From Minisyncoccia bacterium (GTDB lineage: Bacteria > Patescibacteriota > Minisyncoccia > Phycocordibacterales > Phycocordibacteraceae), in assembly GCA_038228545.1 (NCBI GenBank), contig JBBRPE010000002.1, positions 22,426 to 86,425 of the forward strand: a stretch of 64,000 nt of DNA. The letters are read 5' to 3'. The position numbers and the translations under genes are program-made. Below are positions 1 to 64,000 of this stretch, piece by piece (position 1 is the first letter of the stretch; the number at the start of each line of letters is the position of its first letter). The notes under the pieces were generated by a model. That model ran no database searches. It was not told where the DNA came from and saw only the letters and a program-made list of their open reading frames with translations.

Positions 1-146
1 CGGGCACGAAGACGGCCGTCCCGACGCGAATGCAGCATCCCGGAGCGGGTCAGGCAGCAGGCAGTCAGCACGGGCGCTCGAAGCAAGGCTAGTGGCGAGG
101 AAAGCTGCCGCCAACACCAGAAGCACGTAAAGACCATAACGACGCA
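1..146 (-). CDS. partial CDS (N-terminus only), secreted or membrane protein; ATG at 146-144 preceded by AGGGAGAA SD; translates MRRYGLYVLLVLAAAFLATSLASSARA... (signal-peptide-like)
   Basis: Own reverse-strand translation; hydrophobic signal-like N-terminus; gene runs off window start. Confidence 0.35.
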
Positions 147-230
147 TGGCATGTTCTCCCTAGCCAGCGGACAGGATTGTCCTATATATAGACTACTCCT
201 CCTCTAACAAAGCGCACTCTGTGCAGGTGC

Positions 231-659
231 CTAAGAAATTGGTTTCGGATTATATACAGAACCAGCCAGCCAATTCTCAAGTACACGTTTGCTTGGAAGA
301 AATATATTCTCCGGGAGTTCGTTCTTTGGAAACCATGTCCAGTTCGCAGATTTCTCCGGTTCTGCCGGATAGGGCTTTCCCGATTTCCATTCAAGCAGAA
401 GGCCGATGGATACGAAATGCTTTTCGTACACACAGTCATTCGAAATAGAGATCAGGCCTTTGACCTCCAAATCGGTAAGGCCACACTCTTCCTCTGTTTC
501 GCGTAACGCTGTCTCTTCAAATGTTTCCCCGCATTCCAGATGTCCGCCAGGAATCGCCCAGGTACCGGCACCATGACTGACCAGCCGTTCACCAAGAAGA
601 ACGCTGTCACCTTTCATGACAACGACTCCTATTCCAACCTTGGGACGAATCTCTTCCAT
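231..659 (-). CDS. NUDIX hydrolase
   Basis: Nudix box [24 protein letters not shown] (GX5EX7REUXEEXGU) in 142-aa ORF. Confidence 0.85.
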
Positions 660-660
660 A

Positions 661-1146
661 TCAATTGGTTCCCTCTCGTCGATGCTTTTCCTTTATTTTC
701 CAGTAAACCTCCTCCGTGCCAGCTTCTGAAGCACGTATTTCCTTATTAAAAAATTCAACCGGATATTTAGCTTGCACTTTCGTAAGTTTATCGTTTACCG
801 CCTCATCCATATCTATTCCAAGAATAGACGCCATATCAAAACAATAAATCATAACGTCAGAGAGTTCCTTCCGAATCTTTTCCATTTTCTTTTCATCCGT
901 ACGTACTTCCTGTGGATGAAGATTGTCCCACTGAAATATCTCAAGCAGTTCCGCTGCCTCTATCGTGATTGACTTAGCAATGTCTGATGGACGCAGCTCG
1001 TCCCACCCGCGCTTTTCAAGATGTTTTCGTATTCGGTCCTGAAACGCCTCCATAGCGTCAGTATATAGCACTAAATACAGTTTCAAGTAAGTAATAATTT
1101 CTGTCTTTGTCACTATTGACTTTTCATAAGTAGTTGCTATAAACAT
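661..1146 (-). CDS. MazG-like nucleotide pyrophosphohydrolase (all-alpha NTP-PPase)
   Basis: [11 protein letters not shown] motif, acidic metal-binding helices typical of MazG/dCTPase-like; adjacent to NUDIX gene. Confidence 0.7.
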
Positions 1147-1219
1147 ATTGGAGTTTCCTCGGACTTCCGGGGACCGAACCGCGCGGTTACGGCGGGCACC
1201 TTGAAAGGATTAGACAACT

Positions 1220-1750
1220 ATGGAGCCGATTTTTTGGATCGCTCTTATCGCCGGCCTTGTCTGCCTCTCCCTGTCACACATCTTTGATATTGGCGGGCAT
1301 GATGCTGACTTCGGTCACGATCACGGAGGAGACGGCGAAAGCGATGGGCTCATGACGAATCTCTTCACGCTTCGCAATTTCTTCATCTTCGCTCTGGGCT
1401 TCGGGGCTAGTGGCGCTATCGCCGCTCGTCTCGGAGCAAACGACCTGATCGCGAGCATTTGGGGCCTCGTCGCCGGCGTGCTTCTTGCACTTCTGGGTTC
1501 CGCTCTGTACCGCGCGATGCGCGGTCAGCAAGCGAGTTCTCTGACGCACTCGAATGCGCTCGTCGGCAAACGGGCCAAGGTGCTCACCGCTATCCCTTCG
1601 GGGGGACGCGGTGAAATAACCACCACGAATGCTCAAGGCACGACGGTGGCTCTACCTGCTCGTTCCTCTTCGGGGGAAATCGTGCAGAACACCATCGTCA
1701 ACATCACGGCCATGGATGGCGATACCGCCACCGTGGAACCCATCGTCTAA
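1220..1750 (+). CDS. NfeD-like membrane protein (TM helices + C-terminal OB-fold beta domain)
   Basis: 3 hydrophobic helices, His/Asp-rich loop, C-terminal G/V-rich OB-like segment; immediately upstream of flotillin gene (classic NfeD-SPFH operon). Confidence 0.65.
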   Translation: MEPIFWIALIAGLVCLSLSHIFDIGGHDADFGHDHGGDGESDGLMTNLFTLRNFFIFALGFGASGAIAARLGANDLIASIWGLVAGVLLALLGSALYRAMRGQQASSLTHSNALVGKRAKVLTAIPSGGRGEITTTNAQGTTVALPARSSSGEIVQNTIVNITAMDGDTATVEPIV

Positions 1751-1776
1751 ATAGACCGAGAAAGGGTCAAACTCAG

Positions 1777-3501
1777 ATGCAGATTCCAAGCTTTGTGATT
1801 CCGGTGGGGGTAGCAATTTTGTTCCTCGTGGCCGGTTTCTTCATGGTGATGGGAACGATTTCCCGTTACTACAAGAAGATCTCGCCCAACACCGTGGCCG
1901 TCATCACCGGCCGGAAGAACAAGATCAAGATGATGATCGACGGCGAGGAAAGGGTCGTCGAGAAGGGCTATCGCTTCGTCTCGGGCGGCGGCGCACTTAT
2001 CGTGCCGCTCCTCGAGAAGATGGAGGAGATGAGTCTCAACACCATCTCCACCACAGTGACCGTGACCGACGTTCCCTCGAAGGAGGGCGTGAAGGTGACG
2101 GTCGTGGCGATCGCCAACGTCAAGATCCAATCCGACGAGGCTTCCCTGCCGCTCGCCATTGAGCGATTCCTGGGGAGCTCCGAAGCTCAGATCCGCGGCG
2201 TCATCGACTCCACACTGGAGGGCGACCTCCGTGGCATCGTCGGCACCATGACGGTTGAAGGCCTGGTCAACGATCGGCAAACCTTCACCCAGCATGTACT
2301 CGAAGAAGCCGGCACCGACCTGGCCAAGATGGGCCTGTCGGTGGACGTGGTGAAAATCCAGTCCATCTCGGACGAACACGGCTATATCGATGCCCTGGGC
2401 AAGAAGCGCACCGCCGGCGTCGTCCGCGACGCCAGCATCGGTGAAGCCGAAGCTCAGCAGGAGACCGACGTCAAGACGGCGGCGGCCCGCCAAACTGGCG
2501 CCACTGCGCAAGCGGTCGCCGAGCAGGCAATCTCGACTGCCAACCGCGATCGTGACATGGCCATCGCCGACAACGAGGCGCAGGTCAAAGCCCAGCAGGC
2601 CCAGATCCCGATTGCCGCGGAAATTGCCGCGGCCAATCGGACCAAAGAGCTGAACGTCGCGACCGTTGATGCCAAAAAGGCGGAAATCACCGCCGGCATC
2701 GCGCTGCAGCAAGAAGAAGCCAAGCGTGTCGCGGCCGAACAGCAGGCCACCGTCGTGGTGCCGGCTGAAAAGGCCAAGGAAGCGCGTATCATCGCCGCCG
2801 ACGCCGGCCAAGCGGCGGCCGAACGTGAAGGTGAAGCCTTCCGCATCAAGGCCTCCAAGGAGGGCGAGGGCGAACGAGCGAAGCAGGAAGGTGTTGCGGC
2901 GGGCCGTAAGGCTCTCGCAAGCGCCGACCAAGCTGAGCGCGAGGCTCTGGCCGCAGGTAACAAGGCCCAGCTGCTCGCCACTGCGGCGGGTGTGCAGGCC
3001 GACCTGGAAGCCAAGGCTGCTGGTGAGATGGCGATGGCGAATGCCATTCGCGCTCGCCTGCTAGCCGAAGCCGAAGGCACCGAAAAGCGTGCCGAGGCGT
3101 TCGCCAAGCTCGACCAAGCCGGTCGCTTCCTGATGATTCTCGAGGCTCTGCCTCCGGTCATCGCGGCGTGCGGCGAAGCGGGTGAACGGATCGTGCGTCC
3201 GGCGGCGGAAGCCATCGGAACCGGTCTGGGCAACGTCAAAGAGATCCGCATCGTGGATCTCGGTGGTGGGAAAGACGGAGGCCAGTCCCTCGTCAGCCGG
3301 TTCGCTTCGACGCCGGTTCAGGCTTTCTTCGGGCTCTTTGAACAGGCGAAGGCGGCGGGTTTTGGTCCGCTCATCGACGAGCTCACGAAGCGCTTCGGCA
3401 TCAATCTCGACGAGATCATTCCGTCAGTTGCTCCGGCAGCTGCGGAACCTCCAATCGAAGGCGAAGCGAAGACGGTCACGCCAGCCGAAGCGAAGGCCTA
3501 A
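1777..3501 (+). CDS. flotillin-like SPFH/Band-7 protein (YqiK/FloA-like)
   Basis: N-terminal TM, SPFH core, long Ala/Glu-rich coiled-coil (EA-repeat) region; 574 aa. Confidence 0.85.
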   Translation: MQIPSFVIPVGVAILFLVAGFFMVMGTISRYYKKISPNTVAVITGRKNKIKMMIDGEERVVEKGYRFVSGGGALIVPLLEKMEEMSLNTISTTVTVTDVPSKEGVKVTVVAIANVKIQSDEASLPLAIERFLGSSEAQIRGVIDSTLEGDLRGIVGTMTVEGLVNDRQTFTQHVLEEAGTDLAKMGLSVDVVKIQSISDEHGYIDALGKKRTAGVVRDASIGEAEAQQETDVKTAAARQTGATAQAVAEQAISTANRDRDMAIADNEAQVKAQQAQIPIAAEIAAANRTKELNVATVDAKKAEITAGIALQQEEAKRVAAEQQATVVVPAEKAKEARIIAADAGQAAAEREGEAFRIKASKEGEGERAKQEGVAAGRKALASADQAEREALAAGNKAQLLATAAGVQADLEAKAAGEMAMANAIRARLLAEAEGTEKRAEAFAKLDQAGRFLMILEALPPVIAACGEAGERIVRPAAEAIGTGLGNVKEIRIVDLGGGKDGGQSLVSRFASTPVQAFFGLFEQAKAAGFGPLIDELTKRFGINLDEIIPSVAPAAAEPPIEGEAKTVTPAEAKA

Positions 3502-3549
3502 CCGCCCTTCGACGCTCCTGACTATCTAGTACCACGTGCTTACAACTTG

Positions 3550-3590
3550 CTCGCCGTAGTCCCACCTTGGGATTGCGGCGAGTTTTTATA
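3550..3590. terminator. intrinsic terminator hairpin (CTCGCCG...CGGCGAG) followed by TTTTTAT; convergent between flotillin and FNR-like gene
   Basis: Inverted repeat plus T-tract read directly. Confidence 0.5.
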
Positions 3591-5100
3591 CAAATCCCGG
3601 GAAATAGTCGGATTTTATGTGCGACAGTGGCAATCCGAGTTCATGTAGTGTTTTTTGAAACGCGACCACCATAGCGCGCGGACCGGAAATGTAGAACATG
3701 CGCTCACGATAGTCAGGTATCTCACGCTTAATGAGTTCAGCGTCAATGAGTCCGGCATAGGACCCCGGGAATGTTTGCGTATCGTTTGAAAGAGCGTAGA
3801 TGGTCTTCATACCAAGTTCGATACGAGCTCGCTCAAATACGTCATAGTACGCAACTTCCTCGACTGTTTTATTTGAGTAGAGCAAAACCGCATCGCGCTT
3901 CTGTTTGCGGTCGAGCATCGAGCCCACCATAGCTCGGAACGGTGTAACACCGATACCACCTGCAATAAAAGCAACTTTCCTTGACTCTTTTTCAGGAAGC
4001 GTAAAGTCCCCCGCAAGGTGCGCAGCCGTAATCGTATCCCCTGCCCTAAGTTCCATGAGTTTCTGTTTGAAACTCGAGAGCTGTGCTCCGGTCTTCACCG
4101 CAAGACGCAAATTCTTTTCTGTCGGGGAAGACGCGATGGTGAAGTAGCGTCGATTTCCTTTATTGTCCGTTCCTTTTCCTTCAGGAATAGTCCACTCAAG
4201 GTATTGGCCCGGGTAGAATGAATGTTTTATGGCGGGTGCAAATACAAACTCAACTGTATCTTTCGCCAACTGATTCTTTTCTGTGAGCGTGAGCATGAAA
4301 CGGCCTTTTGGACTGATTGCGTACACGAACACATTACCAAGAAGAAGAGCGAGTTCCGGTGTGAAATAGAACGAACCTATATGTATAGCGGGTGCAAACC
4401 AAATACCGACGAGTATGCCGTATGCGATACGCATCGAACGAGTCGGTGGCATGGTAGCCGGCTCCGTAAGCATGGCAAACGCCAGGAAGAAGAACGAGGA
4501 ATGTATGAGTGTGGTCCACACCGCATGGAGCGGATCGGTGTTTGTCGTGAACGCAATAGTGAGGAGCGAGGCTGCGGTAAAGGATAGGAACAAATCGAAT
4601 CGCTGAATCTTACGGACAATGAGAAGACCACCGAGAACAATGACAGCCATAAGAGGTAGGTTTCCAGCGACCCACCAGCTTGCGCCGTGCATGAACACGA
4701 GCGAAGAGACAACGACAGCAAACGCTGCAGGATTAAATACGTGTTTCCCGTTAATCGCGAAGATGTACTTCGACGCCATGCCCCACACACCTATGAGCGC
4801 GAGAAGCAGTGAACCCATGAGATCGCCCGGAGTAACCGGTGTCACGATGAGAGCCAAAATGAGTGCCGTTATGTAAAGTGAGGCAGTACCCGGAACGGCG
4901 TGCCAGACACGCGCAAATATAAAATTAGTCAGCCAGGAAGAAGCAATGAGTATCGCAACTGAGTACCCGATAGCAAACGGCGAATACGAGAGAATATGGA
5001 AAAGACCGAGAGTACCCGCAAGCACAAGAAGCGCAATGAGGTAATACAAAACGACGCGATACATCGTTATACGGTTCAAGATTGAGTCTATGTAATTCAT
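3586..5100 (-). CDS. membrane-bound FNR-type oxidoreductase: N-terminal polytopic membrane domain (~8 TM) fused to FAD/NAD(P)-binding ferredoxin-reductase-like domain
   Basis: RRYFTIAS (RxYS FAD motif), GGIGVTPF (NAD(P) motif), multiple hydrophobic helices N-terminally; last gene of ApbE/FMN-bind operon. Confidence 0.7.
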   Translation of the reverse strand: MNYIDSILNRITMYRVVLYYLIALLVLAGTLGLFHILSYSPFAIGYSVAILIASSWLTNFIFARVWHAVPGTASLYITALILALIVTPVTPGDLMGSLLLALIGVWGMASKYIFAINGKHVFNPAAFAVVVSSLVFMHGASWWVAGNLPLMAVIVLGGLLIVRKIQRFDLFLSFTAASLLTIAFTTNTDPLHAVWTTLIHSSFFFLAFAMLTEPATMPPTRSMRIAYGILVGIWFAPAIHIGSFYFTPELALLLGNVFVYAISPKGRFMLTLTEKNQLAKDTVEFVFAPAIKHSFYPGQYLEWTIPEGKGTDNKGNRRYFTIASSPTEKNLRLAVKTGAQLSSFKQKLMELRAGDTITAAHLAGDFTLPEKESRKVAFIAGGIGVTPFRAMVGSMLDRKQKRDAVLLYSNKTVEEVAYYDVFERARIELGMKTIYALSNDTQTFPGSYAGLIDAELIKREIPDYRERMFYISGPRAMVVAFQKTLHELGLPLSHIKSDYFPGFV

Positions 5101-5846
5101 ATAGTTGTATACGCGCTAAATCCACTCGTTTGGGTGGCAATGCCATCCTTGGTAATACTGTACCCCTCAAATCCGTCAGTGCGTTCAAGAAAGTCGATTC
5201 CTTTCTCTCCCATGGCGAACGCTGCAGTCGCTAGAATGTCCGATTCAAGCACGTCGCCGCCAATGACGGTGACGCTCACCACAGTGTCGAGTGCATCGCC
5301 TGCATCGTGTGGGTTATAGATATGTGCGCCCCGCACGTACGAGCCTGACGTCGCAATTCCCTTTCCTTTCGGATACACCACTTTGACTATCTCTTCGCGA
5401 TTAAAGGGATTACGAATACCAATACTCCACTCGCCTCCCCCCGCATTCATTCCTGAAACAGCGATGTCGCCAGCTGCCTCGACCATAAAATTCTGGTGTC
5501 CACGTTGTGCAAGAAGAGCTGCAGTGTTCTTAATAGCCCATCCTTTTACAACACCTGAGGGGTCAATCGTCCTGTTCGGTTGATGTATGTCAAAGTATCC
5601 TTCCGTTTCCCTTCTTGCCTTCTCTGCGAGAGCGAAGACTACTTTCACGGGCTCGCTCCAGTTCGATTCTTTTATTTCTCCACGATTAATGCGAGATATC
5701 TCACTATCAAATTTGTAGGTACTGAAGCGAGTATCTATTTCACTCAGATACTCGAAGGCCGCAGTGAAGGATTCTTCGGAAAGATTCGCATCAACTATTT
5801 CTATGGATATGGGCATTCCCATAATGTCGGTGCGAGTCTGTTTCAT
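5097..5846 (-). CDS. apbE: FAD:protein FMN transferase ApbE (no signal peptide evident)
   Basis: ApbE family motifs (MGMPISIEI..., SGVVKGWA, ATSGSY.R); starts directly with conserved core, no lipoprotein signal. Confidence 0.85.
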   Translation of the reverse strand: MKQTRTDIMGMPISIEIVDANLSEESFTAAFEYLSEIDTRFSTYKFDSEISRINRGEIKESNWSEPVKVVFALAEKARRETEGYFDIHQPNRTIDPSGVVKGWAIKNTAALLAQRGHQNFMVEAAGDIAVSGMNAGGGEWSIGIRNPFNREEIVKVVYPKGKGIATSGSYVRGAHIYNPHDAGDALDTVVSVTVIGGDVLESDILATAAFAMGEKGIDFLERTDGFEGYSITKDGIATQTSGFSAYTTI

Positions 5847-5854
5847 GACAGGTG

Positions 5855-6361
5855 TTAGGCTTTTGCTTTTGCGAGTGCACTTGCGAGCGACTGATTAAAT
5901 GCGGGACTGGTATCAGAAGCTCCGGAAATAGCATTCACATTCGCGTTTTGTGCTGAGATTGCCTCACGAATAAGCATGGGGAGTGCTTGCTGATTTATTT
6001 CGACGGAAGTATCACGGTCGTTTGGATACTGCAGAACCTTCACGTTCGTAAGCTTACCGCCTGAGATAACCGCAGCGACCTGAATATTTCCATAGTAGGC
6101 ATCTGCAACGCTTCCCGTGTAGGTGCCATCACTATACTGACCAGCATGCTTTGGTTTCGTTGCTACGGGTGTAGGTGACACCGGTTTAGAAGTAGGAGTA
6201 CTTGTCGTGGTATTCGCTTGCGCGGCAGTCGAAGACGTTTTAATCGAAGTAGTAACACTATCAGTAAATGCGGCATCTACGGGCGTAGTGTTTGAACGCT
6301 GCAGGAATACATAGCCGACAGAAGCCACAATAAGGACTGCTGCGAGTAGGAACTTCTTCAT
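5855..6361 (-). CDS. FMN-binding domain protein with N-terminal TM anchor/signal and Thr/Ser/Pro-rich linker; flavinylation-type motif ISGASDT
   Basis: FMN_bind-like segment GTYTGSV...NAISGASDTS (xGA[ST] motif as in NqrC/RnfG); start chosen at MKKF (6361). Confidence 0.75.
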   Translation of the reverse strand: MKKFLLAAVLIVASVGYVFLQRSNTTPVDAAFTDSVTTSIKTSSTAAQANTTTSTPTSKPVSPTPVATKPKHAGQYSDGTYTGSVADAYYGNIQVAAVISGGKLTNVKVLQYPNDRDTSVEINQQALPMLIREAISAQNANVNAISGASDTSPAFNQSLASALAKAKA

Positions 6362-6371
6362 ATACCTTCTA

Positions 6372-7124
6372 TTACGGTTGTGGTGGAAGGAGTATTTCAC
6401 CGCTCATCGGGAGTGGATGCACACCGAATGCACGGATAGTACTCGTCCCGTCGTCCATATCGCCGGCTACATATACCTTCTCTCCAGCAGAGAATTGGGT
6501 TATGTCGAAATTGGACGGAAGGATAACGATGTATCCGCTCTCGTCTTGATCCGTATCCAAATCGTCGTGCTGCATACGAATTGTGGACGTACCGATTTCA
6601 GTTATCGTGCCCCGGAAAATACCACGGTCATGCGGTGCGGGTACGCGCATGTGTTCGTAGATTTCTCCGAATGGCGACGGGAGTCCTCCGTGGTCAGCCT
6701 GGTAAAGCAGACGATCGTTGACGGACGTGCCCCGATCAAGCGCGAGGCCTGCACTTGTCGCAAGCGCAAGCAAAGCAAGAAGCAGATACAGAACTGGGCT
6801 TCGGTAACCAAACTTAAACCGGCGCAACAGCGTCTCAAGAAATAGAACGAGCAGCACATCAAGGATCAAGAGTGGCCACGGGAACACGACGAAGAACGCA
6901 AGGAGCCCACGAGGACCGAACCCGAGCAGCGACTCGTGACCATTGAGCCTGAGTCCGAACAGTATGAAATTAACAAGAGCGATGGAGACTACCAGAATTA
7001 CCACCGCGACAAGACCTGCGAGAATCGTCTCGAAAGTGAAGAACAACTTGGGCCGCATATGGACACTCTTCTCACGAATTTTCGCAAGAACCGTTTCCTT
7101 TGAGCTGTGTGAGTTATGTTCCAT
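6372..7124 (-). CDS. polytopic membrane protein, putative anti-sigma factor partner of ECF sigma
   Basis: Overlaps stop of ECF sigma gene by ~10 nt; several TM helices; no recognisable catalytic motif. Confidence 0.45.
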   Translation of the reverse strand: MEHNSHSSKETVLAKIREKSVHMRPKLFFTFETILAGLVAVVILVVSIALVNFILFGLRLNGHESLLGFGPRGLLAFFVVFPWPLLILDVLLVLFLETLLRRFKFGYRSPVLYLLLALLALATSAGLALDRGTSVNDRLLYQADHGGLPSPFGEIYEHMRVPAPHDRGIFRGTITEIGTSTIRMQHDDLDTDQDESGYIVILPSNFDITQFSAGEKVYVAGDMDDGTSTIRAFGVHPLPMSGEILLPPQP

Positions 7125-7743
7125 AGGGATTGGGAGTGTCTTTATAAACCGCCGCTAGTGCGTCCTTGCCGCGCTTCAAGCGAATACCGACAGTTGAAAC
7201 CGGTACCTGAAGAATGTCGGCTATTTCTCGATAGGAAAGTTCTTCAAGGTAGTAGAGCACCAATACTTCGCGATACTTCGAGCTCACCTTCTCAAGTCCC
7301 CTATCGATAAGAATTCGCATTTCCCTTTGCTCACGCTCGGCCGGGGCCGGATCGTCATACGCCGGATGCGAAACGAGAGCATCAAAATCTATGCTAATGA
7401 CTTTCGAGCGTGAGCGCTTCCTAACCGCCGACACGAATTCATTATGAGTAATCCGATACATCCATGGAGAAAAGCGCATAGAGGTGTCAAAGCTCTGAAT
7501 GTTCTGGTAGGCGCGGAGAAACGCGTCCTGAACCAAGTCGGTAATGTCATCACGATCTGCAAGGAACTTCGTTCCGTATCGCTTAAGTTTTGCTTCGTAA
7601 CGTTCCATAAGGACACCGAATGATTCCGTATCTCCTTGCTGGACGCTACGCGCAAGCACCTCATCCGTTAGTTCGGTTGGAGTCACAGATTCTATAGTAC
7701 TAGGCGAGCTATCCATGCGCTTCTTTTCTAGTACCCCGCGCAC
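7114..7743 (-). CDS. ECF-type sigma-70 family RNA polymerase sigma factor
   Basis: Region 2 (DLVQDAFLRAYQ) and region 4 HTH (LSYREIADILQVPVSTVGIRLKRGK). Confidence 0.85.
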   Translation of the reverse strand: MRGVLEKKRMDSSPSTIESVTPTELTDEVLARSVQQGDTESFGVLMERYEAKLKRYGTKFLADRDDITDLVQDAFLRAYQNIQSFDTSMRFSPWMYRITHNEFVSAVRKRSRSKVISIDFDALVSHPAYDDPAPAEREQREMRILIDRGLEKVSSKYREVLVLYYLEELSYREIADILQVPVSTVGIRLKRGKDALAAVYKDTPNPYGT

Positions 7744-7758
7744 CTGCTGAATATTTCA

Positions 7759-8400
7759 CTATTGTCCGACAAGGAGAGAGAACAAAAAAGAGATAAGTAC
7801 TGAAAACGGCGCGGAGAAGAAGTAGCTAAAGGCGAACAGGACCGCCACAAAGGTAATAAGACCACCTTGCGCAAGGCGTGCTTCGAAATTCCGGAAGGAC
7901 ATGGCGTATTTATACGGAAGCAAACCGCGCAGGAAGGTGAAGCCGTCGAGGGGTGGAAACGGAATGAGATTGAAAAGACCGAGCGAGAGATTTACGAGCG
8001 CTATGATGCCAGCCGCCTGAGCAAAGCTCGTCATACCTGCCGAAAGCGCGATGCGCGTCACAAGTCCGAACACGAGTGCAAGGGCGAGATTCGTTGCAAC
8101 GCCCGCTATTGCAACCAAAGACTCCCCATAGCGCTGATTACGGAGGTTGTAGGGGTTATAGGGTACCGGCTTTGCCCAGCCAAAGAAGAAATGTCCGGGT
8201 GAGAGCACACCAATGAGGGGCACAATGATGGAGCCAATGGGGTCTATGTGCGGTATCGGATTGAGAGTCAGGCGCCCTGCAAGCCGTGCTGTCGGGTCTC
8301 CAAGGGCATTTGCAGCATAGCCATGAGCTACCTCGTGGATAATGATGGAGATGATAAGGGCCGCAAAGTAGAAGATTTCGATTCCAGTACCTAATTGCAT
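7759..8400 (-). CDS. site-2 protease family zinc metalloprotease (peptidase M50-like)
   Basis: HEVAHG zinc motif in TM helix, LDG motif (PPLDGF), polytopic membrane; directly upstream of ECF sigma. Confidence 0.8.
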   Translation of the reverse strand: MQLGTGIEIFYFAALIISIIIHEVAHGYAANALGDPTARLAGRLTLNPIPHIDPIGSIIVPLIGVLSPGHFFFGWAKPVPYNPYNLRNQRYGESLVAIAGVATNLALALVFGLVTRIALSAGMTSFAQAAGIIALVNLSLGLFNLIPFPPLDGFTFLRGLLPYKYAMSFRNFEARLAQGGLITFVAVLFAFSYFFSAPFSVLISFLFSLLVGQ

Positions 8401-8432
8401 ACGATTTCAGCCCATGCTAGCATGGCGGAACT

Positions 8433-8675
8433 ATGGCACGAAGCTGCGAAGTAACGGGAAAGAGCACACAAATCGGCGGACGGTACTCAAACCGTGTGCG
8501 TGCTACTCAGTACAACCCTACCGGAAAGGTCCGTCGTAAGGCTAATCTTCAGAAGCGCCGCATTTTCGTAGCAGAGCTTGGTACAACCGTACTCGTCGAT
8601 ATTTCGGCAAACGGCATGCGCCACATCAAGAAGAACGGTGCTCACAAGACCCTCAAGAAAGCGGGGATTATTTAA
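8433..8675 (+). CDS. rpmB: 50S ribosomal protein L28
   Basis: MARSCEVTGKS...GGRYSNRVRATQYNPTGKVRRKANLQKRRIFV. Confidence 0.85.
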   Translation: MARSCEVTGKSTQIGGRYSNRVRATQYNPTGKVRRKANLQKRRIFVAELGTTVLVDISANGMRHIKKNGAHKTLKKAGII

Positions 8676-10167
8676 ACGAGGCGGAATGCTTCGGAGAGGC
8701 GGCGCCAGCAGGCGCCGTTTTTCGTATGTGCCACACGAACCACGCAATGCCGGCGTAGGGAATAACGAGAAAGACAAAAGGAAATGCGGGAACGATAACG
8801 TTTGCGAGCGGCAGCTGCGCAAAACTTTCCGCGGCAAAAATAATGTACGAGAGTACAGCGTACGCAGGTAGACCAACGTAGGTAGCAAGGAACGGAATGA
8901 GGAGCGCAATGAAACCTCCCACGGTAGAGAGACCCATGGCAAGAGGGACGAACGGAAGTACAAGAATATTGGCCGGTACTGCAACTAGCGAAAAATTACC
9001 GGTTTGGTAGAGAAGAATAGGCAGCACAAAAAGCTGCGCAGCCAGCGTAGTAGCAATGATGTCACGCATAAACGCCCACCGAATAAACATGAGTCGTAGC
9101 TCGAACGCGTTCGATGCGAGTAACAGACCGAGTGTTGCCATGAATGAAAATTGGAATCCTGGGTCATACGCAAGTGAAAACGGCGAAAGAAGAAGCATCG
9201 CGACAAACACAACAATAAGTGCTCTAAGTGCATCATAGGTTCGTCCTGTTGAGCGAGCGAACAGAGCGAGGCCTGCCATGAGACCCGCACGCACTGCGGA
9301 CGAACCGCTTCCTGCAGCGACCACGAACAGTAGCACCGACACAGCTGCGATACCGAGTGCGAAACGTTTCGGAAGCCACGAGAGTCCTGCGAGGACTGAT
9401 TCAGCCACAATCATCACGTTGTACCCCGAGAGCACGATGATGGGCAGTAAGCCCGCGACCGTAAACGCATCTAAAAGTTTTTTTCCAAGTCCTTGTTTAC
9501 CGCCGATTATAAGACCTTCTGCAAGCGATGCGCTCGGCTCGGGAAGAGCATTCTCCAGCGCAGACGCAAACGCGTGTTTCGCACCAAAGAGTGCGCCGAG
9601 CGTCTTTGTTTCAATATCTGTACGCCGCCCCGTTACTTCCACACGCGCCAAAGGAACAAGTGCAAATATTCCGTCCTTCGCAAGAAATGTATCGTACGCA
9701 AATGTGCGACCGCCCTCCGTATCAAACGGCTGTGGAAGTCCGAGTACACCGGTAACGCGCACCGTATCGCCATAGGTGAGCGCGGGAAAGCGATCTGCGA
9801 CGGCGATGATTTTTGTACGTACGGTTCCCTTCGAAATTTCGACCGTCACACGCTGATTATTTTCACGAACATCCGGATCAGCGATTATGGTTCCGTTAAA
9901 CGAAGTAGGTTGACCGAGGTCGTGACTAAAAGCAGCTGGCAACGTCCGTGGCACGATACTGGCGCGTGCGCATCCAAGCGAGAGCACAAGGAGAAGTACG
10001 CACGGAATAAGATAGGCGTCACGTCTACCGAAAAACCAGGCACAGAAAAATCCAACAGAAAGTAGGAGCACGAAAAGCGAACAGGAGAGTGGGAGCGGAT
10101 AAAGCGTGCCGAGAAGAATTCCTCCAGCAAAACCGACGATACTAATGAGCGCGAGCGAGCTCTTCAT
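8668..10167 (-). CDS. comEC: ComEC/Rec2-family competence membrane protein (DUF4131 + competence domain; no fused MBL domain)
   Basis: N-terminal OB-like DUF4131 region, polytopic domain with LSGYNV motif. Confidence 0.8.
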   Translation of the reverse strand: MKSSLALISIVGFAGGILLGTLYPLPLSCSLFVLLLSVGFFCAWFFGRRDAYLIPCVLLLVLSLGCARASIVPRTLPAAFSHDLGQPTSFNGTIIADPDVRENNQRVTVEISKGTVRTKIIAVADRFPALTYGDTVRVTGVLGLPQPFDTEGGRTFAYDTFLAKDGIFALVPLARVEVTGRRTDIETKTLGALFGAKHAFASALENALPEPSASLAEGLIIGGKQGLGKKLLDAFTVAGLLPIIVLSGYNVMIVAESVLAGLSWLPKRFALGIAAVSVLLFVVAAGSGSSAVRAGLMAGLALFARSTGRTYDALRALIVVFVAMLLLSPFSLAYDPGFQFSFMATLGLLLASNAFELRLMFIRWAFMRDIIATTLAAQLFVLPILLYQTGNFSLVAVPANILVLPFVPLAMGLSTVGGFIALLIPFLATYVGLPAYAVLSYIIFAAESFAQLPLANVIVPAFPFVFLVIPYAGIAWFVWHIRKTAPAGAASPKHSASFK

Positions 10168-10178
10168 GTGATGCGTGT

Positions 10179-10610
10179 TCAGCGATTCCTTTGTCCCGCG
10201 TCCATAGCTTTATTCGCGAGTGCATCGGCATCTTTATTAAATTCACGAAGCACATGTATGTATTCCACGTGCGGAAAGGACCGGGCAATAATATTCTTTA
10301 CCTCCATATACCGCGGAACAAGGTTCGGGTGTTTCACTTTGTAGTTCCCTTTCAGCTGCTCGATGACGAGCTTGCTGTCCATCTTTATGGTGAGCTTCGA
10401 TTCTTGCAGATGTTCAGCGAGATATTCGTCGCGCAGTTTCGTAAGGCCACGCAGTATCGCTTCGTACTCCGCAATATTGTTCGTAGCAACTCCGAGATAG
10501 TCTGCAACTTCGATAACGCGTTTCCCAAGGTTATCGAATACCACCGCTCCAGCCCCGGCTGGCCCCGGGTTCCCGCGCGAACCGCCATCGGCATAGAGGG
10601 TGAAATGCAT
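10179..10610 (-). CDS. rnhA: ribonuclease H (RNase HI-like)
   Basis: YADGGSRGNPGPAG...EYEA...D motifs; start trimmed to MHFTLYADGG because longer ORF overlaps recJ. Confidence 0.8.
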   Translation of the reverse strand: MHFTLYADGGSRGNPGPAGAGAVVFDNLGKRVIEVADYLGVATNNIAEYEAILRGLTKLRDEYLAEHLQESKLTIKMDSKLVIEQLKGNYKVKHPNLVPRYMEVKNIIARSFPHVEYIHVLREFNKDADALANKAMDAGQRNR

Positions 10611-10629
10611 GTAGGAAGTATACCTGGGG

Positions 10630-12363
10630 CTACGTAATGGCAACCAGTCGAAGACGAACGGGTCGGCCTTTCGTAAACATATCGCGTTCAAGGTTTGCGA
10701 GTATGTTCGCCGTCTTCCCTGCTTCGAGCGTGTCGCATATTTTCCCGAGCTCACGATGTGCATAGAATGCAATGCCCTCCATCGGTCGTTCCGTGAAATC
10801 TTCTACGGCAGGCTGGACGCGTATACGAAGGTGTTCGTTCGACTTCCCAAACCAGGAAACTTCTTTGAGAACCACGCCCCTGAATGCAAAAGACGGCTTT
10901 GGATTACCCATGCCGTAGGGAGCAAGGCGCTCTATTTTACCGAGAAGTGTGTGCGTTGCCTCGTGTGTACCGAGGTGTGCGTCAGCGGTTGAGAATAAGT
11001 CACTCGCTTCGCGCTTGGGCAACCGAGCAAGCGCCTCGCACAAACGTTCGCCAAACGTAAACACTGCATCCGGAGCAACGGTGAAGCCGCCCGCTGCTGC
11101 GTGGCCCCCGAACTGACTGAACGTATCTCCTGCTTCGGTCATAAGTTCCACGACATGGATATTACCGGGACCTCCTCGACACGAACCCTTCAGTACACTG
11201 CTGCCTTCACGCCCCCATAAGAAAACTGGACGGTCATACTCTTCCGAAATACCGCTGGCAACAAGACCAAGAAGCCCCGGCCGCCAATCAGGATCACCGA
11301 GCGCAATCACGCTCGGTATCGCTCCTTCCGTTTTCAGTACGTCGAGCTTCTCGTGTACGGCGCGCGTAATAGCACCTGCAGCCGCGCGACGTGAACGATT
11401 AACACTTTCGAGTTTCTTTGCGAGCATATCCGCTTCAACTTCATCACTCGTCGTGAAAAGAGTAAACGCATCGCGCGGGTCGCCCATGCGTGACGCGGCA
11501 TTCACTCGAGGAGCAATCATAAACGCCACATCGTCTTCCGTAATTGAGCGTTGTTCCACACGTGCACTTTTGCAGAGTTTTTGAAAACCGAGACGCGGTG
11601 ATTTACGCATGACCATGAGTCCATACTTTGCGATGACACGGTTCTCACCCGTAAGTGGAACCATGTCCGCAATAGTCGCGAGCCCTGCCATATCAAGTAA
11701 CCACTTCTCCCAACCCTCCGGAATATCCGCACGTCCGGTGAAGCCATGCGCGAGAACTGCACACGCCGTCTTCCATGCGAGTCCGGCTCCGCACAACTCT
11801 CGGTACTGATACGTTTCTCCGTCCTGCTTCGGGTCAACAACTGCGAACGCGGGCGGAAGTGTTTCTCCGGGAAGGTGATGATCCGTCACGATAACTTCCA
11901 TACCAAGCTCGTTAGCACGCGCCACTGCTGCAACGTCGGTGATACCTGAATCCACAGTGATGATGAGTTTCGTTCCTTCACTAGCTAGCTTTTCAATTCC
12001 CATGACATTCACGCCATACCCTTCGTTGTGACGATGCGGTATGTAATTCGTAAAATTCGCTCCAGCTTTCTTAAAGAAGTCATGGAGTATGACGCCACCG
12101 GGAATGCCATCACAGTCATAGTCGCTCCAAACCGTGATACGTTCAGTGTCATTTATTGCGCGAGCAATCCGCTCTGCAGCTTTCGGCATATTGAGTATGC
12201 CCATAGGGTCATGAATATGGTCGTCGTACGACGGAGTAAGAAAGGCCTCGGCCGCTTCGGCGGTGATGATGCCACGACGTGCAAGAAGTCCTGCAGTAAA
12301 ATCATCGTGCTCTTTGAGAGCATCGCGCGTCGCGTCGTCTAAGGCATCGTGGAGTGGGAACAT
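10630..12363 (-). CDS. recJ: single-stranded-DNA-specific exonuclease RecJ
   Basis: DHH motifs (DYDCDGI, DHH), DHHA1 domain, OB C-terminus. Confidence 0.9.
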   Translation of the reverse strand: MFPLHDALDDATRDALKEHDDFTAGLLARRGIITAEAAEAFLTPSYDDHIHDPMGILNMPKAAERIARAINDTERITVWSDYDCDGIPGGVILHDFFKKAGANFTNYIPHRHNEGYGVNVMGIEKLASEGTKLIITVDSGITDVAAVARANELGMEVIVTDHHLPGETLPPAFAVVDPKQDGETYQYRELCGAGLAWKTACAVLAHGFTGRADIPEGWEKWLLDMAGLATIADMVPLTGENRVIAKYGLMVMRKSPRLGFQKLCKSARVEQRSITEDDVAFMIAPRVNAASRMGDPRDAFTLFTTSDEVEADMLAKKLESVNRSRRAAAGAITRAVHEKLDVLKTEGAIPSVIALGDPDWRPGLLGLVASGISEEYDRPVFLWGREGSSVLKGSCRGGPGNIHVVELMTEAGDTFSQFGGHAAAGGFTVAPDAVFTFGERLCEALARLPKREASDLFSTADAHLGTHEATHTLLGKIERLAPYGMGNPKPSFAFRGVVLKEVSWFGKSNEHLRIRVQPAVEDFTERPMEGIAFYAHRELGKICDTLEAGKTANILANLERDMFTKGRPVRLRLVAIT

Positions 12364-12409
12364 AGTCCGCTGATTGTATCAAACTGGGCCGTCCTGGTAT
12401 TCTCTGTAT

Positions 12410-12871
12410 ATGAAAGACTGTCTTTTTTGCTCCATCGTCGCGGGAACCATCCCATCCCATCAGATCTGGGAGAGCGACACACACCTCGCATTCCTCACCA
12501 TTTTTCCAAACACCGAAGGTGTGACGGTGGTAATCCCAAAAGAACATTACCCAAGTTATGCCTTCGCTCTGTCCGACGTTGCACTTACTGAGCTTATGCT
12601 TGCAACAAAAAAAGTAGCGCAATTACTCGACAAAGCACTTACTGACGTAGGTCGCACTGCACTAGTATTTGAGGGATTTGGTGTCGACCATGTGCACGCA
12701 AAACTGTACCCCATGCACGGAACAGAAAATATGGAGCATTGGAAACCAATCGAGTCGAGCATTGATAAATATTTCTTAACGTACGAAGGCTACGTCTCGT
12801 CACACGACTACAGACGAGCCGATGATGCAGAGTTGGCCGCACTAGCTGAAAAGATTCGTTCGGCTAGTTAA
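12410..12871 (+). CDS. HIT-family (histidine triad-like) protein
   Basis: CLFCSI N-terminus and HIT-like fold; start set to MKDCLF. Confidence 0.7.
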   Translation: MKDCLFCSIVAGTIPSHQIWESDTHLAFLTIFPNTEGVTVVIPKEHYPSYAFALSDVALTELMLATKKVAQLLDKALTDVGRTALVFEGFGVDHVHAKLYPMHGTENMEHWKPIESSIDKYFLTYEGYVSSHDYRRADDAELAALAEKIRSAS

Positions 12872-13997
12872 GTGCATCGATTCCCGGCAAGCTTCCATTC
12901 GCAAGGAAGTCGAGCATTGCGCCACCGCCTGTTGAGACGAATGAAAATTTGGAAAGGAGGCCGAGTGCATCGACGGCAGCCACAGTATCGCCTCCGCCGA
13001 GAATGCTGTGTGCTTTTGAATTCGTAACCGCGTCTGCAAGTTGTTTGGTTCCTTCCGTAAATCCGTTTTCGTATCTGCCAAGAGGGCCATTCCAGAGAAT
13101 AGTTTTTGCCTTCTGAATCAACGGCAGGAGTTCGCGTATCGTCTCTGGTCCGACATCGAGCATCGCTTCGTTATCAGCGACCCCACCAATAGCGACCGCG
13201 TGTCCTTCGTCTTTTTTTCCGTCTCGCGGGGCGACAATGACATCATGAGGAAGCAGTAGTTCCGGCATACGTACCAGTTTCTTAATCTCGGTAGCATCCG
13301 CATCTGAAACGAGCGACGTTCCGACTGCATACCCCTGTGCATGAATGAAATCGTTCGCGAGGGCACCTCCCACAAACACGTGTGTGTATTTTTTAAGGAG
13401 CGCCACAAGCACAGGCTCTTTAGTAGAAAACTTCGCACCGCCTATTATTGCGAGGGCAGGACGCTTGGGAAGAAGTGCTTTCTTAAGCTGTTTCACCTCT
13501 TCTTCCACGAGGAATCCTGCGTAGGAAGGTAAGAGCTTCGGAACGCCTACGACGGACGCATGTGTGCGGTGACACACATCAAACGAATCCTCAACGAACA
13601 CGTCCGCAAGCGATGCGAGGTCTGCGGCAAACTCAGCATTATTCATTACTTCCCCCCGATGCCGACGCAAATTCTCGAGCAGGAGTACGTCGCCCGGCTT
13701 CATGGCACGCACCGCTTCACGAGCTTCCTTTCCTATGGAATAGGAACAGAACTCGAGAGTTGGCACGAATGTCTTAAGCGCTCGATACACCGGCTCGAAT
13801 GTTTCTGTTCCTTTCTCGCCAATGTGGCCACAGAGTATTACGCGGGCACCTTTTTTCTGCAGGTACTCAATGGTCGGGAGAGCTTGTCGAAGGCGAAATG
13901 TATTCGTTACCGTATTGTTTTCAATCGGTGCGTTAAGCGCAGCGCGCACCAACACCGGTACGTTCTTGAGCTTTGGTATCTTGCGAACGCTTCGCAT
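12864..13997 (-). CDS. pgk: phosphoglycerate kinase
   Basis: Full-length PGK motifs. Confidence 0.9.
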   Translation of the reverse strand: MRSVRKIPKLKNVPVLVRAALNAPIENNTVTNTFRLRQALPTIEYLQKKGARVILCGHIGEKGTETFEPVYRALKTFVPTLEFCSYSIGKEAREAVRAMKPGDVLLLENLRRHRGEVMNNAEFAADLASLADVFVEDSFDVCHRTHASVVGVPKLLPSYAGFLVEEEVKQLKKALLPKRPALAIIGGAKFSTKEPVLVALLKKYTHVFVGGALANDFIHAQGYAVGTSLVSDADATEIKKLVRMPELLLPHDVIVAPRDGKKDEGHAVAIGGVADNEAMLDVGPETIRELLPLIQKAKTILWNGPLGRYENGFTEGTKQLADAVTNSKAHSILGGGDTVAAVDALGLLSKFSFVSTGGGAMLDFLANGSLPGIDALN

Positions 13998-14001
13998 GTC
14001 T

Positions 14002-14748
14002 CTAGGAAGTAACTGCTTTTACTATTCCTCCGAATGAGAGTGCATCCGTACTAGCTCGTCCAATGAGAAAACCGTCTATGCCGGTTGCACCAGCAAGTAC
14101 ACGTGCATTACCGGGCTCTACTGAACCTCCGTAGAGAATGCGGATTTTTTCCGCTCCCGTGCCGGGCAAATACTCACCGAGAATCTTTCGTATATAAAGC
14201 ACCATTTCTTGTAAATCTTCTGGTGTAATGGCCTCCGCAGCTGACTTTCCAATCGCCCAAATTGGCTCATAGGCAATAACTAGCCGCATGCGTTCTTTCT
14301 GAGACAGTGGTTCCAGAACCGTTGCAAGTTCCGCACGTAATTCATTCAAATAGTGCGCTTCTGCATCGCGCTCGCGCTCACCGATACACACGATAGGCGT
14401 AAGTCCGTGCGCAAGCGCACGCTTCACCTTTTCGAGCACCATCATGTTCGTCTCGCCCACTGCACGTCGTTCGGAGTGGCCGATAATCGTGTACTGGACT
14501 CCCATACCAGCTATGGTTGCTGCGGTGACTTCTCCCGTAGCTGCTCCGCCCAGAGAAGCTGAGACATCCTGCGCAGCAAATTCAACACTTGAACGGTTAC
14601 CGCCAGCAAGAAAGCCAAGATGTGGCGAGGAAGGAGCGAGCACGATGTCGTGATGGCCTGCCGCAGAAAGACGCTTTCCAACGGCATAGAGACGTTTTGC
14701 TTTTTCGAGTGTTTCTACGTAGGCTTTCCAGTTTCCGACGATAAGCAT
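14002..14748 (-). CDS. tpiA: triosephosphate isomerase
   Basis: GNWKAY..., IAYEPIWAIG, GGSV motifs. Confidence 0.9.
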   Translation of the reverse strand: MLIVGNWKAYVETLEKAKRLYAVGKRLSAAGHHDIVLAPSSPHLGFLAGGNRSSVEFAAQDVSASLGGAATGEVTAATIAGMGVQYTIIGHSERRAVGETNMMVLEKVKRALAHGLTPIVCIGERERDAEAHYLNELRAELATVLEPLSQKERMRLVIAYEPIWAIGKSAAEAITPEDLQEMVLYIRKILGEYLPGTGAEKIRILYGGSVEPGNARVLAGATGIDGFLIGRASTDALSFGGIVKAVTS

Positions 14749-14878
14749 ACGAGCATGATACCACTGGGGCCACCTACTCTACCCGACCGTAAAACTCTTA
14801 GAGAGAAGGTGTGAACAACCGAGGAGTGCAGACGACGATAGGGGGCTATAACACGGGATTTAAGAGATGTACTGATAT

Positions 14879-16303
14879 TTACTTCTGACGCCAATCAATG
14901 AACTTATAGTCTGTCGACGTGTACGGCGTAAAGGGCGGAGGGTCAGTAGCTATGCGCCTGTCGTAGGAGTCGATACGGGTCTGGTAGCCACCATCCGAAC
15001 CTCCACAGCCGTTTATCCATTTGGTTCCTGTGCGTTTATTGGAAACCGTCGTCCCAAGAATGGTAAGAGTGCCTCGTGGTTCATAGGTTCCAGGGCAGTT
15101 ATACAAGTTTCTTCCGAAGGCACCGCCCTGAGCTATAAAAATGCCGTTCATGGTCATGTTGTTCGGTGAATCGGCTGTGACGAGAACATCATTTTCAGCA
15201 ATAAGCGTGAGACCGGCCGTGCCATTGTAGGCTGAATATATAACGTTTCCGCGCACATTCGCGTTCGGTGCGATTCCGGCATGCGTAACGTCAGCAGCGA
15301 CGAGAGTAACTTTGCTGTTAATGGTTCCTTCCACCCACACATCGTCTTCAACAAAAATGAGTCCGCAACCGGAAGGAATGGTGTAGACACCGGTCGGGTG
15401 GGTACCGTCGTTATAAATAGCCTCGCTTGAAATGACCGTGTAGTCGGTGACTTGGCCACCGCTTGAGTTATCGACTGGATACGATTGTATATTGCTGGTG
15501 CTATTTACCTTTTTTACCGTCACGGTTCCATTGCCGTTAAAAATGAGGTGATAGCCACGGCTCGCATTGGTTGTTCCGTTAGTCGCAAAGAAAAGTCCGG
15601 TTGCACTTGCCGTTGTTTTAAGCGAAGTGAAATTTGCAGAAATGGCACTGAAGTCGACTTGCGGCGACGGAAAATTCCAGAGGTTTTGATTGGGACCGGC
15701 GCCGAAGACACCATTCTTAGTCGCGGTCGGACTACAACCATACGACGAAGTGCAGGACCACGTAGCAAGTGAGCTGGTGACAGGTGAGTTTGCCGTACCG
15801 TCCATGCGAATACCGCCGTTGGAGTGATAGGGTCCGTTAATAACACGGTCGGATCCGGCCCATACGGAGTCGTTGATGATGTAGGAGTACTGCCCCACCG
15901 TTGGGCGAGCATAGCGCGCCGAAACCGTCGCTGAGCTATTGCTTCCGGCAGGCGTCCCGGTGGAGCGCATGTCGACGGACGTTAGTGTTCCGCACGAAGA
16001 GTTTCCCGTTATGGAAAGGGATATGGTTCCGGCCGGTCCTCCTTCCGGGTCGTTGTAAGCAAGTGAGTAGGGGCCCGGTTGTCCCGTTCCGTTTTGCATG
16101 TCATTCGGATAATGAGCAAGGAACCAGCGGTAATATTCAATACCTGCCTCTGCAATGGTGAGCGCCTTACTCTTGTCGGTCTGCGATGTCTGCAGTTTGT
16201 TTTCTGTAAGTACAAAACTTGAGAGCGCAAATATAACAGTAAGAAATATAGAGCCAAACACGATGGCAAGAAGCATGAGGTAGCCGCGAGGTTCAGTAGT
16301 CAT
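14879..16303 (-). CDS. PilX-like type IV pilus-associated secreted protein
   Basis: N-terminal TM then AEAGIEYYRW (PilX_N-like), large Thr/Gly/Ser/Asn-rich beta domain; last gene of pilus cluster. Confidence 0.5.
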   Translation of the reverse strand: MTTEPRGYLMLLAIVFGSIFLTVIFALSSFVLTENKLQTSQTDKSKALTIAEAGIEYYRWFLAHYPNDMQNGTGQPGPYSLAYNDPEGGPAGTISLSITGNSSCGTLTSVDMRSTGTPAGSNSSATVSARYARPTVGQYSYIINDSVWAGSDRVINGPYHSNGGIRMDGTANSPVTSSLATWSCTSSYGCSPTATKNGVFGAGPNQNLWNFPSPQVDFSAISANFTSLKTTASATGLFFATNGTTNASRGYHLIFNGNGTVTVKKVNSTSNIQSYPVDNSSGGQVTDYTVISSEAIYNDGTHPTGVYTIPSGCGLIFVEDDVWVEGTINSKVTLVAADVTHAGIAPNANVRGNVIYSAYNGTAGLTLIAENDVLVTADSPNNMTMNGIFIAQGGAFGRNLYNCPGTYEPRGTLTILGTTVSNKRTGTKWINGCGGSDGGYQTRIDSYDRRIATDPPPFTPYTSTDYKFIDWRQK

Positions 16304-16304
16304 G

Positions 16305-16904
16305 TTATTGAGCGCGTAGGTTACGAAGAGTCGCTGTCTCTTGGAGAGTAAGGATATCCGGAGCGCGGAGCGGGTTTAAATCAACCATAACGGATGTCGA
16401 GATGGAAGAAATTTGTGACACGTCCACGGTTGTTGTAGTCGCCAATTCACTGCCATCACTATCATAGTAACGGAACAGTGGCGTCGTGGAACTGTTCCGG
16501 ACGTACGTAGCTATCGTCGTCGTGGCTTCCTTCTGGCCTGTGTACGTTGGCGGACTCGACGTGGAATCCGTCACGCCTCGATAAAATGTGGTACCGAGCA
16601 CATAGAGTCGTATGCGTTCTACCGTTCCGTCTCCATCCACGTCGCTATAGAACGTAATGGTCGACGTTGCTGCACTGGCAATCGGATATGAGCCGTCATC
16701 TCCATACGATGCCTCACGTAAATCCTGAAACGAGGTACGCAGACCACGATGCGCACTGTCGATAGCGGAAGATTGTTGTAATAAGTACGCATTGTCTTTA
16801 TAGAAATTGGCGATAAGCGTGTTGATGGTTAAACCGAGCATGGCCGTAACCGCCACAACGACGATTGATTCAATGATAGTGAAGCCTCGAAGTGAAGTGT
16901 GCAT
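16305..16904 (-). CDS. type IV pilin-like protein (prepilin-type N-terminal methylation motif)
   Basis: RGFTIIESIVVVAVTAML prepilin N-terminus; start set to MHTSL. Confidence 0.65.
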   Translation of the reverse strand: MHTSLRGFTIIESIVVVAVTAMLGLTINTLIANFYKDNAYLLQQSSAIDSAHRGLRTSFQDLREASYGDDGSYPIASAATSTITFYSDVDGDGTVERIRLYVLGTTFYRGVTDSTSSPPTYTGQKEATTTIATYVRNSSTTPLFRYYDSDGSELATTTTVDVSQISSISTSVMVDLNPLRAPDILTLQETATLRNLRAQ

Positions 16905-16905
16905 A

Positions 16906-18639
16906 CTACGGGAAGGAAGCGAGGTAGAACGTATCGCCGGAAATTGAAATGTTTGCGAAGGCAGTTGTCGTATAGCCGCTTTTAGCAATGGTAACGGTGT
17001 AGGTACCGGATGAGAGTGCACCGAAGTACGATGCTCCACACGAGGAGGTGTCGACATCTTGTGTGAATCCGGATTTAGAAAGCGTTACCGTAGCACCGGT
17101 CACGATAGCTCCGGTACTGTCGTGAACGGTCACCAAGATTGCGTTCGAGGTGTTCGGTCCTAGGTACAGAAGATTCGTACTACTCGATCCAGAAGCAAGC
17201 GAATACGGTGGAGCGGTACAGGCATCGATGACGTCATAGCCAGAAAGCGTGAACGCATACGAATCCCACTCGAGCGGAAGTGTGCTCGTACCCACGCCGT
17301 TGGTTGTCGTTGCGATACTAGTCTTATAAATAGGAGCACCACCGCCCGTTGAGCCAACCGTCTTGTTCCCGGTAAGGGCGAAGGAGACGTTCGGCACCGG
17401 TATAGGCCCTACGAGAGAATTGATGCTCCAGTCGGCAATAGAAGGCGTGGTGGTGGTTGCATTCGTTGCAAGCTCCGCCGAGAGACCGAGCGATGGATAC
17501 GTGGTGGTGGAAATTCCCGAGAGAGTAATCGAACTCCCGGAGAAGCCCGTTGCATTGCCGGCAAGCGCGCTGTCCGGTAGAAGGGTCCCCGTGCCGTCGG
17601 TAACGTGCACAAGTACGCTTGTGCCGGACGGAGTTGAGATGGTCGTGCTTGCACTCGTCCATCCTGCGAGATACCCCGGTGTAAACGCGGTCGAGCGGGC
17701 AGTTCCGGCGAGAGAATACCCACTTCCCCCGCTCGCAAGAACTAACGAGCCACCGGAGACTACCGTGTTCGACTGATTTGCGAGCATCGTCGCATTCGCA
17801 AAGGTATCGAGTGTTGTTGTTGCCTTAATTGGATACAGCGTTGTAAGCGTCATGGATGCGAGCATATCGATAGCAAACGTACTTGCGGTGGTTTGATTCT
17901 TTACCACGGTGAGATAGCCCGGTGTTGGGTTCTGATTTGTACCATCGCGCACGTAGGTTTGTGCACTTGAGTAGCCTGTTTTAGAAACATAGATTTGATA
18001 CTGCGTCGACGTTGTGGCACCCCCAAGGAAGACTACCCCACTTGAGTCGCTGAATGTCGTTAGGTCGACGGTCGGAGAGCTACTGGCATTTACTACATGC
18101 ACCGCAGCGCCCGCTACCCCGACACCTCCTGAATTAACGACGAGTATCTTGAGTGTTCCGCCGTTGGTGGTTGTTTCTATGGAAAGCGGTGCGTAGTTTG
18201 AGACCAAGTCCACCTCTCGAGTCGTATTACGTATCGTGTACGTCACCGCAACTTTTATACGTTTGTAGTCTGTCGTAATGCCGTTGGTGTCGGATGTTGA
18301 CGTGCCGTCAGCCGGGTCGTCGACATATTCTATGAAGGTTCGCACTCCATAAGGAATGGAATTTTCAGTTGTGGTTGAGTACTGGGGAATAGCCCCTGAA
18401 GGAATACCGCCAACAGTTCCTACTGAGTCGTAGGGCAACGAGCGAATATATTCCATTTGATTATTGGCGACGGCCGTTCCGCCCGCCTTTGCTTTTGCGA
18501 GCGACGAGACGAGAAGGGTCGCTCGGAGAAGTCCGATGAGCGAAAGAAATATAACCAGCACGAGTGCGGAGCCGACAACGACATCGATGAGAGAAACGCC
18601 TCGCAGAGGACGAAATGTCATACCAGCATGATAGCGCAC
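16906..18639 (-). CDS. giant type IV pilin-like protein (prepilin N-terminus + ~540-aa Thr/Ser/Gly-rich beta-rich domain)
   Basis: RGVSLIDVVVGSALVLVIF prepilin-like N-terminus; true start possibly MTFRPL at 18621. Confidence 0.6.
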   Translation of the reverse strand: MRYHAGMTFRPLRGVSLIDVVVGSALVLVIFLSLIGLLRATLLVSSLAKAKAGGTAVANNQMEYIRSLPYDSVGTVGGIPSGAIPQYSTTTENSIPYGVRTFIEYVDDPADGTSTSDTNGITTDYKRIKVAVTYTIRNTTREVDLVSNYAPLSIETTTNGGTLKILVVNSGGVGVAGAAVHVVNASSSPTVDLTTFSDSSGVVFLGGATTSTQYQIYVSKTGYSSAQTYVRDGTNQNPTPGYLTVVKNQTTASTFAIDMLASMTLTTLYPIKATTTLDTFANATMLANQSNTVVSGGSLVLASGGSGYSLAGTARSTAFTPGYLAGWTSASTTISTPSGTSVLVHVTDGTGTLLPDSALAGNATGFSGSSITLSGISTTTYPSLGLSAELATNATTTTPSIADWSINSLVGPIPVPNVSFALTGNKTVGSTGGGAPIYKTSIATTTNGVGTSTLPLEWDSYAFTLSGYDVIDACTAPPYSLASGSSSTNLLYLGPNTSNAILVTVHDSTGAIVTGATVTLSKSGFTQDVDTSSCGASYFGALSSGTYTVTIAKSGYTTTAFANISISGDTFYLASFP

Positions 18640-18648
18640 CGTCTTCGG

Positions 18649-19866
18649 TTAAATCTTCGAGGAAAGGGAGTAAATCGGGGTAATCATCGCGAGTGCAAAT
18701 ATACCGACGGCCACACCAATAACGAGCATGAGCATTGGTTCGATGATGGTCGAGAGATCCTTGGTACGCTCTTCCACATCATTCTCGTAGTACTCGGCAA
18801 CCTGCGAAAGCATATCGGCAACTTTTCCGGTCTCCTCGCCCACAGATATCATGTCAGCAATAAAGAAGGGATACAGCTTGGGATGATTCTCAAAGGCCTT
18901 TGAGAGTGCCTCACCTTTCTTTACGAGTACACCTGCCTCGCCAATAACTTTTCCGAAGACATTATCCCCTACCACCTCTTCTGCGATCTCTATTGCAGAG
19001 AGCATCTCAACGCCGGAAGAAAGGAGCGAGGCGAGTGCACGTGCGGCACGTGCTCCGAACGTTTCTCGCACGAGTTCACCTATGACCGGCAGGTGGAGTG
19101 CCACGGTTAGAATAATTCGCCCGCCTATTTTCGAGTGGGTGAATGCATATATAACACCAAAAAAGACACCGAGAATCACGAACACAAGAGGGGCATTGTG
19201 TGCTGTGAAGTCGGAAGCGCCGATAATAACGCGTGTTGCCAGTGGGAGAGCGACATTAAGAGATTTAAAGGTGGCAGAAAGCGTTGGCACCACATACATA
19301 AGCATGAGAACACCGATGATAAGAATGGCAGAAAGGATAATACCCGGATAAATCATCGCTCCTTTGATTTTCTTCTCGAGCGTAAACGAACGGTCCATCT
19401 GGCGCGCCACCACTTTGAGCGCATCGGCAAGTGTTCCTGATTCTTCCCCCGCCTTTGTCATCGCAATGAAGAGTTTCGAGAAAATCTTGCTGTGTAGCAT
19501 GAGTGCCTCATGGAAGCCGGTGCCTTTTTTCACCTGTTCTTCGAGGTCATTCACTATTTTCTTGAGATTTTTGTTTCTAGACTGACGCTCAATAACCGAA
19601 AGCGCGCGCGAAAGCGTAAGGCCTGCCGCGAGCATGGCTGAAAGATTCTTAGTGAATGTGATGCGCTCTTCGGTCTTGATTCCAGTGCCGATATTGAATG
19701 ACGCGAGTTTGCGAAGTGAAAAGCCCTTCCCTCCCCCCTCTTCTATAGAGAGGACCATTGCGCCCTCTTTTTCAGCATCGCCGTATACCGCAAAGCGTGA
19801 TGGCGCTTCCATCTCGCGTGTCTCTTCGCTTCCATCTTCCTTCTTGAGTTTTACTTTGAATTTCAT
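18649..19866 (-). CDS. pilC: type IV pilus assembly protein PilC / T2SS F family
   Basis: Two GspF repeats, 3 TM segments. Confidence 0.85.
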   Translation of the reverse strand: MKFKVKLKKEDGSEETREMEAPSRFAVYGDAEKEGAMVLSIEEGGGKGFSLRKLASFNIGTGIKTEERITFTKNLSAMLAAGLTLSRALSVIERQSRNKNLKKIVNDLEEQVKKGTGFHEALMLHSKIFSKLFIAMTKAGEESGTLADALKVVARQMDRSFTLEKKIKGAMIYPGIILSAILIIGVLMLMYVVPTLSATFKSLNVALPLATRVIIGASDFTAHNAPLVFVILGVFFGVIYAFTHSKIGGRIILTVALHLPVIGELVRETFGARAARALASLLSSGVEMLSAIEIAEEVVGDNVFGKVIGEAGVLVKKGEALSKAFENHPKLYPFFIADMISVGEETGKVADMLSQVAEYYENDVEERTKDLSTIIEPMLMLVIGVAVGIFALAMITPIYSLSSKI

Positions 19867-19870
19867 AGTG

Positions 19871-21661
19871 TTATCCGTCGTTCACGGCACGCAACACCTC
19901 TTCAAGACTCGTCACACCCTTCGCCGCCTTATAAATACCGTCTTCAAGCATAGTAAGCATGCCTTCTTTACGTGCCTGTGCCTCGAGCTGGTCAGGAGAT
20001 GCGCTATGGAGTATCAGGTCCCGGATAGTAGGAGTAACCGTAAGGATTTCATGGATACCCATACGACTCTTATATCCGTCTTCGCATTCTGCAGATGGCT
20101 TCGGGTGATAAAACGGAATCGAGTCGAGTTTCGCGGTATCTTTCGCAAGTTTTTCGTCCTGAAGCGCCTTCATGGCCGCGTCGAAGTGGTCACTCGTCGC
20201 AACTTTGTCGCGTTCTTTTCCGTCGAGCGTGTATTCTTCCTTGTCGTCACAAAGCCGTCGTGTAAGACGTTGACCAACAATAAGACGAAGCGTCGAAACA
20301 AGAAGGAATGGCTCAACACCCATATCAAGTAGACGCGGAATTGCGCCGACGGCTGAGTTCGTGTGAATAGTTGAAAGCACAATGTGTCCCGTGAGCGCAG
20401 CGTTAATGGCGAGGGACGCTGTTTCGTTATCGCGGATTTCACCAACCATGATGACATTCGGGTCCTGACGAAGAAGCGCGCGTAGTCCGGCGGCAAATGT
20501 CATACCGATTTGCGGGTTCACCTGCGTCTGATTCACCCGCTTCATCTGATACTCAATCGGGTCTTCAATAGTCGAAATGTTCACGTCAGGGCGATTCAAA
20601 ATATCGAGTACGGTATAGAGTGTCGTCGTCTTTCCGGAACCTGTTGGACCTGAAATAAGAATGATTCCCGTCGTAGTCTTGGTAGCTTGATGGATGCGCT
20701 CCAAACTTTCTCCATGAAAGCCAAGGCCTTCGAGCGTGAAGCCCTCCCCTGTTTCGCGCAAAAGACGCATGACGATTTTTTCACCATAGTAGGTCGGCAG
20801 GAGCGATACACGGAACGACACCTTGTCGGCTTCCGTTTCCATTTTGAATCGTCCGTCTTGCGGCAGACGTTTCTCGTCGAGTTTCAGGTTTGCAAGAACT
20901 TTGATGCGCGCGGTAATGCCCGGGCCGGCGTTCTTCGGGAGTGTCATAGCGTCATGCAAAATACCATCAATGCGGTATCGCACGAGTGTGGCTTCCTCCA
21001 TCGGCTCTATGTGGATGTCGGATGCGTCCTGGATGATTGCGTGACGCAGGAGCGTATCCACAATGCGCACGATAGGCAGGTCTTCTGCCATTTTTTTAAG
21101 CTCGTCTCCCGTTACGTCCCCGCCGTCAGCATCCTTAACGAGATTAATCTTCCCCGCCTCAGTCGTAATGAGATCGCCGAATTCTTCTTTGAGAGACTTC
21201 TGATACTGCAAGAGCACGTGCTTAAGTGACTCGTCGTCCGTGAGACGCGGAGCAATTTTCAGACCAGTCTTCTTACGAACGGAATCGATTGCAACCAAGT
21301 CCTGTGTGTCGAGCATGGCGACCTCAAGCTGCGTCGCGTCCTTGCGGAACGCAACAATACTGTGTGTACGTGCTATCGGCTCAGGAATAAGCGAAAGGAC
21401 ATCGAGTGCAATTTTCTTATCTTTCAAATTCACGAACGGGATTCCAAGAACATAGGCCTTAATGCGACGAAGTGCGTCCTGTGTGAGTGCTCCGGATGAT
21501 ACCAGAATGTCACCAATGGATTGTTTTCGCTTCTTTGCTTCTTCGTCTGCAGCCTCCACGTCTTTACGTGGAACAAGCCCCGAGTCGAGGATGAATGTTT
21601 TTAGTTCAGTTTCAGATACCTGCATAGCCGTACGTACTAAAAGTATAACGCGCAACTGCAT
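19871..21661 (-). CDS. pilB: type IV pilus assembly ATPase PilB / GspE family
   Basis: T2SSE N-domain, Walker A GPTGSGKTT, Asp/His boxes. Confidence 0.9.
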   Translation of the reverse strand: MQLRVILLVRTAMQVSETELKTFILDSGLVPRKDVEAADEEAKKRKQSIGDILVSSGALTQDALRRIKAYVLGIPFVNLKDKKIALDVLSLIPEPIARTHSIVAFRKDATQLEVAMLDTQDLVAIDSVRKKTGLKIAPRLTDDESLKHVLLQYQKSLKEEFGDLITTEAGKINLVKDADGGDVTGDELKKMAEDLPIVRIVDTLLRHAIIQDASDIHIEPMEEATLVRYRIDGILHDAMTLPKNAGPGITARIKVLANLKLDEKRLPQDGRFKMETEADKVSFRVSLLPTYYGEKIVMRLLRETGEGFTLEGLGFHGESLERIHQATKTTTGIILISGPTGSGKTTTLYTVLDILNRPDVNISTIEDPIEYQMKRVNQTQVNPQIGMTFAAGLRALLRQDPNVIMVGEIRDNETASLAINAALTGHIVLSTIHTNSAVGAIPRLLDMGVEPFLLVSTLRLIVGQRLTRRLCDDKEEYTLDGKERDKVATSDHFDAAMKALQDEKLAKDTAKLDSIPFYHPKPSAECEDGYKSRMGIHEILTVTPTIRDLILHSASPDQLEAQARKEGMLTMLEDGIYKAAKGVTSLEEVLRAVNDG

Positions 21662-21696
21662 TCACGCGTGTGCGTTATTTTTTTCGCGGGGAAAAG

Positions 21697-21734
21697 AAAA
21701 TACCTACGCACCACCGGTGGTGCGTAGGTATTTT
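21697..21734. terminator. bidirectional intrinsic terminator: perfect 17-bp palindrome AAAATACCTACGCACCACC/GGTGGTGCGTAGGTATTTT
   Basis: A-tract, perfect stem, T-tract; follows small minus-strand ORF and precedes pilB start. Confidence 0.6.
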
Positions 21735-21754
21735 CGTCTCACGTCCTTTGACGG

Positions 21755-21946
21755 TTAGTTCCTGGCGGCAGCGACATGGTGTTGTGACTGCCTGTGACTG
21801 ACCGAGTAGGTGATGCCGAGGCCGATGATGATGAACACCACCACGAAAGCAGCGAGGATGCGTCTGAACGCAGGGTCGCGCAGCCACAGACGTTCCTCGT
21901 CTGACTTTGACGGTTGTGGGTCGTGGCGAACAGGAAGTGGCGACAT
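21755..21946 (-). CDS. small single-pass membrane protein (63 aa)
   Basis: Hydrophobic helix AAFVVVFIIIGLGITY; ends 20 nt before the strong terminator. Confidence 0.35.
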   Translation of the reverse strand: MSPLPVRHDPQPSKSDEERLWLRDPAFRRILAAFVVVFIIIGLGITYSVSHRQSQHHVAAARN

Positions 21947-22198
21947 GAGAATCCTTCTCCAAGAAGTATGAGACGACGCAAAGAACTACTGTTCTGCGTC
22001 GCTCAAGGGGTTTCCACTGAGTGCGCAAAGCACATTACTGAATAACTATACGTATATATAGCGTATAGTCAATATTTCCGCATTCCCCGAATTGACTACC
22101 TACACCTATATATGGTAGATTTGGGCTATCTGATATGTCCGCACCCGCGGGCATTTCTTTATAAAATGGGCGTGTGCGAACAATTAAATATCGGAAGT

Positions 22199-23599
22199 AT
22201 GTTGGATCTCAAAACAATCAACCTGGTGCTCGGCGAGTTTGAAGAGCGTGGAATCACAAAAGAAGTCATGGTTGATGCTATCGAAAGCGCCATGGCGACT
22301 GCCTACAAGAAGGAATACGGAAAGCGCGGCCAAGTGGTCCGTGGCAAACTTGATATGAATTCAGGCACCGTCACCTTTGAGCAGATTAAGACCGTTGTGG
22401 ACGACACCATGGTTCGTTTCCCCGAGGAAGGCGAAGAGATTGATGAACTTCCAGCGCATCATCCGCACCACGATCGTGAGGAGGTGGTCGCCGAGGGCGA
22501 ACTTCCTCGCTACGACGCTGAGAAGCATATGCTTATTGATGACGCGCGTCGCATCAAGAACGCAGTAGCACTCGGTGACGAAATCATCTTCCCTCTCGAG
22601 CCGCAGGACGACTTCGGCCGCATTGCTGCGCAGACGGCAAAGCAAGTGGTTATCCAGAAAATTCGCGAAGCGGAGAAGCTCTCTATTCTCGATGAATTCG
22701 GCCACAAGAAAGGTGAAATCGTTTCCGGTGTAGTGCAACGCGTTGAACGCGGCGCTATTTTTATCGATCTTGGCCGTGCGACCGGCATCATTCCGTACGA
22801 GGAACAGATTCCCGGCGAACGGTATCGTCCAGGTGAGCGCATCCGTGCGTATCTCTACGCTGTAGATGAGGGATTCCGTGGAGTCTATCTTCGCCTTTCT
22901 CGTAGCCATCCTCGTTTCGTTATTAAACTCTTCGAAATGGAAGCTCCTGAACTCGCTTCAGGCGCTATTGAAGTGAAGGGTCTTGCACGCGAGCCAGGAA
23001 GCCGCACGAAGATTGCTATCTTGTCAGTTGATTCGCACGTTGATCCCGTCGGTTCACTCGTGGGCCAGAGGGGTGTACGTGTTTCGACCGTTATGAGCGA
23101 ACTCGGCGGCGAGCGCATCGACATCATTGAATGGTCCGAGGACCAAACCAACTTCATCAAGGAAGCTCTCTCTCCTGCTTCCGTTTTGAGTGTTGAGCTT
23201 GATGAAGCAGACCACCGTGCAAAAGTAACCGTGTCCGATGATCAGCAGTCCCTTGCCATTGGACGCGGAGGACAGAATGTACGACTTGCGGCAAAACTCA
23301 CAGGCTGGAACATCGACATCAACTCGACAGGTGGAGCTACGGGAAGCGCGTCTCCTGCAATCGAAGCGCCTGAAGGTGCTAGCGATGAAAGCGTTGCGGA
23401 GATTGAGGCTGAGGACCAGGACCCTGCAATTGCTGCCGGTATCGACCCAACGGAAACAGAGTCGACGGTCACTGAGGATGATGCTCAGAACAATACTCTT
23501 CCTGCTGAAGAAGAAAGTACCCTTTCCGAGAATGTATCTATCGCTGATTCACAGGAGTCTCGCGACGAGTCTTCTGAAAGCGTTGCTGATAACGCATAA
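22199..23599 (+). CDS. nusA: transcription termination/antitermination factor NusA with acidic C-terminal extension
   Basis: NusA N-domain, S1, two KH domains; start set to MLDLKTINLV (RBS GGAAG). Confidence 0.9.
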   Translation: MLDLKTINLVLGEFEERGITKEVMVDAIESAMATAYKKEYGKRGQVVRGKLDMNSGTVTFEQIKTVVDDTMVRFPEEGEEIDELPAHHPHHDREEVVAEGELPRYDAEKHMLIDDARRIKNAVALGDEIIFPLEPQDDFGRIAAQTAKQVVIQKIREAEKLSILDEFGHKKGEIVSGVVQRVERGAIFIDLGRATGIIPYEEQIPGERYRPGERIRAYLYAVDEGFRGVYLRLSRSHPRFVIKLFEMEAPELASGAIEVKGLAREPGSRTKIAILSVDSHVDPVGSLVGQRGVRVSTVMSELGGERIDIIEWSEDQTNFIKEALSPASVLSVELDEADHRAKVTVSDDQQSLAIGRGGQNVRLAAKLTGWNIDINSTGGATGSASPAIEAPEGASDESVAEIEAEDQDPAIAAGIDPTETESTVTEDDAQNNTLPAEEESTLSENVSIADSQESRDESSESVADNA

Positions 23600-24126
23600 T
23601 GACGCGTATGAATCTTCTACACGACATTGCTCCAGGAACGGCTGATGAGATGAACGTTATCGTGGAAATCAATAAGGGCTCGAAGAATAAGTACGAAATA
23701 GACAAGGAAACGGGCATGATTGCGCTCGACCGCGTCATGCATAGCGCGCAGGACTATCCATTCGATTATGGCTTCGTTCCACAGACGCTCTGGGACGACG
23801 GTGACGCGCTCGACGTTGTGCTCCTCACTACGTATCCGCTCTTCCCGGGATTACTCGTACGCGCTCGCCCGGTCGGCATCATGCATATGATTGACGGCGG
23901 TGAAGCTGACGAGAAAGTTATCGCTGTTCCGGTGGACGACCCGCGTTTCAAGGAAGTGCAGGACCTGAAGGATGTGAATTCTCATACCCTTAAGGAAATC
24001 TCTCACTTCTTTGCAACCTACAAGCAGATTCAAAACAAGGCGGTGGAAGTCGGCGAGTTCGAAGACGCTGCCGCTGCTAAGGCCGCATTCGCACGGGGTG
24101 TACAACTCTACGCCGACAAGAAATAA
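23599..24126 (+). CDS. ppa: inorganic pyrophosphatase (family I)
   Basis: EINKGSKNKYEIDKETG...DGDALDV motifs. Confidence 0.9.
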   Translation: MTRMNLLHDIAPGTADEMNVIVEINKGSKNKYEIDKETGMIALDRVMHSAQDYPFDYGFVPQTLWDDGDALDVVLLTTYPLFPGLLVRARPVGIMHMIDGGEADEKVIAVPVDDPRFKEVQDLKDVNSHTLKEISHFFATYKQIQNKAVEVGEFEDAAAAKAAFARGVQLYADKK

Positions 24127-24136
24127 TATGTGCAGA

Positions 24137-24173
24137 GGAAACAGCCCCGAGACAAAAGTCTCGGGGCTGTTTC
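24137..24173. terminator. hairpin GGAAACAGCCCCGAGAC-AAAA-GTCTCGGGGCTGTTTCC after ppa
   Basis: Perfect 17-bp inverted repeat. Confidence 0.5.
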
Positions 24174-24218
24174 CATATCCCCTTTCCTCATACAGGCGCC
24201 CGGACATATACTGAAGCT

Positions 24219-24437
24219 ATGGATATGACACCAAGTGTTGAAGAGGACAGCAACGACACACCTATTCCGGTCATTGCTCCGTCGCCCGTACCACCCACAC
24301 ATGAGAAAGGGTCGGCAGGAAGCGTCATTGCGATTCTTCTTATCGTCGCGCTTTTGGTATTCGGTGCGTTCTATGTGTGGGGCCAGCGTCTCTCGGAACA
24401 GCACGCGGACCAAGTCGTACGGGCTGTCGGCCAATAA
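24219..24437 (+). CDS. small membrane protein (72 aa, Pro-rich N-terminus, one TM)
   Basis: Hydrophobic helix SVIAILLIVALLVFGAFYVW; between two terminators/genes. Confidence 0.35.
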   Translation: MDMTPSVEEDSNDTPIPVIAPSPVPPTHEKGSAGSVIAILLIVALLVFGAFYVWGQRLSEQHADQVVRAVGQ

Positions 24438-24498
24438 TCGCTCGCGTGCGAAGCCGTTGGCTTTTTGGTACCATGCCCTCACCTAACGCCTCTTTCGT

Positions 24499-25107
24499 AT
24501 GAAAAAAAATTCAATCCCAAGCGCATCCATGCTCGTCCCGATGGTTATCGAGAAATCTCAGTTCGGTGAGCGTGCCTATGACATTTACTCCCGTCTACTC
24601 CGCGAACGCATCATTTTCCTCGGCGGAGGCATCGATGATGACAGTGCAAACCTCATCATTTCGCAACTTCTCTTCCTTGAAGCTGAAGACCCGAAGAAAG
24701 ACATCTATCTCTACGTAAACTCTCCAGGTGGTCATGTGCACTCTGGTCTCGCTATCGTTGACGCCATGAATCACATCAAGCCTGACGTCGCGACCGTCGC
24801 TATGGGCATGGCCGCTTCGATGGGCTCTATCATTCTTGCCTCCGGAGCCAAGGGAAAGCGATTCGCACTCCCGAATGCGGATATCATGATTCACCAGCCG
24901 CACGGTGGAGCTGAAGGCCAAGCTGCCGATATCGAAATCAGCGCGAAGCGCATCCTCTCTCTACGCGACCGTCTTAATAAGATTCTCGCAAAGACCACGG
25001 GCCAGGAGCTCTCGAAGATTGAACGTGATGTCGATCGTGACTTCTTCCTCACTGCTGACGAAGCGAAGAAATACGGCATTGTGGACGTCGTCTACAAGAC
25101 TCGTTAG
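24499..25107 (+). CDS. clpP: ATP-dependent Clp protease proteolytic subunit
   Basis: Ser-His-Asp triad context ([11 protein letters not shown]), full length. Confidence 0.9.
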
Positions 25108-25120
25108 GTGTTTTTATGGG

Positions 25121-25152
25121 AAAACGGCCGCAACAGCGGCCGTTTTCCTTTT
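25121..25152 (+). terminator. intrinsic terminator AAAACGGCCGC-AACA-GCGGCCGTTTT + CCTTTT
   Basis: Stem-loop + T-tract after clpP. Confidence 0.6.
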
Positions 25153-25266
25153 GTGATAGGCTGTTTTTGTACCGTTACGATTGAACGACAGACTACTACT
25201 GAATTCCTGTTTTCCCTTTGAAATCGATTTAATCCGCTTCCTTTCGGGGACTGCGGCACACTGTGT

Positions 25267-26796
25267 ATGTCTATAAAACTGATACTGAGTTTACTCGCAC
25301 TTTCCGGCCTTGCCGGTATAGCGCTCGGCTACGTGCTTCGTCTTCTCATCGCGCTTGGCCAGCGTGGCTCGCTCGAACTCGAAATCAAGCAGCAAATGCT
25401 TGAGGCTAAAGAGCGTGCCAATAAAATTCTTACTGAAGCGGAAGACCGAGCAGAGAAGGCAGTTGAGGAACTCGAACGTCCACTCAAAGAACGTGAGGAC
25501 ACTATCCGCAAAACTACTGAACGCCTCGGCAAGCGCGAGGAATTTCTGGATGAACGCGAACGAGCTATCGCAGACGAGGTCGAGGACGTAAAAAACAGAG
25601 AGAACGAAGCGGCAAATGTGAAGCGTGAAGCAGAGAAGCTTCGTGACGAGCGCCGTCTTGAACTTGTGCGTCTCGGTCGTCTTTCGGAAACCGAAGCGAA
25701 AGATGCCCTTATGAAGGACCTTGAGGAAAGTCAGTCTGAGGCACTTCTTGCCAGGCTTCAGAAGCTTGAGGCACACGGACGCACCCAGCTCGAAGAAAAG
25801 GCTCGTTCGATTCTACTTTCGAGTATTCACCGCATGGCAGCTAGTGTAAGCAATGAAGTTATGACGCTTTCAGTCGCCATTCCGTCTGAAGAGATAAAAG
25901 GAAAAGTTATCGGCAAAGAAGGCCGTAACATTAAGGCATTTGAACGTGCCACTGGTGTCGACGTCATCATAGATGATGCTCCTGACAAGATTACACTCTC
26001 TTCGTTTGACCCGCTTCGTCGCCACATCGCCAAGATTGCTCTTGAGCAGTTGATCCAGGATGGACGCATACAACCAACGAAGATTGAGGAAGTTGTTGAA
26101 AAGACACGCCAGAACGTAAACGATATGGTGAAACAAAAGGGTGAAGAAGCGGCCTACGAAGTGGGTGTAGCGGGTCTTGACCCCCGCCTTATTACCCTTT
26201 TGGGTCGCCTCTACTTCCGTACGAGCTACGGCCAGAACGTACTTCAGCATTCAGTTGAGATGGCACACCTGGCTGGAATGCTTGCTGACCAGCTCGGCGC
26301 AGATGCTGACGTCGCCCGCACCGGTGCACTGCTTCATGACATCGGTAAGGCTGTTGACCACGAAGTGCAGGGTACACACGTTGAGATTGGACGGCGTATT
26401 CTGGAGAAATTCGGCATCGGGAAGCCGGTTATCCAAGCAATGCAATCGCATCACGAGGAATATCCGTATGAAACGCCGGAATCTATAATCGTACAGGTTG
26501 CAGATGCTATCTCAGCAGGTCGTCCTGGAGCACGTCGCGACACCGTGGAGCGCTATCTTGAGCGTCTTGGGGACCTTGAGCGCATTGCAAGTGGTTTCGA
26601 AGGTGTAGAAAAGACGTATGCGATACAGGCCGGCCGTGAGATTCGCATTTTTGTGAATCCAGGCAAGGTGTCAGACCTTGCTATGCATAAACTCGCTCGT
26701 GACATTGCTGAGCGTGTGCAAAAAGAGCTTAAATACCCTGGAGAAATAAAAGTTAACGTTATTCGCGAGAACAGAGTCGTCGAATTCGCCCGGTAA
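25267..26796 (+). CDS. rny: ribonuclease Y
   Basis: N-terminal TM, coiled coil, KH domain, HD domain (HDIGKA). Confidence 0.9.
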   Translation: MSIKLILSLLALSGLAGIALGYVLRLLIALGQRGSLELEIKQQMLEAKERANKILTEAEDRAEKAVEELERPLKEREDTIRKTTERLGKREEFLDERERAIADEVEDVKNRENEAANVKREAEKLRDERRLELVRLGRLSETEAKDALMKDLEESQSEALLARLQKLEAHGRTQLEEKARSILLSSIHRMAASVSNEVMTLSVAIPSEEIKGKVIGKEGRNIKAFERATGVDVIIDDAPDKITLSSFDPLRRHIAKIALEQLIQDGRIQPTKIEEVVEKTRQNVNDMVKQKGEEAAYEVGVAGLDPRLITLLGRLYFRTSYGQNVLQHSVEMAHLAGMLADQLGADADVARTGALLHDIGKAVDHEVQGTHVEIGRRILEKFGIGKPVIQAMQSHHEEYPYETPESIIVQVADAISAGRPGARRDTVERYLERLGDLERIASGFEGVEKTYAIQAGREIRIFVNPGKVSDLAMHKLARDIAERVQKELKYPGEIKVNVIRENRVVEFAR

Positions 26797-26813
26797 TATA
26801 TTCTGAGAACATC

Positions 26814-26850
26814 GAAGCGCCCCTCCTTTCGTGGGGCGCTTTCGTGTTTG
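26814..26850 (+). terminator. intrinsic terminator GAAGCGCCCC...GGGGCGCTTTC + GTGTTTG
   Basis: Stem-loop + T-rich tail after rny. Confidence 0.5.
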
Positions 26851-27066
26851 CGTGGTGAGCACGATTCTTATTCCTCGCGGTCGACAGTCGGTCGCTTATG
26901 ACTGCCGTACACACATAAATCTATATACGCGCAGAGCGCCTTTTGCCACCAGACGGGGCCGAGAAACCAGGGATACTCAGGATCATAGAAAGAAAACACG
27001 GCTGTACTCCTTCTGCTACAGATAAGTATAGGTCTGCTTGTGAATTGGTTATGCCGTTATCCTCTT

Positions 27067-27355
27067 CTACGCGGCTTCTTTGCCTTCGACCAGTTCGAAT
27101 AAGTGCTGCAACTCCGGATACAGCTCGTCGTACTGTTCTTGGCTAATTACCCGTTCTTTAAGGGCCTTCGAAAGGTCGTCAAAAACTACTTGAAACTCGT
27201 ACCGTGCCAATCCTTCCTGCCCATTAGCGATGCGTTGCGTGACATCAGCGATACCTTCCTTGACTGATTCAATAGCTTTTTGGGCCTCTATTTGCTTATG
27301 TTCTAAGGAATTGTGTGCGTTCGCGTGAGCATCGAGCCGGTGTCCTTCAGTCATA
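27067..27355 (-). CDS. hypothetical small acidic helical protein
   Basis: ORF only; start trimmed to MTEGHRLD; no recognised motif. Confidence 0.25.
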
Positions 27356-27416
27356 GGGTCAGTATGGGTCTCAAAAAACCCTGAAAATACGCTATCCCCA
27401 GGTATTTCCTGCCCTA

Positions 27417-27444
27417 TTGCACAATATGGCTCATTTCCTATACT
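27417..27444 (+). promoter_or_regulatory. candidate sigma-70 promoter for hup: TTGCAC-16 nt-TATACT
   Basis: Hexamers read directly; followed by ~70-nt structured leader. Confidence 0.3.
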
Positions 27445-27515
27445 TTTTGGGTAGCCCTCCATCGGGGCTGTGCGCCCCGAAAGGGATTAACCCTCATTGT
27501 TTACAAAACAATTCT

Positions 27516-27788
27516 ATGAACAAAGCAGATATCGTAACGAAGGTGCAGGACGTTCTTGGTGGTACGAAGGCAGACGCAGACCGCGCTGTTGAGACCGTTA
27601 TCGAAGCAATCACGTCAGGCCTCAAGGGTGGTGACGAAGTATCGATTGCAGGACTTGGTATCTTCCAGGCAAAGGCTCGCCCAGCTCGTACTGGTCGCAA
27701 CCCACGCACAGGAGAGACTATCAAGATTGCAGCTACTCGCACACCAAAGTTCCGCGCTGCTAAGGCACTTAAGGACGCTGTAAAGTAA
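27516..27788 (+). CDS. hup: DNA-binding protein HU
   Basis: MNKADIV...GFGIFQAKARPARTGRNPRTGE (HU arm), 90 aa. Confidence 0.85.
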   Translation: MNKADIVTKVQDVLGGTKADADRAVETVIEAITSGLKGGDEVSIAGLGIFQAKARPARTGRNPRTGETIKIAATRTPKFRAAKALKDAVK

Positions 27789-27804
27789 TCTTCAGTTTTC
27801 TTTG

Positions 27805-27840
27805 AAAACACCCCGCTTCTGCGGGGTGTTTTCATTTATT
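27805..27840. terminator. bidirectional terminator AAAACACCCCGC-TTCT-GCGGGGTGTTTT between hup and rarA
   Basis: Perfect 12-bp stem flanked by A- and T-tracts. Confidence 0.6.
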
Positions 27841-29005
27841 CCTTCGTTTTCTTAGTCGAACGCTTTGGAAAGTAGGAATGCTTCTGTATTTTCTCGGGAA
27901 GATAGCTTTCTTCGTCGTATTTCTTATAGCCTTTGCCGTAGCCCAAGTCTTTCATGAGTTTTGTGGGTGCGTTCCGTATATTCATAGGCACCTTGAGGTT
28001 TCCAAAAGCTTTCACGTCCTCTTGAGACTTACCGAGAGCATCCGTAACTGAACGGTCCTTTGCGGCGTTCGCAAGATACGCAACGCCATGTGCGAGATTG
28101 AGTGAGCATTCAGGATAGCCAATCGTTTCGCATGCGCGAAAGACCGCATTGGCGACAACGAGCGCAGTGGGCTGAGCGAGGCCCACATCTTCGGAAGCAA
28201 AGATAACCATACGTCGAGCAATGAAAAGTGGGTCTTCCCCAGCTTCTATCATACGAGCGAGGTAATACATGGCCGCATCCGGCTGCGAAGCACGCATGCT
28301 TTTTATAAACGCACTTATGATGTCGTAGTGCTCCTCTCCTTTTTTGTCGTAGCGCAGATGCGGCGACTCAAGCGATTTATTTAAATTCGTGACGGTAATC
28401 TTCTTTCCATACAGTGCGATAGCGCCCTCAAGCATGCCAAGTGCCTTACGTGCGTCGCCATTGGCGTAGCCCATAAGCCACTCAAACGCCCCGTCACCGA
28501 GCGTAACCTCAGCACGCGCTACGATGGCTCGTAGTGCTTCTTCCGAGAGTGGTTCAAGTACGAATACACGACTGCGAGAAAGGAGCGCAGGAATAACTTC
28601 AAACGATGGGTTCTCCGTCGTTGCTCCAATGAGCGTGAGTTCGCCGCTTTCTACATACGGCAACAGAAAATCTTGCTGTGCTTTATTAAAACGGTGTATC
28701 TCGTCGAGAAATAGGAGTTTCGGTTTAAATTCGAGCGTTTTGTTCTTTGAATCACCAAGTATTTTGCGTATATCGTCCTTACTTGCAGAGACTGCAGAGA
28801 GTTCAAAAAGTTCCGCATCTAACGCGCGAGCATAAATGCGAGCAATGGTCGTCTTTCCCGTCCCGGGCGGGCCCCAAAGAATAAACGAGAAAAGATGTTT
28901 CTTCTCTATGGCCACACGTAGCGGCTTCCCCTTCCCCACCAGATGCTCCTGTCCGACCACGTCGTCGATATTCGTAGGTCGTATGCGGTTAGCGAGAGGC
29001 TCCAT
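27836..29005 (-). CDS. rarA: replication-associated recombination protein A (AAA+ ATPase RarA/MgsA)
   Basis: Walker [10 protein letters not shown], Walker B LFLDEIHRF, MgsA C-terminal domains. Confidence 0.9.
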   Translation of the reverse strand: MEPLANRIRPTNIDDVVGQEHLVGKGKPLRVAIEKKHLFSFILWGPPGTGKTTIARIYARALDAELFELSAVSASKDDIRKILGDSKNKTLEFKPKLLFLDEIHRFNKAQQDFLLPYVESGELTLIGATTENPSFEVIPALLSRSRVFVLEPLSEEALRAIVARAEVTLGDGAFEWLMGYANGDARKALGMLEGAIALYGKKITVTNLNKSLESPHLRYDKKGEEHYDIISAFIKSMRASQPDAAMYYLARMIEAGEDPLFIARRMVIFASEDVGLAQPTALVVANAVFRACETIGYPECSLNLAHGVAYLANAAKDRSVTDALGKSQEDVKAFGNLKVPMNIRNAPTKLMKDLGYGKGYKKYDEESYLPEKIQKHSYFPKRSTKKTKE

Positions 29006-29037
29006 ACAAAAATTCTACGCTTCTCTACATAAAGTGA

Positions 29038-29060
29038 AAGCGCGGTCAGAGACCGCGCTT
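29038..29060 (-). terminator. hairpin AAGCGCGGTC-AGA-GACCGCGCTT at 3' end of small-gene array (upstream of rarA)
   Basis: Perfect 10-bp stem; moderately U-rich downstream on minus strand. Confidence 0.4.
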
Positions 29061-29279
29061 ATTGAAGTACAACCCTCCGCGTTCACCTAGAGGACGGATC
29101 CCGAGGAAACGCAGCAACGGTCCGAAACGACCGGTAAGTAGCAGGTCGCGCTCGAAGCGCCGGCGACGCTCGCGCATGAAGTCGGCGAGTGCCGTCATGC
29201 CATCGAGACGGGCTGCCAGTTCCATTTCATGGGCGACCTTGATGCGGAAGCGGGCGCGCTTGATTTCATTATTCATCAT
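29046..29279 (-). CDS. small ORF A (77 aa, Arg-rich), hypothetical; preceded by hairpin motif copy 1 and AAGGGA SD
   Basis: ORF + RBS + conserved leader motif. Confidence 0.45.
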   Translation of the reverse strand: MMNNEIKRARFRIKVAHEMELAARLDGMTALADFMRERRRRFERDLLLTGRFGPLLRFLGIRPLGERGGLYFNKRGL

Positions 29280-29284
29280 GTGAC

Positions 29285-29476
29285 CTATTCCCTTTCAGCC
29301 AAGGAACCATTTCCCGGGCTGAATAGAGAGAGCAAATCGTACTTGGTGTCGTACTTGCCCTGTTTGAGTTGTGCACGAGTCACCACTCGGTTTCGTTTCT
29401 TGGTCTTATCCGCGACGACCCGCGGACGCAGGTGCGGGCTCCGTAGAGCCTTCGCAATCGGATTACGTCGTTTCAT
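29285..29476 (-). CDS. small ORF B (63 aa, very basic: MKRRNPIAKALRSPHLRPR...), hypothetical nucleic-acid-binding-like; 3' end encodes hairpin motif copy 1
   Basis: AGGGAGAA SD 5 nt before ATG; overlaps ORF C by 14 nt (coupled). Confidence 0.4.
   Translation of the reverse strand: MKRRNPIAKALRSPHLRPRVVADKTKKRNRVVTRAQLKQGKYDTKYDLLSLFSPGNGSLAERE
29295..29322 (-). promoter_or_regulatory. leader hairpin motif copy 1 (minus-strand RNA: UUCAGCC-CGGGAAAUGGUUCCUU-GGCUGAA)
   Basis: Outer stem TCAGCC/GGCTGA + inner palindrome GGAA-ATGG-TTCC, ~15 nt before SD of ORF A. Confidence 0.55.
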
Positions 29477-29789
29477 TAGGTTCTCCCTGTTTGTGTCGTG
29501 CCTGGATGAAGTTCAAGAAGTCTTTCAGCTCGACTCGAGCCAGGTTTGCCTCGTCACGAATGTCTTTGGGGACATTCCGGAACCAGGTCGCGCGACGGTC
29601 GCCGACCCGCATGGCGACTGCCTTGAGCCTCGCCTCCATCTCCTGGAACTTCACCGAATCCGTGAGCGGGCTGTGCGAATCCTTGGCGTAGATGGCAACG
29701 AGCACGAGGTCCCCACTGATCTTCGCAGCACGCGCGAGGTCAAAGACCACCGCAACCGTCGTGACTTTATTTCCGTAGAAATCGTTCAT
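29463..29789 (-). CDS. small ORF C (108 aa), hypothetical
   Basis: AGGAGA SD; hairpin motif copy 2 just upstream. Confidence 0.5.
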   Translation of the reverse strand: MNDFYGNKVTTVAVVFDLARAAKISGDLVLVAIYAKDSHSPLTDSVKFQEMEARLKAVAMRVGDRRATWFRNVPKDIRDEANLARVELKDFLNFIQARHKQGEPNETT

Positions 29790-29809
29790 TACATTCTCCT
29801 AAACCTCTG

Positions 29810-29836
29810 TCAGCCAACGAACCATTCGTGGGCTGA
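29810..29836 (-). promoter_or_regulatory. leader hairpin motif copy 2 (TCAGCC-CACGAATGGTTCGTT-GGCTGA)
   Basis: Same outer stem; inner palindrome changed to CGAA-TGG-TTCG (compensatory). Confidence 0.55.
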
Positions 29837-29909
29837 ATAAAGTGGAGGACCGAAATCCTCCGAGTTTACAGATTCTGTTGCCAGGCTCTGCGAGCCCCGT
29901 CCGCCATCC

Positions 29910-30269
29910 CTAGGCCGCAGCGATGAATCGCGTTACCGCGATGACGTGACCATCCTTATCTCGAATGGATCCGTCCATCGGCCCCGTTCCCGGAGCGATG
30001 ACATCGGGGCGTCCCGACACGTGTCCGAGCACAAGGCTCGAAACAATGAAGAACGTATCCGGGATGGGCTCCGGAAGGTTCTCCACCACCCCCCAGACGG
30101 GCGACGCGTGAATCGGGATGCCGCCGTGTTCGGCACAGCCAGTGGCGATTTGCTCGCCAGGAGTGCTTGAGACTCGGACCACCGTCCCGCAGGGCGGGAC
30201 GGTGACATCTTCATTATCCAGCTTGCGGAACGTGATCGGATGCGGAGTGAGATTGCGCCAGTAGCTCAT
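29910..30269 (-). CDS. small ORF D (119 aa), hypothetical
   Basis: Start trimmed to MSYWRN (AAGGGG SD); hairpin motif copy 3 just upstream. Confidence 0.45.
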   Translation of the reverse strand: MSYWRNLTPHPITFRKLDNEDVTVPPCGTVVRVSSTPGEQIATGCAEHGGIPIHASPVWGVVENLPEPIPDTFFIVSSLVLGHVSGRPDVIAPGTGPMDGSIRDKDGHVIAVTRFIAAA

Positions 30270-30290
30270 ATTCAGTACCCCTTGTGCTTT

Positions 30291-30319
30291 TTGAGTCCAC
30301 GAACCATTCATGGACTCAA
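30291..30319 (-). promoter_or_regulatory. leader hairpin motif copy 3 (TTGAGTCCA-TGAATGGTTCG-TGGACTCAA)
   Basis: Outer stem fully replaced (GAGTCC/GGACTC) but still base-pairs; loop GAATGGTTCG conserved. Confidence 0.55.
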
Positions 30320-30604
30320 TGAAGCGGTGGACTTGAGAGGTCCACCGGAGGTGCCGGCCTTTTTGAGGCCGGCCTCCTGGAACTTTTCAGCCCAGAAGTT
30401 TTGCGCGTCACGTTCGCGACGCTCTTTGGCCCACTGCTCGCGCAGAGCCGGCGAGGGGTAAACCTTGGCGGTCACTCCTTCCGGCGCCTGCTCGCAGACG
30501 CGGGTACCGCACGGCTTGTGAGTCGTGAAGTGGTTGCTCCCGACCTGGAGCATCCATTGCGCGCCTGCGCGACGGCAGACGGTGCAGGTAATGATGTCGG
30601 TCAT
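30308..30604 (-). CDS. small ORF E (98 aa), Cys-rich zinc-ribbon-like (CTVCRR...CGTRVC)
   Basis: Start trimmed to MTDIITCTVC (GAAGGAAA SD); hairpin motif copy 4 upstream; 3' end contains two additional strong hairpins. Confidence 0.45.
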   Translation of the reverse strand: MTDIITCTVCRRAGAQWMLQVGSNHFTTHKPCGTRVCEQAPEGVTAKVYPSPALREQWAKERRERDAQNFWAEKFQEAGLKKAGTSGGPLKSTASLSP

Positions 30605-30621
30605 GAGAGTTTCCTTCTCTA

Positions 30622-30649
30622 TCAGCCAAGGAACCATTTCCCGGGCTGA
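30622..30649 (-). promoter_or_regulatory. leader hairpin motif copy 4 (identical core to copy 1)
   Basis: TTTATTCAGCCCGGGAAATGGTTCCTTGGCTGA, 20 nt before SD of ORF E. Confidence 0.55.
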
Positions 30650-30779
30650 ATAAAGGAGCTGACGTATTTGTCAGCTCTTGGTGCGAATTTGTGGCAATCG
30701 CGGCCTCCCTGCTTTTTCGCTCTAAGGAAATTGTGAGCAACCTGTGGAATGACCCCGCCACAGGACAAGGGGTGAATGG

Positions 30780-30947
30780 CTACACGCGCCAGCCGGGCTT
30801 ACCGCCGGAGGGCGTGGAGATCAGGCGGGCTTCAAACCCGCACTGACCCCCATCAACCTCCCGGCGCAAGCGGCCGGCGGGCGTGTAGCCCTTGCTCTGG
30901 AGGAGCAAGGTTGCGGCCTTCACCAGCTCGCGTTGACGGTCGGTCAT
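30780..30947 (-). CDS. small ORF F (55 aa, MTDRQRELVKAATLLL...), hypothetical
   Basis: GGGAGA SD 6 nt upstream; degenerate AGCCC-N-GGGCT hairpin upstream. Confidence 0.35.
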   Translation of the reverse strand: MTDRQRELVKAATLLLQSKGYTPAGRLRREVDGGQCGFEARLISTPSGGKPGWRV

Positions 30948-31346
30948 GACGTTTCTCCCAAAGCCCGGGATGGGCTCTTTTTTGATTCTTAAAGAACTGT
31001 CTGGAAACGTACGAGGTGCGCACCCTCGCTTACCCGTTTCCTTGTATGCACTCGTCCTGGTTTTACCGAACTTCGTCAAAACTTGACGTAAGTACCAGAT
31101 ACGATGCACATGGCGCGACGGACACCACCCCTCTTCCCCATCGGGGACTGGCCCGAGAGCAGGCTTCATTTTTTGGGAATTGCTTTCGCAATCCCTCTCC
31201 CAAGCGGAAACGGGCCGCAGGTACGGCATTAAGTGCGCCGGATGAATCCTGCTGAGTCCCCTTCCCGTTCAGGGAGGAATCACGAATTAACTTTTCACTA
31301 TGGAAATCTTTCAATGACCCTTGCCGTCAATGACGACTGACAAAAG

Positions 31347-31375
31347 CTGTATACACCCGTTCTCTTTTTTTGTCA
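31347..31375 (-). promoter_or_regulatory. candidate sigma-70 promoter for small-gene array (minus strand: TTGACA-17 nt-TATACA)
   Basis: Consensus -35, 17-nt spacer, 5/6 -10; points toward ORFs F-A. Confidence 0.4.
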
Positions 31376-31382
31376 AGACATT

Positions 31383-31468
31383 CTGACTTATTTAGTCAAT
31401 TTATAACAAAAATGCCTATAAAATAGGCTATTTTACTAGTATTAAACGACATTATCAGCTGACTAAAT
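31383..31468. promoter_or_regulatory. operator-like repeat set between divergent promoters: TGACT-TATTT-AGTCA inverted repeat (31383-31397), palindrome GCCTATAAAATAGGC (31413-31427), TGACTAAAT (31460-31468); further CTGAC(T) copies at 31336 and 31503
   Basis: Repeats read directly in ~70% AT spacer. Confidence 0.4.
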
Positions 31469-31489
31469 TTGAATTCGTGACAATAAACA

Positions 31490-31518
31490 TTGACAAATCT
31501 TTCTGACTTTGCTACGAT
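31490..31518 (+). promoter_or_regulatory. candidate sigma-70 promoter (TTGACA-17 nt-TACGAT) driving noncoding transcript
   Basis: Perfect -35, 17-nt spacer, 4/6 -10. Confidence 0.45.
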
Positions 31519-31524
31519 ATGACG

Positions 31525-31778
31525 GTCTGGCTAGCCCCTTTGGGACTGCCTAATTCATTGGAGGAATCCATGAGAATGCGGCTTCATTGAGGTCGTCAGT
31601 CGGACGACCGCCCGGGTGTAACCGGGCAAAAAAGTAGGAAAGGTCATTCATGACCAGAATTTTCTCTCCAGGCGACGGCGAGTAGCCGACCGAAGTGCCT
31701 GTCTTGCGACGTAAGATGACGTCGCGACGAAGCAACCAGTACCGGGGCCGGGGACACAACGTCTCCGGCCCTTTTTTA
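31525..31778 (+). ncRNA. candidate ~255-nt noncoding or leader RNA bounded by promoter and intrinsic terminator; contains two SD-preceded micro-ORFs (MRMRLH, MTRIFSPGDGE) and several internal hairpins; antisense partner region of TrmB-like gene 3' end
   Basis: Promoter 31490-31518, terminator 31745-31778, no plausible protein gene between. Confidence 0.35.
31745..31778 (+). terminator. intrinsic terminator GGGCCGGGGAC-ACAAC-GTCTCCGGCCC + TTTTTT
   Basis: 11-bp GC-rich stem + U6. Confidence 0.65.
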
Positions 31779-32537
31779 CGCCTCTTTTTTCTTAGGCTCT
31801 TCGGAGTTGAGCCACAAGAAGTCAAAAATACTTCGCATATTCTCGGCTATCTCCTCACTTTCTATAATGACGCCGAATGGTTCATTACTGTATGAACGAA
31901 TTACCGTTTTGTTATCGAAAATCGACAAATCGATGCTTAGAGCGAGCACATCCGGCGCGATGAATCGTCGTTCGGTGAGAGCATCGAACTCAACTCGCTC
32001 GAAATGAGGTTTATGGAGTTGGATACCTTTTGAATACACACCCTTACCCCTCCGTCGCTCCGAGTATTCATCGAGCTCTTTTTCTGAAAAAAGATTTGCG
32101 AGATGCTCGTATGAAAAGATGGTGTAAATTTTCTTAGACTTGGTCATGAGGGCCTCCTCCCTTGTCGCTGACACACCCTCCTTTCCCGGAAAAAAACGAA
32201 CAACGGGACGTTCTCCTGCCCCTTCAAACTGAAGGAGTAGCGCTGGAAGCAAAGTTTGCAACAAACTCTCATTCGTTCGTAAATTTTCTTTTTGCTTTTC
32301 GAGTACTCGCTTAAGAGCCTCCGGGGACTCCGGCGCGAAATACGTTTTCTTCCCCTCCTCATACGTACTCATCAGTCCTTTTTCCATAAGGGACTTTATC
32401 TGTACGTACGTCGTGGGACGTACTATCTTCGCGTGTTTAGCGAGCTGGTCGGCGGTCGCGCGACCGATTTCAATTGATGCAAGATACACTCGGGCCTCTT
32501 TTTCAGATAGACCAAAATCCTGAAGTTCTTTTAGCAT
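31776..32537 (-). CDS. TrmB-family transcriptional regulator (N-terminal wHTH + C-terminal effector-like domain)
   Basis: MLKELQDFGLSEKEARVYLASIEIGRATADQLAKHAKIVRPTTYVQIKSLMEKGL matches TrmB HTH pattern; start trimmed to MLKELQ. Confidence 0.7.
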   Translation of the reverse strand: MLKELQDFGLSEKEARVYLASIEIGRATADQLAKHAKIVRPTTYVQIKSLMEKGLMSTYEEGKKTYFAPESPEALKRVLEKQKENLRTNESLLQTLLPALLLQFEGAGERPVVRFFPGKEGVSATREEALMTKSKKIYTIFSYEHLANLFSEKELDEYSERRRGKGVYSKGIQLHKPHFERVEFDALTERRFIAPDVLALSIDLSIFDNKTVIRSYSNEPFGVIIESEEIAENMRSIFDFLWLNSEEPKKKEA

Positions 32538-32557
32538 GTACACAGAATAGCATTCGG

Positions 32558-32710
32558 TGGTGCGGGATAGGAGAAGTGTCCAGCGAAGACGCAGGCACGC
32601 ATCGGTCACAGATATTTTCCTGCTGGAAAATTCCGCGACCCCGCCTCAGCGCCGACGCGCTTCCGGCTTCCGATTCTCCTATCCCAGCCATTACACACGC
32701 TTCGCGTGTT
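32558..32710. repeat. tRNA-linked conserved element, copy 1 (downstream of tRNA-Gly-UCC on minus strand): partial direct copy of the tRNA 3' end (32558-32574), ~70-nt conserved core (32595-32666), inverted copy of the tRNA T-loop/3' end (32667-32685), hairpin ACACGC-TTC-GCGTGT (32694-32708)
   Basis: Compared by eye with copies at 34905-35250 and 35942-36154; core about 90% identical to copy 3. Confidence 0.55.
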
Positions 32711-32715
32711 ACATG

Positions 32716-32786
32716 TGCGGGATAGGAGAATCGGACTCCTGCTCTCAGTTTGGAAAACTGATGTTCTACCATTAAACTAATCCCGC
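32716..32786 (-). tRNA. tRNA-Gly (anticodon UCC)
   Basis: Manual fold: GCGGGAT/ATCCCGC acceptor, D-arm GTTT-AATGGTA-GAAC, anticodon loop TTTCCAA, T-arm AGGAG-TCCGATT-CTCCT, discriminator A; no encoded CCA. Confidence 0.8.
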
Positions 32787-32854
32787 TGTAGGCCAGAGAA
32801 TACCATATCTTGGCCCTCTCTGTCTTTTTTCGAGCTTCACGGTAGCATTGCCGT

Positions 32855-34072
32855 ATGCGCGAGCACATTGAACATCTCCTGGCCGCCCTCGGTGCCGTCG
32901 GCTTCGCACTTTTCGTTTCCTATTTCAATACGGGCCCCGTACACGTCGCTCCCCTTGAGCGTACGACGCCAACACTAGTGCCTATTTCGCCTGGTGCAGC
33001 AACATACGCGGTGAACACATTCCCATCACTCGCTCTTTCCACATCAACGATTGACCAGATGTTTCCGTCTGGTACTTCTGCACCGAGCGAAAAGAAAACC
33101 AAAACGCCAGCACCGGTAGCTACTCCGGCACCTGTCCCTGTAAAACCTGCCGCTCCGGTGGTTAGCGTAAAACCTAAGCCTGTTCCTAGTGTTGCCACAC
33201 CTACGGTCGCTACGACGACCACTCCCCCAGTAACCTCACCAGTCCTATCCGGACTCGGTAGTGCAGTGGTCAATATTCTATGTACGTCTCGAACAGGAAC
33301 GACACAAGGTCTGTCTGGCTCAGGTACAATCATCGACTCACGCGGCGTAATACTCACTGTTGCTCACGTCGCGCAAGCAGAGCTCCTTGAGCAGGCGTAC
33401 GGACCGGAAACGATGTCGTGTGTTGTTCGTACGGGAAGTCCGGCACACACCGCATACAAAGCAAAAGTTATGTACCTTTCAGAAAATTGGCTAAGAAATA
33501 ATTCAACGACACTGATTAGCTCACACCCGACAGGAAACGGTTCAGATGATTTTGCCCTTCTGGCGATTACTGCATCGGCAACAGGTAGGCCACTCCCTTC
33601 TTCCTTTCCTTCAGTCCCACTTGCAAACATCGTGCCAAACGCCGGTAACACCGTTCAAATTGCTGGCTACGGCGCTGAGCACCTTACCAATACACAAGTG
33701 TTTACATCGCTCACACAAACTCTTATCCAGGGCGCTGTGTCCAAAGTACACAGCTTCCGCGGCGGGACGGCAGACGCACTCTCAGTTGATGGCGGGGACT
33801 CGGCACAGGAAGGTGCGTCCGGAGGCGCAGTAGCAACTTCAAACGGCGCGCTCACCGGCGTAATTACCGGAAGCGAAATTACGAGTACCAGCAGTACCCC
33901 GCTCGTATGGGCTATAACTGTTGACTACATTCGCCGTACGTTCACCGATGCTACGGGTAAAGATTTTGATTCATTCTACCAAGGAAGCATTCCTGACCTC
34001 GTGAATAGTTACGCACCAACCGCTCAGACGCTGGGCACATTCCTCGGTAAAGCTATTGGGCTACAGAGTTAA
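32855..34072 (+). CDS. membrane-anchored trypsin-like serine protease with Pro/Thr-rich linker
   Basis: N-terminal TM; His (TVAHV), Asp (DFALLAI), Ser (GASGGAV) triad contexts. Confidence 0.65.
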   Translation: MREHIEHLLAALGAVGFALFVSYFNTGPVHVAPLERTTPTLVPISPGAATYAVNTFPSLALSTSTIDQMFPSGTSAPSEKKTKTPAPVATPAPVPVKPAAPVVSVKPKPVPSVATPTVATTTTPPVTSPVLSGLGSAVVNILCTSRTGTTQGLSGSGTIIDSRGVILTVAHVAQAELLEQAYGPETMSCVVRTGSPAHTAYKAKVMYLSENWLRNNSTTLISSHPTGNGSDDFALLAITASATGRPLPSSFPSVPLANIVPNAGNTVQIAGYGAEHLTNTQVFTSLTQTLIQGAVSKVHSFRGGTADALSVDGGDSAQEGASGGAVATSNGALTGVITGSEITSTSSTPLVWAITVDYIRRTFTDATGKDFDSFYQGSIPDLVNSYAPTAQTLGTFLGKAIGLQS

Positions 34073-34834
34073 CTCGGCTGCAATCAAGCAATGGTCTGAG
34101 CCATGTCGCTCGGTCTCGACTGAAACACCTTCCACGACAACATCAGCGGACACCAAGATGTGATCGAGTTGGGAACGCGAGAACGGATGTGTTGTAAGCG
34201 AACGGAGCGGATTCTTCATACCGGCCTCGGCAAACTTTTCCTCGATAATATCTCGCTCGGGATACCAAGGCATCGCTTCGGTAAGCGTAGAGCCGAGTAG
34301 CCAATTCAGAACCTTAAGCGGCGGGTATTCAATAATATTAAAATCTCCGCATACAACTGAAGGTACGCCCGGCTGCATGTGCCCCACGACTGCATCGAAT
34401 TCTTTCTGTCTGTTCCCGGGCCCCCACAGCGTGAAGTGAACTGAGAAAATGCGCACGACTTCAGTTCCTCTTCGTATATCTGCGTACACGGCACCGCGTT
34501 CAGTAACGAATGACCACTTGAAAAGAGACATGAACGTTACGAATGCACGAGTATGCGCAGGAAACGGAAAATCGAGAAACTGAAGCGTGCCGGTATGTTC
34601 AAATGGAATCTTCGAAAGTAATGCAACGTAGTTATATTCGCTTCTGCCTTTTCCAAAAAGTCTGAGGACATCAACATGATACGTAAGATGAAACGGCATC
34701 TTCTTAAGTTCTTCGAGAAGCGCAGGTGTTACCTCCTGAAGACACAACACGTCAAAATCTGCCTCGCGAATATACTTCGCAACCTGCGACATCTTCTTAT
34801 TGAAACAGTACACGTTCCAAGACTTGATAATCAT
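34061..34834 (-). CDS. endonuclease/exonuclease/phosphatase (EEP) family protein
   Basis: NVYCFN..., LCLQEV, GDFN, SDHCLI motifs. Confidence 0.75.
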   Translation of the reverse strand: MIIKSWNVYCFNKKMSQVAKYIREADFDVLCLQEVTPALLEELKKMPFHLTYHVDVLRLFGKGRSEYNYVALLSKIPFEHTGTLQFLDFPFPAHTRAFVTFMSLFKWSFVTERGAVYADIRRGTEVVRIFSVHFTLWGPGNRQKEFDAVVGHMQPGVPSVVCGDFNIIEYPPLKVLNWLLGSTLTEAMPWYPERDIIEEKFAEAGMKNPLRSLTTHPFSRSQLDHILVSADVVVEGVSVETERHGSDHCLIAAELTL

Positions 34835-34904
34835 TTCGGAAGTATACGGGTCGATGATGAAGACTTGAAATACGACACTTAGTTAGAAGCCCCATCGTCC
34901 GGAT

Positions 34905-35250
34905 GGCTCCTATTTTTTGCAAATCATTGTCGGGGTGCGCGCCATTGTTTCGTTGCGAGTGTAACGAGTTAGGAAACAACTAGTGCCTTAGGGGTGGAGA
35001 TTGAACTCCGTCATCCGGATGTCTCCCAGACATCCGATTACATGCTGATTCTTTTCTGCAAATCATTGTCGGGGTGCGGAGAAGCTTCGCGCATTGGTCA
35101 CGCATCACTAAGTCGTTTCGCTCCTAAGTAGCGCGACCCCGTCTCGCCGTTTTCGGGAGGACCCGAAAACATGCTCCGGCTTTCAATTCTCCGGAGCAGG
35201 CCAGAGCAGTCTGGCCTGCTCACCACTCCTTCACTCACTTCGTTCATTCA
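34905..35250. repeat. tRNA-Pro trailer repeats: two direct copies of TGCAAATCATTGTCGGGGTGCG (34913-34940, 35058-35085; antisense of tRNA-Pro acceptor 3' strand + trailer), a partial tRNA-Pro 3'-half copy (34990-35022), and a family-type core (35095-35250) with hairpin TTTTCGGG-AGGA-CCCGAAAA and inverted T-arm copy TTCAATTCTCCGGAG
   Basis: Direct sequence comparison with tRNA-Pro gene at 35252-35322 and with Gly-linked elements. Confidence 0.5.
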
Positions 35251-35251
35251 G

Positions 35252-35322
35252 TCGGGGTGCGGAGAATTGAACTCCGTCATCTACTTCCCAAAAGTAGCGT
35301 ACTACCGGTATACGACACCCCG
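35252..35322 (-). tRNA. tRNA-Pro (anticodon UGG)
   Basis: Manual fold: CGGGGTG/CACCCCG acceptor, anticodon stem CTACT/AGTAG loop TTTGGGA (G37), T-arm CGGAG-TTCAATT-CTCCG, discriminator A; no CCA. Confidence 0.7.
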
Positions 35323-35376
35323 TTACGTCTTGTGGGCGTTCCTTGCGGAAACGCCCGTCAGAGCATCCTAGCAGAT

Positions 35377-35772
35377 TTATAGAATTTGGGGGAGATAGCG
35401 TACTCGGGCCTTCCCATCCCTCGTTCGTAGCCACACCAGGACCGCATCCACCTGCCACTCCCCTTCCCAGTCTGTGTTGGCCACATACCACTCGCTTGTA
35501 CGAGCCACTCGCCTAATCTTCGCCTCATGAAGGTTTACAGACGGGTCATAGCGGTCGTTGTTGTCAGCGTCATCAGGAAACTGCACGCAAAGTATTGATT
35601 TAACCTCGACGAAATGAAGGCAATCTCGTTTTCGAGCGACAATATCAATCTCACCCGTCTTACGTGCGACATTCTTCGCGACTATTTTCATTCCCTGTCG
35701 TCGCAGGTATTCGGCAGCAACTTTTTCGCCTAGATTTCCGATGTCCTTTGTTGAAAAAAGGGAGAGGTCCAC
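35377..35772 (-). CDS. YraN-family (UPF0102) endonuclease-like protein
   Basis: AAEYLRRQGMKIVAKNVARKTGEIDIVARKRDCLHFVEVKS matches UPF0102 core. Confidence 0.75.
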   Translation of the reverse strand: MDLSLFSTKDIGNLGEKVAAEYLRRQGMKIVAKNVARKTGEIDIVARKRDCLHFVEVKSILCVQFPDDADNNDRYDPSVNLHEAKIRRVARTSEWYVANTDWEGEWQVDAVLVWLRTRDGKARVRYLPQIL

Positions 35773-35941
35773 GGCTTTAAAGTATAGCTCCGAAATACAC
35801 TCTTTCTCACCGACATTAATGAAAACTACCTAAAGGTCGCCTGTCCTTTATCCCCAGTGTTAACAGGTTTGTCCACTGTTTGAAAATACAAAATGGCCTA
35901 GATACAACGTTTTGTATTTTCACTTTTCTGCATGAGTGTAT

Positions 35942-36154
35942 AGGTGCGGATGGGGAGAATGGAGGGGAGAAGTGTCCTGAGATTATTCAGGCACGCATCG
36001 GTCACAGATATTTCCCTGCTGGGAAATTCCGCGACCCCGCCTCGGCGCCGTCGCGCTTGCGGCTTCCGATTATCCACGCACGGCGTCCCACGCCGTGCTC
36101 TATCCGCCCGTCGACAATGCAAAAACGCCCCAGAGGGGCGTTTTTGCTCGACGG
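35942..36154. repeat. tRNA-linked conserved element, copy 3 (downstream of tRNA-Gly-GCC): partial direct tRNA 3'-end copy GGTGCGGATGGGGAGAA (35942-35958), conserved core (35990-36070), inverted partial CTCTATCCGCC (36097-36107), long hairpin CGTCGACAATGCAAAAACGCCCC-AGA-GGGGCGTTTTTGCTCGACG (36108-36152)
   Basis: Aligned by eye to copy 1; stem TTTTCC/GGAAAA of copy 1 becomes TTTCCC/GGGAAA here (compensatory). Confidence 0.55.
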
Positions 36155-36225
36155 TGCGGATAGGGAGAATCGGACTCCCGCCTCGTCCTTGGCAAGGACG
36201 CGTTCTACCACTAAACCATATCCGC
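36155..36225 (-). tRNA. tRNA-Gly (anticodon GCC)
   Basis: Manual fold: GCGGATA/TATCCGC acceptor, anticodon loop TTGCCAA, T-arm GGGAG-TCCGATT-CTCCC, discriminator A; no CCA. Confidence 0.8.
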
Positions 36226-36266
36226 TTCGCGAGGCATCATAGCATACGCCTCGCTACTCTAACCAG

Positions 36267-36338
36267 TGCCTCCGCCAGGATTCGAACCTGGAACGACAGT
36301 TTCGAAGACTGTTGTGATATCCATTTCACTACAGAGGC
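36267..36338 (-). tRNA. tRNA-Arg (anticodon UCG)
   Basis: Manual fold: GCCTCTG/CGGAGGC acceptor, anticodon loop CTTCGAA, T-arm CCAGG-TTCGAAT-CCTGG; no CCA. Confidence 0.8.
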
Positions 36339-36394
36339 AATACCGAAATACTACGCGAGACCTCAGAGAAAGGCTACGTGGTAGTATTTTCTCG

Positions 36395-37855
36395 ATGCAC
36401 TTCTCCATTCCGCTTGAGGTACGCACGGTTACCGATGCCCTGAGAAAGGCCGGCTACGAGGCATATTTGGTCGGTGGCTGCGTCCGTGACCTACTTATAG
36501 GACGAACGCCTAAGGATTGGGATGTAACCACGAACGCGAAGCCAGGGGAGATTCAGGCCATCTTTCCCGAATCCTTTTATGAAAATGATTTTGGAACCGT
36601 TGGTGTAAAGACCGATTCAGAAGATTCAACACTTTCAATCATCGAGGTAACTCCCTATCGAACCGAGACAGGCTACTCAGACAAGCGTCGTCCAGACTCC
36701 GTCGCATTTGGAAATAGCCTCACGGACGATCTGGCCCGGAGAGACTTCACCATTAACGCGATTGCCCTTGATGATTCTAAAGGACAACTTCTTGACCCGT
36801 ATAAAGGACAGGAGGACATTACGGCTAGGGTACTCCGCACCGTTGGCTCCCCTACTGAGCGTTTTGAAGAAGACGCGCTTCGCCTTATGCGTGCAGTCCG
36901 TCTTGTCGCCGAGCTCGGATTTGCCCTTGATGCTGACACTGCAGCTGCAATTAAAGAAAAGGGTCCTAATCTACGATACATTTCACGTGAAAGGATTCGC
37001 GACGAGTTTGTACGTATATTGAATTCAAAAGAGCCTATGATGGCCCTGGTTCTCTGCCAACAGCTTGGAATTCTTGAATATATAGCCCCTGAGCTCACTC
37101 AGGGTATCGGAATCGACCAAAACCAAGCTCACAGTTATGACGTTTTTGGACACCTCATGCGTTCCCTACAACACGCCGCAGATAAGGACTGGGACTTTGA
37201 CACGCGCCTTGCTGCTGTATTTCACGATGTCGCCAAGCCCGAGACACGTCGCTGGTCTGACGAAAAGAAAGATTGGACCTTCCACGGTCACGAGGTTGTA
37301 GGAGCCCGTATGACAAGAAAGGCTTTGGAGGGGCTCAAGTTTCCACGTGAAACTATAGAGCGAGTGAGTAAACTGGTGCGCTGGCACATGTTCTTCTCAG
37401 ACCCTGATCAGATAACCCTTTCGGCGGTTCGACGCATGATTCGGAATGTGGGAGAGGAAAACATTAACGACCTGTTGAATCTGCGTATTTGCGACCGAAT
37501 TGGAACCGGTAGGCCTAAGGAGCAGCCGTTTCGCTTCCGTAAGTACAAAGCCATGGTGGACGAGGCACTTCGCGACCCGATATCAGTTGGTATGCTCAAA
37601 ACTGATGGAAATCGGCTTATGAACGTGTTTCATGTGGCACCCGGCCCACGCATTGGAAATGTACTTAATGCCCTTCTCGAGGAGGTTCTGGAGAGCCCGA
37701 AGTTGAATACGGAGTCTTATTTAGATACCCGAACACATTCCTTGCTAGAACTCAGCGACGACGAATTAAAGAAATTGGGAGATTCAGGTAAGAAGAAGAA
37801 AGAAGCTGAGGAGGAAAAGGAAATAAAGGAAATAATGAGGAAACACCACGTATAG
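36395..37855 (+). CDS. cca: CCA-adding tRNA nucleotidyltransferase with HD domain
   Basis: GGCVRD...DWDV polymerase-beta head, HD motif (HDVAKP); start trimmed to MHFSIPLE to clear tRNA-Arg. Confidence 0.85.
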   Translation: MHFSIPLEVRTVTDALRKAGYEAYLVGGCVRDLLIGRTPKDWDVTTNAKPGEIQAIFPESFYENDFGTVGVKTDSEDSTLSIIEVTPYRTETGYSDKRRPDSVAFGNSLTDDLARRDFTINAIALDDSKGQLLDPYKGQEDITARVLRTVGSPTERFEEDALRLMRAVRLVAELGFALDADTAAAIKEKGPNLRYISRERIRDEFVRILNSKEPMMALVLCQQLGILEYIAPELTQGIGIDQNQAHSYDVFGHLMRSLQHAADKDWDFDTRLAAVFHDVAKPETRRWSDEKKDWTFHGHEVVGARMTRKALEGLKFPRETIERVSKLVRWHMFFSDPDQITLSAVRRMIRNVGEENINDLLNLRICDRIGTGRPKEQPFRFRKYKAMVDEALRDPISVGMLKTDGNRLMNVFHVAPGPRIGNVLNALLEEVLESPKLNTESYLDTRTHSLLELSDDELKKLGDSGKKKKEAEEEKEIKEIMRKHHV

Positions 37856-37858
37856 TTC

Positions 37859-38108
37859 CGTTTCACGTGGAATTTAAGGTCAAAATGGTCTTTTTGGGCC
37901 GTTTTCACGTGAAAAGTACTTAAGACACAAAGAGGCCCTGCACAATGGGCATAAGTTGGTACTTACGTGCATTGGGCAGGGCCTCTGACTATGTTGATGG
38001 TCGACCTCGGTTGAGAGTCTAAAATGGAGCTGGGGCTATGTTTGGTGGCTCTCTGGGGAATTGAGGTCGAATCAACTTCTACTGAACGGTGCGTTTTCAC
38101 GTGGAACT
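37859..38108. repeat. three copies of palindromic motif CGTTT(T)CACGTGRAA (37859-37873, 37900-37916, 38091-38108) plus long imperfect hairpin 37932-37985 in 470-nt convergent intergenic region
   Basis: Repeats read directly; TTTCACGTGAAA is a perfect 12-bp palindrome in copy 2. Confidence 0.45.
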
Positions 38109-38325
38109 CTCCGGGAGGACTCACTTATTTTTCGGGAGATACGCTCCGGTTACGTTAGCCACCGGTTTTTCTACGCTATTCGCTTGATCGAAAGAGCTAT
38201 CAAAGAACTACTTTCCGGGGCACCGTATGAGTCTCACGACCATGCTGCTGCCCCGCTAGAATCCAGTATATTCCTGTCACGGACATTGTAAAGGACAGTA
38301 TAGGTGGATAACTGTCCTTTATGTC

Positions 38326-39120
38326 CTAGAGAGTAATCGAGACAGGGCAGTGGTCTGAGCCCATAGCCTCAGGATGAATTTCGGCAGTCTTTACATGCTT
38401 TGCAAGCTTGTTGGAGACAAATATGTAATCAATACGCCACCCCACATTACGTTCACGTGCGCCACCGAAGTTACTCCACCACGTATATAAGCCGTTTCCT
38501 TCCTTAAACAGGCGAAGTGTATCTTTGAAACCGCCAGCAATTATCTGATCAATACCTTCGCGTTCTTCGCTCGTAAAGCCTTTCTTTCCTTCGTTTTCTT
38601 TGGGGCGCGCAAGGTCTTCCGGAAGGTGAGCTACATTTAAGTCACCGCAAAAAATGACGGGTTTTTCTTCCTCAAGACGCTTCATGTATTCGAGAAATGC
38701 AGGGTCCCAATGCTTGTGGCGAAGATCGAGACGTGACAAATCATCTTTTGCATTTGGTGTATATACCGACACTACATAGAAATCATGCATGTCTGCTGCG
38801 ATAATACGCCCTTCTTCGTTCGGGTCTCCGTAGCTATCGTCCGACAAACCCCATTTCTTTGCGATATCTTCCGGCATGCCGAAGAGCACGTCCTCTGGCG
38901 TCATCTTGCTAAAAATGGCCGTGCCACTGTAGCCCTTACGAGCCTTTGAGGAGCTCCAGAATTCCTCATAGTCAGGAAGATCGAGAGGGGACTGCTCCTG
39001 CTCTGCCTTTGTTTCCTGCAGGCAGAGAATATCGGGCTTATATTTCTTCATAAACGGCATAAAGAGGTCTTTTTTGTGGACCGCCCGAATACCGTTTACA
39101 TTCCATGACACGATACGCAT
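38326..39120 (-). CDS. xth: exodeoxyribonuclease III
   Basis: MRIVSWNVNGIRA..., LCLQET, GDLNVAH, SDHCPV. Confidence 0.9.
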   Translation of the reverse strand: MRIVSWNVNGIRAVHKKDLFMPFMKKYKPDILCLQETKAEQEQSPLDLPDYEEFWSSSKARKGYSGTAIFSKMTPEDVLFGMPEDIAKKWGLSDDSYGDPNEEGRIIAADMHDFYVVSVYTPNAKDDLSRLDLRHKHWDPAFLEYMKRLEEEKPVIFCGDLNVAHLPEDLARPKENEGKKGFTSEEREGIDQIIAGGFKDTLRLFKEGNGLYTWWSNFGGARERNVGWRIDYIFVSNKLAKHVKTAEIHPEAMGSDHCPVSITL

Positions 39121-39141
39121 GCCACTATTCTACGCTATCGA

Positions 39142-40059
39142 CTATTGCTGACGCGAGTGGAAACGTTTATGTACTTCACGTAGATGCGCGTCGGTAACGT
39201 GCGTGTAAATCTGGGTGGTATTGATAGAGGCATGGCCCAGGAGAGCCTGAACACTGCGTATATCAGCACCATTTGAAAGGAGGTCGGTAGCGAATACGTG
39301 ACGAAGCGTATGAGGGCTTACCTTATTGGTTATTCCGGCTTGTGCAGCGTACTTCTTAATGTGACGCTGGATATCACGTGGTGTGATGCGATGCGGTTTG
39401 GTATCGCGGCCATCTACAAAAAGTGCTTCCTCCATGTCCTTACGGGCCTTCAAATAGGCCGTAACAGAGTCCTTGGCAGCAGGCGAGAGAAATACGACCC
39501 GTACTTTCTCGCCTTTTCCGCGTACCGAAAGGTCGTCGCGAGTGAGATCGATGTCTGAATTGAGTGCACAGAGTTCCGCCACACGAAGCCCTGTTGAGAA
39601 AAGGAGCTCGAGAATGGCGGTATCACGCAGTGCTACTTGCTGTTTGCGCGGCTCATCACTTTTCTTAGCTACGTCTTCCGGTGCTTTCATGAGACGTTCG
39701 AGCTCCGCGGAAGTGATGATATCAATTTGGCGCTCCGGAAGCTTGGCGAGCTCAATTCGTTCGGGATTCAGGCCCTCTACACCGCGTTTACGTAAATACT
39801 TAAGGAAAGCGCGTAGGGCAATGAGGTAGTAATTCTGTGTGCGGCGCTTCATGGTCGCGTTTCCCGTACCTGGCTGGCGGTTAAGCCAAAGGCGGAATTC
39901 ACGGATTTTGTCCTCTGAGATGTCTCCAACGCCCTGAATCTTCATTTGTTCAAAGAAAACCGATAGGTAATGGTCGTAATTTTCGACTGTTTTTACCGCA
40001 CGACCACGCTCAATTTCCGTATATTCGAGGAATTCACGCTTCATCTGTACCGCGTCCAT
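39142..40059 (-). CDS. tyrosine site-specific recombinase, XerC/XerD-like
   Basis: N-terminal SAM-like core-binding domain; catalytic R..HxxR..Y context (TLRHVFATDLL...GHASINTTQIYTHV). Confidence 0.8.
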   Translation of the reverse strand: MDAVQMKREFLEYTEIERGRAVKTVENYDHYLSVFFEQMKIQGVGDISEDKIREFRLWLNRQPGTGNATMKRRTQNYYLIALRAFLKYLRKRGVEGLNPERIELAKLPERQIDIITSAELERLMKAPEDVAKKSDEPRKQQVALRDTAILELLFSTGLRVAELCALNSDIDLTRDDLSVRGKGEKVRVVFLSPAAKDSVTAYLKARKDMEEALFVDGRDTKPHRITPRDIQRHIKKYAAQAGITNKVSPHTLRHVFATDLLSNGADIRSVQALLGHASINTTQIYTHVTDAHLREVHKRFHSRQQ

Positions 40060-40252
40060 ACATGAAGTATATCAGCCAGAGTGCGCACAATAAGTCGTTG
40101 TTGCGAGCAAAATCCTAAGGATTTAGTCGCAAAACGCGTGCCAGGTTGTGCAAACGAACAAGCCTACGCACAATCTGGCTTAGAGCCCGTAGATACTACC
40201 CCTGACCAGGCAACACTTGCGTATATTGGCAAGGTGTGGTAAGGTACATCCA

Positions 40253-40519
40253 ATGCTTACGAAACGAGTGAAGACGTCCGTTATTAAGGACGCCGCACGC
40301 CACGATACGGATTCCGGCTCTGCCGATGTCCAGGTGGCGCTTTTGAGCCGTCAGATTGAAGAGCTTACGAAGCACCTCAAGAAGAATCACAAAGATTTTC
40401 ATAGTCGTCGTGGTCTTCTTCAGATGGTTGCCGACCGTCGCTCACATCTTCGCTACCTAGAGAAGAATGACAAGCGTCGTTACACCTCGCTTATCAAGAA
40501 GCTCGGACTCAAGAAGTAA
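40253..40519 (+). CDS. rpsO: 30S ribosomal protein S15
   Basis: MLTKRVKTSVIK...HSRRGLLQMV..RRSHLRYL; start trimmed to MLTKR. Confidence 0.9.
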   Translation: MLTKRVKTSVIKDAARHDTDSGSADVQVALLSRQIEELTKHLKKNHKDFHSRRGLLQMVADRRSHLRYLEKNDKRRYTSLIKKLGLKK

Positions 40520-40556
40520 ATCCGGAGAAAATCTCCGGATACTTCGTTTCTCGTTT
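40520..40556 (+). terminator. intrinsic terminator ATCCGGAGA-AAA-TCTCCGGAT + T-rich tail after rpsO
   Basis: Stem-loop + U-rich. Confidence 0.6.
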
Positions 40557-40722
40557 CGGCGCTCGCTCACCGTATACCATATACGGCTCGCGTAGCTCCT
40601 CACCCGTGCCTCGTCTCCAAAGGTTTTCTCCTAGGATTTGAGCACCAGTGGGGTAAGCAGGTGCTACCATTCTATTCAGACCACTAGTTTGAGTACGAAT
40701 TTAATAAGTTAGTTTATTTTTT

Positions 40723-41235
40723 ATGCCTGTAATCAAGCATCCAGCGCAACGCGTTGGGGTTTTCATAGATACGCAAAACCTCTACCACAGCGCTAAACAC
40801 CTCTATAAATCACGCGTTAACTTCCAGAAGGTCCTCGAAGAGGCCGTGGGAGACCGCATTCTTGTACGCGCCATTGCCTATGTCATATCGACGGAAAGTG
40901 GTGACGAGACAGCATTCTTTGAGGCTCTGACCAAAATCGGTATCGAAACCAAGGTAAAAGGTCTTCAGATATTCTCTGACGGCGCCAAGAAAGCCGATTG
41001 GGACGTTGGTATCGCTATTGATGCCGTTAAACTTTCACCGAAACTCGATACGGTCATCATTGCGTCGGGCGATGGCGACTTCATCCCGCTCATCGAATAC
41101 CTCGATATGCACGGAGTCCAGGTGGAGGTCATTTCTTTCGGAAAGTCATCTTCAGCGAAACTCAAAGAGGCTGCACACGCATTCACTGATATGTGCGACG
41201 ACCCAAAGAAGTTTCTCATCGGTAGTCGCGGATAA
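40723..41235 (+). CDS. NYN-domain (LabA-like) protein
   Basis: VGVFIDTQNLYHS...IIASGDGDFIPLIEYL pattern of NYN/LabA nucleases. Confidence 0.7.
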   Translation: MPVIKHPAQRVGVFIDTQNLYHSAKHLYKSRVNFQKVLEEAVGDRILVRAIAYVISTESGDETAFFEALTKIGIETKVKGLQIFSDGAKKADWDVGIAIDAVKLSPKLDTVIIASGDGDFIPLIEYLDMHGVQVEVISFGKSSSAKLKEAAHAFTDMCDDPKKFLIGSRG

Positions 41236-41320
41236 TTGCTGTCGCGCAAAATCCCGCATACACGTGTATGCGGGATTTTGTAGTTGAGAGGAGCATGAAG
41301 CGGTTATACTTTTACTATCT

Positions 41321-42784
41321 ATGGCCGACGTACCGTCACCAAATCCGTACATTCGCACCTACGCAAAAGACGTGGCAGAACTTTCCGGAAAAGAGCCGCC
41401 TCCTTCGACTATGCCGGCACCAACAGTAACGGCATCGGCGCCCACAATTTCTACACCTCCACCAACTCCTGTGGAAGCACCCGCACCAAAAGTCGAAGTC
41501 GACCCTCAAGAGGTCGAGCGCGAAGCTGTTCTTGCACGCCTACGCGAGCGTGCCCTGAAAGACCCTGTGCACCAAGCACCAATGCTTCCGCCGACTCTTC
41601 CGATGCCACTTCCTATTGCTGACTCGACAGACGAACAAATCCCCGTGACTCCTGCTCCCGAACCAGTTCCCGTTGTGGAACCAGTACAGGTACCAGCTGC
41701 TGTTGTCATACCACCACCACTTCCACCCCCAGTCATACCGGAGCCTTCAACACTTCCACCCCCACCACAGCCCGAACCGCTTGTGGAAGAGCGACCCATT
41801 CTTCCTATCCCAGAACCCGAGCCCCAAAAGCCCGTATCGCTTGATGGTGTGTCTCCAATACACACCTACAAGAGTGATTTCTCCGACCGCATCGATGTAC
41901 AAGGAGCATCTACATTCTCCGTTCTTGCCGCTCAATCAGACGCAGGAACGCTCTCCGCTACACGTGGGGCAGCTCCCACAAAGAAACGTGGACGCGGAAT
42001 TCTTATAGCGGCAGGCGGTCTCATTCTGATTCTTCTTGGGGGAGCGGGCGCGTATGCAGCGTACCGCTATGTCTCAACACGTTCCGTTGTTGCGATTACT
42101 GCTTTGAACGTGCCCTCGCTCATATTCGCTGACGAGCGCACAGCACTTACTGGCGAGGGGACACAGCTTGTACAGGCTATGGCTGCCTCTGCCGAGACTC
42201 CGCTCCCTGATGGGCAGGTGCGCGTGCTCTACCTCACAGAATCGTCCACCACACCGGACAGGAAGACGACGACCATACCACTTGCCGGAGGAAGGCTTGT
42301 TGGGTCACTGCAACTTTCGGCACCGGACATTCTTCTTCGGAATGTGGCTCCGGAAAGCACCGTCGGCATAGTTCACGCCGGCTCTGAGACACGTGCTTTC
42401 TTTATATTAAAAGTCCTCTCGTACGAACGAACGTTTGCGGGCATGTTGCAGTGGGAAGGAACAATGGAATCGGCACTTGCTATTCTCTACCCTGAATATC
42501 CGGCAGCACCGCTTCCTGCGCCGACGATAGCTACGACAACGACACTTATAAAAGGTAAGCGCGTTGTGGCAACAACGACCGTGCAAGCGGCTCCAGTAGC
42601 CACCATTGCTCCGCGCTTTATAGACGAGGTGGCGTCAAACAATAATGTTCGTGCACTCAAGGATGGGGCAGGGAGAACGATTTTACTCTACGGCTACAAG
42701 GACAAGGACACGCTCGTCATCGCGCGCGACGAGCAGGCGTTTGCGGAGATAGTAAATCGTCTGAGTGCGACAAAGCAACAATAA
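41321..42784 (+). CDS. Pro-rich, single-pass membrane-anchored hypothetical protein
   Basis: N-terminal Pro/Val/Glu-rich ~190 aa, TM ILIAAGGLILILLGGAGAYAAY, C-terminal globular region without known motif. Confidence 0.45.
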   Translation: MADVPSPNPYIRTYAKDVAELSGKEPPPSTMPAPTVTASAPTISTPPPTPVEAPAPKVEVDPQEVEREAVLARLRERALKDPVHQAPMLPPTLPMPLPIADSTDEQIPVTPAPEPVPVVEPVQVPAAVVIPPPLPPPVIPEPSTLPPPPQPEPLVEERPILPIPEPEPQKPVSLDGVSPIHTYKSDFSDRIDVQGASTFSVLAAQSDAGTLSATRGAAPTKKRGRGILIAAGGLILILLGGAGAYAAYRYVSTRSVVAITALNVPSLIFADERTALTGEGTQLVQAMAASAETPLPDGQVRVLYLTESSTTPDRKTTTIPLAGGRLVGSLQLSAPDILLRNVAPESTVGIVHAGSETRAFFILKVLSYERTFAGMLQWEGTMESALAILYPEYPAAPLPAPTIATTTTLIKGKRVVATTTVQAAPVATIAPRFIDEVASNNNVRALKDGAGRTILLYGYKDKDTLVIARDEQAFAEIVNRLSATKQQ

Positions 42785-42822
42785 CGTTGCTCGCGACTGC
42801 CCGCGTGCTACAGTAGGGGCCA

Positions 42823-43173
42823 ATGGAAACAACACATTTTCGCGAGCTTTTGGAGGACGAAAAACGCGTACTCGAAGCAGAACTTTCAACTATTGGCCGT
42901 AGGAACCCCAGCAACCCCGCAGATTGGGAAGCGGTACCAAACGAAACGGGACAGGAAGCCGATCCAAACGACCGTGCAGATATCCTCGAGGGCTATGTGG
43001 AAAATGTAGCGATACTGAACGACCTTGAGATTCGTTACAACGATGTGCTCGGCGCACTTGAGCGAATTGAGAAGGGGACCTACGGAGTTTGCACCGTGAG
43101 TGGGGAGACCATAGAACCCGAACGTCTCGCTGCAGATCCTGCGGCGAAAACATGCAGAGCACACATGCAGTAA
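42823..43173 (+). CDS. DksA/TraR-family C4 zinc-finger protein
   Basis: Coiled-coil N-terminus, C-terminal C-x2-C...C-x2-(C/H) context (GTYGVCTVSGETIE...AAKTC). Confidence 0.7.
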   Translation: METTHFRELLEDEKRVLEAELSTIGRRNPSNPADWEAVPNETGQEADPNDRADILEGYVENVAILNDLEIRYNDVLGALERIEKGTYGVCTVSGETIEPERLAADPAAKTCRAHMQ

Positions 43174-43187
43174 CAACAAAAAATACT

Positions 43188-43844
43188 ATGACTACACTCA
43201 CTATTAAGGAATGTCTCGGATTCGGGTGGCGCACTTTCAGGGCACGCCCCTGGTTCTTCGTTCAGGTCGGCGTCGCACTACTTATCGTAAGCATACTCTC
43301 CGGTGTTGTGCAGAGCTTTATTACACAACTACTTGGAACACATACGGGCGGATTCATATCGTTTGTGATTGCCATGGTGATAGACACATTCGTTGCAATG
43401 GGAATTCTTGCGGTATACCTGAAGGCACACGACTCTGTCATGTCACCCTCACTTCAAGAACTCTGGAACCCGGACCCATTCTGGAAATTTCTCGGCGCGA
43501 CCCTCGTGCTCTGTATTATTCTCATGGTCGGATACGTCCTGTTTATCGTTCCAGGACTCATTCTTACGACGATGCTCTACTTCACAACAACACTCGTTAT
43601 TGATAAGAACCTCGGTGCGATTGACGCCCTAAAAGAAAGCGCGCGCATGACGAAAGGGCACCGCTGGCAAATACTCTTCCTCATCCTCGCTATCATCGGG
43701 ATTAACTTACTCGGTGTTGCGGCTCTCGTTGTCGGACTGTTTGTGAGTGTTCCGGTTTCGATACTCGCGATGATTCATGCGTACCGACATCTGGCAGGTG
43801 GGACAGCACAGTCAGCCGACCCCGGCGTAGCCGAAGTCGTATAG
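43188..43844 (+). CDS. polytopic membrane protein (DUF975-like topology)
   Basis: 5-6 TM helices; start set to [14 protein letters not shown]; no catalytic motif. Confidence 0.5.
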
Positions 43845-43878
43845 CTTCAAAAAACAGTCTCCGCACGGAGACTGTTTT

Positions 43879-45444
43879 TTGATACGGTACACTGGTGAGG
43901 TGGCAGCTCGCACCACTCCACGCATAGTTGAAACACATGGCTACGGCACTCTTGTCGCAGCGCAACCACTCGGTTCCTCTGCAGAACTCGTTACTATCGA
44001 GGCAGATCTCACGCGCGGGCTTCATTCATTTTCAGTTGTCGGACTGGCGGACAAAGCGATGGAAGAGGCGCGCGACCGTATTAGTGCGGCAATACGCCAT
44101 AGCGGTTTCAAGTCGCCCAAAGCTGAAAACCGCAGGATTGTACTCTCACTCTCTCCGGCCGATTTAAAGAAGGAAGGTTCACACTATGACGTTCCACTTG
44201 CACTCTGCTATCTCGTGGCAAGTGGCAATCTCGTGCTCCCCACTGAGCCAACACTCTTTGCAGGCGAGCTCGCGCTCGATGGAACACTGCGTACGGTACG
44301 TGGCATTTTGCCGCAAGTGATAGCCGCTAAGGCCGCCGGGTTTACTACGGTCTACGTTCCCCCCGGTAACGCAGAGGAAGCCCTGCTCGCAAGCGGTGTC
44401 ACAGTGTATACGCCAGTCTCACTCACTGAACTCGTACACCACCTTACAGGTGAAACACTTCTTGCGCCCCGTGTGCCAACACCGCGTCAGGATTGTTCTG
44501 ATTCGACTACGGACATGTCGCACGTGAAGGGGCAGGAAAGCGCAAAACGAGCGCTTGAGATAGCGGCGGCGGGACGCCATAACATTGTCTTGTACGGTCC
44601 GCCGGGCACCGGAAAGACGATGCTCGCACGAGCACTCGCGAGTATTCTCCCGCCACTTACACCCGACGAAGTGCTTGAGGTGACGGCAATACACTCGACG
44701 GCAGGCATGCTCAAAGGTGGGGCAGTATTCGAGCCTCCGTTCCGCTCGCCGCACCACACTGTTTCTCATACTGCGATGGTAGGAGGAGGTGCATACCCGA
44801 AAGCAGGGGAGGTGACTCTTGCTCATAAGGGTGTCTTATTTCTCGACGAATTTCCTGAATTTGATGTACGCACGCTCGAGGCGCTTCGACAACCACTTGA
44901 AGATAAGACAGTTACCGTCTCCCGGGCCCGTGCGACGATAACATTTCCTGCAGACTGTATGATTGTTGCCGCTATGAATCCGGCAGATACGCTCTCTGCC
45001 GATGCTGAGGTTGCCGTGCGACAAGCTTTGAAACAATCCAGGAAGATTTCACGACCTATAGCAGACCGGCTGGATTTGTGGATAGAAGTCCCGCACGTTC
45101 CACATGAGACTCTCGCAAAGAAAGGAGAAGGTGAGTCTTCAGCCACCGTGCGTGCACGAGTTGCACAGGCACGCTCGCGGGCTGTAGAGCGCACTGCTAA
45201 TCCAAACGCATCAAACGCTTGTCTTTCTGGAAAGGAGCTCGACGAAGCGAGTGGGTTTTCCGGAGAGGCAAAAGAGACTCTCTTGCGTGCAAGTTCGAAA
45301 CTCGACCTTTCTCCGCGTGCGTACCATAGAGTTATGCGCGTTGCCCGAACTATTGCCGACCTTGCTGGGTCGGATTCAGTCGAACCGTCTCACGTCTTAG
45401 AAGCGTTGCAGTACCGTCCGCGCGGTATGTTTGGTTTTGAATAG
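43879..45444 (+). CDS. comM: YifB/ComM-family Mg-chelatase-like AAA+ ATPase
   Basis: Lon-like N-domain, Walker [10 protein letters not shown], Walker B VLFLDEF, C-terminal ChlI domain. Confidence 0.8.
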
Positions 45445-45456
45445 TAAAAGAACTGC

Positions 45457-46335
45457 ATGACTACGAAGCGCGAATGGATATATACAGGAATAGTCCTTGT
45501 GTTGGCGATACTTACGGTGACCGTTGCGTTCGTACGTATCCTTCCACCTACGCTCGCAGATACGCATGCGCTCAAGGTTTCTTTTCTCGATATCGGCCAA
45601 GGAGATTCAATTCTCATACAGGGTCCGACTGGAATAAAAATGCTCGTTGATGGTGGACCCGATCGCTCCGTACTCCGCGAACTGTCTCACCAGCTTGCCC
45701 CTTGGGATAGACATTTCGATGTACTCGTCGAAACACATCCGGACAAGGACCACATCAGTGGACTCGGGGATGTATTCGAGCGCTACTCAGTTTCAAATTT
45801 TCTTGAGCCCGGAATACCGGATACCACAGCAGTATCGAAACACGTCTTTGACGATGCTATGCACGAGCCTGGTCTCCACCACATCATCGCTCACCGAGGC
45901 ATGCGCATCCATTTAGGCGGCGGGGCGTTCGCAGATGTTTTGTTCCCCGACCGAGATGAGTCAACACAGAAGGCAACCAATGACGGCTCTATCGTCTTGC
46001 ATATCGTGTACGGCTCTACATCGTTCATGCTCACCGGAGATTTGCCGAGTCCGTACGAAGACTACCTAGTGGGACTCGATGGAAACGATGGGGAACTACC
46101 AAGCACTGTCCTTAAGGCCGGGCATCACGGGTCGAAATATTCGAGTGACAGTCTGTGGCTTTCCGCAGTGCATCCGAGTATCGTCGTTATCTCAGCAGGA
46201 AAGGGCAACACGTATGGTCATCCGAATCCTGATGCACTCGCGCGCATTCGAGCAGAAGGCGCGACGATATTTTCAACAATAGACAGTGGAACTATTACGT
46301 TCGTAAGCGATGGCACGAACGTAACGAAGCACTAG
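45457..46335 (+). CDS. MBL-fold metallo-hydrolase (ComEC C-terminal-domain-like, standalone), membrane-anchored
   Basis: N-terminal TM; DIGQGDS, HPDKDH metallo-beta-lactamase motifs. Confidence 0.75.
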   Translation: MTTKREWIYTGIVLVLAILTVTVAFVRILPPTLADTHALKVSFLDIGQGDSILIQGPTGIKMLVDGGPDRSVLRELSHQLAPWDRHFDVLVETHPDKDHISGLGDVFERYSVSNFLEPGIPDTTAVSKHVFDDAMHEPGLHHIIAHRGMRIHLGGGAFADVLFPDRDESTQKATNDGSIVLHIVYGSTSFMLTGDLPSPYEDYLVGLDGNDGELPSTVLKAGHHGSKYSSDSLWLSAVHPSIVVISAGKGNTYGHPNPDALARIRAEGATIFSTIDSGTITFVSDGTNVTKH

Positions 46336-46961
46336 GCGACAGCAGCGAAGCGCTTTTCGACGACGGTCCAGTTTACGTTATCGAGAAAAGCTTGGACGTA
46401 TGTTTTTTTGTCGGCAGGTGCGTAATCAACCATGTATGCGTGCTCCCACATGTCGAGTGCGAGTATGATAGGTAACCCCGAGAGTTGGCCAAGCTGATGA
46501 TCATCAACCCATGCAGTGTGCAACATTTTTACCGTAGGGTCGTAGTACACAATCGTCCATCCGATACCGCGCGTTCCAGCGACTTCTTGTATGTGTGCAA
46601 TAAAAGCATCTCCACTTCCATAACGTTCTGCTGCTGACTTCGCGAGTGCAGACTCAGAATCACCACCCTTTTCCCCTTCGAACTGCTCGAAATAGTATTC
46701 ATGCATGCGCATGCCATCGAATTCAAAGCCGAGACGGCGTCGCATCTCCGCGATTGCATACGCATTTCCTTCGGCGTCCGCTTCTTTGTACGCGGATATT
46801 TTTTCCATAATAAGATTCACGTGCTTCACGTACCCCTCGTAGAGAGCGAGGTGCACATCAATTTGCTTCTGTGAAAGGCCGGCGAGTTCTGGGAGATTGA
46901 ATTTTTTTGCTTGGTACTGCATATACGGATGATTAGTAGTCTCAGTATACTCCTCGTGCAT
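46332..46961 (-). CDS. sodA: Fe/Mn superoxide dismutase
   Basis: DMWEHAY motif and Fe/Mn-SOD fold signatures. Confidence 0.85.
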   Translation of the reverse strand: MHEEYTETTNHPYMQYQAKKFNLPELAGLSQKQIDVHLALYEGYVKHVNLIMEKISAYKEADAEGNAYAIAEMRRRLGFEFDGMRMHEYYFEQFEGEKGGDSESALAKSAAERYGSGDAFIAHIQEVAGTRGIGWTIVYYDPTVKMLHTAWVDDHQLGQLSGLPIILALDMWEHAYMVDYAPADKKTYVQAFLDNVNWTVVEKRFAAVA

Positions 46962-47017
46962 AGAGAGTGGGCGTGGGAAAGAAAGCGCCCCAATACTCGG
47001 GGCGCTTTCTTTCCTGG

Positions 47018-48109
47018 TTATCTGCAGAACGGGTTAACGCCCTTATGAACTTCAAAATGAAGGTGATTTCCGGTAGCTTTTCCGGTCTCCCCAACGTACC
47101 CGATAATGGTACCTTTATTCACTTCTTCTCCGACTTCAGCCCCCACCTTCGACATATGAGCATAGAGTGTTTGTTCGCCATTCGGATGATTGATGACGAC
47201 GTAGTAGCCCCAACCGTGACCCCATGTATCAGTGTCATTAGCAATAATGACTGAACCACCAAGAGCAGCATAAATAGGTGTTCCTGAAGGAGCGCCAATA
47301 TCTATACCATTGTTATCGTGAATACCTTGCGTACAGCGACCAGCCGGGAGGGGATTCCCTAGACTTGTTGAAAGTGTAGCCGTACCTGCATTCTTCGAGG
47401 AAGTTGAGCTACGCGACGTGGTGGTCTTCGTGGGAGCAGAAACAGCAGGCTCTCCGTCGGGAATCAGGATAGAGTCGCCGACAATAAGGCCCTGTCCCTC
47501 ATCAATACCATTATAGGTAAGAATATCCTGTGCATTACCGCTGTACTTCTTAGCAAGTGACGCTACCGTGTCGCCCTTTCGAACAGTGTACTGAATACCG
47601 GTGATAGGAAGGATTTCGAGCTTCATTCCTGGCTTAAGTAAACTCTTCGCAGTCAAATTATTAGCCCAGCGGACCGTATTTATGGAAATGCCGTTCTTAG
47701 CTGCGATTGAGGAAAGCGTGTCACCATCGACCACCGTATAGGTGGTGATGAAAGCGTCTGGCGTCGATGATTTGGGTCCGTCAGCGAGCGTACCGTCCGG
47801 CCCTGCATTAGCCAAAAGAGCTGACCCTTCTGTTACAGGAATACCACTATCGCCCTTTTCCGGGTTCGGGTCCGGATTTGTGGCCGCTTCAAGAAGTGCC
47901 AAACTGCTGTCGTGCACCATAGGAGGGTCTCCGGCGGTATTGTCCGCATGAGCGATAGGCGAAAGAGGCCAGAATGCTCTGGTAGCGATAGGTACGAAAA
48001 GGAGAGAACCTCCCGCAAGGGTAGCCGCGACCGTAGTGACGATAGCGAGCCGATATGCATTCCGATTCAGAGCACGCTTCTTGGAATCGGAAGATAAATT
48101 GAAAGACAA
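47018..48109 (-). CDS. LysM-domain M23 family peptidoglycan metallo-endopeptidase
   Basis: Two LysM repeats (YTVVDGDTLSSIA..., YTVRKGDTVASLAKKY), C-terminal M23 (HxxxD, GNHLHFEVH). Confidence 0.8.
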   Translation of the reverse strand: MSFNLSSDSKKRALNRNAYRLAIVTTVAATLAGGSLLFVPIATRAFWPLSPIAHADNTAGDPPMVHDSSLALLEAATNPDPNPEKGDSGIPVTEGSALLANAGPDGTLADGPKSSTPDAFITTYTVVDGDTLSSIAAKNGISINTVRWANNLTAKSLLKPGMKLEILPITGIQYTVRKGDTVASLAKKYSGNAQDILTYNGIDEGQGLIVGDSILIPDGEPAVSAPTKTTTSRSSTSSKNAGTATLSTSLGNPLPAGRCTQGIHDNNGIDIGAPSGTPIYAALGGSVIIANDTDTWGHGWGYYVVINHPNGEQTLYAHMSKVGAEVGEEVNKGTIIGYVGETGKATGNHLHFEVHKGVNPFCR

Positions 48110-48346
48110 AATAGGGAAGCAGAGGGCGATTCAGACAATCTTCAGAATACAAAAATGGCCTACATAAGCCATCTCTTGAGTTTCAGGGTATCAAGTGACC
48201 TGGCCAGTATACCCCGGCCACAGGGCCGGTCAACGCGTAAAAACAGCACCTGTTGAGAGCATGAAGTTTGGCTGAAGTGTCAATTATGTGTCGTAATATA
48301 TGGCGAAAATAGCATGCTCAGAGCGTCGCGCGGTATAGTGGGAGCA

Positions 48347-50272
48347 ATGCAGTACCTCGATGGTCTCAACGAACAGCAGAAGGAAGCAGTCCTTACCACT
48401 CTGGGGCCGATTTCGGTCTTGGCAGGCGCGGGTTCAGGCAAAACTCGGGTTCTTACTACCCGTATTCTCCATCTTATTCGCGAAGGGACTCCGCCAGAGA
48501 AGATTCTTGCCGTCACCTTTACCAACAAGGCGGCGCGTGAAATGAAAGAGCGCCTTGCACTCTTGCTTGGCGATGGATCGCTCCCGTTTGTGGCGACTTT
48601 TCATGGACTTGGGCGAGAATTGCTTCAGCAGTATGGGCGGGCAGTGGGCGTACCGCGGTATTTCAGCGTCTACGACCGTGATGACTCTGAGCGTGCAATA
48701 AAGGAAGCGCTTAAGGAAATGGACATCGACCCAAAAGAAGTTCCAGCTCGAGCTATTCTCTCTCGCATAAGTAAGGCGAAAGGAGAAGGCATGACTGCAG
48801 AAGACTTCCGAAAGCGTCACGGTGGCGAGGGTTTTCGTTCGCGTATTGCTTCTGAAGTCTGGTTTAAATACGACGCGACACTCCTAAAGGAAAAGGCTCT
48901 CGATTTCGACGACCTTATTACGAAGCCCGTACAACTTCTTGAAGAGCATGCGGACGCACGTGAGCTCGTACAAAATCGTTTCTCGTATGTGCACGTTGAT
49001 GAGTATCAAGACACCAACGAGCTACAAGGACGCCTTTCAAACATACTTGCCCAAAAGCATCGAAATCTTTTTGTTGTCGGTGATATTGATCAGACTATAT
49101 ACACGTGGCGTGGCGCAACTATAGATAATCTTCTCTCGTTCGATGTAACCTACCCGGAAGCAAAGACCATAGTCCTTGAGCACAACTATCGTTCAACCAA
49201 AACAATTGTTGCCGCGAGTAATGCAATCATTGAGAAGAACAGAAACAGAAAAGAGAAGCGCGCCGTGACCGACAATCCCGATGGCTCACCCATACGTCTG
49301 CATGTTTCAGACACTGCGGAAGAGGAGGCACGGTACATTGCACGCGAAGCTATGCAGTTCATTCGTACCGGACTCGAGCCTGAAGAAATCGCCGTGTTGT
49401 ACCGAACTAATTTCCAATCGCGTGTGCTGGAAGAAGCGTTCCTGTCCTATGGTGTGCCGTATAAGCTCTTAGGTACGCGCTTTCTAGACAGAAAAGAAGT
49501 GAAGGATGTGCTCTCGTGGGTTAGACTCGCGCTTGAGCCGTCGCGTGAGAGCGACCGCGTGCGAGCAGTACAAGCACCACCGCGCGGTATAGGAAAAGTT
49601 ACGGTTGCAAAAATGGCAGCAGGGAAAATTGATGGCCTCGCTCCCGCAGTCCGCGCAAAAGTTGATGCCTTTGAATCTCTCGTACAGACACTGCATGAAG
49701 AAAGTAAGTCAGCAGCGCCGTCGGCATTCGTACGACGCGTCATTCAACTTTCAGGACTTGAGGACACCCTTGCGAAGGGAGGGGAAGACGACCATGAGCG
49801 ACTGGAAAATGCGAAAGAGCTCGCAACGCTTGCCAGTCGTTATGATGCGACACCGGGCGAAGAGGGAATCGCAGCGTTCCTTGCCGAAACTGCTCTTGCC
49901 GGAGACCAAGATGAACTCGACCGGCCACAAACAAACGATAAAGGAAATAAAAAAGGCGTAACACTCATGACGGTGCATGCCGCAAAAGGACTCGAGTTCG
50001 AGGCAGTGTTTGTTACTGGACTGGAGGAAGGATTATTCCCGCACGAAGGTATGAACCAGGACGAAGAACGAGACGAGGAAGAAGAGCGCCGACTTTTTTA
50101 TGTCGCTATGACACGCGCCAAACAACATTTGATACTAACCATGGCGCGTGTACGACGAATCTACGGCACTGATTATATGTCCGAGCCGTCGTCGTTCCTC
50201 CATGATATTGATGCGGGCCTCATGCAGGTGAACTACGGGGAAGAGGAGCACGAGGAAACTATCCATATATAG
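48347..50272 (+). CDS. pcrA: ATP-dependent DNA helicase PcrA/UvrD
   Basis: Walker A AGAGSGKTRVL, helicase motifs II-VI; start set to MQYLDGLN. Confidence 0.9.
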   Translation: MQYLDGLNEQQKEAVLTTLGPISVLAGAGSGKTRVLTTRILHLIREGTPPEKILAVTFTNKAAREMKERLALLLGDGSLPFVATFHGLGRELLQQYGRAVGVPRYFSVYDRDDSERAIKEALKEMDIDPKEVPARAILSRISKAKGEGMTAEDFRKRHGGEGFRSRIASEVWFKYDATLLKEKALDFDDLITKPVQLLEEHADARELVQNRFSYVHVDEYQDTNELQGRLSNILAQKHRNLFVVGDIDQTIYTWRGATIDNLLSFDVTYPEAKTIVLEHNYRSTKTIVAASNAIIEKNRNRKEKRAVTDNPDGSPIRLHVSDTAEEEARYIAREAMQFIRTGLEPEEIAVLYRTNFQSRVLEEAFLSYGVPYKLLGTRFLDRKEVKDVLSWVRLALEPSRESDRVRAVQAPPRGIGKVTVAKMAAGKIDGLAPAVRAKVDAFESLVQTLHEESKSAAPSAFVRRVIQLSGLEDTLAKGGEDDHERLENAKELATLASRYDATPGEEGIAAFLAETALAGDQDELDRPQTNDKGNKKGVTLMTVHAAKGLEFEAVFVTGLEEGLFPHEGMNQDEERDEEEERRLFYVAMTRAKQHLILTMARVRRIYGTDYMSEPSSFLHDIDAGLMQVNYGEEEHEETIHI

Positions 50273-50274
50273 GT

Positions 50275-51045
50275 ATGCGCGCAAAACAATCACTCGGGCA
50301 GAACTTCCTTATGCACCAGGCGACCGCTGACCGCATTGCGGACGCCGCTGGGCTTACCGAGAAGTCGGTTGTTCTCGAGATAGGCCCGGGAACCGGCATG
50401 CTTACGCGTTCTCTTCTGGAGCGAGCAAGGAAGGTATACGCCGTGGAAACGGACAGCGAACTTCTTCCACAGCTCGAGGAAACATTTACAGTCGAAATAA
50501 CTGCAGGAAAACTCCGTCTCGCGAATGGAGATATACGCACCTACGACCTGTCTAGAATGCCAAAGGGCTACACGGTAGTGGCCAATATTCCGTATTACAT
50601 AACGGGAGAAATCATACGAACCGTGCTTTCGGCAAAGAATAAGCCGTCATCGGTGACGTTTTTAGTGCAAAAAGAGGTCGCAACGCGCATAGTGCGGAGT
50701 CCAAAAGAAAGCCTTTTGTCGCTCTCGGTGAAGATTTATGGCACCCCGAGCTACAAATTTACCGTTCCGAAAGGGGCTTTTCGCCCCGCACCGAAAGTAG
50801 ATTCGGCAGTTCTTCATATTGCGGCCATCGCCGCTCCATTCAAGACACCCAAGCAGGAGCAACGTTTTTTTCAAGTACTACATGCTGGTTTCGCCCATAA
50901 AAGAAAACGATTAGCTAAAAACTTGGAAGATATCGCACAGACTGGGGCAATTACACAGGCATTTGGCGAGCTTGGGCTTGATACGAATGCGCGAGCAGAA
51001 GACGTTTCGCTGCCTGACTGGAAAAAACTTTCAATAACACTTTGA
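50275..51045 (+). CDS. rsmA: 16S rRNA (adenine1518/1519-N6)-dimethyltransferase
   Basis: SLGQNFL, EIGPGTG, NIPY motifs. Confidence 0.9.
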   Translation: MRAKQSLGQNFLMHQATADRIADAAGLTEKSVVLEIGPGTGMLTRSLLERARKVYAVETDSELLPQLEETFTVEITAGKLRLANGDIRTYDLSRMPKGYTVVANIPYYITGEIIRTVLSAKNKPSSVTFLVQKEVATRIVRSPKESLLSLSVKIYGTPSYKFTVPKGAFRPAPKVDSAVLHIAAIAAPFKTPKQEQRFFQVLHAGFAHKRKRLAKNLEDIAQTGAITQAFGELGLDTNARAEDVSLPDWKKLSITL

Positions 51046-51133
51046 CGACGCTTCGGAGTCATACACAATGCACACGTAAGCGTGTGTTTTTCCTATGAAA
51101 TAAAGCCTGCGTGCTACTATTTCAGTACGTACC

Positions 51134-52138
51134 GTGACTTATTCTACCCGCACCACTTTAATAGCTATCGCATCTTTTGCAGCGCTCTTTTTTATTGTCG
51201 TGGCCGTCCTTATTTCAGGACCTCTTCCATTTCATCTGAACGCAGCGAACGCAGAATCCACGCACGAGTTGCTTGTTTCGTATGCGGCCAAAGATTCCGA
51301 CAGTGATGGACTTCCGGATTGGGAAGAGGCACTCTATGGCACTGATCCAAACAATCCTCATTCGGTGAATGCAGACGTAACGGACGGACAGGCAGTTGCT
51401 CAGGGTCTCGTGAAGCCTAAATTCTCAACAGCAACGACAACCCCGGTCGACGCAAGTTCAATTCCTGGTGCGGCAGTTGGACCCCAGACGGTGACCGACC
51501 AATTCGCACGGACACTTTTCTCCGATTATCTTTCGAGTCACGGAAGTACTCAACCAACGCCTGAGGAAATTGCGACCTTCGTAGAAAGAAAGCTCTCTAC
51601 GCTCAAGGCGGACCAGCAGGTTGCTACCGCATTTAATGTGGGTCAGGTGCGTGTAGCCGGGACTGGCAGCGATGCTCTGCTTGCATACGCAGCAAGTGTT
51701 GAGCAGCTCTACCTTCGCTACCAAACAAACGACACCGAAAACGAGATAGAGTACCTATCTGACGCATCAACGAAGAGCGACCCGAAAGCACTCGTACGAA
51801 TTGCAGTAATAGGGAAGGCTTACACATCAATCGGGCAGGGACTTATGAAGCTTTCGGTTCCAAAGGAACTGGCGACGGCGCATCTTCAGCTTGCAAATTC
51901 CATGGTTCGTTTGGGAGGACTGATTACCGACATGTCGTATCTTGATGCAGATCCATTCCGTGCAGTGCTCGCGTTCCAGCAATACCAGGATGCGAGCACT
52001 GCCATGTATCAGGCGTTGAGTTATTTGAACAACAGCTACAGCGCGGAAGGTGTCACGATTAATCAGAACGTCCCCGGCTCGCGTTTCTACGCGACGATGG
52101 TTCTTGGAAGCAGTGTGGTCGCGAAACCGCAACAATAA
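51134..52138 (+). CDS. membrane-anchored secreted hypothetical protein (first gene of T4SS-like cluster)
   Basis: N-terminal TM, no known motif. Confidence 0.45.
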   Translation: MTYSTRTTLIAIASFAALFFIVVAVLISGPLPFHLNAANAESTHELLVSYAAKDSDSDGLPDWEEALYGTDPNNPHSVNADVTDGQAVAQGLVKPKFSTATTTPVDASSIPGAAVGPQTVTDQFARTLFSDYLSSHGSTQPTPEEIATFVERKLSTLKADQQVATAFNVGQVRVAGTGSDALLAYAASVEQLYLRYQTNDTENEIEYLSDASTKSDPKALVRIAVIGKAYTSIGQGLMKLSVPKELATAHLQLANSMVRLGGLITDMSYLDADPFRAVLAFQQYQDASTAMYQALSYLNNSYSAEGVTINQNVPGSRFYATMVLGSSVVAKPQQ

Positions 52139-52142
52139 TTCT

Positions 52143-53648
52143 ATGAAACGAACCCTATCGGAATTCACAGTTTCTCTTGCACGAGTGGTTGCTGTTGCGC
52201 TCACAGTTGTACTCTTTCTTCTTCCTGCTGCTCCACTAGCTCGTGCGGCAGACTGGAACAGTCCACTTCAGGTTAGTGCGGCTGGGCACTCTTCCGTTGC
52301 CAACGGTCTTACTTCGATAACACAAATAAAGGTCTTTTCGAATCCAATTTTCTATCACATAGCGCAGGCTGCCATACAATCGATGGTTCGTAGCACGGTC
52401 ACCTGGATTAATAGTGGATTCCAAGGTTCTCCTGCCTACGCAACCGATTTAAAAGCAACGCTCCAAGATGCAGCTGATCAAGAAGCAGAACGATACCTCA
52501 CTACACTCCTTGATAGTTCGGCTATTAATTCTCCGTTCCGAGATCCGGTCGCACGGGAGGTGCTTGCGGCTTACTACGTAGCAACGAGTCGTGATGGGTT
52601 CACCATTCAAAATCCATATACGCTCAACCAGGTGAGTCCGAATGATGCAGCTTTTCAACGAGGAGATTTTTCGCAAGGAGGTTTTCCTGCATGGCTTTCC
52701 GAAACAATAAACCCATCGAATAATTGGTTCGGTGCTGAGCAACTTCAGAAGGCGGCCCTCGATAGTCGTATCGGCCAAACGGTAGGGCAAATAAATTCAG
52801 AGCTTGCGCAAGGAAATGGATTCTTTTCGTATCGTAAGTGCGATAAACAGGTCACTACTCTAGAAGGGAGCGGCACCACTGTACAGACCATTAATGGTGC
52901 GCAGGTCGACCTCACTCCACGCCAGACCTGTCTTAACAGTCGCATAGAGACGCCGGGTTCGGTCATAGCAAACTCTCTTAATAAGTCCCTGGGGCTCGGT
53001 GCCGACTCGCTTGTGCAGGCAAAAGAATTTGATGAAATAGTAAACGCCCTGATGGGACAGCTTCTGCAAAACGTTATCGGATCAAATGGTCTAGGAGGTG
53101 TATCGCGTAGCTCCACAGCAACCGCTGGACGAGCATACTTCGACCAAACGACGACTTCTTCGTCAGCAACAACATCTGCCTCAGTTTCCCTCGTTACGTC
53201 ATTCCTCCAAGTAGTTTCTACACAGTCTACCCAGCTCCAAACCTATCTAACAAGCTGGCAGACTATAAACTCTGCTGCACAAGCTGCAAAGACAGCGCTC
53301 CAGCAAAGTACCTGCCTCCCGAACGCAAGCGCACTCATTACTACGCAGGTAGACCCGGTCATCATTCAAGCGTCGACGGTGAGCGGCTCGATTCCTCCGC
53401 TCCTAGCACAGCTCGATACAATTAATACCAACGCACTTGATGCTTCAACCCAAACAAGCACCGAGCGGTCAACAACACTCAGTACAGCTTCTACTGACTA
53501 CCAGACTGTGACGTCCTCGACTAATTTCCCGTCAGCAAGCGATTTCACCTTTGCAGCACAGCAGTCCCAAGACTCAGGAACTACGTCTCCACCTTCACTA
53601 CTTACGCAAATGAATCAACTTACCGCTCAAGCAAGGTGCGGACAATAG
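52143..53648 (+). CDS. secreted Ser/Thr/Gln-rich hypothetical protein
   Basis: Signal/TM VVAVALTVVLFLLPAAPLARA; start set to MKRTL after upstream stop. Confidence 0.45.
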   Translation: MKRTLSEFTVSLARVVAVALTVVLFLLPAAPLARAADWNSPLQVSAAGHSSVANGLTSITQIKVFSNPIFYHIAQAAIQSMVRSTVTWINSGFQGSPAYATDLKATLQDAADQEAERYLTTLLDSSAINSPFRDPVAREVLAAYYVATSRDGFTIQNPYTLNQVSPNDAAFQRGDFSQGGFPAWLSETINPSNNWFGAEQLQKAALDSRIGQTVGQINSELAQGNGFFSYRKCDKQVTTLEGSGTTVQTINGAQVDLTPRQTCLNSRIETPGSVIANSLNKSLGLGADSLVQAKEFDEIVNALMGQLLQNVIGSNGLGGVSRSSTATAGRAYFDQTTTSSSATTSASVSLVTSFLQVVSTQSTQLQTYLTSWQTINSAAQAAKTALQQSTCLPNASALITTQVDPVIIQASTVSGSIPPLLAQLDTINTNALDASTQTSTERSTTLSTASTDYQTVTSSTNFPSASDFTFAAQQSQDSGTTSPPSLLTQMNQLTAQARCGQ

Positions 53649-56329
53649 ACTCTATGGTGTACGTTCCACAAAAGGGGGAGCTCGTGTGCAGGAGCTGGAA
53701 GTTGTTTTTTGGTGCTGTTTTCACACTTTTTCTCCTATCAATCGCTCCATCTCTCGTTCATGCAAGTACTGCGTATGATACGGCTCACCAAGCTTCGATT
53801 GCGGCGGCGGCGGCGGCTACTGCAGCAGACACAAAATTTAATAACGATGGTCTGCTTACGAGTGCAGCGACCACAGATCAGGACGCGGTAAGTGCATCGC
53901 GTGCCCAAGCGCAATACGCTGCCGCTCTCTCGAGAGAGGCAAGCGCTGCTGCAGCTGATGCTCAAGCTGCTAACGGTACGCCCGCAGCAACTACGGCATA
54001 CAACAATGCAAACGCAGCAACACAAGCCATCTCGCCGATTGTCAATACAGTTAACGGATATCTTACTGGTAATAAACTTGTCGGTTCTCCAGCTCAAGTT
54101 GCACCTATTGCCGCAAGCATCCAGGCAGATAAGGCAAGCATACAGTCGTCCTTGGCAAGCGCAAACACTTATTTAGCTTCTGCTGCAACCTCAGCAAACA
54201 ACAGCGCTGCTGCAGCTACCGCGACAGCAACAGCAGCTTCTGCAACAACTGCTGCAACACAGACAAACACCGCTGCGGCACAGACCGCTGCAAATCCGGA
54301 GCCTAATGCGTGTAATATCGGCATTCTTGGGGGAGGGAACTTATGGGCTTGTATTCAGGGCGTAATATACGGCTTTATAAAGCTCATTGCGCTCTTTTTC
54401 CTCTCGCTCTCAACCTTCTTTCTTGGTATTGTCGGTCTCCTGTTCAATTGGACTATTTATATCACCGTCTTCCAGTTCGGAAATTTAATAGGTAACAACC
54501 CAGGCATGCTTGCTGCATGGGGTGTGCTCCGGGATGTTGGAAATATTCTACTTCTGTTTGGATTCATATTCATGGGGGTTAGTACCATTTTGAACTTACC
54601 GGGGAGCGAGTTCACTGCTCGTCGAGCATTGCCAACTCTCATAATTTTCGCGATTTTAATGAATTTCAGTCTGTTTGCGGCTGAGGTAATTATCGACACA
54701 AGTAATGCTCTTGGTAGTACGTTTTACCGACAGGCAGGTACCGGCCTCTGTACAAGTGATGCGGTTACTGACCTACTACGTTGTGCGACAGAATACGGTG
54801 TTGCGGGAGCAGTTATGCAGCTAAGTGGTATCACGTCTATTTTTAGTTTTGATGGAGGCGCCCACTTCTTGGCCGCAAACGACATGGGCTATGCGATAGC
54901 ACTCATTGGTCTTACTATATTCGCGTTTACTCTTGCCTTTGTCCTTCTTGCTGCAGTATTTATGCTGGCAACACGAGCGGTCACACTCGCTTTCCTTATG
55001 GCGGTTTCACCAATAGGCTTCGCTGGCATGGCAGTGCCATTCCTACATAAGTTTGCGAAGATGTGGTGGGAACAACTTTTAAAACAAGCATTCTTTGCCC
55101 CAATTTACTTACTTTTAGTTCTGGTGAGTGTGAAGTTTATGGATGGCGTACGTACAGCACTCGGTGATAGTAACCAGACCCTTTTAGCAGCCTTTAGTGG
55201 TGGTGGTGTCTCAAACTTAAGTATGGTGGTTTTATTTGTTCTGTTGGTTGGTTTCCTACTTGCGGCGACGCAATCTGCAAAAGATATGAGTGCCATAGGC
55301 TCAAGTACGGCAACTAAGTTTGCGGGTGCGGCCACGTTCGGGACGATTGGATTTGTTTCTAGGCGTACGGTGGGCGCAGCAGCAAGTCATGCTTCTCGTG
55401 CAATACGCAGTTCACCAATCGGTACGACCGAGTTTGGTCGCTCGCTTGCAGGTGTTGCCGATAAGGGAGCACGGGCAAGCTTCGACTTTCGTACTACAGC
55501 AGGCGGCAAGGCACTTGCAGGTCGCACTGGCGACCTTGGTAAGCCAAGTAAGGCCGCTTCGCATGGTATGCACGGTATAGAAGAGAAGGCTGAGAAGGAG
55601 CGTGTTGACTATGCTAAGAGTCTTAAAGATGTAAAAGCCAAGAAGGACGGCGAACGCACGGAATCGGACCAGGAATTTGATACCCGTCGCCAAAAGGAGG
55701 CAGAGAACAGCGAGAAAACAATTGAGGAGGCAACTGCAGCGTCTGAGCTCGTCGATAAGGCTACTGAGGGCCTAAACACAGCAAAAGATGAGCTCAACGG
55801 CACCGAGGAACGTGTCGCCGTGCTTCGTGCTCAGGCTGCAGATAAGCCTGGGGACGCGAGTATCCAGCGCCAGCTTTTGGAGGAAGAACGCATACTTAAG
55901 TCACGGGAGGCACTTGCCGGAAATGCCGAGCTGAAACATAAGGAGGCTCTTGAGAAGCTTACCGCAGCTGAGAAAGCTAGGGCAGAAGCAGAGAAAGTTA
56001 AAACCGAAGGAGCGGAAAAGAAAGTGCTTACCTTTAAAAAGGGAGATGTTTTAGATTCTAAGAAGCAACGACAAGAAAAATACGGACATAACCTTGAGCG
56101 TGAGACGTTCCTGAATGCTCCAATAATTAAAAACTTTACGGCGACAGGTATAGCAAACGCAGACGCCGCGCACCATATAATTCACAACGCTGGTAGGACT
56201 AAACTGGAAGAATCGTTGGATAACCTTAAAAAATCAGTTGAGGAAGGGACTGAAAAGGTCACTGAGGAGGTGCATGCGAACGATCAGAAGCCTGCTGGAA
56301 ATAAAGCTCCTGCAGATGCACATCATTAA
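53636..56329 (+). CDS. VirB6/TrbL-like polytopic membrane protein with Ala-rich N-terminal ectodomain and charged coiled-coil C-terminal domain
   Basis: >=8 TM helices in central region, T4SS gene context (PrgI, VirB4, VirB2-like). Confidence 0.5.
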   Translation: MRTIDSMVYVPQKGELVCRSWKLFFGAVFTLFLLSIAPSLVHASTAYDTAHQASIAAAAAATAADTKFNNDGLLTSAATTDQDAVSASRAQAQYAAALSREASAAAADAQAANGTPAATTAYNNANAATQAISPIVNTVNGYLTGNKLVGSPAQVAPIAASIQADKASIQSSLASANTYLASAATSANNSAAAATATATAASATTAATQTNTAAAQTAANPEPNACNIGILGGGNLWACIQGVIYGFIKLIALFFLSLSTFFLGIVGLLFNWTIYITVFQFGNLIGNNPGMLAAWGVLRDVGNILLLFGFIFMGVSTILNLPGSEFTARRALPTLIIFAILMNFSLFAAEVIIDTSNALGSTFYRQAGTGLCTSDAVTDLLRCATEYGVAGAVMQLSGITSIFSFDGGAHFLAANDMGYAIALIGLTIFAFTLAFVLLAAVFMLATRAVTLAFLMAVSPIGFAGMAVPFLHKFAKMWWEQLLKQAFFAPIYLLLVLVSVKFMDGVRTALGDSNQTLLAAFSGGGVSNLSMVVLFVLLVGFLLAATQSAKDMSAIGSSTATKFAGAATFGTIGFVSRRTVGAAASHASRAIRSSPIGTTEFGRSLAGVADKGARASFDFRTTAGGKALAGRTGDLGKPSKAASHGMHGIEEKAEKERVDYAKSLKDVKAKKDGERTESDQEFDTRRQKEAENSEKTIEEATAASELVDKATEGLNTAKDELNGTEERVAVLRAQAADKPGDASIQRQLLEEERILKSREALAGNAELKHKEALEKLTAAEKARAEAEKVKTEGAEKKVLTFKKGDVLDSKKQRQEKYGHNLERETFLNAPIIKNFTATGIANADAAHHIIHNAGRTKLEESLDNLKKSVEEGTEKVTEEVHANDQKPAGNKAPADAHH

Positions 56330-56334
56330 CGTCT

Positions 56335-57159
56335 ATGGACCCTCGAACACTACCTTCGGACGACCAGCAACTTGAGAACGCAATGGCGTATCTGCTCAAC
56401 ACGCTACCAAAACCCTTACAAGATTTTCTTTTGAGTGATGAGCGTAATCAGATTGCTCTCTCGCTCTCTCAAAAATATGGTCTGCATGTCGACCAGGCAG
56501 GGGAGTTTGAGCGTGGTTTCCTCTATCTACTTATGGGTTCCATCACCCCGGGAGAATTCGCCAGCATGCTTGAGACCGCCGGCATTTCTAAAGAGAGCAC
56601 TATGGGGCTTATGGCAGACGTAAATGAGCAAGTCTTTAAGCGCTTGCGTGATGCTGAAAAATTACAGCAACATTCTGCTGTATCGGCACCTGACATACAA
56701 CGATCTAACGCAGTCGATGCTATCCTTGCCGCTCCGGCACCGATTGCACCTCCCGCTCCAGTACCACTTATTCCTGCCGCTGAGCTGGTCACTCCTCAGC
56801 CCGCTACCACAGCTCCTCTGTATGCTACTCCGACAGTGCCTCAGCGGGTAACGCTCCCGACACCAACACCAGTTTATACTCCTCAAGCAGCGACGGTTCC
56901 TGCCTACAGCGAACATTCTTCTATGCGTACCATGGCAACCGATATGCAGGCTGTGAAAGAAAACCGTCCAGCGATGCCTGTCTTCGAGCAGGTCGCAGTT
57001 ACTCAGGTTGCGAGCACGACTGTTACTACAGCACCGATACCCGTCGCACAGCCAGTGATGGAAACATCAGGAAAGACCGCTCCTGCTCCTGTAAATCTTC
57101 CTGGTGCTCCGATGATTAAGCAGTACGGTGTTGACCCATACCGAGAAGCTATCCAATAG
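56335..57159 (+). CDS. hypothetical Pro/Ala-rich protein in T4SS-like cluster
   Basis: ORF only. Confidence 0.4.
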   Translation: MDPRTLPSDDQQLENAMAYLLNTLPKPLQDFLLSDERNQIALSLSQKYGLHVDQAGEFERGFLYLLMGSITPGEFASMLETAGISKESTMGLMADVNEQVFKRLRDAEKLQQHSAVSAPDIQRSNAVDAILAAPAPIAPPAPVPLIPAAELVTPQPATTAPLYATPTVPQRVTLPTPTPVYTPQAATVPAYSEHSSMRTMATDMQAVKENRPAMPVFEQVAVTQVASTTVTTAPIPVAQPVMETSGKTAPAPVNLPGAPMIKQYGVDPYREAIQ

Positions 57160-57191
57160 AAACTCGATGTCAGTCGGTTATACTGATAGCA

Positions 57192-57605
57192 ATGGAGTAT
57201 CAGGTACCGCAGTTCATCGAGGTTGAAGACAAGATATTCGGCCCCTTCACACTCAAGCAATTTATATATATTGCGGGTGGTGTTGGAGTATCCGTTGCTA
57301 TCTTTCTGTACACCCCTCTTTTCATTGCCGTCCTTCTCATTATCCCGATTGCAGCTCTTACTGCGGCGCTGGCGTTTTACAAAATAAACAACAAGACTTT
57401 TATCGAAGTACTTGAAGCGGGATTCAATTACTACACGAAAGGGAGACTCTACCTTTGGCACAAAGATACGTCTGAGCGCTCGCAAACACCCGCCGCTCCG
57501 GCTCCTATAGTAGTGACACGCCAGAAACTCGGCCTTACGCAGGGAAAGTTGCAGGAGCTCGCATGGTCGCTCGATATCAAGGACCAGAACCAGCCTCCCG
57601 TATAA
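57192..57605 (+). CDS. PrgI-family (VirB3-like) small membrane protein
   Basis: YQVPQFIEVEDKIFGPFTLKQFIYIAGGVGVSVAIFLYTPLF matches PrgI/VirB3-like N-terminus + 2 TM. Confidence 0.65.
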   Translation: MEYQVPQFIEVEDKIFGPFTLKQFIYIAGGVGVSVAIFLYTPLFIAVLLIIPIAALTAALAFYKINNKTFIEVLEAGFNYYTKGRLYLWHKDTSERSQTPAAPAPIVVTRQKLGLTQGKLQELAWSLDIKDQNQPPV

Positions 57606-57608
57606 CGT

Positions 57609-58262
57609 ATGGCACTACCACAAGCAACTCAGGATTTTGTACCAGTTCGGGAAGTGCGCAATGGCGTCATTATTCTTAAGGACGATGGCTACCGCGCTGT
57701 AATGATGTGTTCATCACTCAATTTCTCTTTGAAATCAGAAGACGAACAGGCGGCAATCGTCGGAGGCTTCCAGTCTTTCCTTAATACGCTCGATTTTTCG
57801 GTGGAGATAGTGGTGCATTCCCGAAAAATGGACATCCGTCCGTATCTAACTCTTTTGGAGCAGCGCATCGATTTACAGCAGAGTGAGCTCATGCGTATTC
57901 AGTTACGAGAGTATATCCAATTCGTTCGGGGGTTTATGGATTCTGCCGAGATAATGACAAAACTTTTCTATGTCGTTGTTCCGTACACACCAGCAATAGC
58001 ATTACAACTTTCCAAGGCACTTCCTTTTACAGGGAAGAAACACCCTGAGGCCAAGGGTGGTATCGTCGACAACTTCGAGGAGGACCGTATACAACTTGAG
58101 CAACGTATGTCACTTGTTGCGGCGGGACTTCAGTCAGCCGGTATACGCGCAGTCCCACTGACAACTGAAGAAACTATCGAACTGCTGTACCGCTCCTTTA
58201 ATATTGGCCAGATTGAAAGCCCTATCCATCTTGATGGTGGCGCACCTTCCGCGCGTACATAA
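57609..58262 (+). CDS. VirB4/TraC N-terminal-domain-like protein (standalone)
   Basis: Resembles N-terminal region of following VirB4-like ATPase; sits between PrgI-like and VirB4 genes. Confidence 0.4.
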   Translation: MALPQATQDFVPVREVRNGVIILKDDGYRAVMMCSSLNFSLKSEDEQAAIVGGFQSFLNTLDFSVEIVVHSRKMDIRPYLTLLEQRIDLQQSELMRIQLREYIQFVRGFMDSAEIMTKLFYVVVPYTPAIALQLSKALPFTGKKHPEAKGGIVDNFEEDRIQLEQRMSLVAAGLQSAGIRAVPLTTEETIELLYRSFNIGQIESPIHLDGGAPSART

Positions 58263-58265
58263 CAT

Positions 58266-60089
58266 ATGGCACTACTCGACTTCCTCGGACGAAATAGAAA
58301 AGAGACAGTGGCAATGACTCCTGTGTTGCCAAAAGATATATATGCGCAAGGGGCGCTCCAGCTTACAGATGCGATTGCCCCGGCCGCACTTAAGGTAAGT
58401 GCAAAGGAAATTGAGCTTGGAGAGAAATTTTCTCGCTCGTTCTACACTATTTCTTACCCGCGTTTCCTTACGGACGGTTGGTTCATACAGGTAATTAACC
58501 TCGCGCGTCAGCTTGATATCGCCATATTCATACATCCAGTTGAGACCGGCCTAGCGCTTCGGAACTTCCAGAAAAAAGTCGCAGAGGTGCAAAGTCAGAT
58601 TTCCGACCGTGAACAGAAAGGTCTCGTCCGTGACCCACTTCTCGATACTGCCTACCAAGACCTTGAAACACTTCGCGACCGGTTGCAACAGGCGGAAGAA
58701 AAACTCTTTGATGTCGGACTGTATCTCACACTCTATGGAGACACCAAGGAGGAGCTCGACAAGATAGAAGGAGAGGTACGCGGTCTTCTTGACGCGAAAC
58801 TTGTCTATACAAAGCCTGCACTCTTCCAGCAAGAACAGGGATTCCGCTCTACACTTCCGCTTGCACTCGATGAACTCCAAGTCAATTCCAAACTGAATTC
58901 CTCGCCCCTCTCTTCCATATTCCCATTCGTTTCGTTCGACCTCACAAGCGACCACGGCATTCTTTATGGCATCAACCGCCACAACGCTTCTCTCATCCTC
59001 TTTGACCGTTTCTCGCTTGAGAACTACAACTCGGTTGTGTTTGCGAAGTCGGGCTCCGGTAAGTCATACGCTGTGAAGCTCGAAATCTTGCGTTCGCTTA
59101 TGTTCGACACTGATGTCATTGTTATCGACCCTGAGCAGGAATATGAGTACTTGGCGAACGCTACAGGCGGACGTACTTTTAATATTTCGCTTTCGAGTGA
59201 GCACCATATCAATCCGTTTGATTTACCGCCAGTGAAGGAAGACGAGGAGCCGGGTGATATTCTTCGCTCGAACATCATTAACCTGGTTGGTCTTTTCCGT
59301 ATTATGCTCGGTGGTCTATCCCCGGAAGAGGACGCTATTATCGATCGCGCAATTACGGAAACCTACGCCCTTAAGGACATTACGGGCGATAACGATTTCA
59401 CGGGTGTTGAGCCACCCCTGCTTTCTGATTTTGAGAACGTTCTTTCTGGCATGGAAGGAAGTGAGTCACTTCTCCAGCGACTTTCGAAGTACACACATGG
59501 CACCTGGGCGGGATTCATAAATCGTCCGACTAATATCGACATCAAGAAACAGTTTATTGTCTTCTCGGTCCGTGACATGGAAGATGAACTCAAGCCGGTC
59601 GCCATGTACATCATTACGCATTTTATTTGGAATGCGGTACGTCATGAGCTTAAAAAACGCCTTCTGGTAATCGATGAAGCGTGGTGGATGATGAAGTCGG
59701 AAGATACTGCATCGTTCCTCTTCTCGCTTGCAAAACGCGGACGTAAATACTTCCTTGGCCTTGCGACTATTACTCAGGACGTCGAAGACTTCTTGAAGAG
59801 TCCGTATGGCCGTCCTATTCTTACCAACTCTTCGATTCAGCTTCTCCTCAAGCAATCGCCGACAACGATTGACGTGCTCAAGGAGACCTTCAATCTCACG
59901 GAACAGGAGAAATACTTACTTCTTGAATCAGGGGTGGGGGAGGGACTTTTCTTTGCTGGTCTTAAGCATGTGGCGATTAAAATCGTCTCTTCGTATACGG
60001 AGGACCAAATCATCACGTCTGACCCGTCTCAGTTGCTTTCCATAAAGCAGGAGAAAGACCGTCTCGACAGCCAAGCTGCGGGCGCCTAA
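58266..60089 (+). CDS. VirB4/TrbE/PrgJ-like type IV secretion ATPase
   Basis: Walker A AKSGSGKSY, Walker B LLVIDEAWWM, CagE/TrbE/VirB domain order. Confidence 0.8.
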   Translation: MALLDFLGRNRKETVAMTPVLPKDIYAQGALQLTDAIAPAALKVSAKEIELGEKFSRSFYTISYPRFLTDGWFIQVINLARQLDIAIFIHPVETGLALRNFQKKVAEVQSQISDREQKGLVRDPLLDTAYQDLETLRDRLQQAEEKLFDVGLYLTLYGDTKEELDKIEGEVRGLLDAKLVYTKPALFQQEQGFRSTLPLALDELQVNSKLNSSPLSSIFPFVSFDLTSDHGILYGINRHNASLILFDRFSLENYNSVVFAKSGSGKSYAVKLEILRSLMFDTDVIVIDPEQEYEYLANATGGRTFNISLSSEHHINPFDLPPVKEDEEPGDILRSNIINLVGLFRIMLGGLSPEEDAIIDRAITETYALKDITGDNDFTGVEPPLLSDFENVLSGMEGSESLLQRLSKYTHGTWAGFINRPTNIDIKKQFIVFSVRDMEDELKPVAMYIITHFIWNAVRHELKKRLLVIDEAWWMMKSEDTASFLFSLAKRGRKYFLGLATITQDVEDFLKSPYGRPILTNSSIQLLLKQSPTTIDVLKETFNLTEQEKYLLLESGVGEGLFFAGLKHVAIKIVSSYTEDQIITSDPSQLLSIKQEKDRLDSQAAGA

Positions 60090-60092
60090 CCT

Positions 60093-61199
60093 ATGGCAGA
60101 ACCAGCCCGCCGGCCGGATGGGGAAGAGGGACAGGAGCGGAAACCGCTTAATCTTCGACAGAAGGTGAGTGATGGAGCCGATCTCATTCCTTTCGTAGGA
60201 GGAGTAAAGATGATGGGCGAGTCAGTCGCCGGCAAGGATGTGGCTGGGCGAACTCTTTCTGGAAGAGAGCGTGTGGCACACGGTGCCATGGGGGCGGGTA
60301 GTCTTGCACTCGATTTTACTGGTGTAGGGGAGGTGGAGAAAGCAGGCCTCGCGGCCGAGAAGGCGGCGATTGGCTTTACTGAGAAAGAAGGGGCGGAATC
60401 ACTCGGTAAGGATACTGTCCGTCCTCAGGAGGAAAGTGCTCAACGTCATTTTGTTGAACGAGGAGCATCCGACGCACGTAAGAATATTGAAGTACTACGA
60501 CGTCAACGCGATCGTGTGCCGGGAGAAGGGCAGAGGCGTCGTGAAGTACCAGGCCAGGAGCAACTGCGACCAGGCGATCCTGACGACGAAAAGACGCAAA
60601 AGAAACAGCGTGCTCGAACAAAGGCCAAGGAGGAGCGTGGTCAACGTAGACGAGGAGTCCGTTCGACGAACGATATCCTTGCAAACAAGGGAGATTTGAA
60701 TGATGCCCAGGCAATCGGTATGGTGCGTCAGGCAATACGCTCGACGTTTGAGAATATTGAAACGAGCTTCAGTAAAGCCGGCGAGCACTTTGATACCGAG
60801 GATGTAGAGAAAATAGTGAACGATACGCCACCTCCACCATCATTCCCGTATTTCATGGTAGTGATTGCACTTATTAAGGATTTGATTGACATCCCGGGAG
60901 ACCTTCTTGTTGTTGGTGTTATTTTAACGACTATTTTGGCCATTGTAGCCGATCTTATTATTTTTATGTGGTCGTGGCATAAAATGGGTGGGTGGTGGTG
61001 GAAGAAAATGATTTTCACCTGGTTTTGGAAACGTTTTATATTTGAAGTTATTATTGAAATCATTCCCTTTGCTCAGATTATCCCCGCAACCACAATCCTG
61101 GTACTCATGACCCATTACCGCGAAACAAAAATAGTAAAACTTCTTAACGGAGCTCTGGAAGAGATACACGAGGCAGGAATTCTCAAATATATTACGTAA
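60093..61199 (+). CDS. hypothetical protein, charged disordered N-terminus + C-terminal Trp-rich TM region
   Basis: ORF in T4SS-like cluster. Confidence 0.4.
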   Translation: MAEPARRPDGEEGQERKPLNLRQKVSDGADLIPFVGGVKMMGESVAGKDVAGRTLSGRERVAHGAMGAGSLALDFTGVGEVEKAGLAAEKAAIGFTEKEGAESLGKDTVRPQEESAQRHFVERGASDARKNIEVLRRQRDRVPGEGQRRREVPGQEQLRPGDPDDEKTQKKQRARTKAKEERGQRRRGVRSTNDILANKGDLNDAQAIGMVRQAIRSTFENIETSFSKAGEHFDTEDVEKIVNDTPPPPSFPYFMVVIALIKDLIDIPGDLLVVGVILTTILAIVADLIIFMWSWHKMGGWWWKKMIFTWFWKRFIFEVIIEIIPFAQIIPATTILVLMTHYRETKIVKLLNGALEEIHEAGILKYIT

Positions 61200-61253
61200 T
61201 TTTGTGCCCAGGTATGATGGTTTTGGTAGGTAGGGTGGCGGTATACTACTCAT

Positions 61254-62240
61254 ATGCGAATCTACGGCAAGATGTTCGTGCCGCTCCTTGTGGCTTCTTT
61301 ATTTTTTGTGACATATCCAGCACATGCGCAATTTGATACGGGTCAATCGCTCTCAATTATCGTGTCTCCGCAGAACCCTCGTCCATACGACACAGTGACT
61401 ATCACTCCTGACAGTAACGCTATTGATCTCATTGCGAGTCTGGTGACTGTAAGTGTTAACGGAAAGGTAGTCGAAACAGGTACAGGAGCTCAGAGCATTC
61501 CGGTAACTATTGGAGGACCGGGAGAGACAACTAAAATAAGTGTAACTGCTAAAATAGGGGGTGCCAGCTATACCAGTACTGTTTTGCTTAAGCCGGCAGA
61601 TGTTTCACTTGTGATCGAGCCAGTCTCGATCACCCACCCGTTTTATTTGGGTGGGGGACTCGTCGCACCGTCCGGACGTGTCCGCATTATAGCTCTACCA
61701 GATTTGCGTACGACACCAAATGTACGATTGAATCCGTCCACTCTTATCTACACATGGAAGCTGGGCGATCAGATACTCAAAGGAGATTCCGGAATCGGAC
61801 GTTCAATGCTTGTGGCGACAGCGCCTGTGCGATACCGTGACGCACAAGTTTCTGTGACGGTTACCAATTCGGATTCTACGCTTGTAGCCCAGAGTGCCAC
61901 TACCATTTCACCCGTTGACCCTGTTTCTCGGGTTTACCATAATGACGCACTCATGGGTCCAGATTTTGACCATGCACTTTCAGCTTTTATTATGACGACC
62001 CAAGAAGAGGCGTTCCGGGTCGTTCCGTATTATTTCGCAACCCTGCCGTCGCTCTCGTGGGCAGTAAACGGACAATCAGCAAGTAATGATGCCGATGTAA
62101 CGGTGCGAACTACCGGGTCAGGGAAGGGGACTGCGACCCTTTCGCTCACTGCTATCGACAGTGCGACTCGACAGAGTTCATCTGCAAGCCTGCCGATAAC
62201 ATTCGGGGCACGAAAGTCGGTTAATATATTTGGATTCTAG
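61254..62240 (+). CDS. secreted beta-rich hypothetical protein (signal peptide MRIYGKMFVPLLVASLFFVTYPAHA)
   Basis: Signal peptide + Thr/Ser/Val-rich. Confidence 0.45.
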   Translation: MRIYGKMFVPLLVASLFFVTYPAHAQFDTGQSLSIIVSPQNPRPYDTVTITPDSNAIDLIASLVTVSVNGKVVETGTGAQSIPVTIGGPGETTKISVTAKIGGASYTSTVLLKPADVSLVIEPVSITHPFYLGGGLVAPSGRVRIIALPDLRTTPNVRLNPSTLIYTWKLGDQILKGDSGIGRSMLVATAPVRYRDAQVSVTVTNSDSTLVAQSATTISPVDPVSRVYHNDALMGPDFDHALSAFIMTTQEEAFRVVPYYFATLPSLSWAVNGQSASNDADVTVRTTGSGKGTATLSLTAIDSATRQSSSASLPITFGARKSVNIFGF

Positions 62241-63201
62241 TATGCGTACGACTCACTATCTCCTACTCGGTGCGCTCCTGATTCTTCCTGTTGCTGCAGC
62301 GGCACAAGGAAGTGATACAACGGCCTTCGTTCCGCTTTTACCTCAACTTCCAGGGATTTCAACACTTGAGACGAGTACCACACTCGCACCATTTCTAAGT
62401 CAGATATATAAAATATGTATCGGTGCGGCGGCGGTACTAGCAGTGCTCCAACTCATGCGTGCTGGTGTTATGTATATGGGAGGTGACAGTATCACAGAAA
62501 AGAAGGAGGCTCGCGAACTTATAACTCTTTCGATAGTTGGCCTTATTCTTGTGCTCTCACCGGTAATTGTGTTCAGTATCATCAATCCAAAGATTTTGAA
62601 TCTTGATATTAATGCAGCATCGCTCAAGACGGAGATTCAGAATATACAAGCTATTCCAGGACAAACAACCGCTGCTGATGGAAGTGTGTCCCGCTCTGTG
62701 TCTGCTGGGCCGTCAAGTACCTGTACGCAAGCAACTTGTAGTGCAGTAAACGGAGAGTATAGCGAGGCAGTGTGCTATAACGCGTCTTCCGGAAGTGTTA
62801 CTGCATTTAACTCAAAATTTTGTTCGGCAGGTTATAGCCGTGCAAGTAGTTGTAGTGTTGCTGCGTCAGGCTGCACCCCTGCAACCCAACGGGTAAGTGG
62901 CCCCACAAGTAGTGCAACAGCATGTCCCATATACACAGCAGGACAAACAATTAGCGGGAACTGTGTGGATTCATGTAATGCCCAGCCGGGTTTCCAAGCT
63001 CAGATAAGACCAGCGCGTGGACAAGTTTGTAATCTGAAACCTGTGGCTACAACACCTGCAGCGGCCCCAACGGGACCAGCGAGGTATCCTCGTAATGCAA
63101 CTACTAACGTAGCTAATCCATACGACTTAGATCAGTGCCAACTTCAAGGATGTACACTGAACCGGTCTGGTAGGGGTGCTTCATGTACCTGTCCCACATA
63201 G
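62230..63201 (+). CDS. VirB2/TrbC-like T4SS pilin with long Cys-rich C-terminal extension
   Basis: Signal peptide, two hydrophobic segments ICIGAAAVLAVLQL / LITLSIVGLILVLSPVIVF typical of VirB2 pilins; 17 Cys in C-terminal 150 aa. Confidence 0.5.
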   Translation: MDSSMRTTHYLLLGALLILPVAAAAQGSDTTAFVPLLPQLPGISTLETSTTLAPFLSQIYKICIGAAAVLAVLQLMRAGVMYMGGDSITEKKEARELITLSIVGLILVLSPVIVFSIINPKILNLDINAASLKTEIQNIQAIPGQTTAADGSVSRSVSAGPSSTCTQATCSAVNGEYSEAVCYNASSGSVTAFNSKFCSAGYSRASSCSVAASGCTPATQRVSGPTSSATACPIYTAGQTISGNCVDSCNAQPGFQAQIRPARGQVCNLKPVATTPAAAPTGPARYPRNATTNVANPYDLDQCQLQGCTLNRSGRGASCTCPT

Positions 63202-63204
63202 CAT

Positions 63205-64000
63205 ATGCGACGTACCCTTCTGATTACCGCGGCAGTCGTTCTCCTCATCGCACTAGGTGTTGGAGTGTATTTTGTTTTCTTTACCAAGAAAGGAGGGCTT
63301 ACGGTGGGGCAGGGGACAAGCTTCCCGAGTTCAGACACAAATGGTGCAAATAGTGCGGTGGTGAGTGCCTCAACTCAAGAGCTTGGTGTACCGCTTGCAA
63401 ACGCCGGGACGGATATCGCACCAGGCTTGGTACGTATAACCAACACACCAGTTTCACTTGGAAGTGTCGCTACGTATGTTCCTGGACAAGTAGCGGGTAC
63501 AAGCACAGCCACGAGCGCCCCACTTACGTCCTACCAGCCGGATGTACGCGTCGAATATATTGAACGTGAAAGTGGAAACATATATGACTATCAGGCACAC
63601 GCACGCACCCTTACCAGGCTTTCAAACAAGACTCTCCCGGGTGTCGAAGAGGCCACTTGGCTACCGGATGGCTCGCTTGCATATGCGCGTTTCCTCGACA
63701 AAGGAAGCGGGAGCGAGCATATAGGGACCTATGCACTTCCTGCGACAGGCACTGGCGGATACTTTCTCGAGCCGGGCCTCGCCCAGGTAATCGCGCGTGG
63801 CACCAGCACGCTCGTAACGTTACTTTCCACTACAGACGGTTCTTCAGCGACCATATCAACTCCTTCAGGAGCGGGTGTTCGGACCCTCTTCACAACCGCA
63901 TTATCTGCCATTCGTGTCGCTTTTTCAGGAAATAATTATGTCGTAACGACAAAAGGCTCAGCCACGAGTGATGGATATGCTTTTCTTGTTGACGCGAAGA
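63205..64000 (+). CDS. partial CDS (3' end beyond window): N-terminally membrane-anchored secreted protein
   Basis: Own translation, ATG at 63205 (MRRTLLITAAVVLLIALGVGVYFVFF...), open to window end; absent from ORF track presumably because no stop. Confidence 0.45.
   Translation, partial: MRRTLLITAAVVLLIALGVGVYFVFFTKKGGLTVGQGTSFPSSDTNGANSAVVSASTQELGVPLANAGTDIAPGLVRITNTPVSLGSVATYVPGQVAGTSTATSAPLTSYQPDVRVEYIERESGNIYDYQAHARTLTRLSNKTLPGVEEATWLPDGSLAYARFLDKGSGSEHIGTYALPATGTGGYFLEPGLAQVIARGTSTLVTLLSTTDGSSATISTPSGAGVRTLFTTALSAIRVAFSGNNYVVTTKGSATSDGYAFLVDAK

What the first reader, a model, noticed from the sequence alone, without database searches (positions are those of the whole stretch)
51134..64000. 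Gram-positive-type T4SS-like cluster (PrgI/VirB3, split VirB4, VirB6-like, Cys-rich VirB2-like pilin) with no relaxase or coupling protein in view
The cluster spans 13 kb on the plus strand.
- Recognisable parts: a PrgI-like VirB3 homologue; a standalone VirB4-N-like ORF directly upstream of a full VirB4/TrbE ATPase; a VirB6/TrbL-like polytopic protein with Ala-rich ectodomain and coiled-coil tail; a VirB2/TrbC-like pilin with an unusual 150-aa Cys-rich C-terminal extension; and several secreted Thr/Ser-rich proteins.
- No VirD4 coupling ATPase, relaxase, or VirB1/VirB11 is present within the window.
- In small-genome epibiotic lineages such systems have been suggested to act in host interaction or DNA uptake rather than conjugation.
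- The Cys-rich pilin extension and the duplicated VirB4 N-domain stand out as atypical.
Basis: partly seen in the sequence, partly recalled or inferred. Interest (0 to 1): 0.55.

Follow-up and report, generated by a model that had tools for sequence, protein, structure and literature searches.

The report
Patescibacterial chromosomal type IV secretion cluster

Summary
Positions 51134-64000 hold eleven co-directional, tightly packed genes (gaps of 54 nt or less); the last is cut by the window end.

Support for the T4SS parts:
- VirB4: above NCBIfam's curated cut-off.
- PrgI/VirB3: above Pfam's cut-off.
- A TrsD-like protein: it is the missing N-terminus of VirB4, so the gene is split, not duplicated.
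- An extended VirB6: 25 of 56 family members hit Pfam TrbL, and the model's top seven PDB matches are all TrwI/VirB6.
- A VirB2-like pilin: 84 of 93 family members hit T4SS_pilin.

No relaxase or coupling protein was found among the 20 largest other ORFs of the window. In 80 related Paceibacteria species the same cluster lies between rsmA and yidC-rnpA-dnaA. VirB4 is better conserved than DnaA there. This makes it a vertically inherited core system, not a mobile element.

All of this matches the Patescibacteria T4SS described by Wang et al. 2023 and Quinonero-Coronel et al. 2025, whose function is still unknown.

I found no report of these details:
- The pilin's hypervariable, disulfide-type Cys-rich ectodomain is shared by the whole family.
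- A PT-TG pre-toxin module is fused to a cluster membrane protein.
- One cluster protein ends in a conserved DPYRE motif.

Verdict: already known, moderate-to-low interest.

The parts
51070..51087 (+). Terminator-like hairpin plus T-run just after rsmA (stop at 51045). It overlaps a promoter-like site at 51042-51069. Probable upstream boundary of the cluster's transcription unit.
   Evidence: Consensus scan only. The rsmA-A gap is 88 nt, against 54 nt or less inside the cluster.
51134..52138 (+). A: N-terminally anchored surface protein with a conserved TSP3-type Ca-binding motif (DxDxDGLxDW..GTDP).
   Evidence: PF18884 TSP3_bac, 24.7 bits against a cut-off of 25. The motif is kept in the 36-sequence family consensus. 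Found at this position in 35 related loci.
52143..53648 (+). B: secreted protein with a conserved N-domain and a variable Ser/Thr-rich C-terminus. Adhesin-like.
   Evidence: Signal/anchor at residues 5-36; 24% Ser+Thr. 4 of 36 family members carry F5/8 type C domains and 2 carry Ig-like surface domains. No hit to a solved structure.
53636..56329 (+). C: extended VirB6/TrbL-like polytopic membrane protein. It has an Ala-rich ectodomain (about residues 45-225), a helical membrane core (about 230-690) and a charged coiled-coil-like tail.
   Evidence: 25 of 56 family members hit PF04610 TrbL, best E 1e-7. AF2 model of residues 225-700: pLDDT 87, pTM 0.79. The top 7 Foldseek PDB hits are all R388 TrwI/VirB6 (8rt9_F: prob 1.00, E 9e-3, TMt 0.51). 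The window protein itself has no Pfam hit.
56335..57159 (+). D: soluble protein with an N-terminal helical domain, a Pro-rich linker and a nearly invariant C-terminal DPYRE motif. Function unknown.
   Evidence: No hydrophobic segment. D267-P-Y-R-E271 is conserved in at least 90% of 41 homologues. No Pfam family.
57192..57605 (+). E: PrgI-family VirB3 homologue with two transmembrane helices.
   Evidence: PF12666 PrgI, E 1.1e-11, 45.5 bits against a cut-off of 27. Present in 77 of 81 loci directly upstream of F-G.
57609..58262 (+). F: TrsD-like protein, i.e. the detached N-terminal domain of VirB4.
   Evidence: NCBIfam matches: Mbov_0397 VirB4 positions 103-232 (E 1e-7); CD1110 VirB4 positions 2-75 (E 6e-5); TrsD/TraD (E 0.004). 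The L001 homologue carries PF26593 TraC-like. No similarity to G. Found in 80 of 81 loci.
58266..60089 (+). G: VirB4 ATPase that lacks its extreme N-terminal domain.
   Evidence: NCBIfam CD1110 family, 373 bits against a cut-off of 325, profile positions 183-733. PF19044, E 6e-25. All 8000 scored candidates reached E<=1e-5, and the 120 best listed are 85-100% identical; those that carry a source name are almost all Paceibacteria/Parcubacteria MAGs.
60093..61199 (+). H: membrane protein. Its C-terminal transmembrane core is the conserved component at this position. This genome adds an N-terminal PT-TG pre-toxin module (residues 26-86, nt 60168-60350) and a charged linker.
   Evidence: PF14449 PT-TG, 24.3 bits against a cut-off of 23.5. 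The TM core aligns with the family at the same position in 44 loci. More than 200 representative relatives of the core exist; the module is shared at 50-56% identity with other proteins.
61254..62240 (+). I: secreted beta-rich protein, probably built of Ig-like domains. Conserved core component of unknown role.
   Evidence: Found in 79 of 81 loci. Weak BiPBP_C (12 of 41) and Cadherin-like (7 of 41) hits. Phage Hoc, E 0.007.
62242..63201 (+). J: VirB2/TrbC-like pilin (signal peptide plus helical hairpin at residues 48-114) carrying a 197-aa hypervariable Cys-rich ectodomain with 14 Cys.
63205..64000 (+). K (cut by the window end, about 265 of about 410 aa): N-terminally anchored beta-rich protein, possibly a TolB-like propeller. 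Last gene of the cluster.
   Evidence: 67% identical to the K protein of L002. The family is present in 67 loci at this position. Weak TolB match, E 0.038. A K homologue also lies beside a T4SS pilin in another class.

Best explanation
The region is the chromosomal type IV secretion system of a Paceibacteria (Parcubacteria, phylum Patescibacteria/CPR) genome. It is the MPF-FATA-derived 'Patescibacteria-clade' T4SS.

Shown:
- Eleven co-directional genes encode VirB4, its detached TrsD-like N-domain, PrgI/VirB3, an extended VirB6 and one VirB2-like pilin. They also encode six lineage-specific envelope or accessory proteins (A, B, D, H, I, K).
- The cluster sits between housekeeping genes. In relatives it lies directly beside yidC-rnpA-dnaA.
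- It has no relaxase or coupling protein nearby.
- It is vertically inherited and under strong purifying selection.

Inferred mechanism:
- VirB4 (F plus G) is docked to the membrane by PrgI and VirB6. It extracts the pilin from the membrane and polymerises it into a surface filament or conduit.
- This is the coupling-protein-independent 'default pilus-generating mode' of T4SSs.
- The pilin's disulfide-bonded, hypervariable ectodomain and the secreted proteins A, B, I and K form the host-contact surface.
- The machine serves the obligate epibiotic lifestyle (attachment to, and exchange of macromolecules with, a host cell) rather than conjugation.

My confidence is about 0.95 for the identity and non-conjugative nature, about 0.55 for pilus or conduit assembly, and undecided for the direction and nature of the cargo.
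For: Component identities:
- Direct hits.
- VirB6: family level, model, PDB matches.

Split rather than duplicated VirB4.

Chromosomal, syntenic and origin-proximal:
- L001 gene calls run UvrD-RsmA-[12 genes]-YidC-RnpA-DnaA-DnaN.
- The same order holds in 80 species-level loci.

Conservation:
- Against L001: VirB4 87%, UvrD 71%.
- Medians over the loci: VirB4 76%, DnaA 55%, UvrD 52%, DnaN 40%.

No T4CP or relaxase:
- None among the 20 largest other window ORFs.
- None in the +/-10 kb of L001.

Literature:
- The Patescibacteria VirB4 clade, with TrsD, PrgI, VirB6 and VirB2 nearby, no relaxase, and close to dnaA/ksgA/rnpA (PMC12102498).
- The T4SS and its pilins are essential for epibiotic growth of a Saccharibacterium (PMC10633639; PMC12857230).
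- VirD4 is needed only for substrate transfer, not for pilus assembly (PMC13463995).
- Tubular structures that may be T4SS pili were seen in a cultured Microgenomatia parasite (bioRxiv 10.64898/2026.06.21.733656).

Pilin ectodomain:
- All 120 homologues have at least 4 Cys, and counts are even in 98%.
- In another class, a DsbA gene sits beside a Cys-rich pilin.
Against: - No experiment exists for any Paceibacteria T4SS, and no pilus has been shown to consist of this protein.
- A 200-aa ectodomain on every subunit may be sterically incompatible with a VirB2-type helical filament. J could instead be a membrane-anchored stalk or adhesin.
- The window's own pilin and VirB6 fall below the Pfam cut-offs.
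- The structural matches are weak in E-value or not discriminating.
- No VirB8-, VirB1- or VirB11-like part was recognised.
- A coupling protein may be encoded elsewhere in the genome. Most Patescibacteria have one far from virB4, and only 64 kb was available.
- The dnaA side of the cluster is inferred from relatives because the window ends inside gene K.
Confidence: 0.85

Rival explanations
1. Nucleic-acid import machine. The cluster would work like H. pylori ComB or the archaeal Ced/Ted systems: a coupling-protein-less VirB4 apparatus with a conjugation-type pilus that takes up DNA or RNA from the host or the environment to feed a cell that cannot make nucleotides. This overlaps with the best explanation (same pilus, defined cargo direction).
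For: - Composition resembles ComB/Ced: VirB4, VirB3, VirB6 and a pilin, without T4CP or relaxase.
- VirB4 has a weak CedB match, E 1.6e-9, restricted to the P-loop region.
- In about 20 of 80 related loci, RecJ-RNaseH-ComEC lies directly upstream of PrgI-TrsD-VirB4.
- In another class, RadA, RecG and ComF lie in the T4SS neighbourhood (also noted in PMC12102498).
- Import has been proposed in the literature (PMC11665869; bioRxiv 2026).
Against: - In this window ComEC and RecJ are 45 kb away on the other strand. The adjacency elsewhere is explained by one inversion.
- In S. epibionticum, deletion of comEC abolishes competence but not viability, while the T4SS is essential.
- No DNA- or RNA-binding component was recognised in the cluster.
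Confidence: 0.25
2. Effector or toxin export into the host cell. The T4SS would deliver proteins (for example polymorphic-toxin-like proteins bearing the PT-TG module) into or onto the host to subvert or lyse it.
For: - A PT-TG pre-toxin module is fused to cluster membrane protein H.
- The same module recurs at the same position in L055.
- It also occurs in a protein encoded next to a T4SS pilin/K/DsbA/VirB4 neighbourhood in another class.
- It occurs in 700-980-aa proteins with unrelated C-termini.
- Export has been speculated for Saccharibacteria.
Against: - No coupling protein is present to recruit cytoplasmic substrates.
- Only 1 of 45 position-H proteins carries PT-TG by Pfam.
- One PT-TG protein examined is not near any T4SS gene.
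Confidence: 0.12
3. A conjugative element, or its decaying remnant (ICE or integrated plasmid), whose relaxase and coupling protein lie outside the window.
For: - VirB4 belongs to a family named after a conjugative transposon (CD1110/CTn2).
- Most Patescibacteria encode a VirD4 homologue somewhere in the genome.
- A tyrosine recombinase lies at 39142-40059.
Against: - The same location between rsmA and yidC-rnpA-dnaA is seen in dozens of species.
- VirB4 is more conserved than DnaA.
- GC content is the same as the flanks.
- All ORFs are intact with tight spacing.
- Relaxases were found in only 103 of 3035 Patescibacteria genomes and are rarely near virB4.
- The recombinase is 12 kb away and is XerC/D-like.
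Confidence: 0.03

Closest known systems
Patescibacteria-clade T4SS (Quinonero-Coronel et al. 2025, PMC12102498; S. epibionticum SEML1_0006-0019, Wang et al. 2023, PMC10633639)
   Same: - Shared parts: VirB4 with an adjacent TrsD-like gene, PrgI/VirB3, VirB6 and a VirB2-like pilin.
- No relaxase and no nearby T4CP.
- Chromosomal position close to dnaA, dnaN, rnpA and ksgA.
- Near-universal in the phylum.
   Different: - The Saccharimonadia and Microgenomatia loci carry arrays of 2-11 small divergent pilins. This Paceibacteria arrangement has one pilin with a long Cys-rich ectodomain (two copies in a few loci).
- Accessory genes A, B, D, H, I and K are not named in those papers.
- No peptidase or lysozyme gene lies inside the cluster.
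MPF-FATA conjugative T4SSs of monoderms (pGO1/pSK41 Trs, pCF10 Prg, CTn2 CD1110)
   Same: - VirB4 scores above the CD1110 family cut-off.
- PrgI-type VirB3.
- A separate TrsD-like N-domain protein, as in pGO1.
- No outer-membrane core parts.
   Different: - No relaxase, VirD4/TcpA coupling protein, VirB1-type hydrolase or PrgB-type adhesin.
- It has a VirB2-like pilin, which Gram-positive systems lack.
- It is fixed in the chromosome rather than mobile.
ComB (Helicobacter pylori) and Ced/Ted (Crenarchaeota) DNA-import systems
   Same: VirB4-family ATPase plus a VirB2-type pilin, without a coupling protein or relaxase. Chromosomal. Not used for conjugative export.
   Different: - No sequence-level membership: the CedB match is limited to the P-loop (37 bits against a cut-off of 700).
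- No VirB7-10 parts as in ComB.
- Import has not been shown for any patescibacterial T4SS.
VirB2/TraA/TrbC conjugative pilins (F, T and pKM101 pili)
   Same: Signal peptide, two hydrophobic helices joined by a short basic loop (GGDSxTEKK), and a position inside a T4SS cluster.
   Different: The mature protein is about 300 aa instead of about 70. It carries a 73-337-aa disulfide-type, hypervariable C-terminal ectodomain. In another class this extension can even carry an M23 peptidase.
PT-TG pre-toxin domain of polymorphic toxin systems (Pfam PF14449)
   Same: Residues 26-86 of H match the Pfam model above its cut-off. The module also occurs in long proteins with varied C-termini.
   Different: Here it sits at the N-terminus of a T4SS-cluster membrane protein with no recognisable toxin domain. 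No T7SS/LXG context is present.

Membership tests
Patescibacteria-clade T4SS | VirB4 of the MPF-FATA-related patescibacterial clade | tested here: met
   CD1110-family VirB4, 373 bits against a cut-off of 325. The closest 120 homologues are 85-100% identical; those with a source name are almost all Paceibacteria/Parcubacteria MAGs. No formal phylogeny was run.
Patescibacteria-clade T4SS | TrsD-like (VirB4 N-terminal-like) gene next to virB4 | tested here: met
   F lies 3 nt upstream of G. It matches VirB4 N-terminal profile positions and TrsD/TraD (E 0.004). The L001 homologue carries PF26593 TraC-like.
Patescibacteria-clade T4SS | VirB3/PrgI, VirB6 and VirB2-like pilin near virB4 | tested here: met
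   PrgI is above the Pfam cut-off. VirB6: 25 of 56 family members hit TrbL, and the top PDB matches are TrwI. Pilin: 84 of 93 family members hit T4SS_pilin. The window copies of VirB6 and VirB2 are themselves below cut-off.
Patescibacteria-clade T4SS | No relaxase and no coupling protein in the virB4 neighbourhood | tested here: met
   None among the cluster ORFs or the 20 largest other window ORFs. None in the +/-10 kb of L001. The rest of the genome was not available.
Patescibacteria-clade T4SS | Chromosomal location near dnaA/dnaN/rnpA/ksgA (Paceibacteria) | tested here: met
   rsmA (ksgA) lies directly upstream in the window. yidC, rnpA, dnaA and dnaN lie downstream in 34-66 of 81 related loci. 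This is inferred for this genome because the window ends in gene K.
Conjugative element (ICE/plasmid, MPF-FATA) | Relaxase plus type IV coupling protein plus mobility (variable presence, integration borders) | tested here: not met
   No such genes found. The position is fixed and syntenic across 80 species. GC content equals the flanks.
VirB2/TrbC pilin family (PF04956 / PF18895) | Score above the Pfam gathering cut-off | tested here: not met
   17.8 bits against 26.6 (PF18895) and 15.8 against 27.9 (PF04956) for the window protein. At E<=0.01, 84 and 70 of 93 family members match, so homology is supported at family level.
VirB2/TrbC pilin family (PF04956 / PF18895) | Signal peptide plus two hydrophobic helices with a short charged loop; polymerises into a pilus | tested here: inconclusive
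VirB6/TrbL family | Polytopic helical membrane core homologous to TrbL/VirB6 | tested here: met
   Seven hydrophobic segments. TrbL hits in 25 of 56 relatives. The top seven PDB matches are TrwI/VirB6, prob up to 1.00, but E is only 9e-3 to 0.27.
ComB / Ced DNA-import systems | Sequence membership of the ATPase and pilin; demonstrated DNA uptake | tested here: not met
   CedB 37 bits against a cut-off of 700; CedD 15.8 against 600. Function cannot be tested with these tools.
Polymorphic toxin (PT-TG-bearing) | PT-TG module followed by a C-terminal toxin domain and an adjacent immunity gene | tested here: inconclusive
   The PT-TG module is met (24.3 bits against 23.5). The C-terminus is instead the conserved T4SS membrane core. 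No toxin or immunity gene was recognised.

The most novel reading that the evidence does not exclude
The single VirB2-like protein of Paceibacteria would be a modular 'display pilin'. A conserved hairpin polymerises into a VirB4-driven, coupling-protein-independent tube. Its hypervariable disulfide-rich head decides host specificity and breaches the host envelope; in other lineages the head can even be an M23 peptidase. The tube would then serve as the long-sought conduit through which these auxotrophic cells take up host nucleic acids or cytoplasm. PT-TG-module proteins would be accessory or cargo factors of this machine.
Probability: 0.15. Interest if true: 0.8.

Novelty: already known. Interest (0 to 1): 0.27.

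Why it matters
The patescibacterial T4SS is the first T4SS shown to be essential for its bearer's growth, and its function is an open question for a phylum that may hold a quarter of bacterial diversity.

This locus adds no new kind of system. It does give a clean Paceibacteria example and a few testable leads:
- the family-wide Cys-rich variable pilin ectodomain;
- conserved unknown partners (I, K, the H membrane core, the DPYRE protein);
- a recurrent PT-TG module;
- the observation that the cluster splits into two modules (A-D and E-K) by an inversion.

Tried and rejected
- Exact look-ups of the window's pilin (TTG start) and VirB4 found no contig. The ATG-start pilin gave only a 2-kb contig. 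The true downstream flank therefore could not be read and was inferred from relatives.
- Single-sequence PDB searches for C, J and F gave nothing.
- The afdb50 library was unavailable.
- 'Duplicated VirB4 N-domain' was rejected: F and G cover consecutive profile segments and share no similarity.
- ICE or plasmid origin was rejected.
- Pfam and PDB profile searches of families D, I, K and B gave no significant assignment. Weak hints only: TolB E 0.038, Hoc E 0.007, and discoidin domains in 4 of 36 B homologues.
- D and E clustered together in my single-linkage clustering, but they share no direct similarity. The link is an artefact of fused or over-extended ORFs.
- A DnaA-box search near dnaA in L001 found no cluster, so oriC was not located.
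- No DsbA homologue was detected in the window.
- A strict PT-TG-to-T4SS linkage was not upheld: one PT-TG protein is elsewhere in its genome.

Full report
**What is in the sequence**

Positions 51134-64000 carry eleven ORFs on the + strand. I label them A to K.

| Gene | Coordinates | Length |
|---|---|---|
| A | 51134-52138 | 334 aa |
| B | 52143-53648 | 501 aa |
| C | 53636-56329 | 897 aa |
| D | 56335-57159 | 274 aa |
| E | 57192-57605 | 137 aa |
| F | 57609-58262 | 217 aa |
| G | 58266-60089 | 607 aa |
| H | 60093-61199 | 368 aa |
| I | 61254-62240 | 328 aa |
| J | 62242-63201 | 319 aa |
| K | 63205 to window end | cut at about 265 of about 410 aa |

Gaps inside the cluster run from -13 to 54 nt. 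The gap to the upstream rsmA gene is 88 nt and holds a terminator-like hairpin. GC content (0.48-0.51) does not differ from the rest of the window. The cluster continues about 450 bp beyond the window.

**Component identities**

- **E** is a PrgI-family VirB3 (PF12666, 45.5 bits, cut-off 27).
- **G** is a VirB4. NCBIfam 'VirB4-like conjugal transfer ATPase, CD1110 family' gives 373 bits against a curated cut-off of 325. Walker A and B motifs are intact.
- **G and F together make one VirB4.** G aligns only to profile positions 183-733 of that 752-position model. F aligns to positions 2-75 of the same model, to positions 103-232 of the Mbov_0397 VirB4 model, and weakly to TrsD/TraD. F and G share no similarity with each other. 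VirB4 is therefore split, with F as its detached N-terminal domain. It is not duplicated, and G is not a full-length VirB4.
- **C** has no Pfam hit itself. 25 of 56 homologues hit TrbL/VirB6 (best E 1e-7). An AlphaFold2 model of its membrane core (residues 225-700; pLDDT 87, pTM 0.79) has R388 TrwI/VirB6 chains as its seven best PDB matches (8rt9_F: prob 1.00, E 9e-3, TMt 0.51). With its Ala-rich ectodomain and charged tail, it fits the 'extended VirB6' type described in PMC12857230.
- **J** scores below cut-off on T4SS_pilin and TrbC. 84 and 70 of 93 homologues match these families. It has the expected layout: a signal peptide, then two helices joined by an invariant GGDS-TEKK loop.

**Context and inheritance**

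- The VirB4 search scored 8000 candidates, all with E<=1e-5. The 120 best listed are 85-100% identical, and those that carry a source name are almost all Paceibacteria/Parcubacteria MAGs.
- In a related genome (L001, VirB4 87% identical) the called genes run UvrD-RsmA-[twelve genes including PrgI, TraC-like and VirB4]-YidC(-)-RnpA(-)-DnaA-DnaN, with no relaxase or coupling protein.
- A scan of species-representative genomes returned 80 further loci. The order A-B-C-D-E-F-G-H-I-J-K followed by yidC, rnpA, dnaA and dnaN recurs throughout.
- VirB4 is the best-conserved gene of the neighbourhood. Median identity is 76%, against 55% for DnaA, 52% for UvrD and 40% for DnaN. Against L001 it is 87%, versus 71% for UvrD.
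- Elsewhere the window holds ordinary chromosomal genes: ComEC, RecJ, PGK, PilB/PilC, NusA, RNase Y, ComM, CCA-adding enzyme, XerC/D-like recombinase and LysM-M23 peptidase. None of the 20 largest other ORFs is a VirD4 or a relaxase.

**What is already known**

Quinonero-Coronel et al. 2025 (PMC12102498) surveyed 3035 Patescibacteria genomes and reported:
- a monophyletic VirB4 clade nested in MPF-FATA;
- TrsD as the most abundant associated component;
- PrgI/VirB3, VirB6 and VirB2-like pilins near virB4;
- relaxases in only 103 genomes;
- coupling proteins rarely nearby;
- in Paceibacteria, proximity to dnaA, dnaN, rnpA and ksgA.

Wang et al. 2023 (PMC10633639) showed that the T4SS and its pilins are essential for epibiotic growth of a Saccharibacterium. 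Reviews call the function 'completely unknown' and speculate on effector delivery or nucleotide/DNA uptake. A 2026 preprint reports tubular structures that may be T4SS pili in a cultured Microgenomatia parasite that acquires host RNA. The window's cluster is a typical member of this described system.

**Likely mechanism**

The gene content and conservation are shown. The rest is inferred.

T4SS pilus assembly needs VirB4, VirB3, VirB6 and the pilin, but not VirD4. VirD4 is required only for substrate transfer, and its absence leaves the machine in a pilus-generating mode (PMC13463995).

I therefore think the cluster most likely builds a surface filament or conduit from J. It would be energised by F+G, anchored by E and C, and surrounded by envelope proteins:
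- A has a conserved TSP3 Ca-binding motif.
- B has a variable C-terminus, with discoidin or Ig domains in some species.
- I has weak Ig-like hits.
- K has a weak TolB-like hint.

The filament or conduit would serve host contact. Whether it imports host nucleic acids, exports proteins or only adheres cannot be decided from sequence.

**The pilin extension**

- All 120 homologues examined have at least 4 Cys after the hairpin (median 10). The count is even in 98%. Extension length runs from 72 to 338 aa.
- The hairpin region averages 67% pairwise identity against 21% for the extension.
- The Cys-rich extension is thus a family trait, consistent with an extracellular, disulfide-bonded, fast-evolving head. 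It is not an oddity of this genome.
- I found no mention of it in the papers read.
- In a locus from another class (L083), a T4SS_pilin carries a Cys-rich extension with an M23 peptidase domain. It lies next to a DsbA gene, a K homologue and a PT-TG protein, within 10 kb of virB4.
- The AF2 model of J is only moderately confident (pLDDT 67.6), and its small beta domains have no informative PDB match.

**Other things found**

- **H:** it shares a transmembrane core with the proteins at the same position in 44 other loci, and with more than 200 representative proteins. Only the window copy and a close homologue (P0362) add an N-terminal PT-TG pre-toxin module.
- **The PT-TG module elsewhere:** it recurs at the same position in L055. 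It occurs twice in the L083 protein. It also occurs in 280-980-aa proteins, at least one of which is not near T4SS genes.
- **D:** it ends in a nearly invariant DPYRE motif.
- **Alternative arrangement:** about 20 related loci have TIM-PGK-RecJ-RNaseH-ComEC-x-M50 directly upstream of PrgI. The same genes lie at 7765-14748 on the - strand of this window. This implies a roughly 50-kb inversion with a breakpoint between D and E, and therefore two separable modules, A-D and E-K.

**Verdict**

It is wrong about the 'duplicated' VirB4 N-domain and about the claimed atypicality. The system is already described, and this is one more example of it. Interest is limited to the small, unreported details above and to the still-open question of what the patescibacterial T4SS does.

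Noticed in passing
window 60168-60350 (H residues 26-86); L055:11906-12760; L083:10001-12139; L084:8001-8852: A PT-TG pre-toxin module (PF14449) is fused to the cluster's membrane protein H. The same module, at 50-56% identity, occurs in three other settings: at the same position after virB4 in L055; twice in a 712-aa protein next to a K homologue, DsbA, a T4SS pilin and VirB4 in another class (L083); and in proteins not near any T4SS gene (L084).
   Followed up: partly
window 57133-57147 (D residues 267-271): The soluble cluster protein D ends in a nearly invariant 'DPYRE(P)' motif across 41 Paceibacteria homologues. The preceding Pro-rich linker is hypervariable. No Pfam family matches. It may be a docking peptide.
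   Followed up: partly
L083:13469-15252: In another Patescibacteria class, a T4SS_pilin-type protein carries a Cys-rich C-terminal extension with a Peptidase_M23 domain and sits directly after a DsbA gene. This suggests that pilin extensions are modular, disulfide-bonded functional heads.
   Followed up: partly
window 7765-14748 (- strand) versus L028:227-9354 and about 20 other loci: In about 20 related genomes, TIM-PGK-RecJ-RNaseH-ComEC-x-M50 lies immediately upstream of PrgI-TrsD-VirB4, and genes A-D are absent from that flank. In this window the same block is 45 kb away and inverted. This implies a roughly 50-kb inversion with a breakpoint between D and E, splitting the cluster into modules A-D and E-K.
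   Followed up: partly
window 58266-60089 and loci L001-L081: VirB4 is more conserved across the 81 loci than the adjacent housekeeping genes. Median identity is 76% for VirB4, 55% for DnaA, 52% for UvrD, 49% for RsmA and 40% for DnaN.
   Followed up: yes
window 8668-12363, 18649-21661, 43879-45444: A separate competence and type IV pilus gene set lies in the same window: ComEC, RecJ, PilC (T2SSF), PilB (T2SSE) and ComM.
   Followed up: no
window 47018-48109 (- strand): A LysM plus Peptidase_M23 gene lies 3 kb upstream of the cluster, beyond uvrD. It could be the cell-wall hydrolase (VirB1 analogue) that the cluster lacks. Linkage could not be assessed because the fetched flanks end there.
   Followed up: partly
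window 51134-64000 relative to dnaA (from L001-L081): The whole cluster is transcribed towards yidC-rnpA|dnaA. It would be head-on to replication if oriC lies beside dnaA. No DnaA-box cluster (E. coli consensus) was found in L001, so oriC is not located.
   Followed up: partly
window 1777-3501 (2001-4000): A local GC peak (0.60 against about 0.50 elsewhere) coincides with an SPFH/flotillin-like gene and a long antisense ORF.
   Followed up: no
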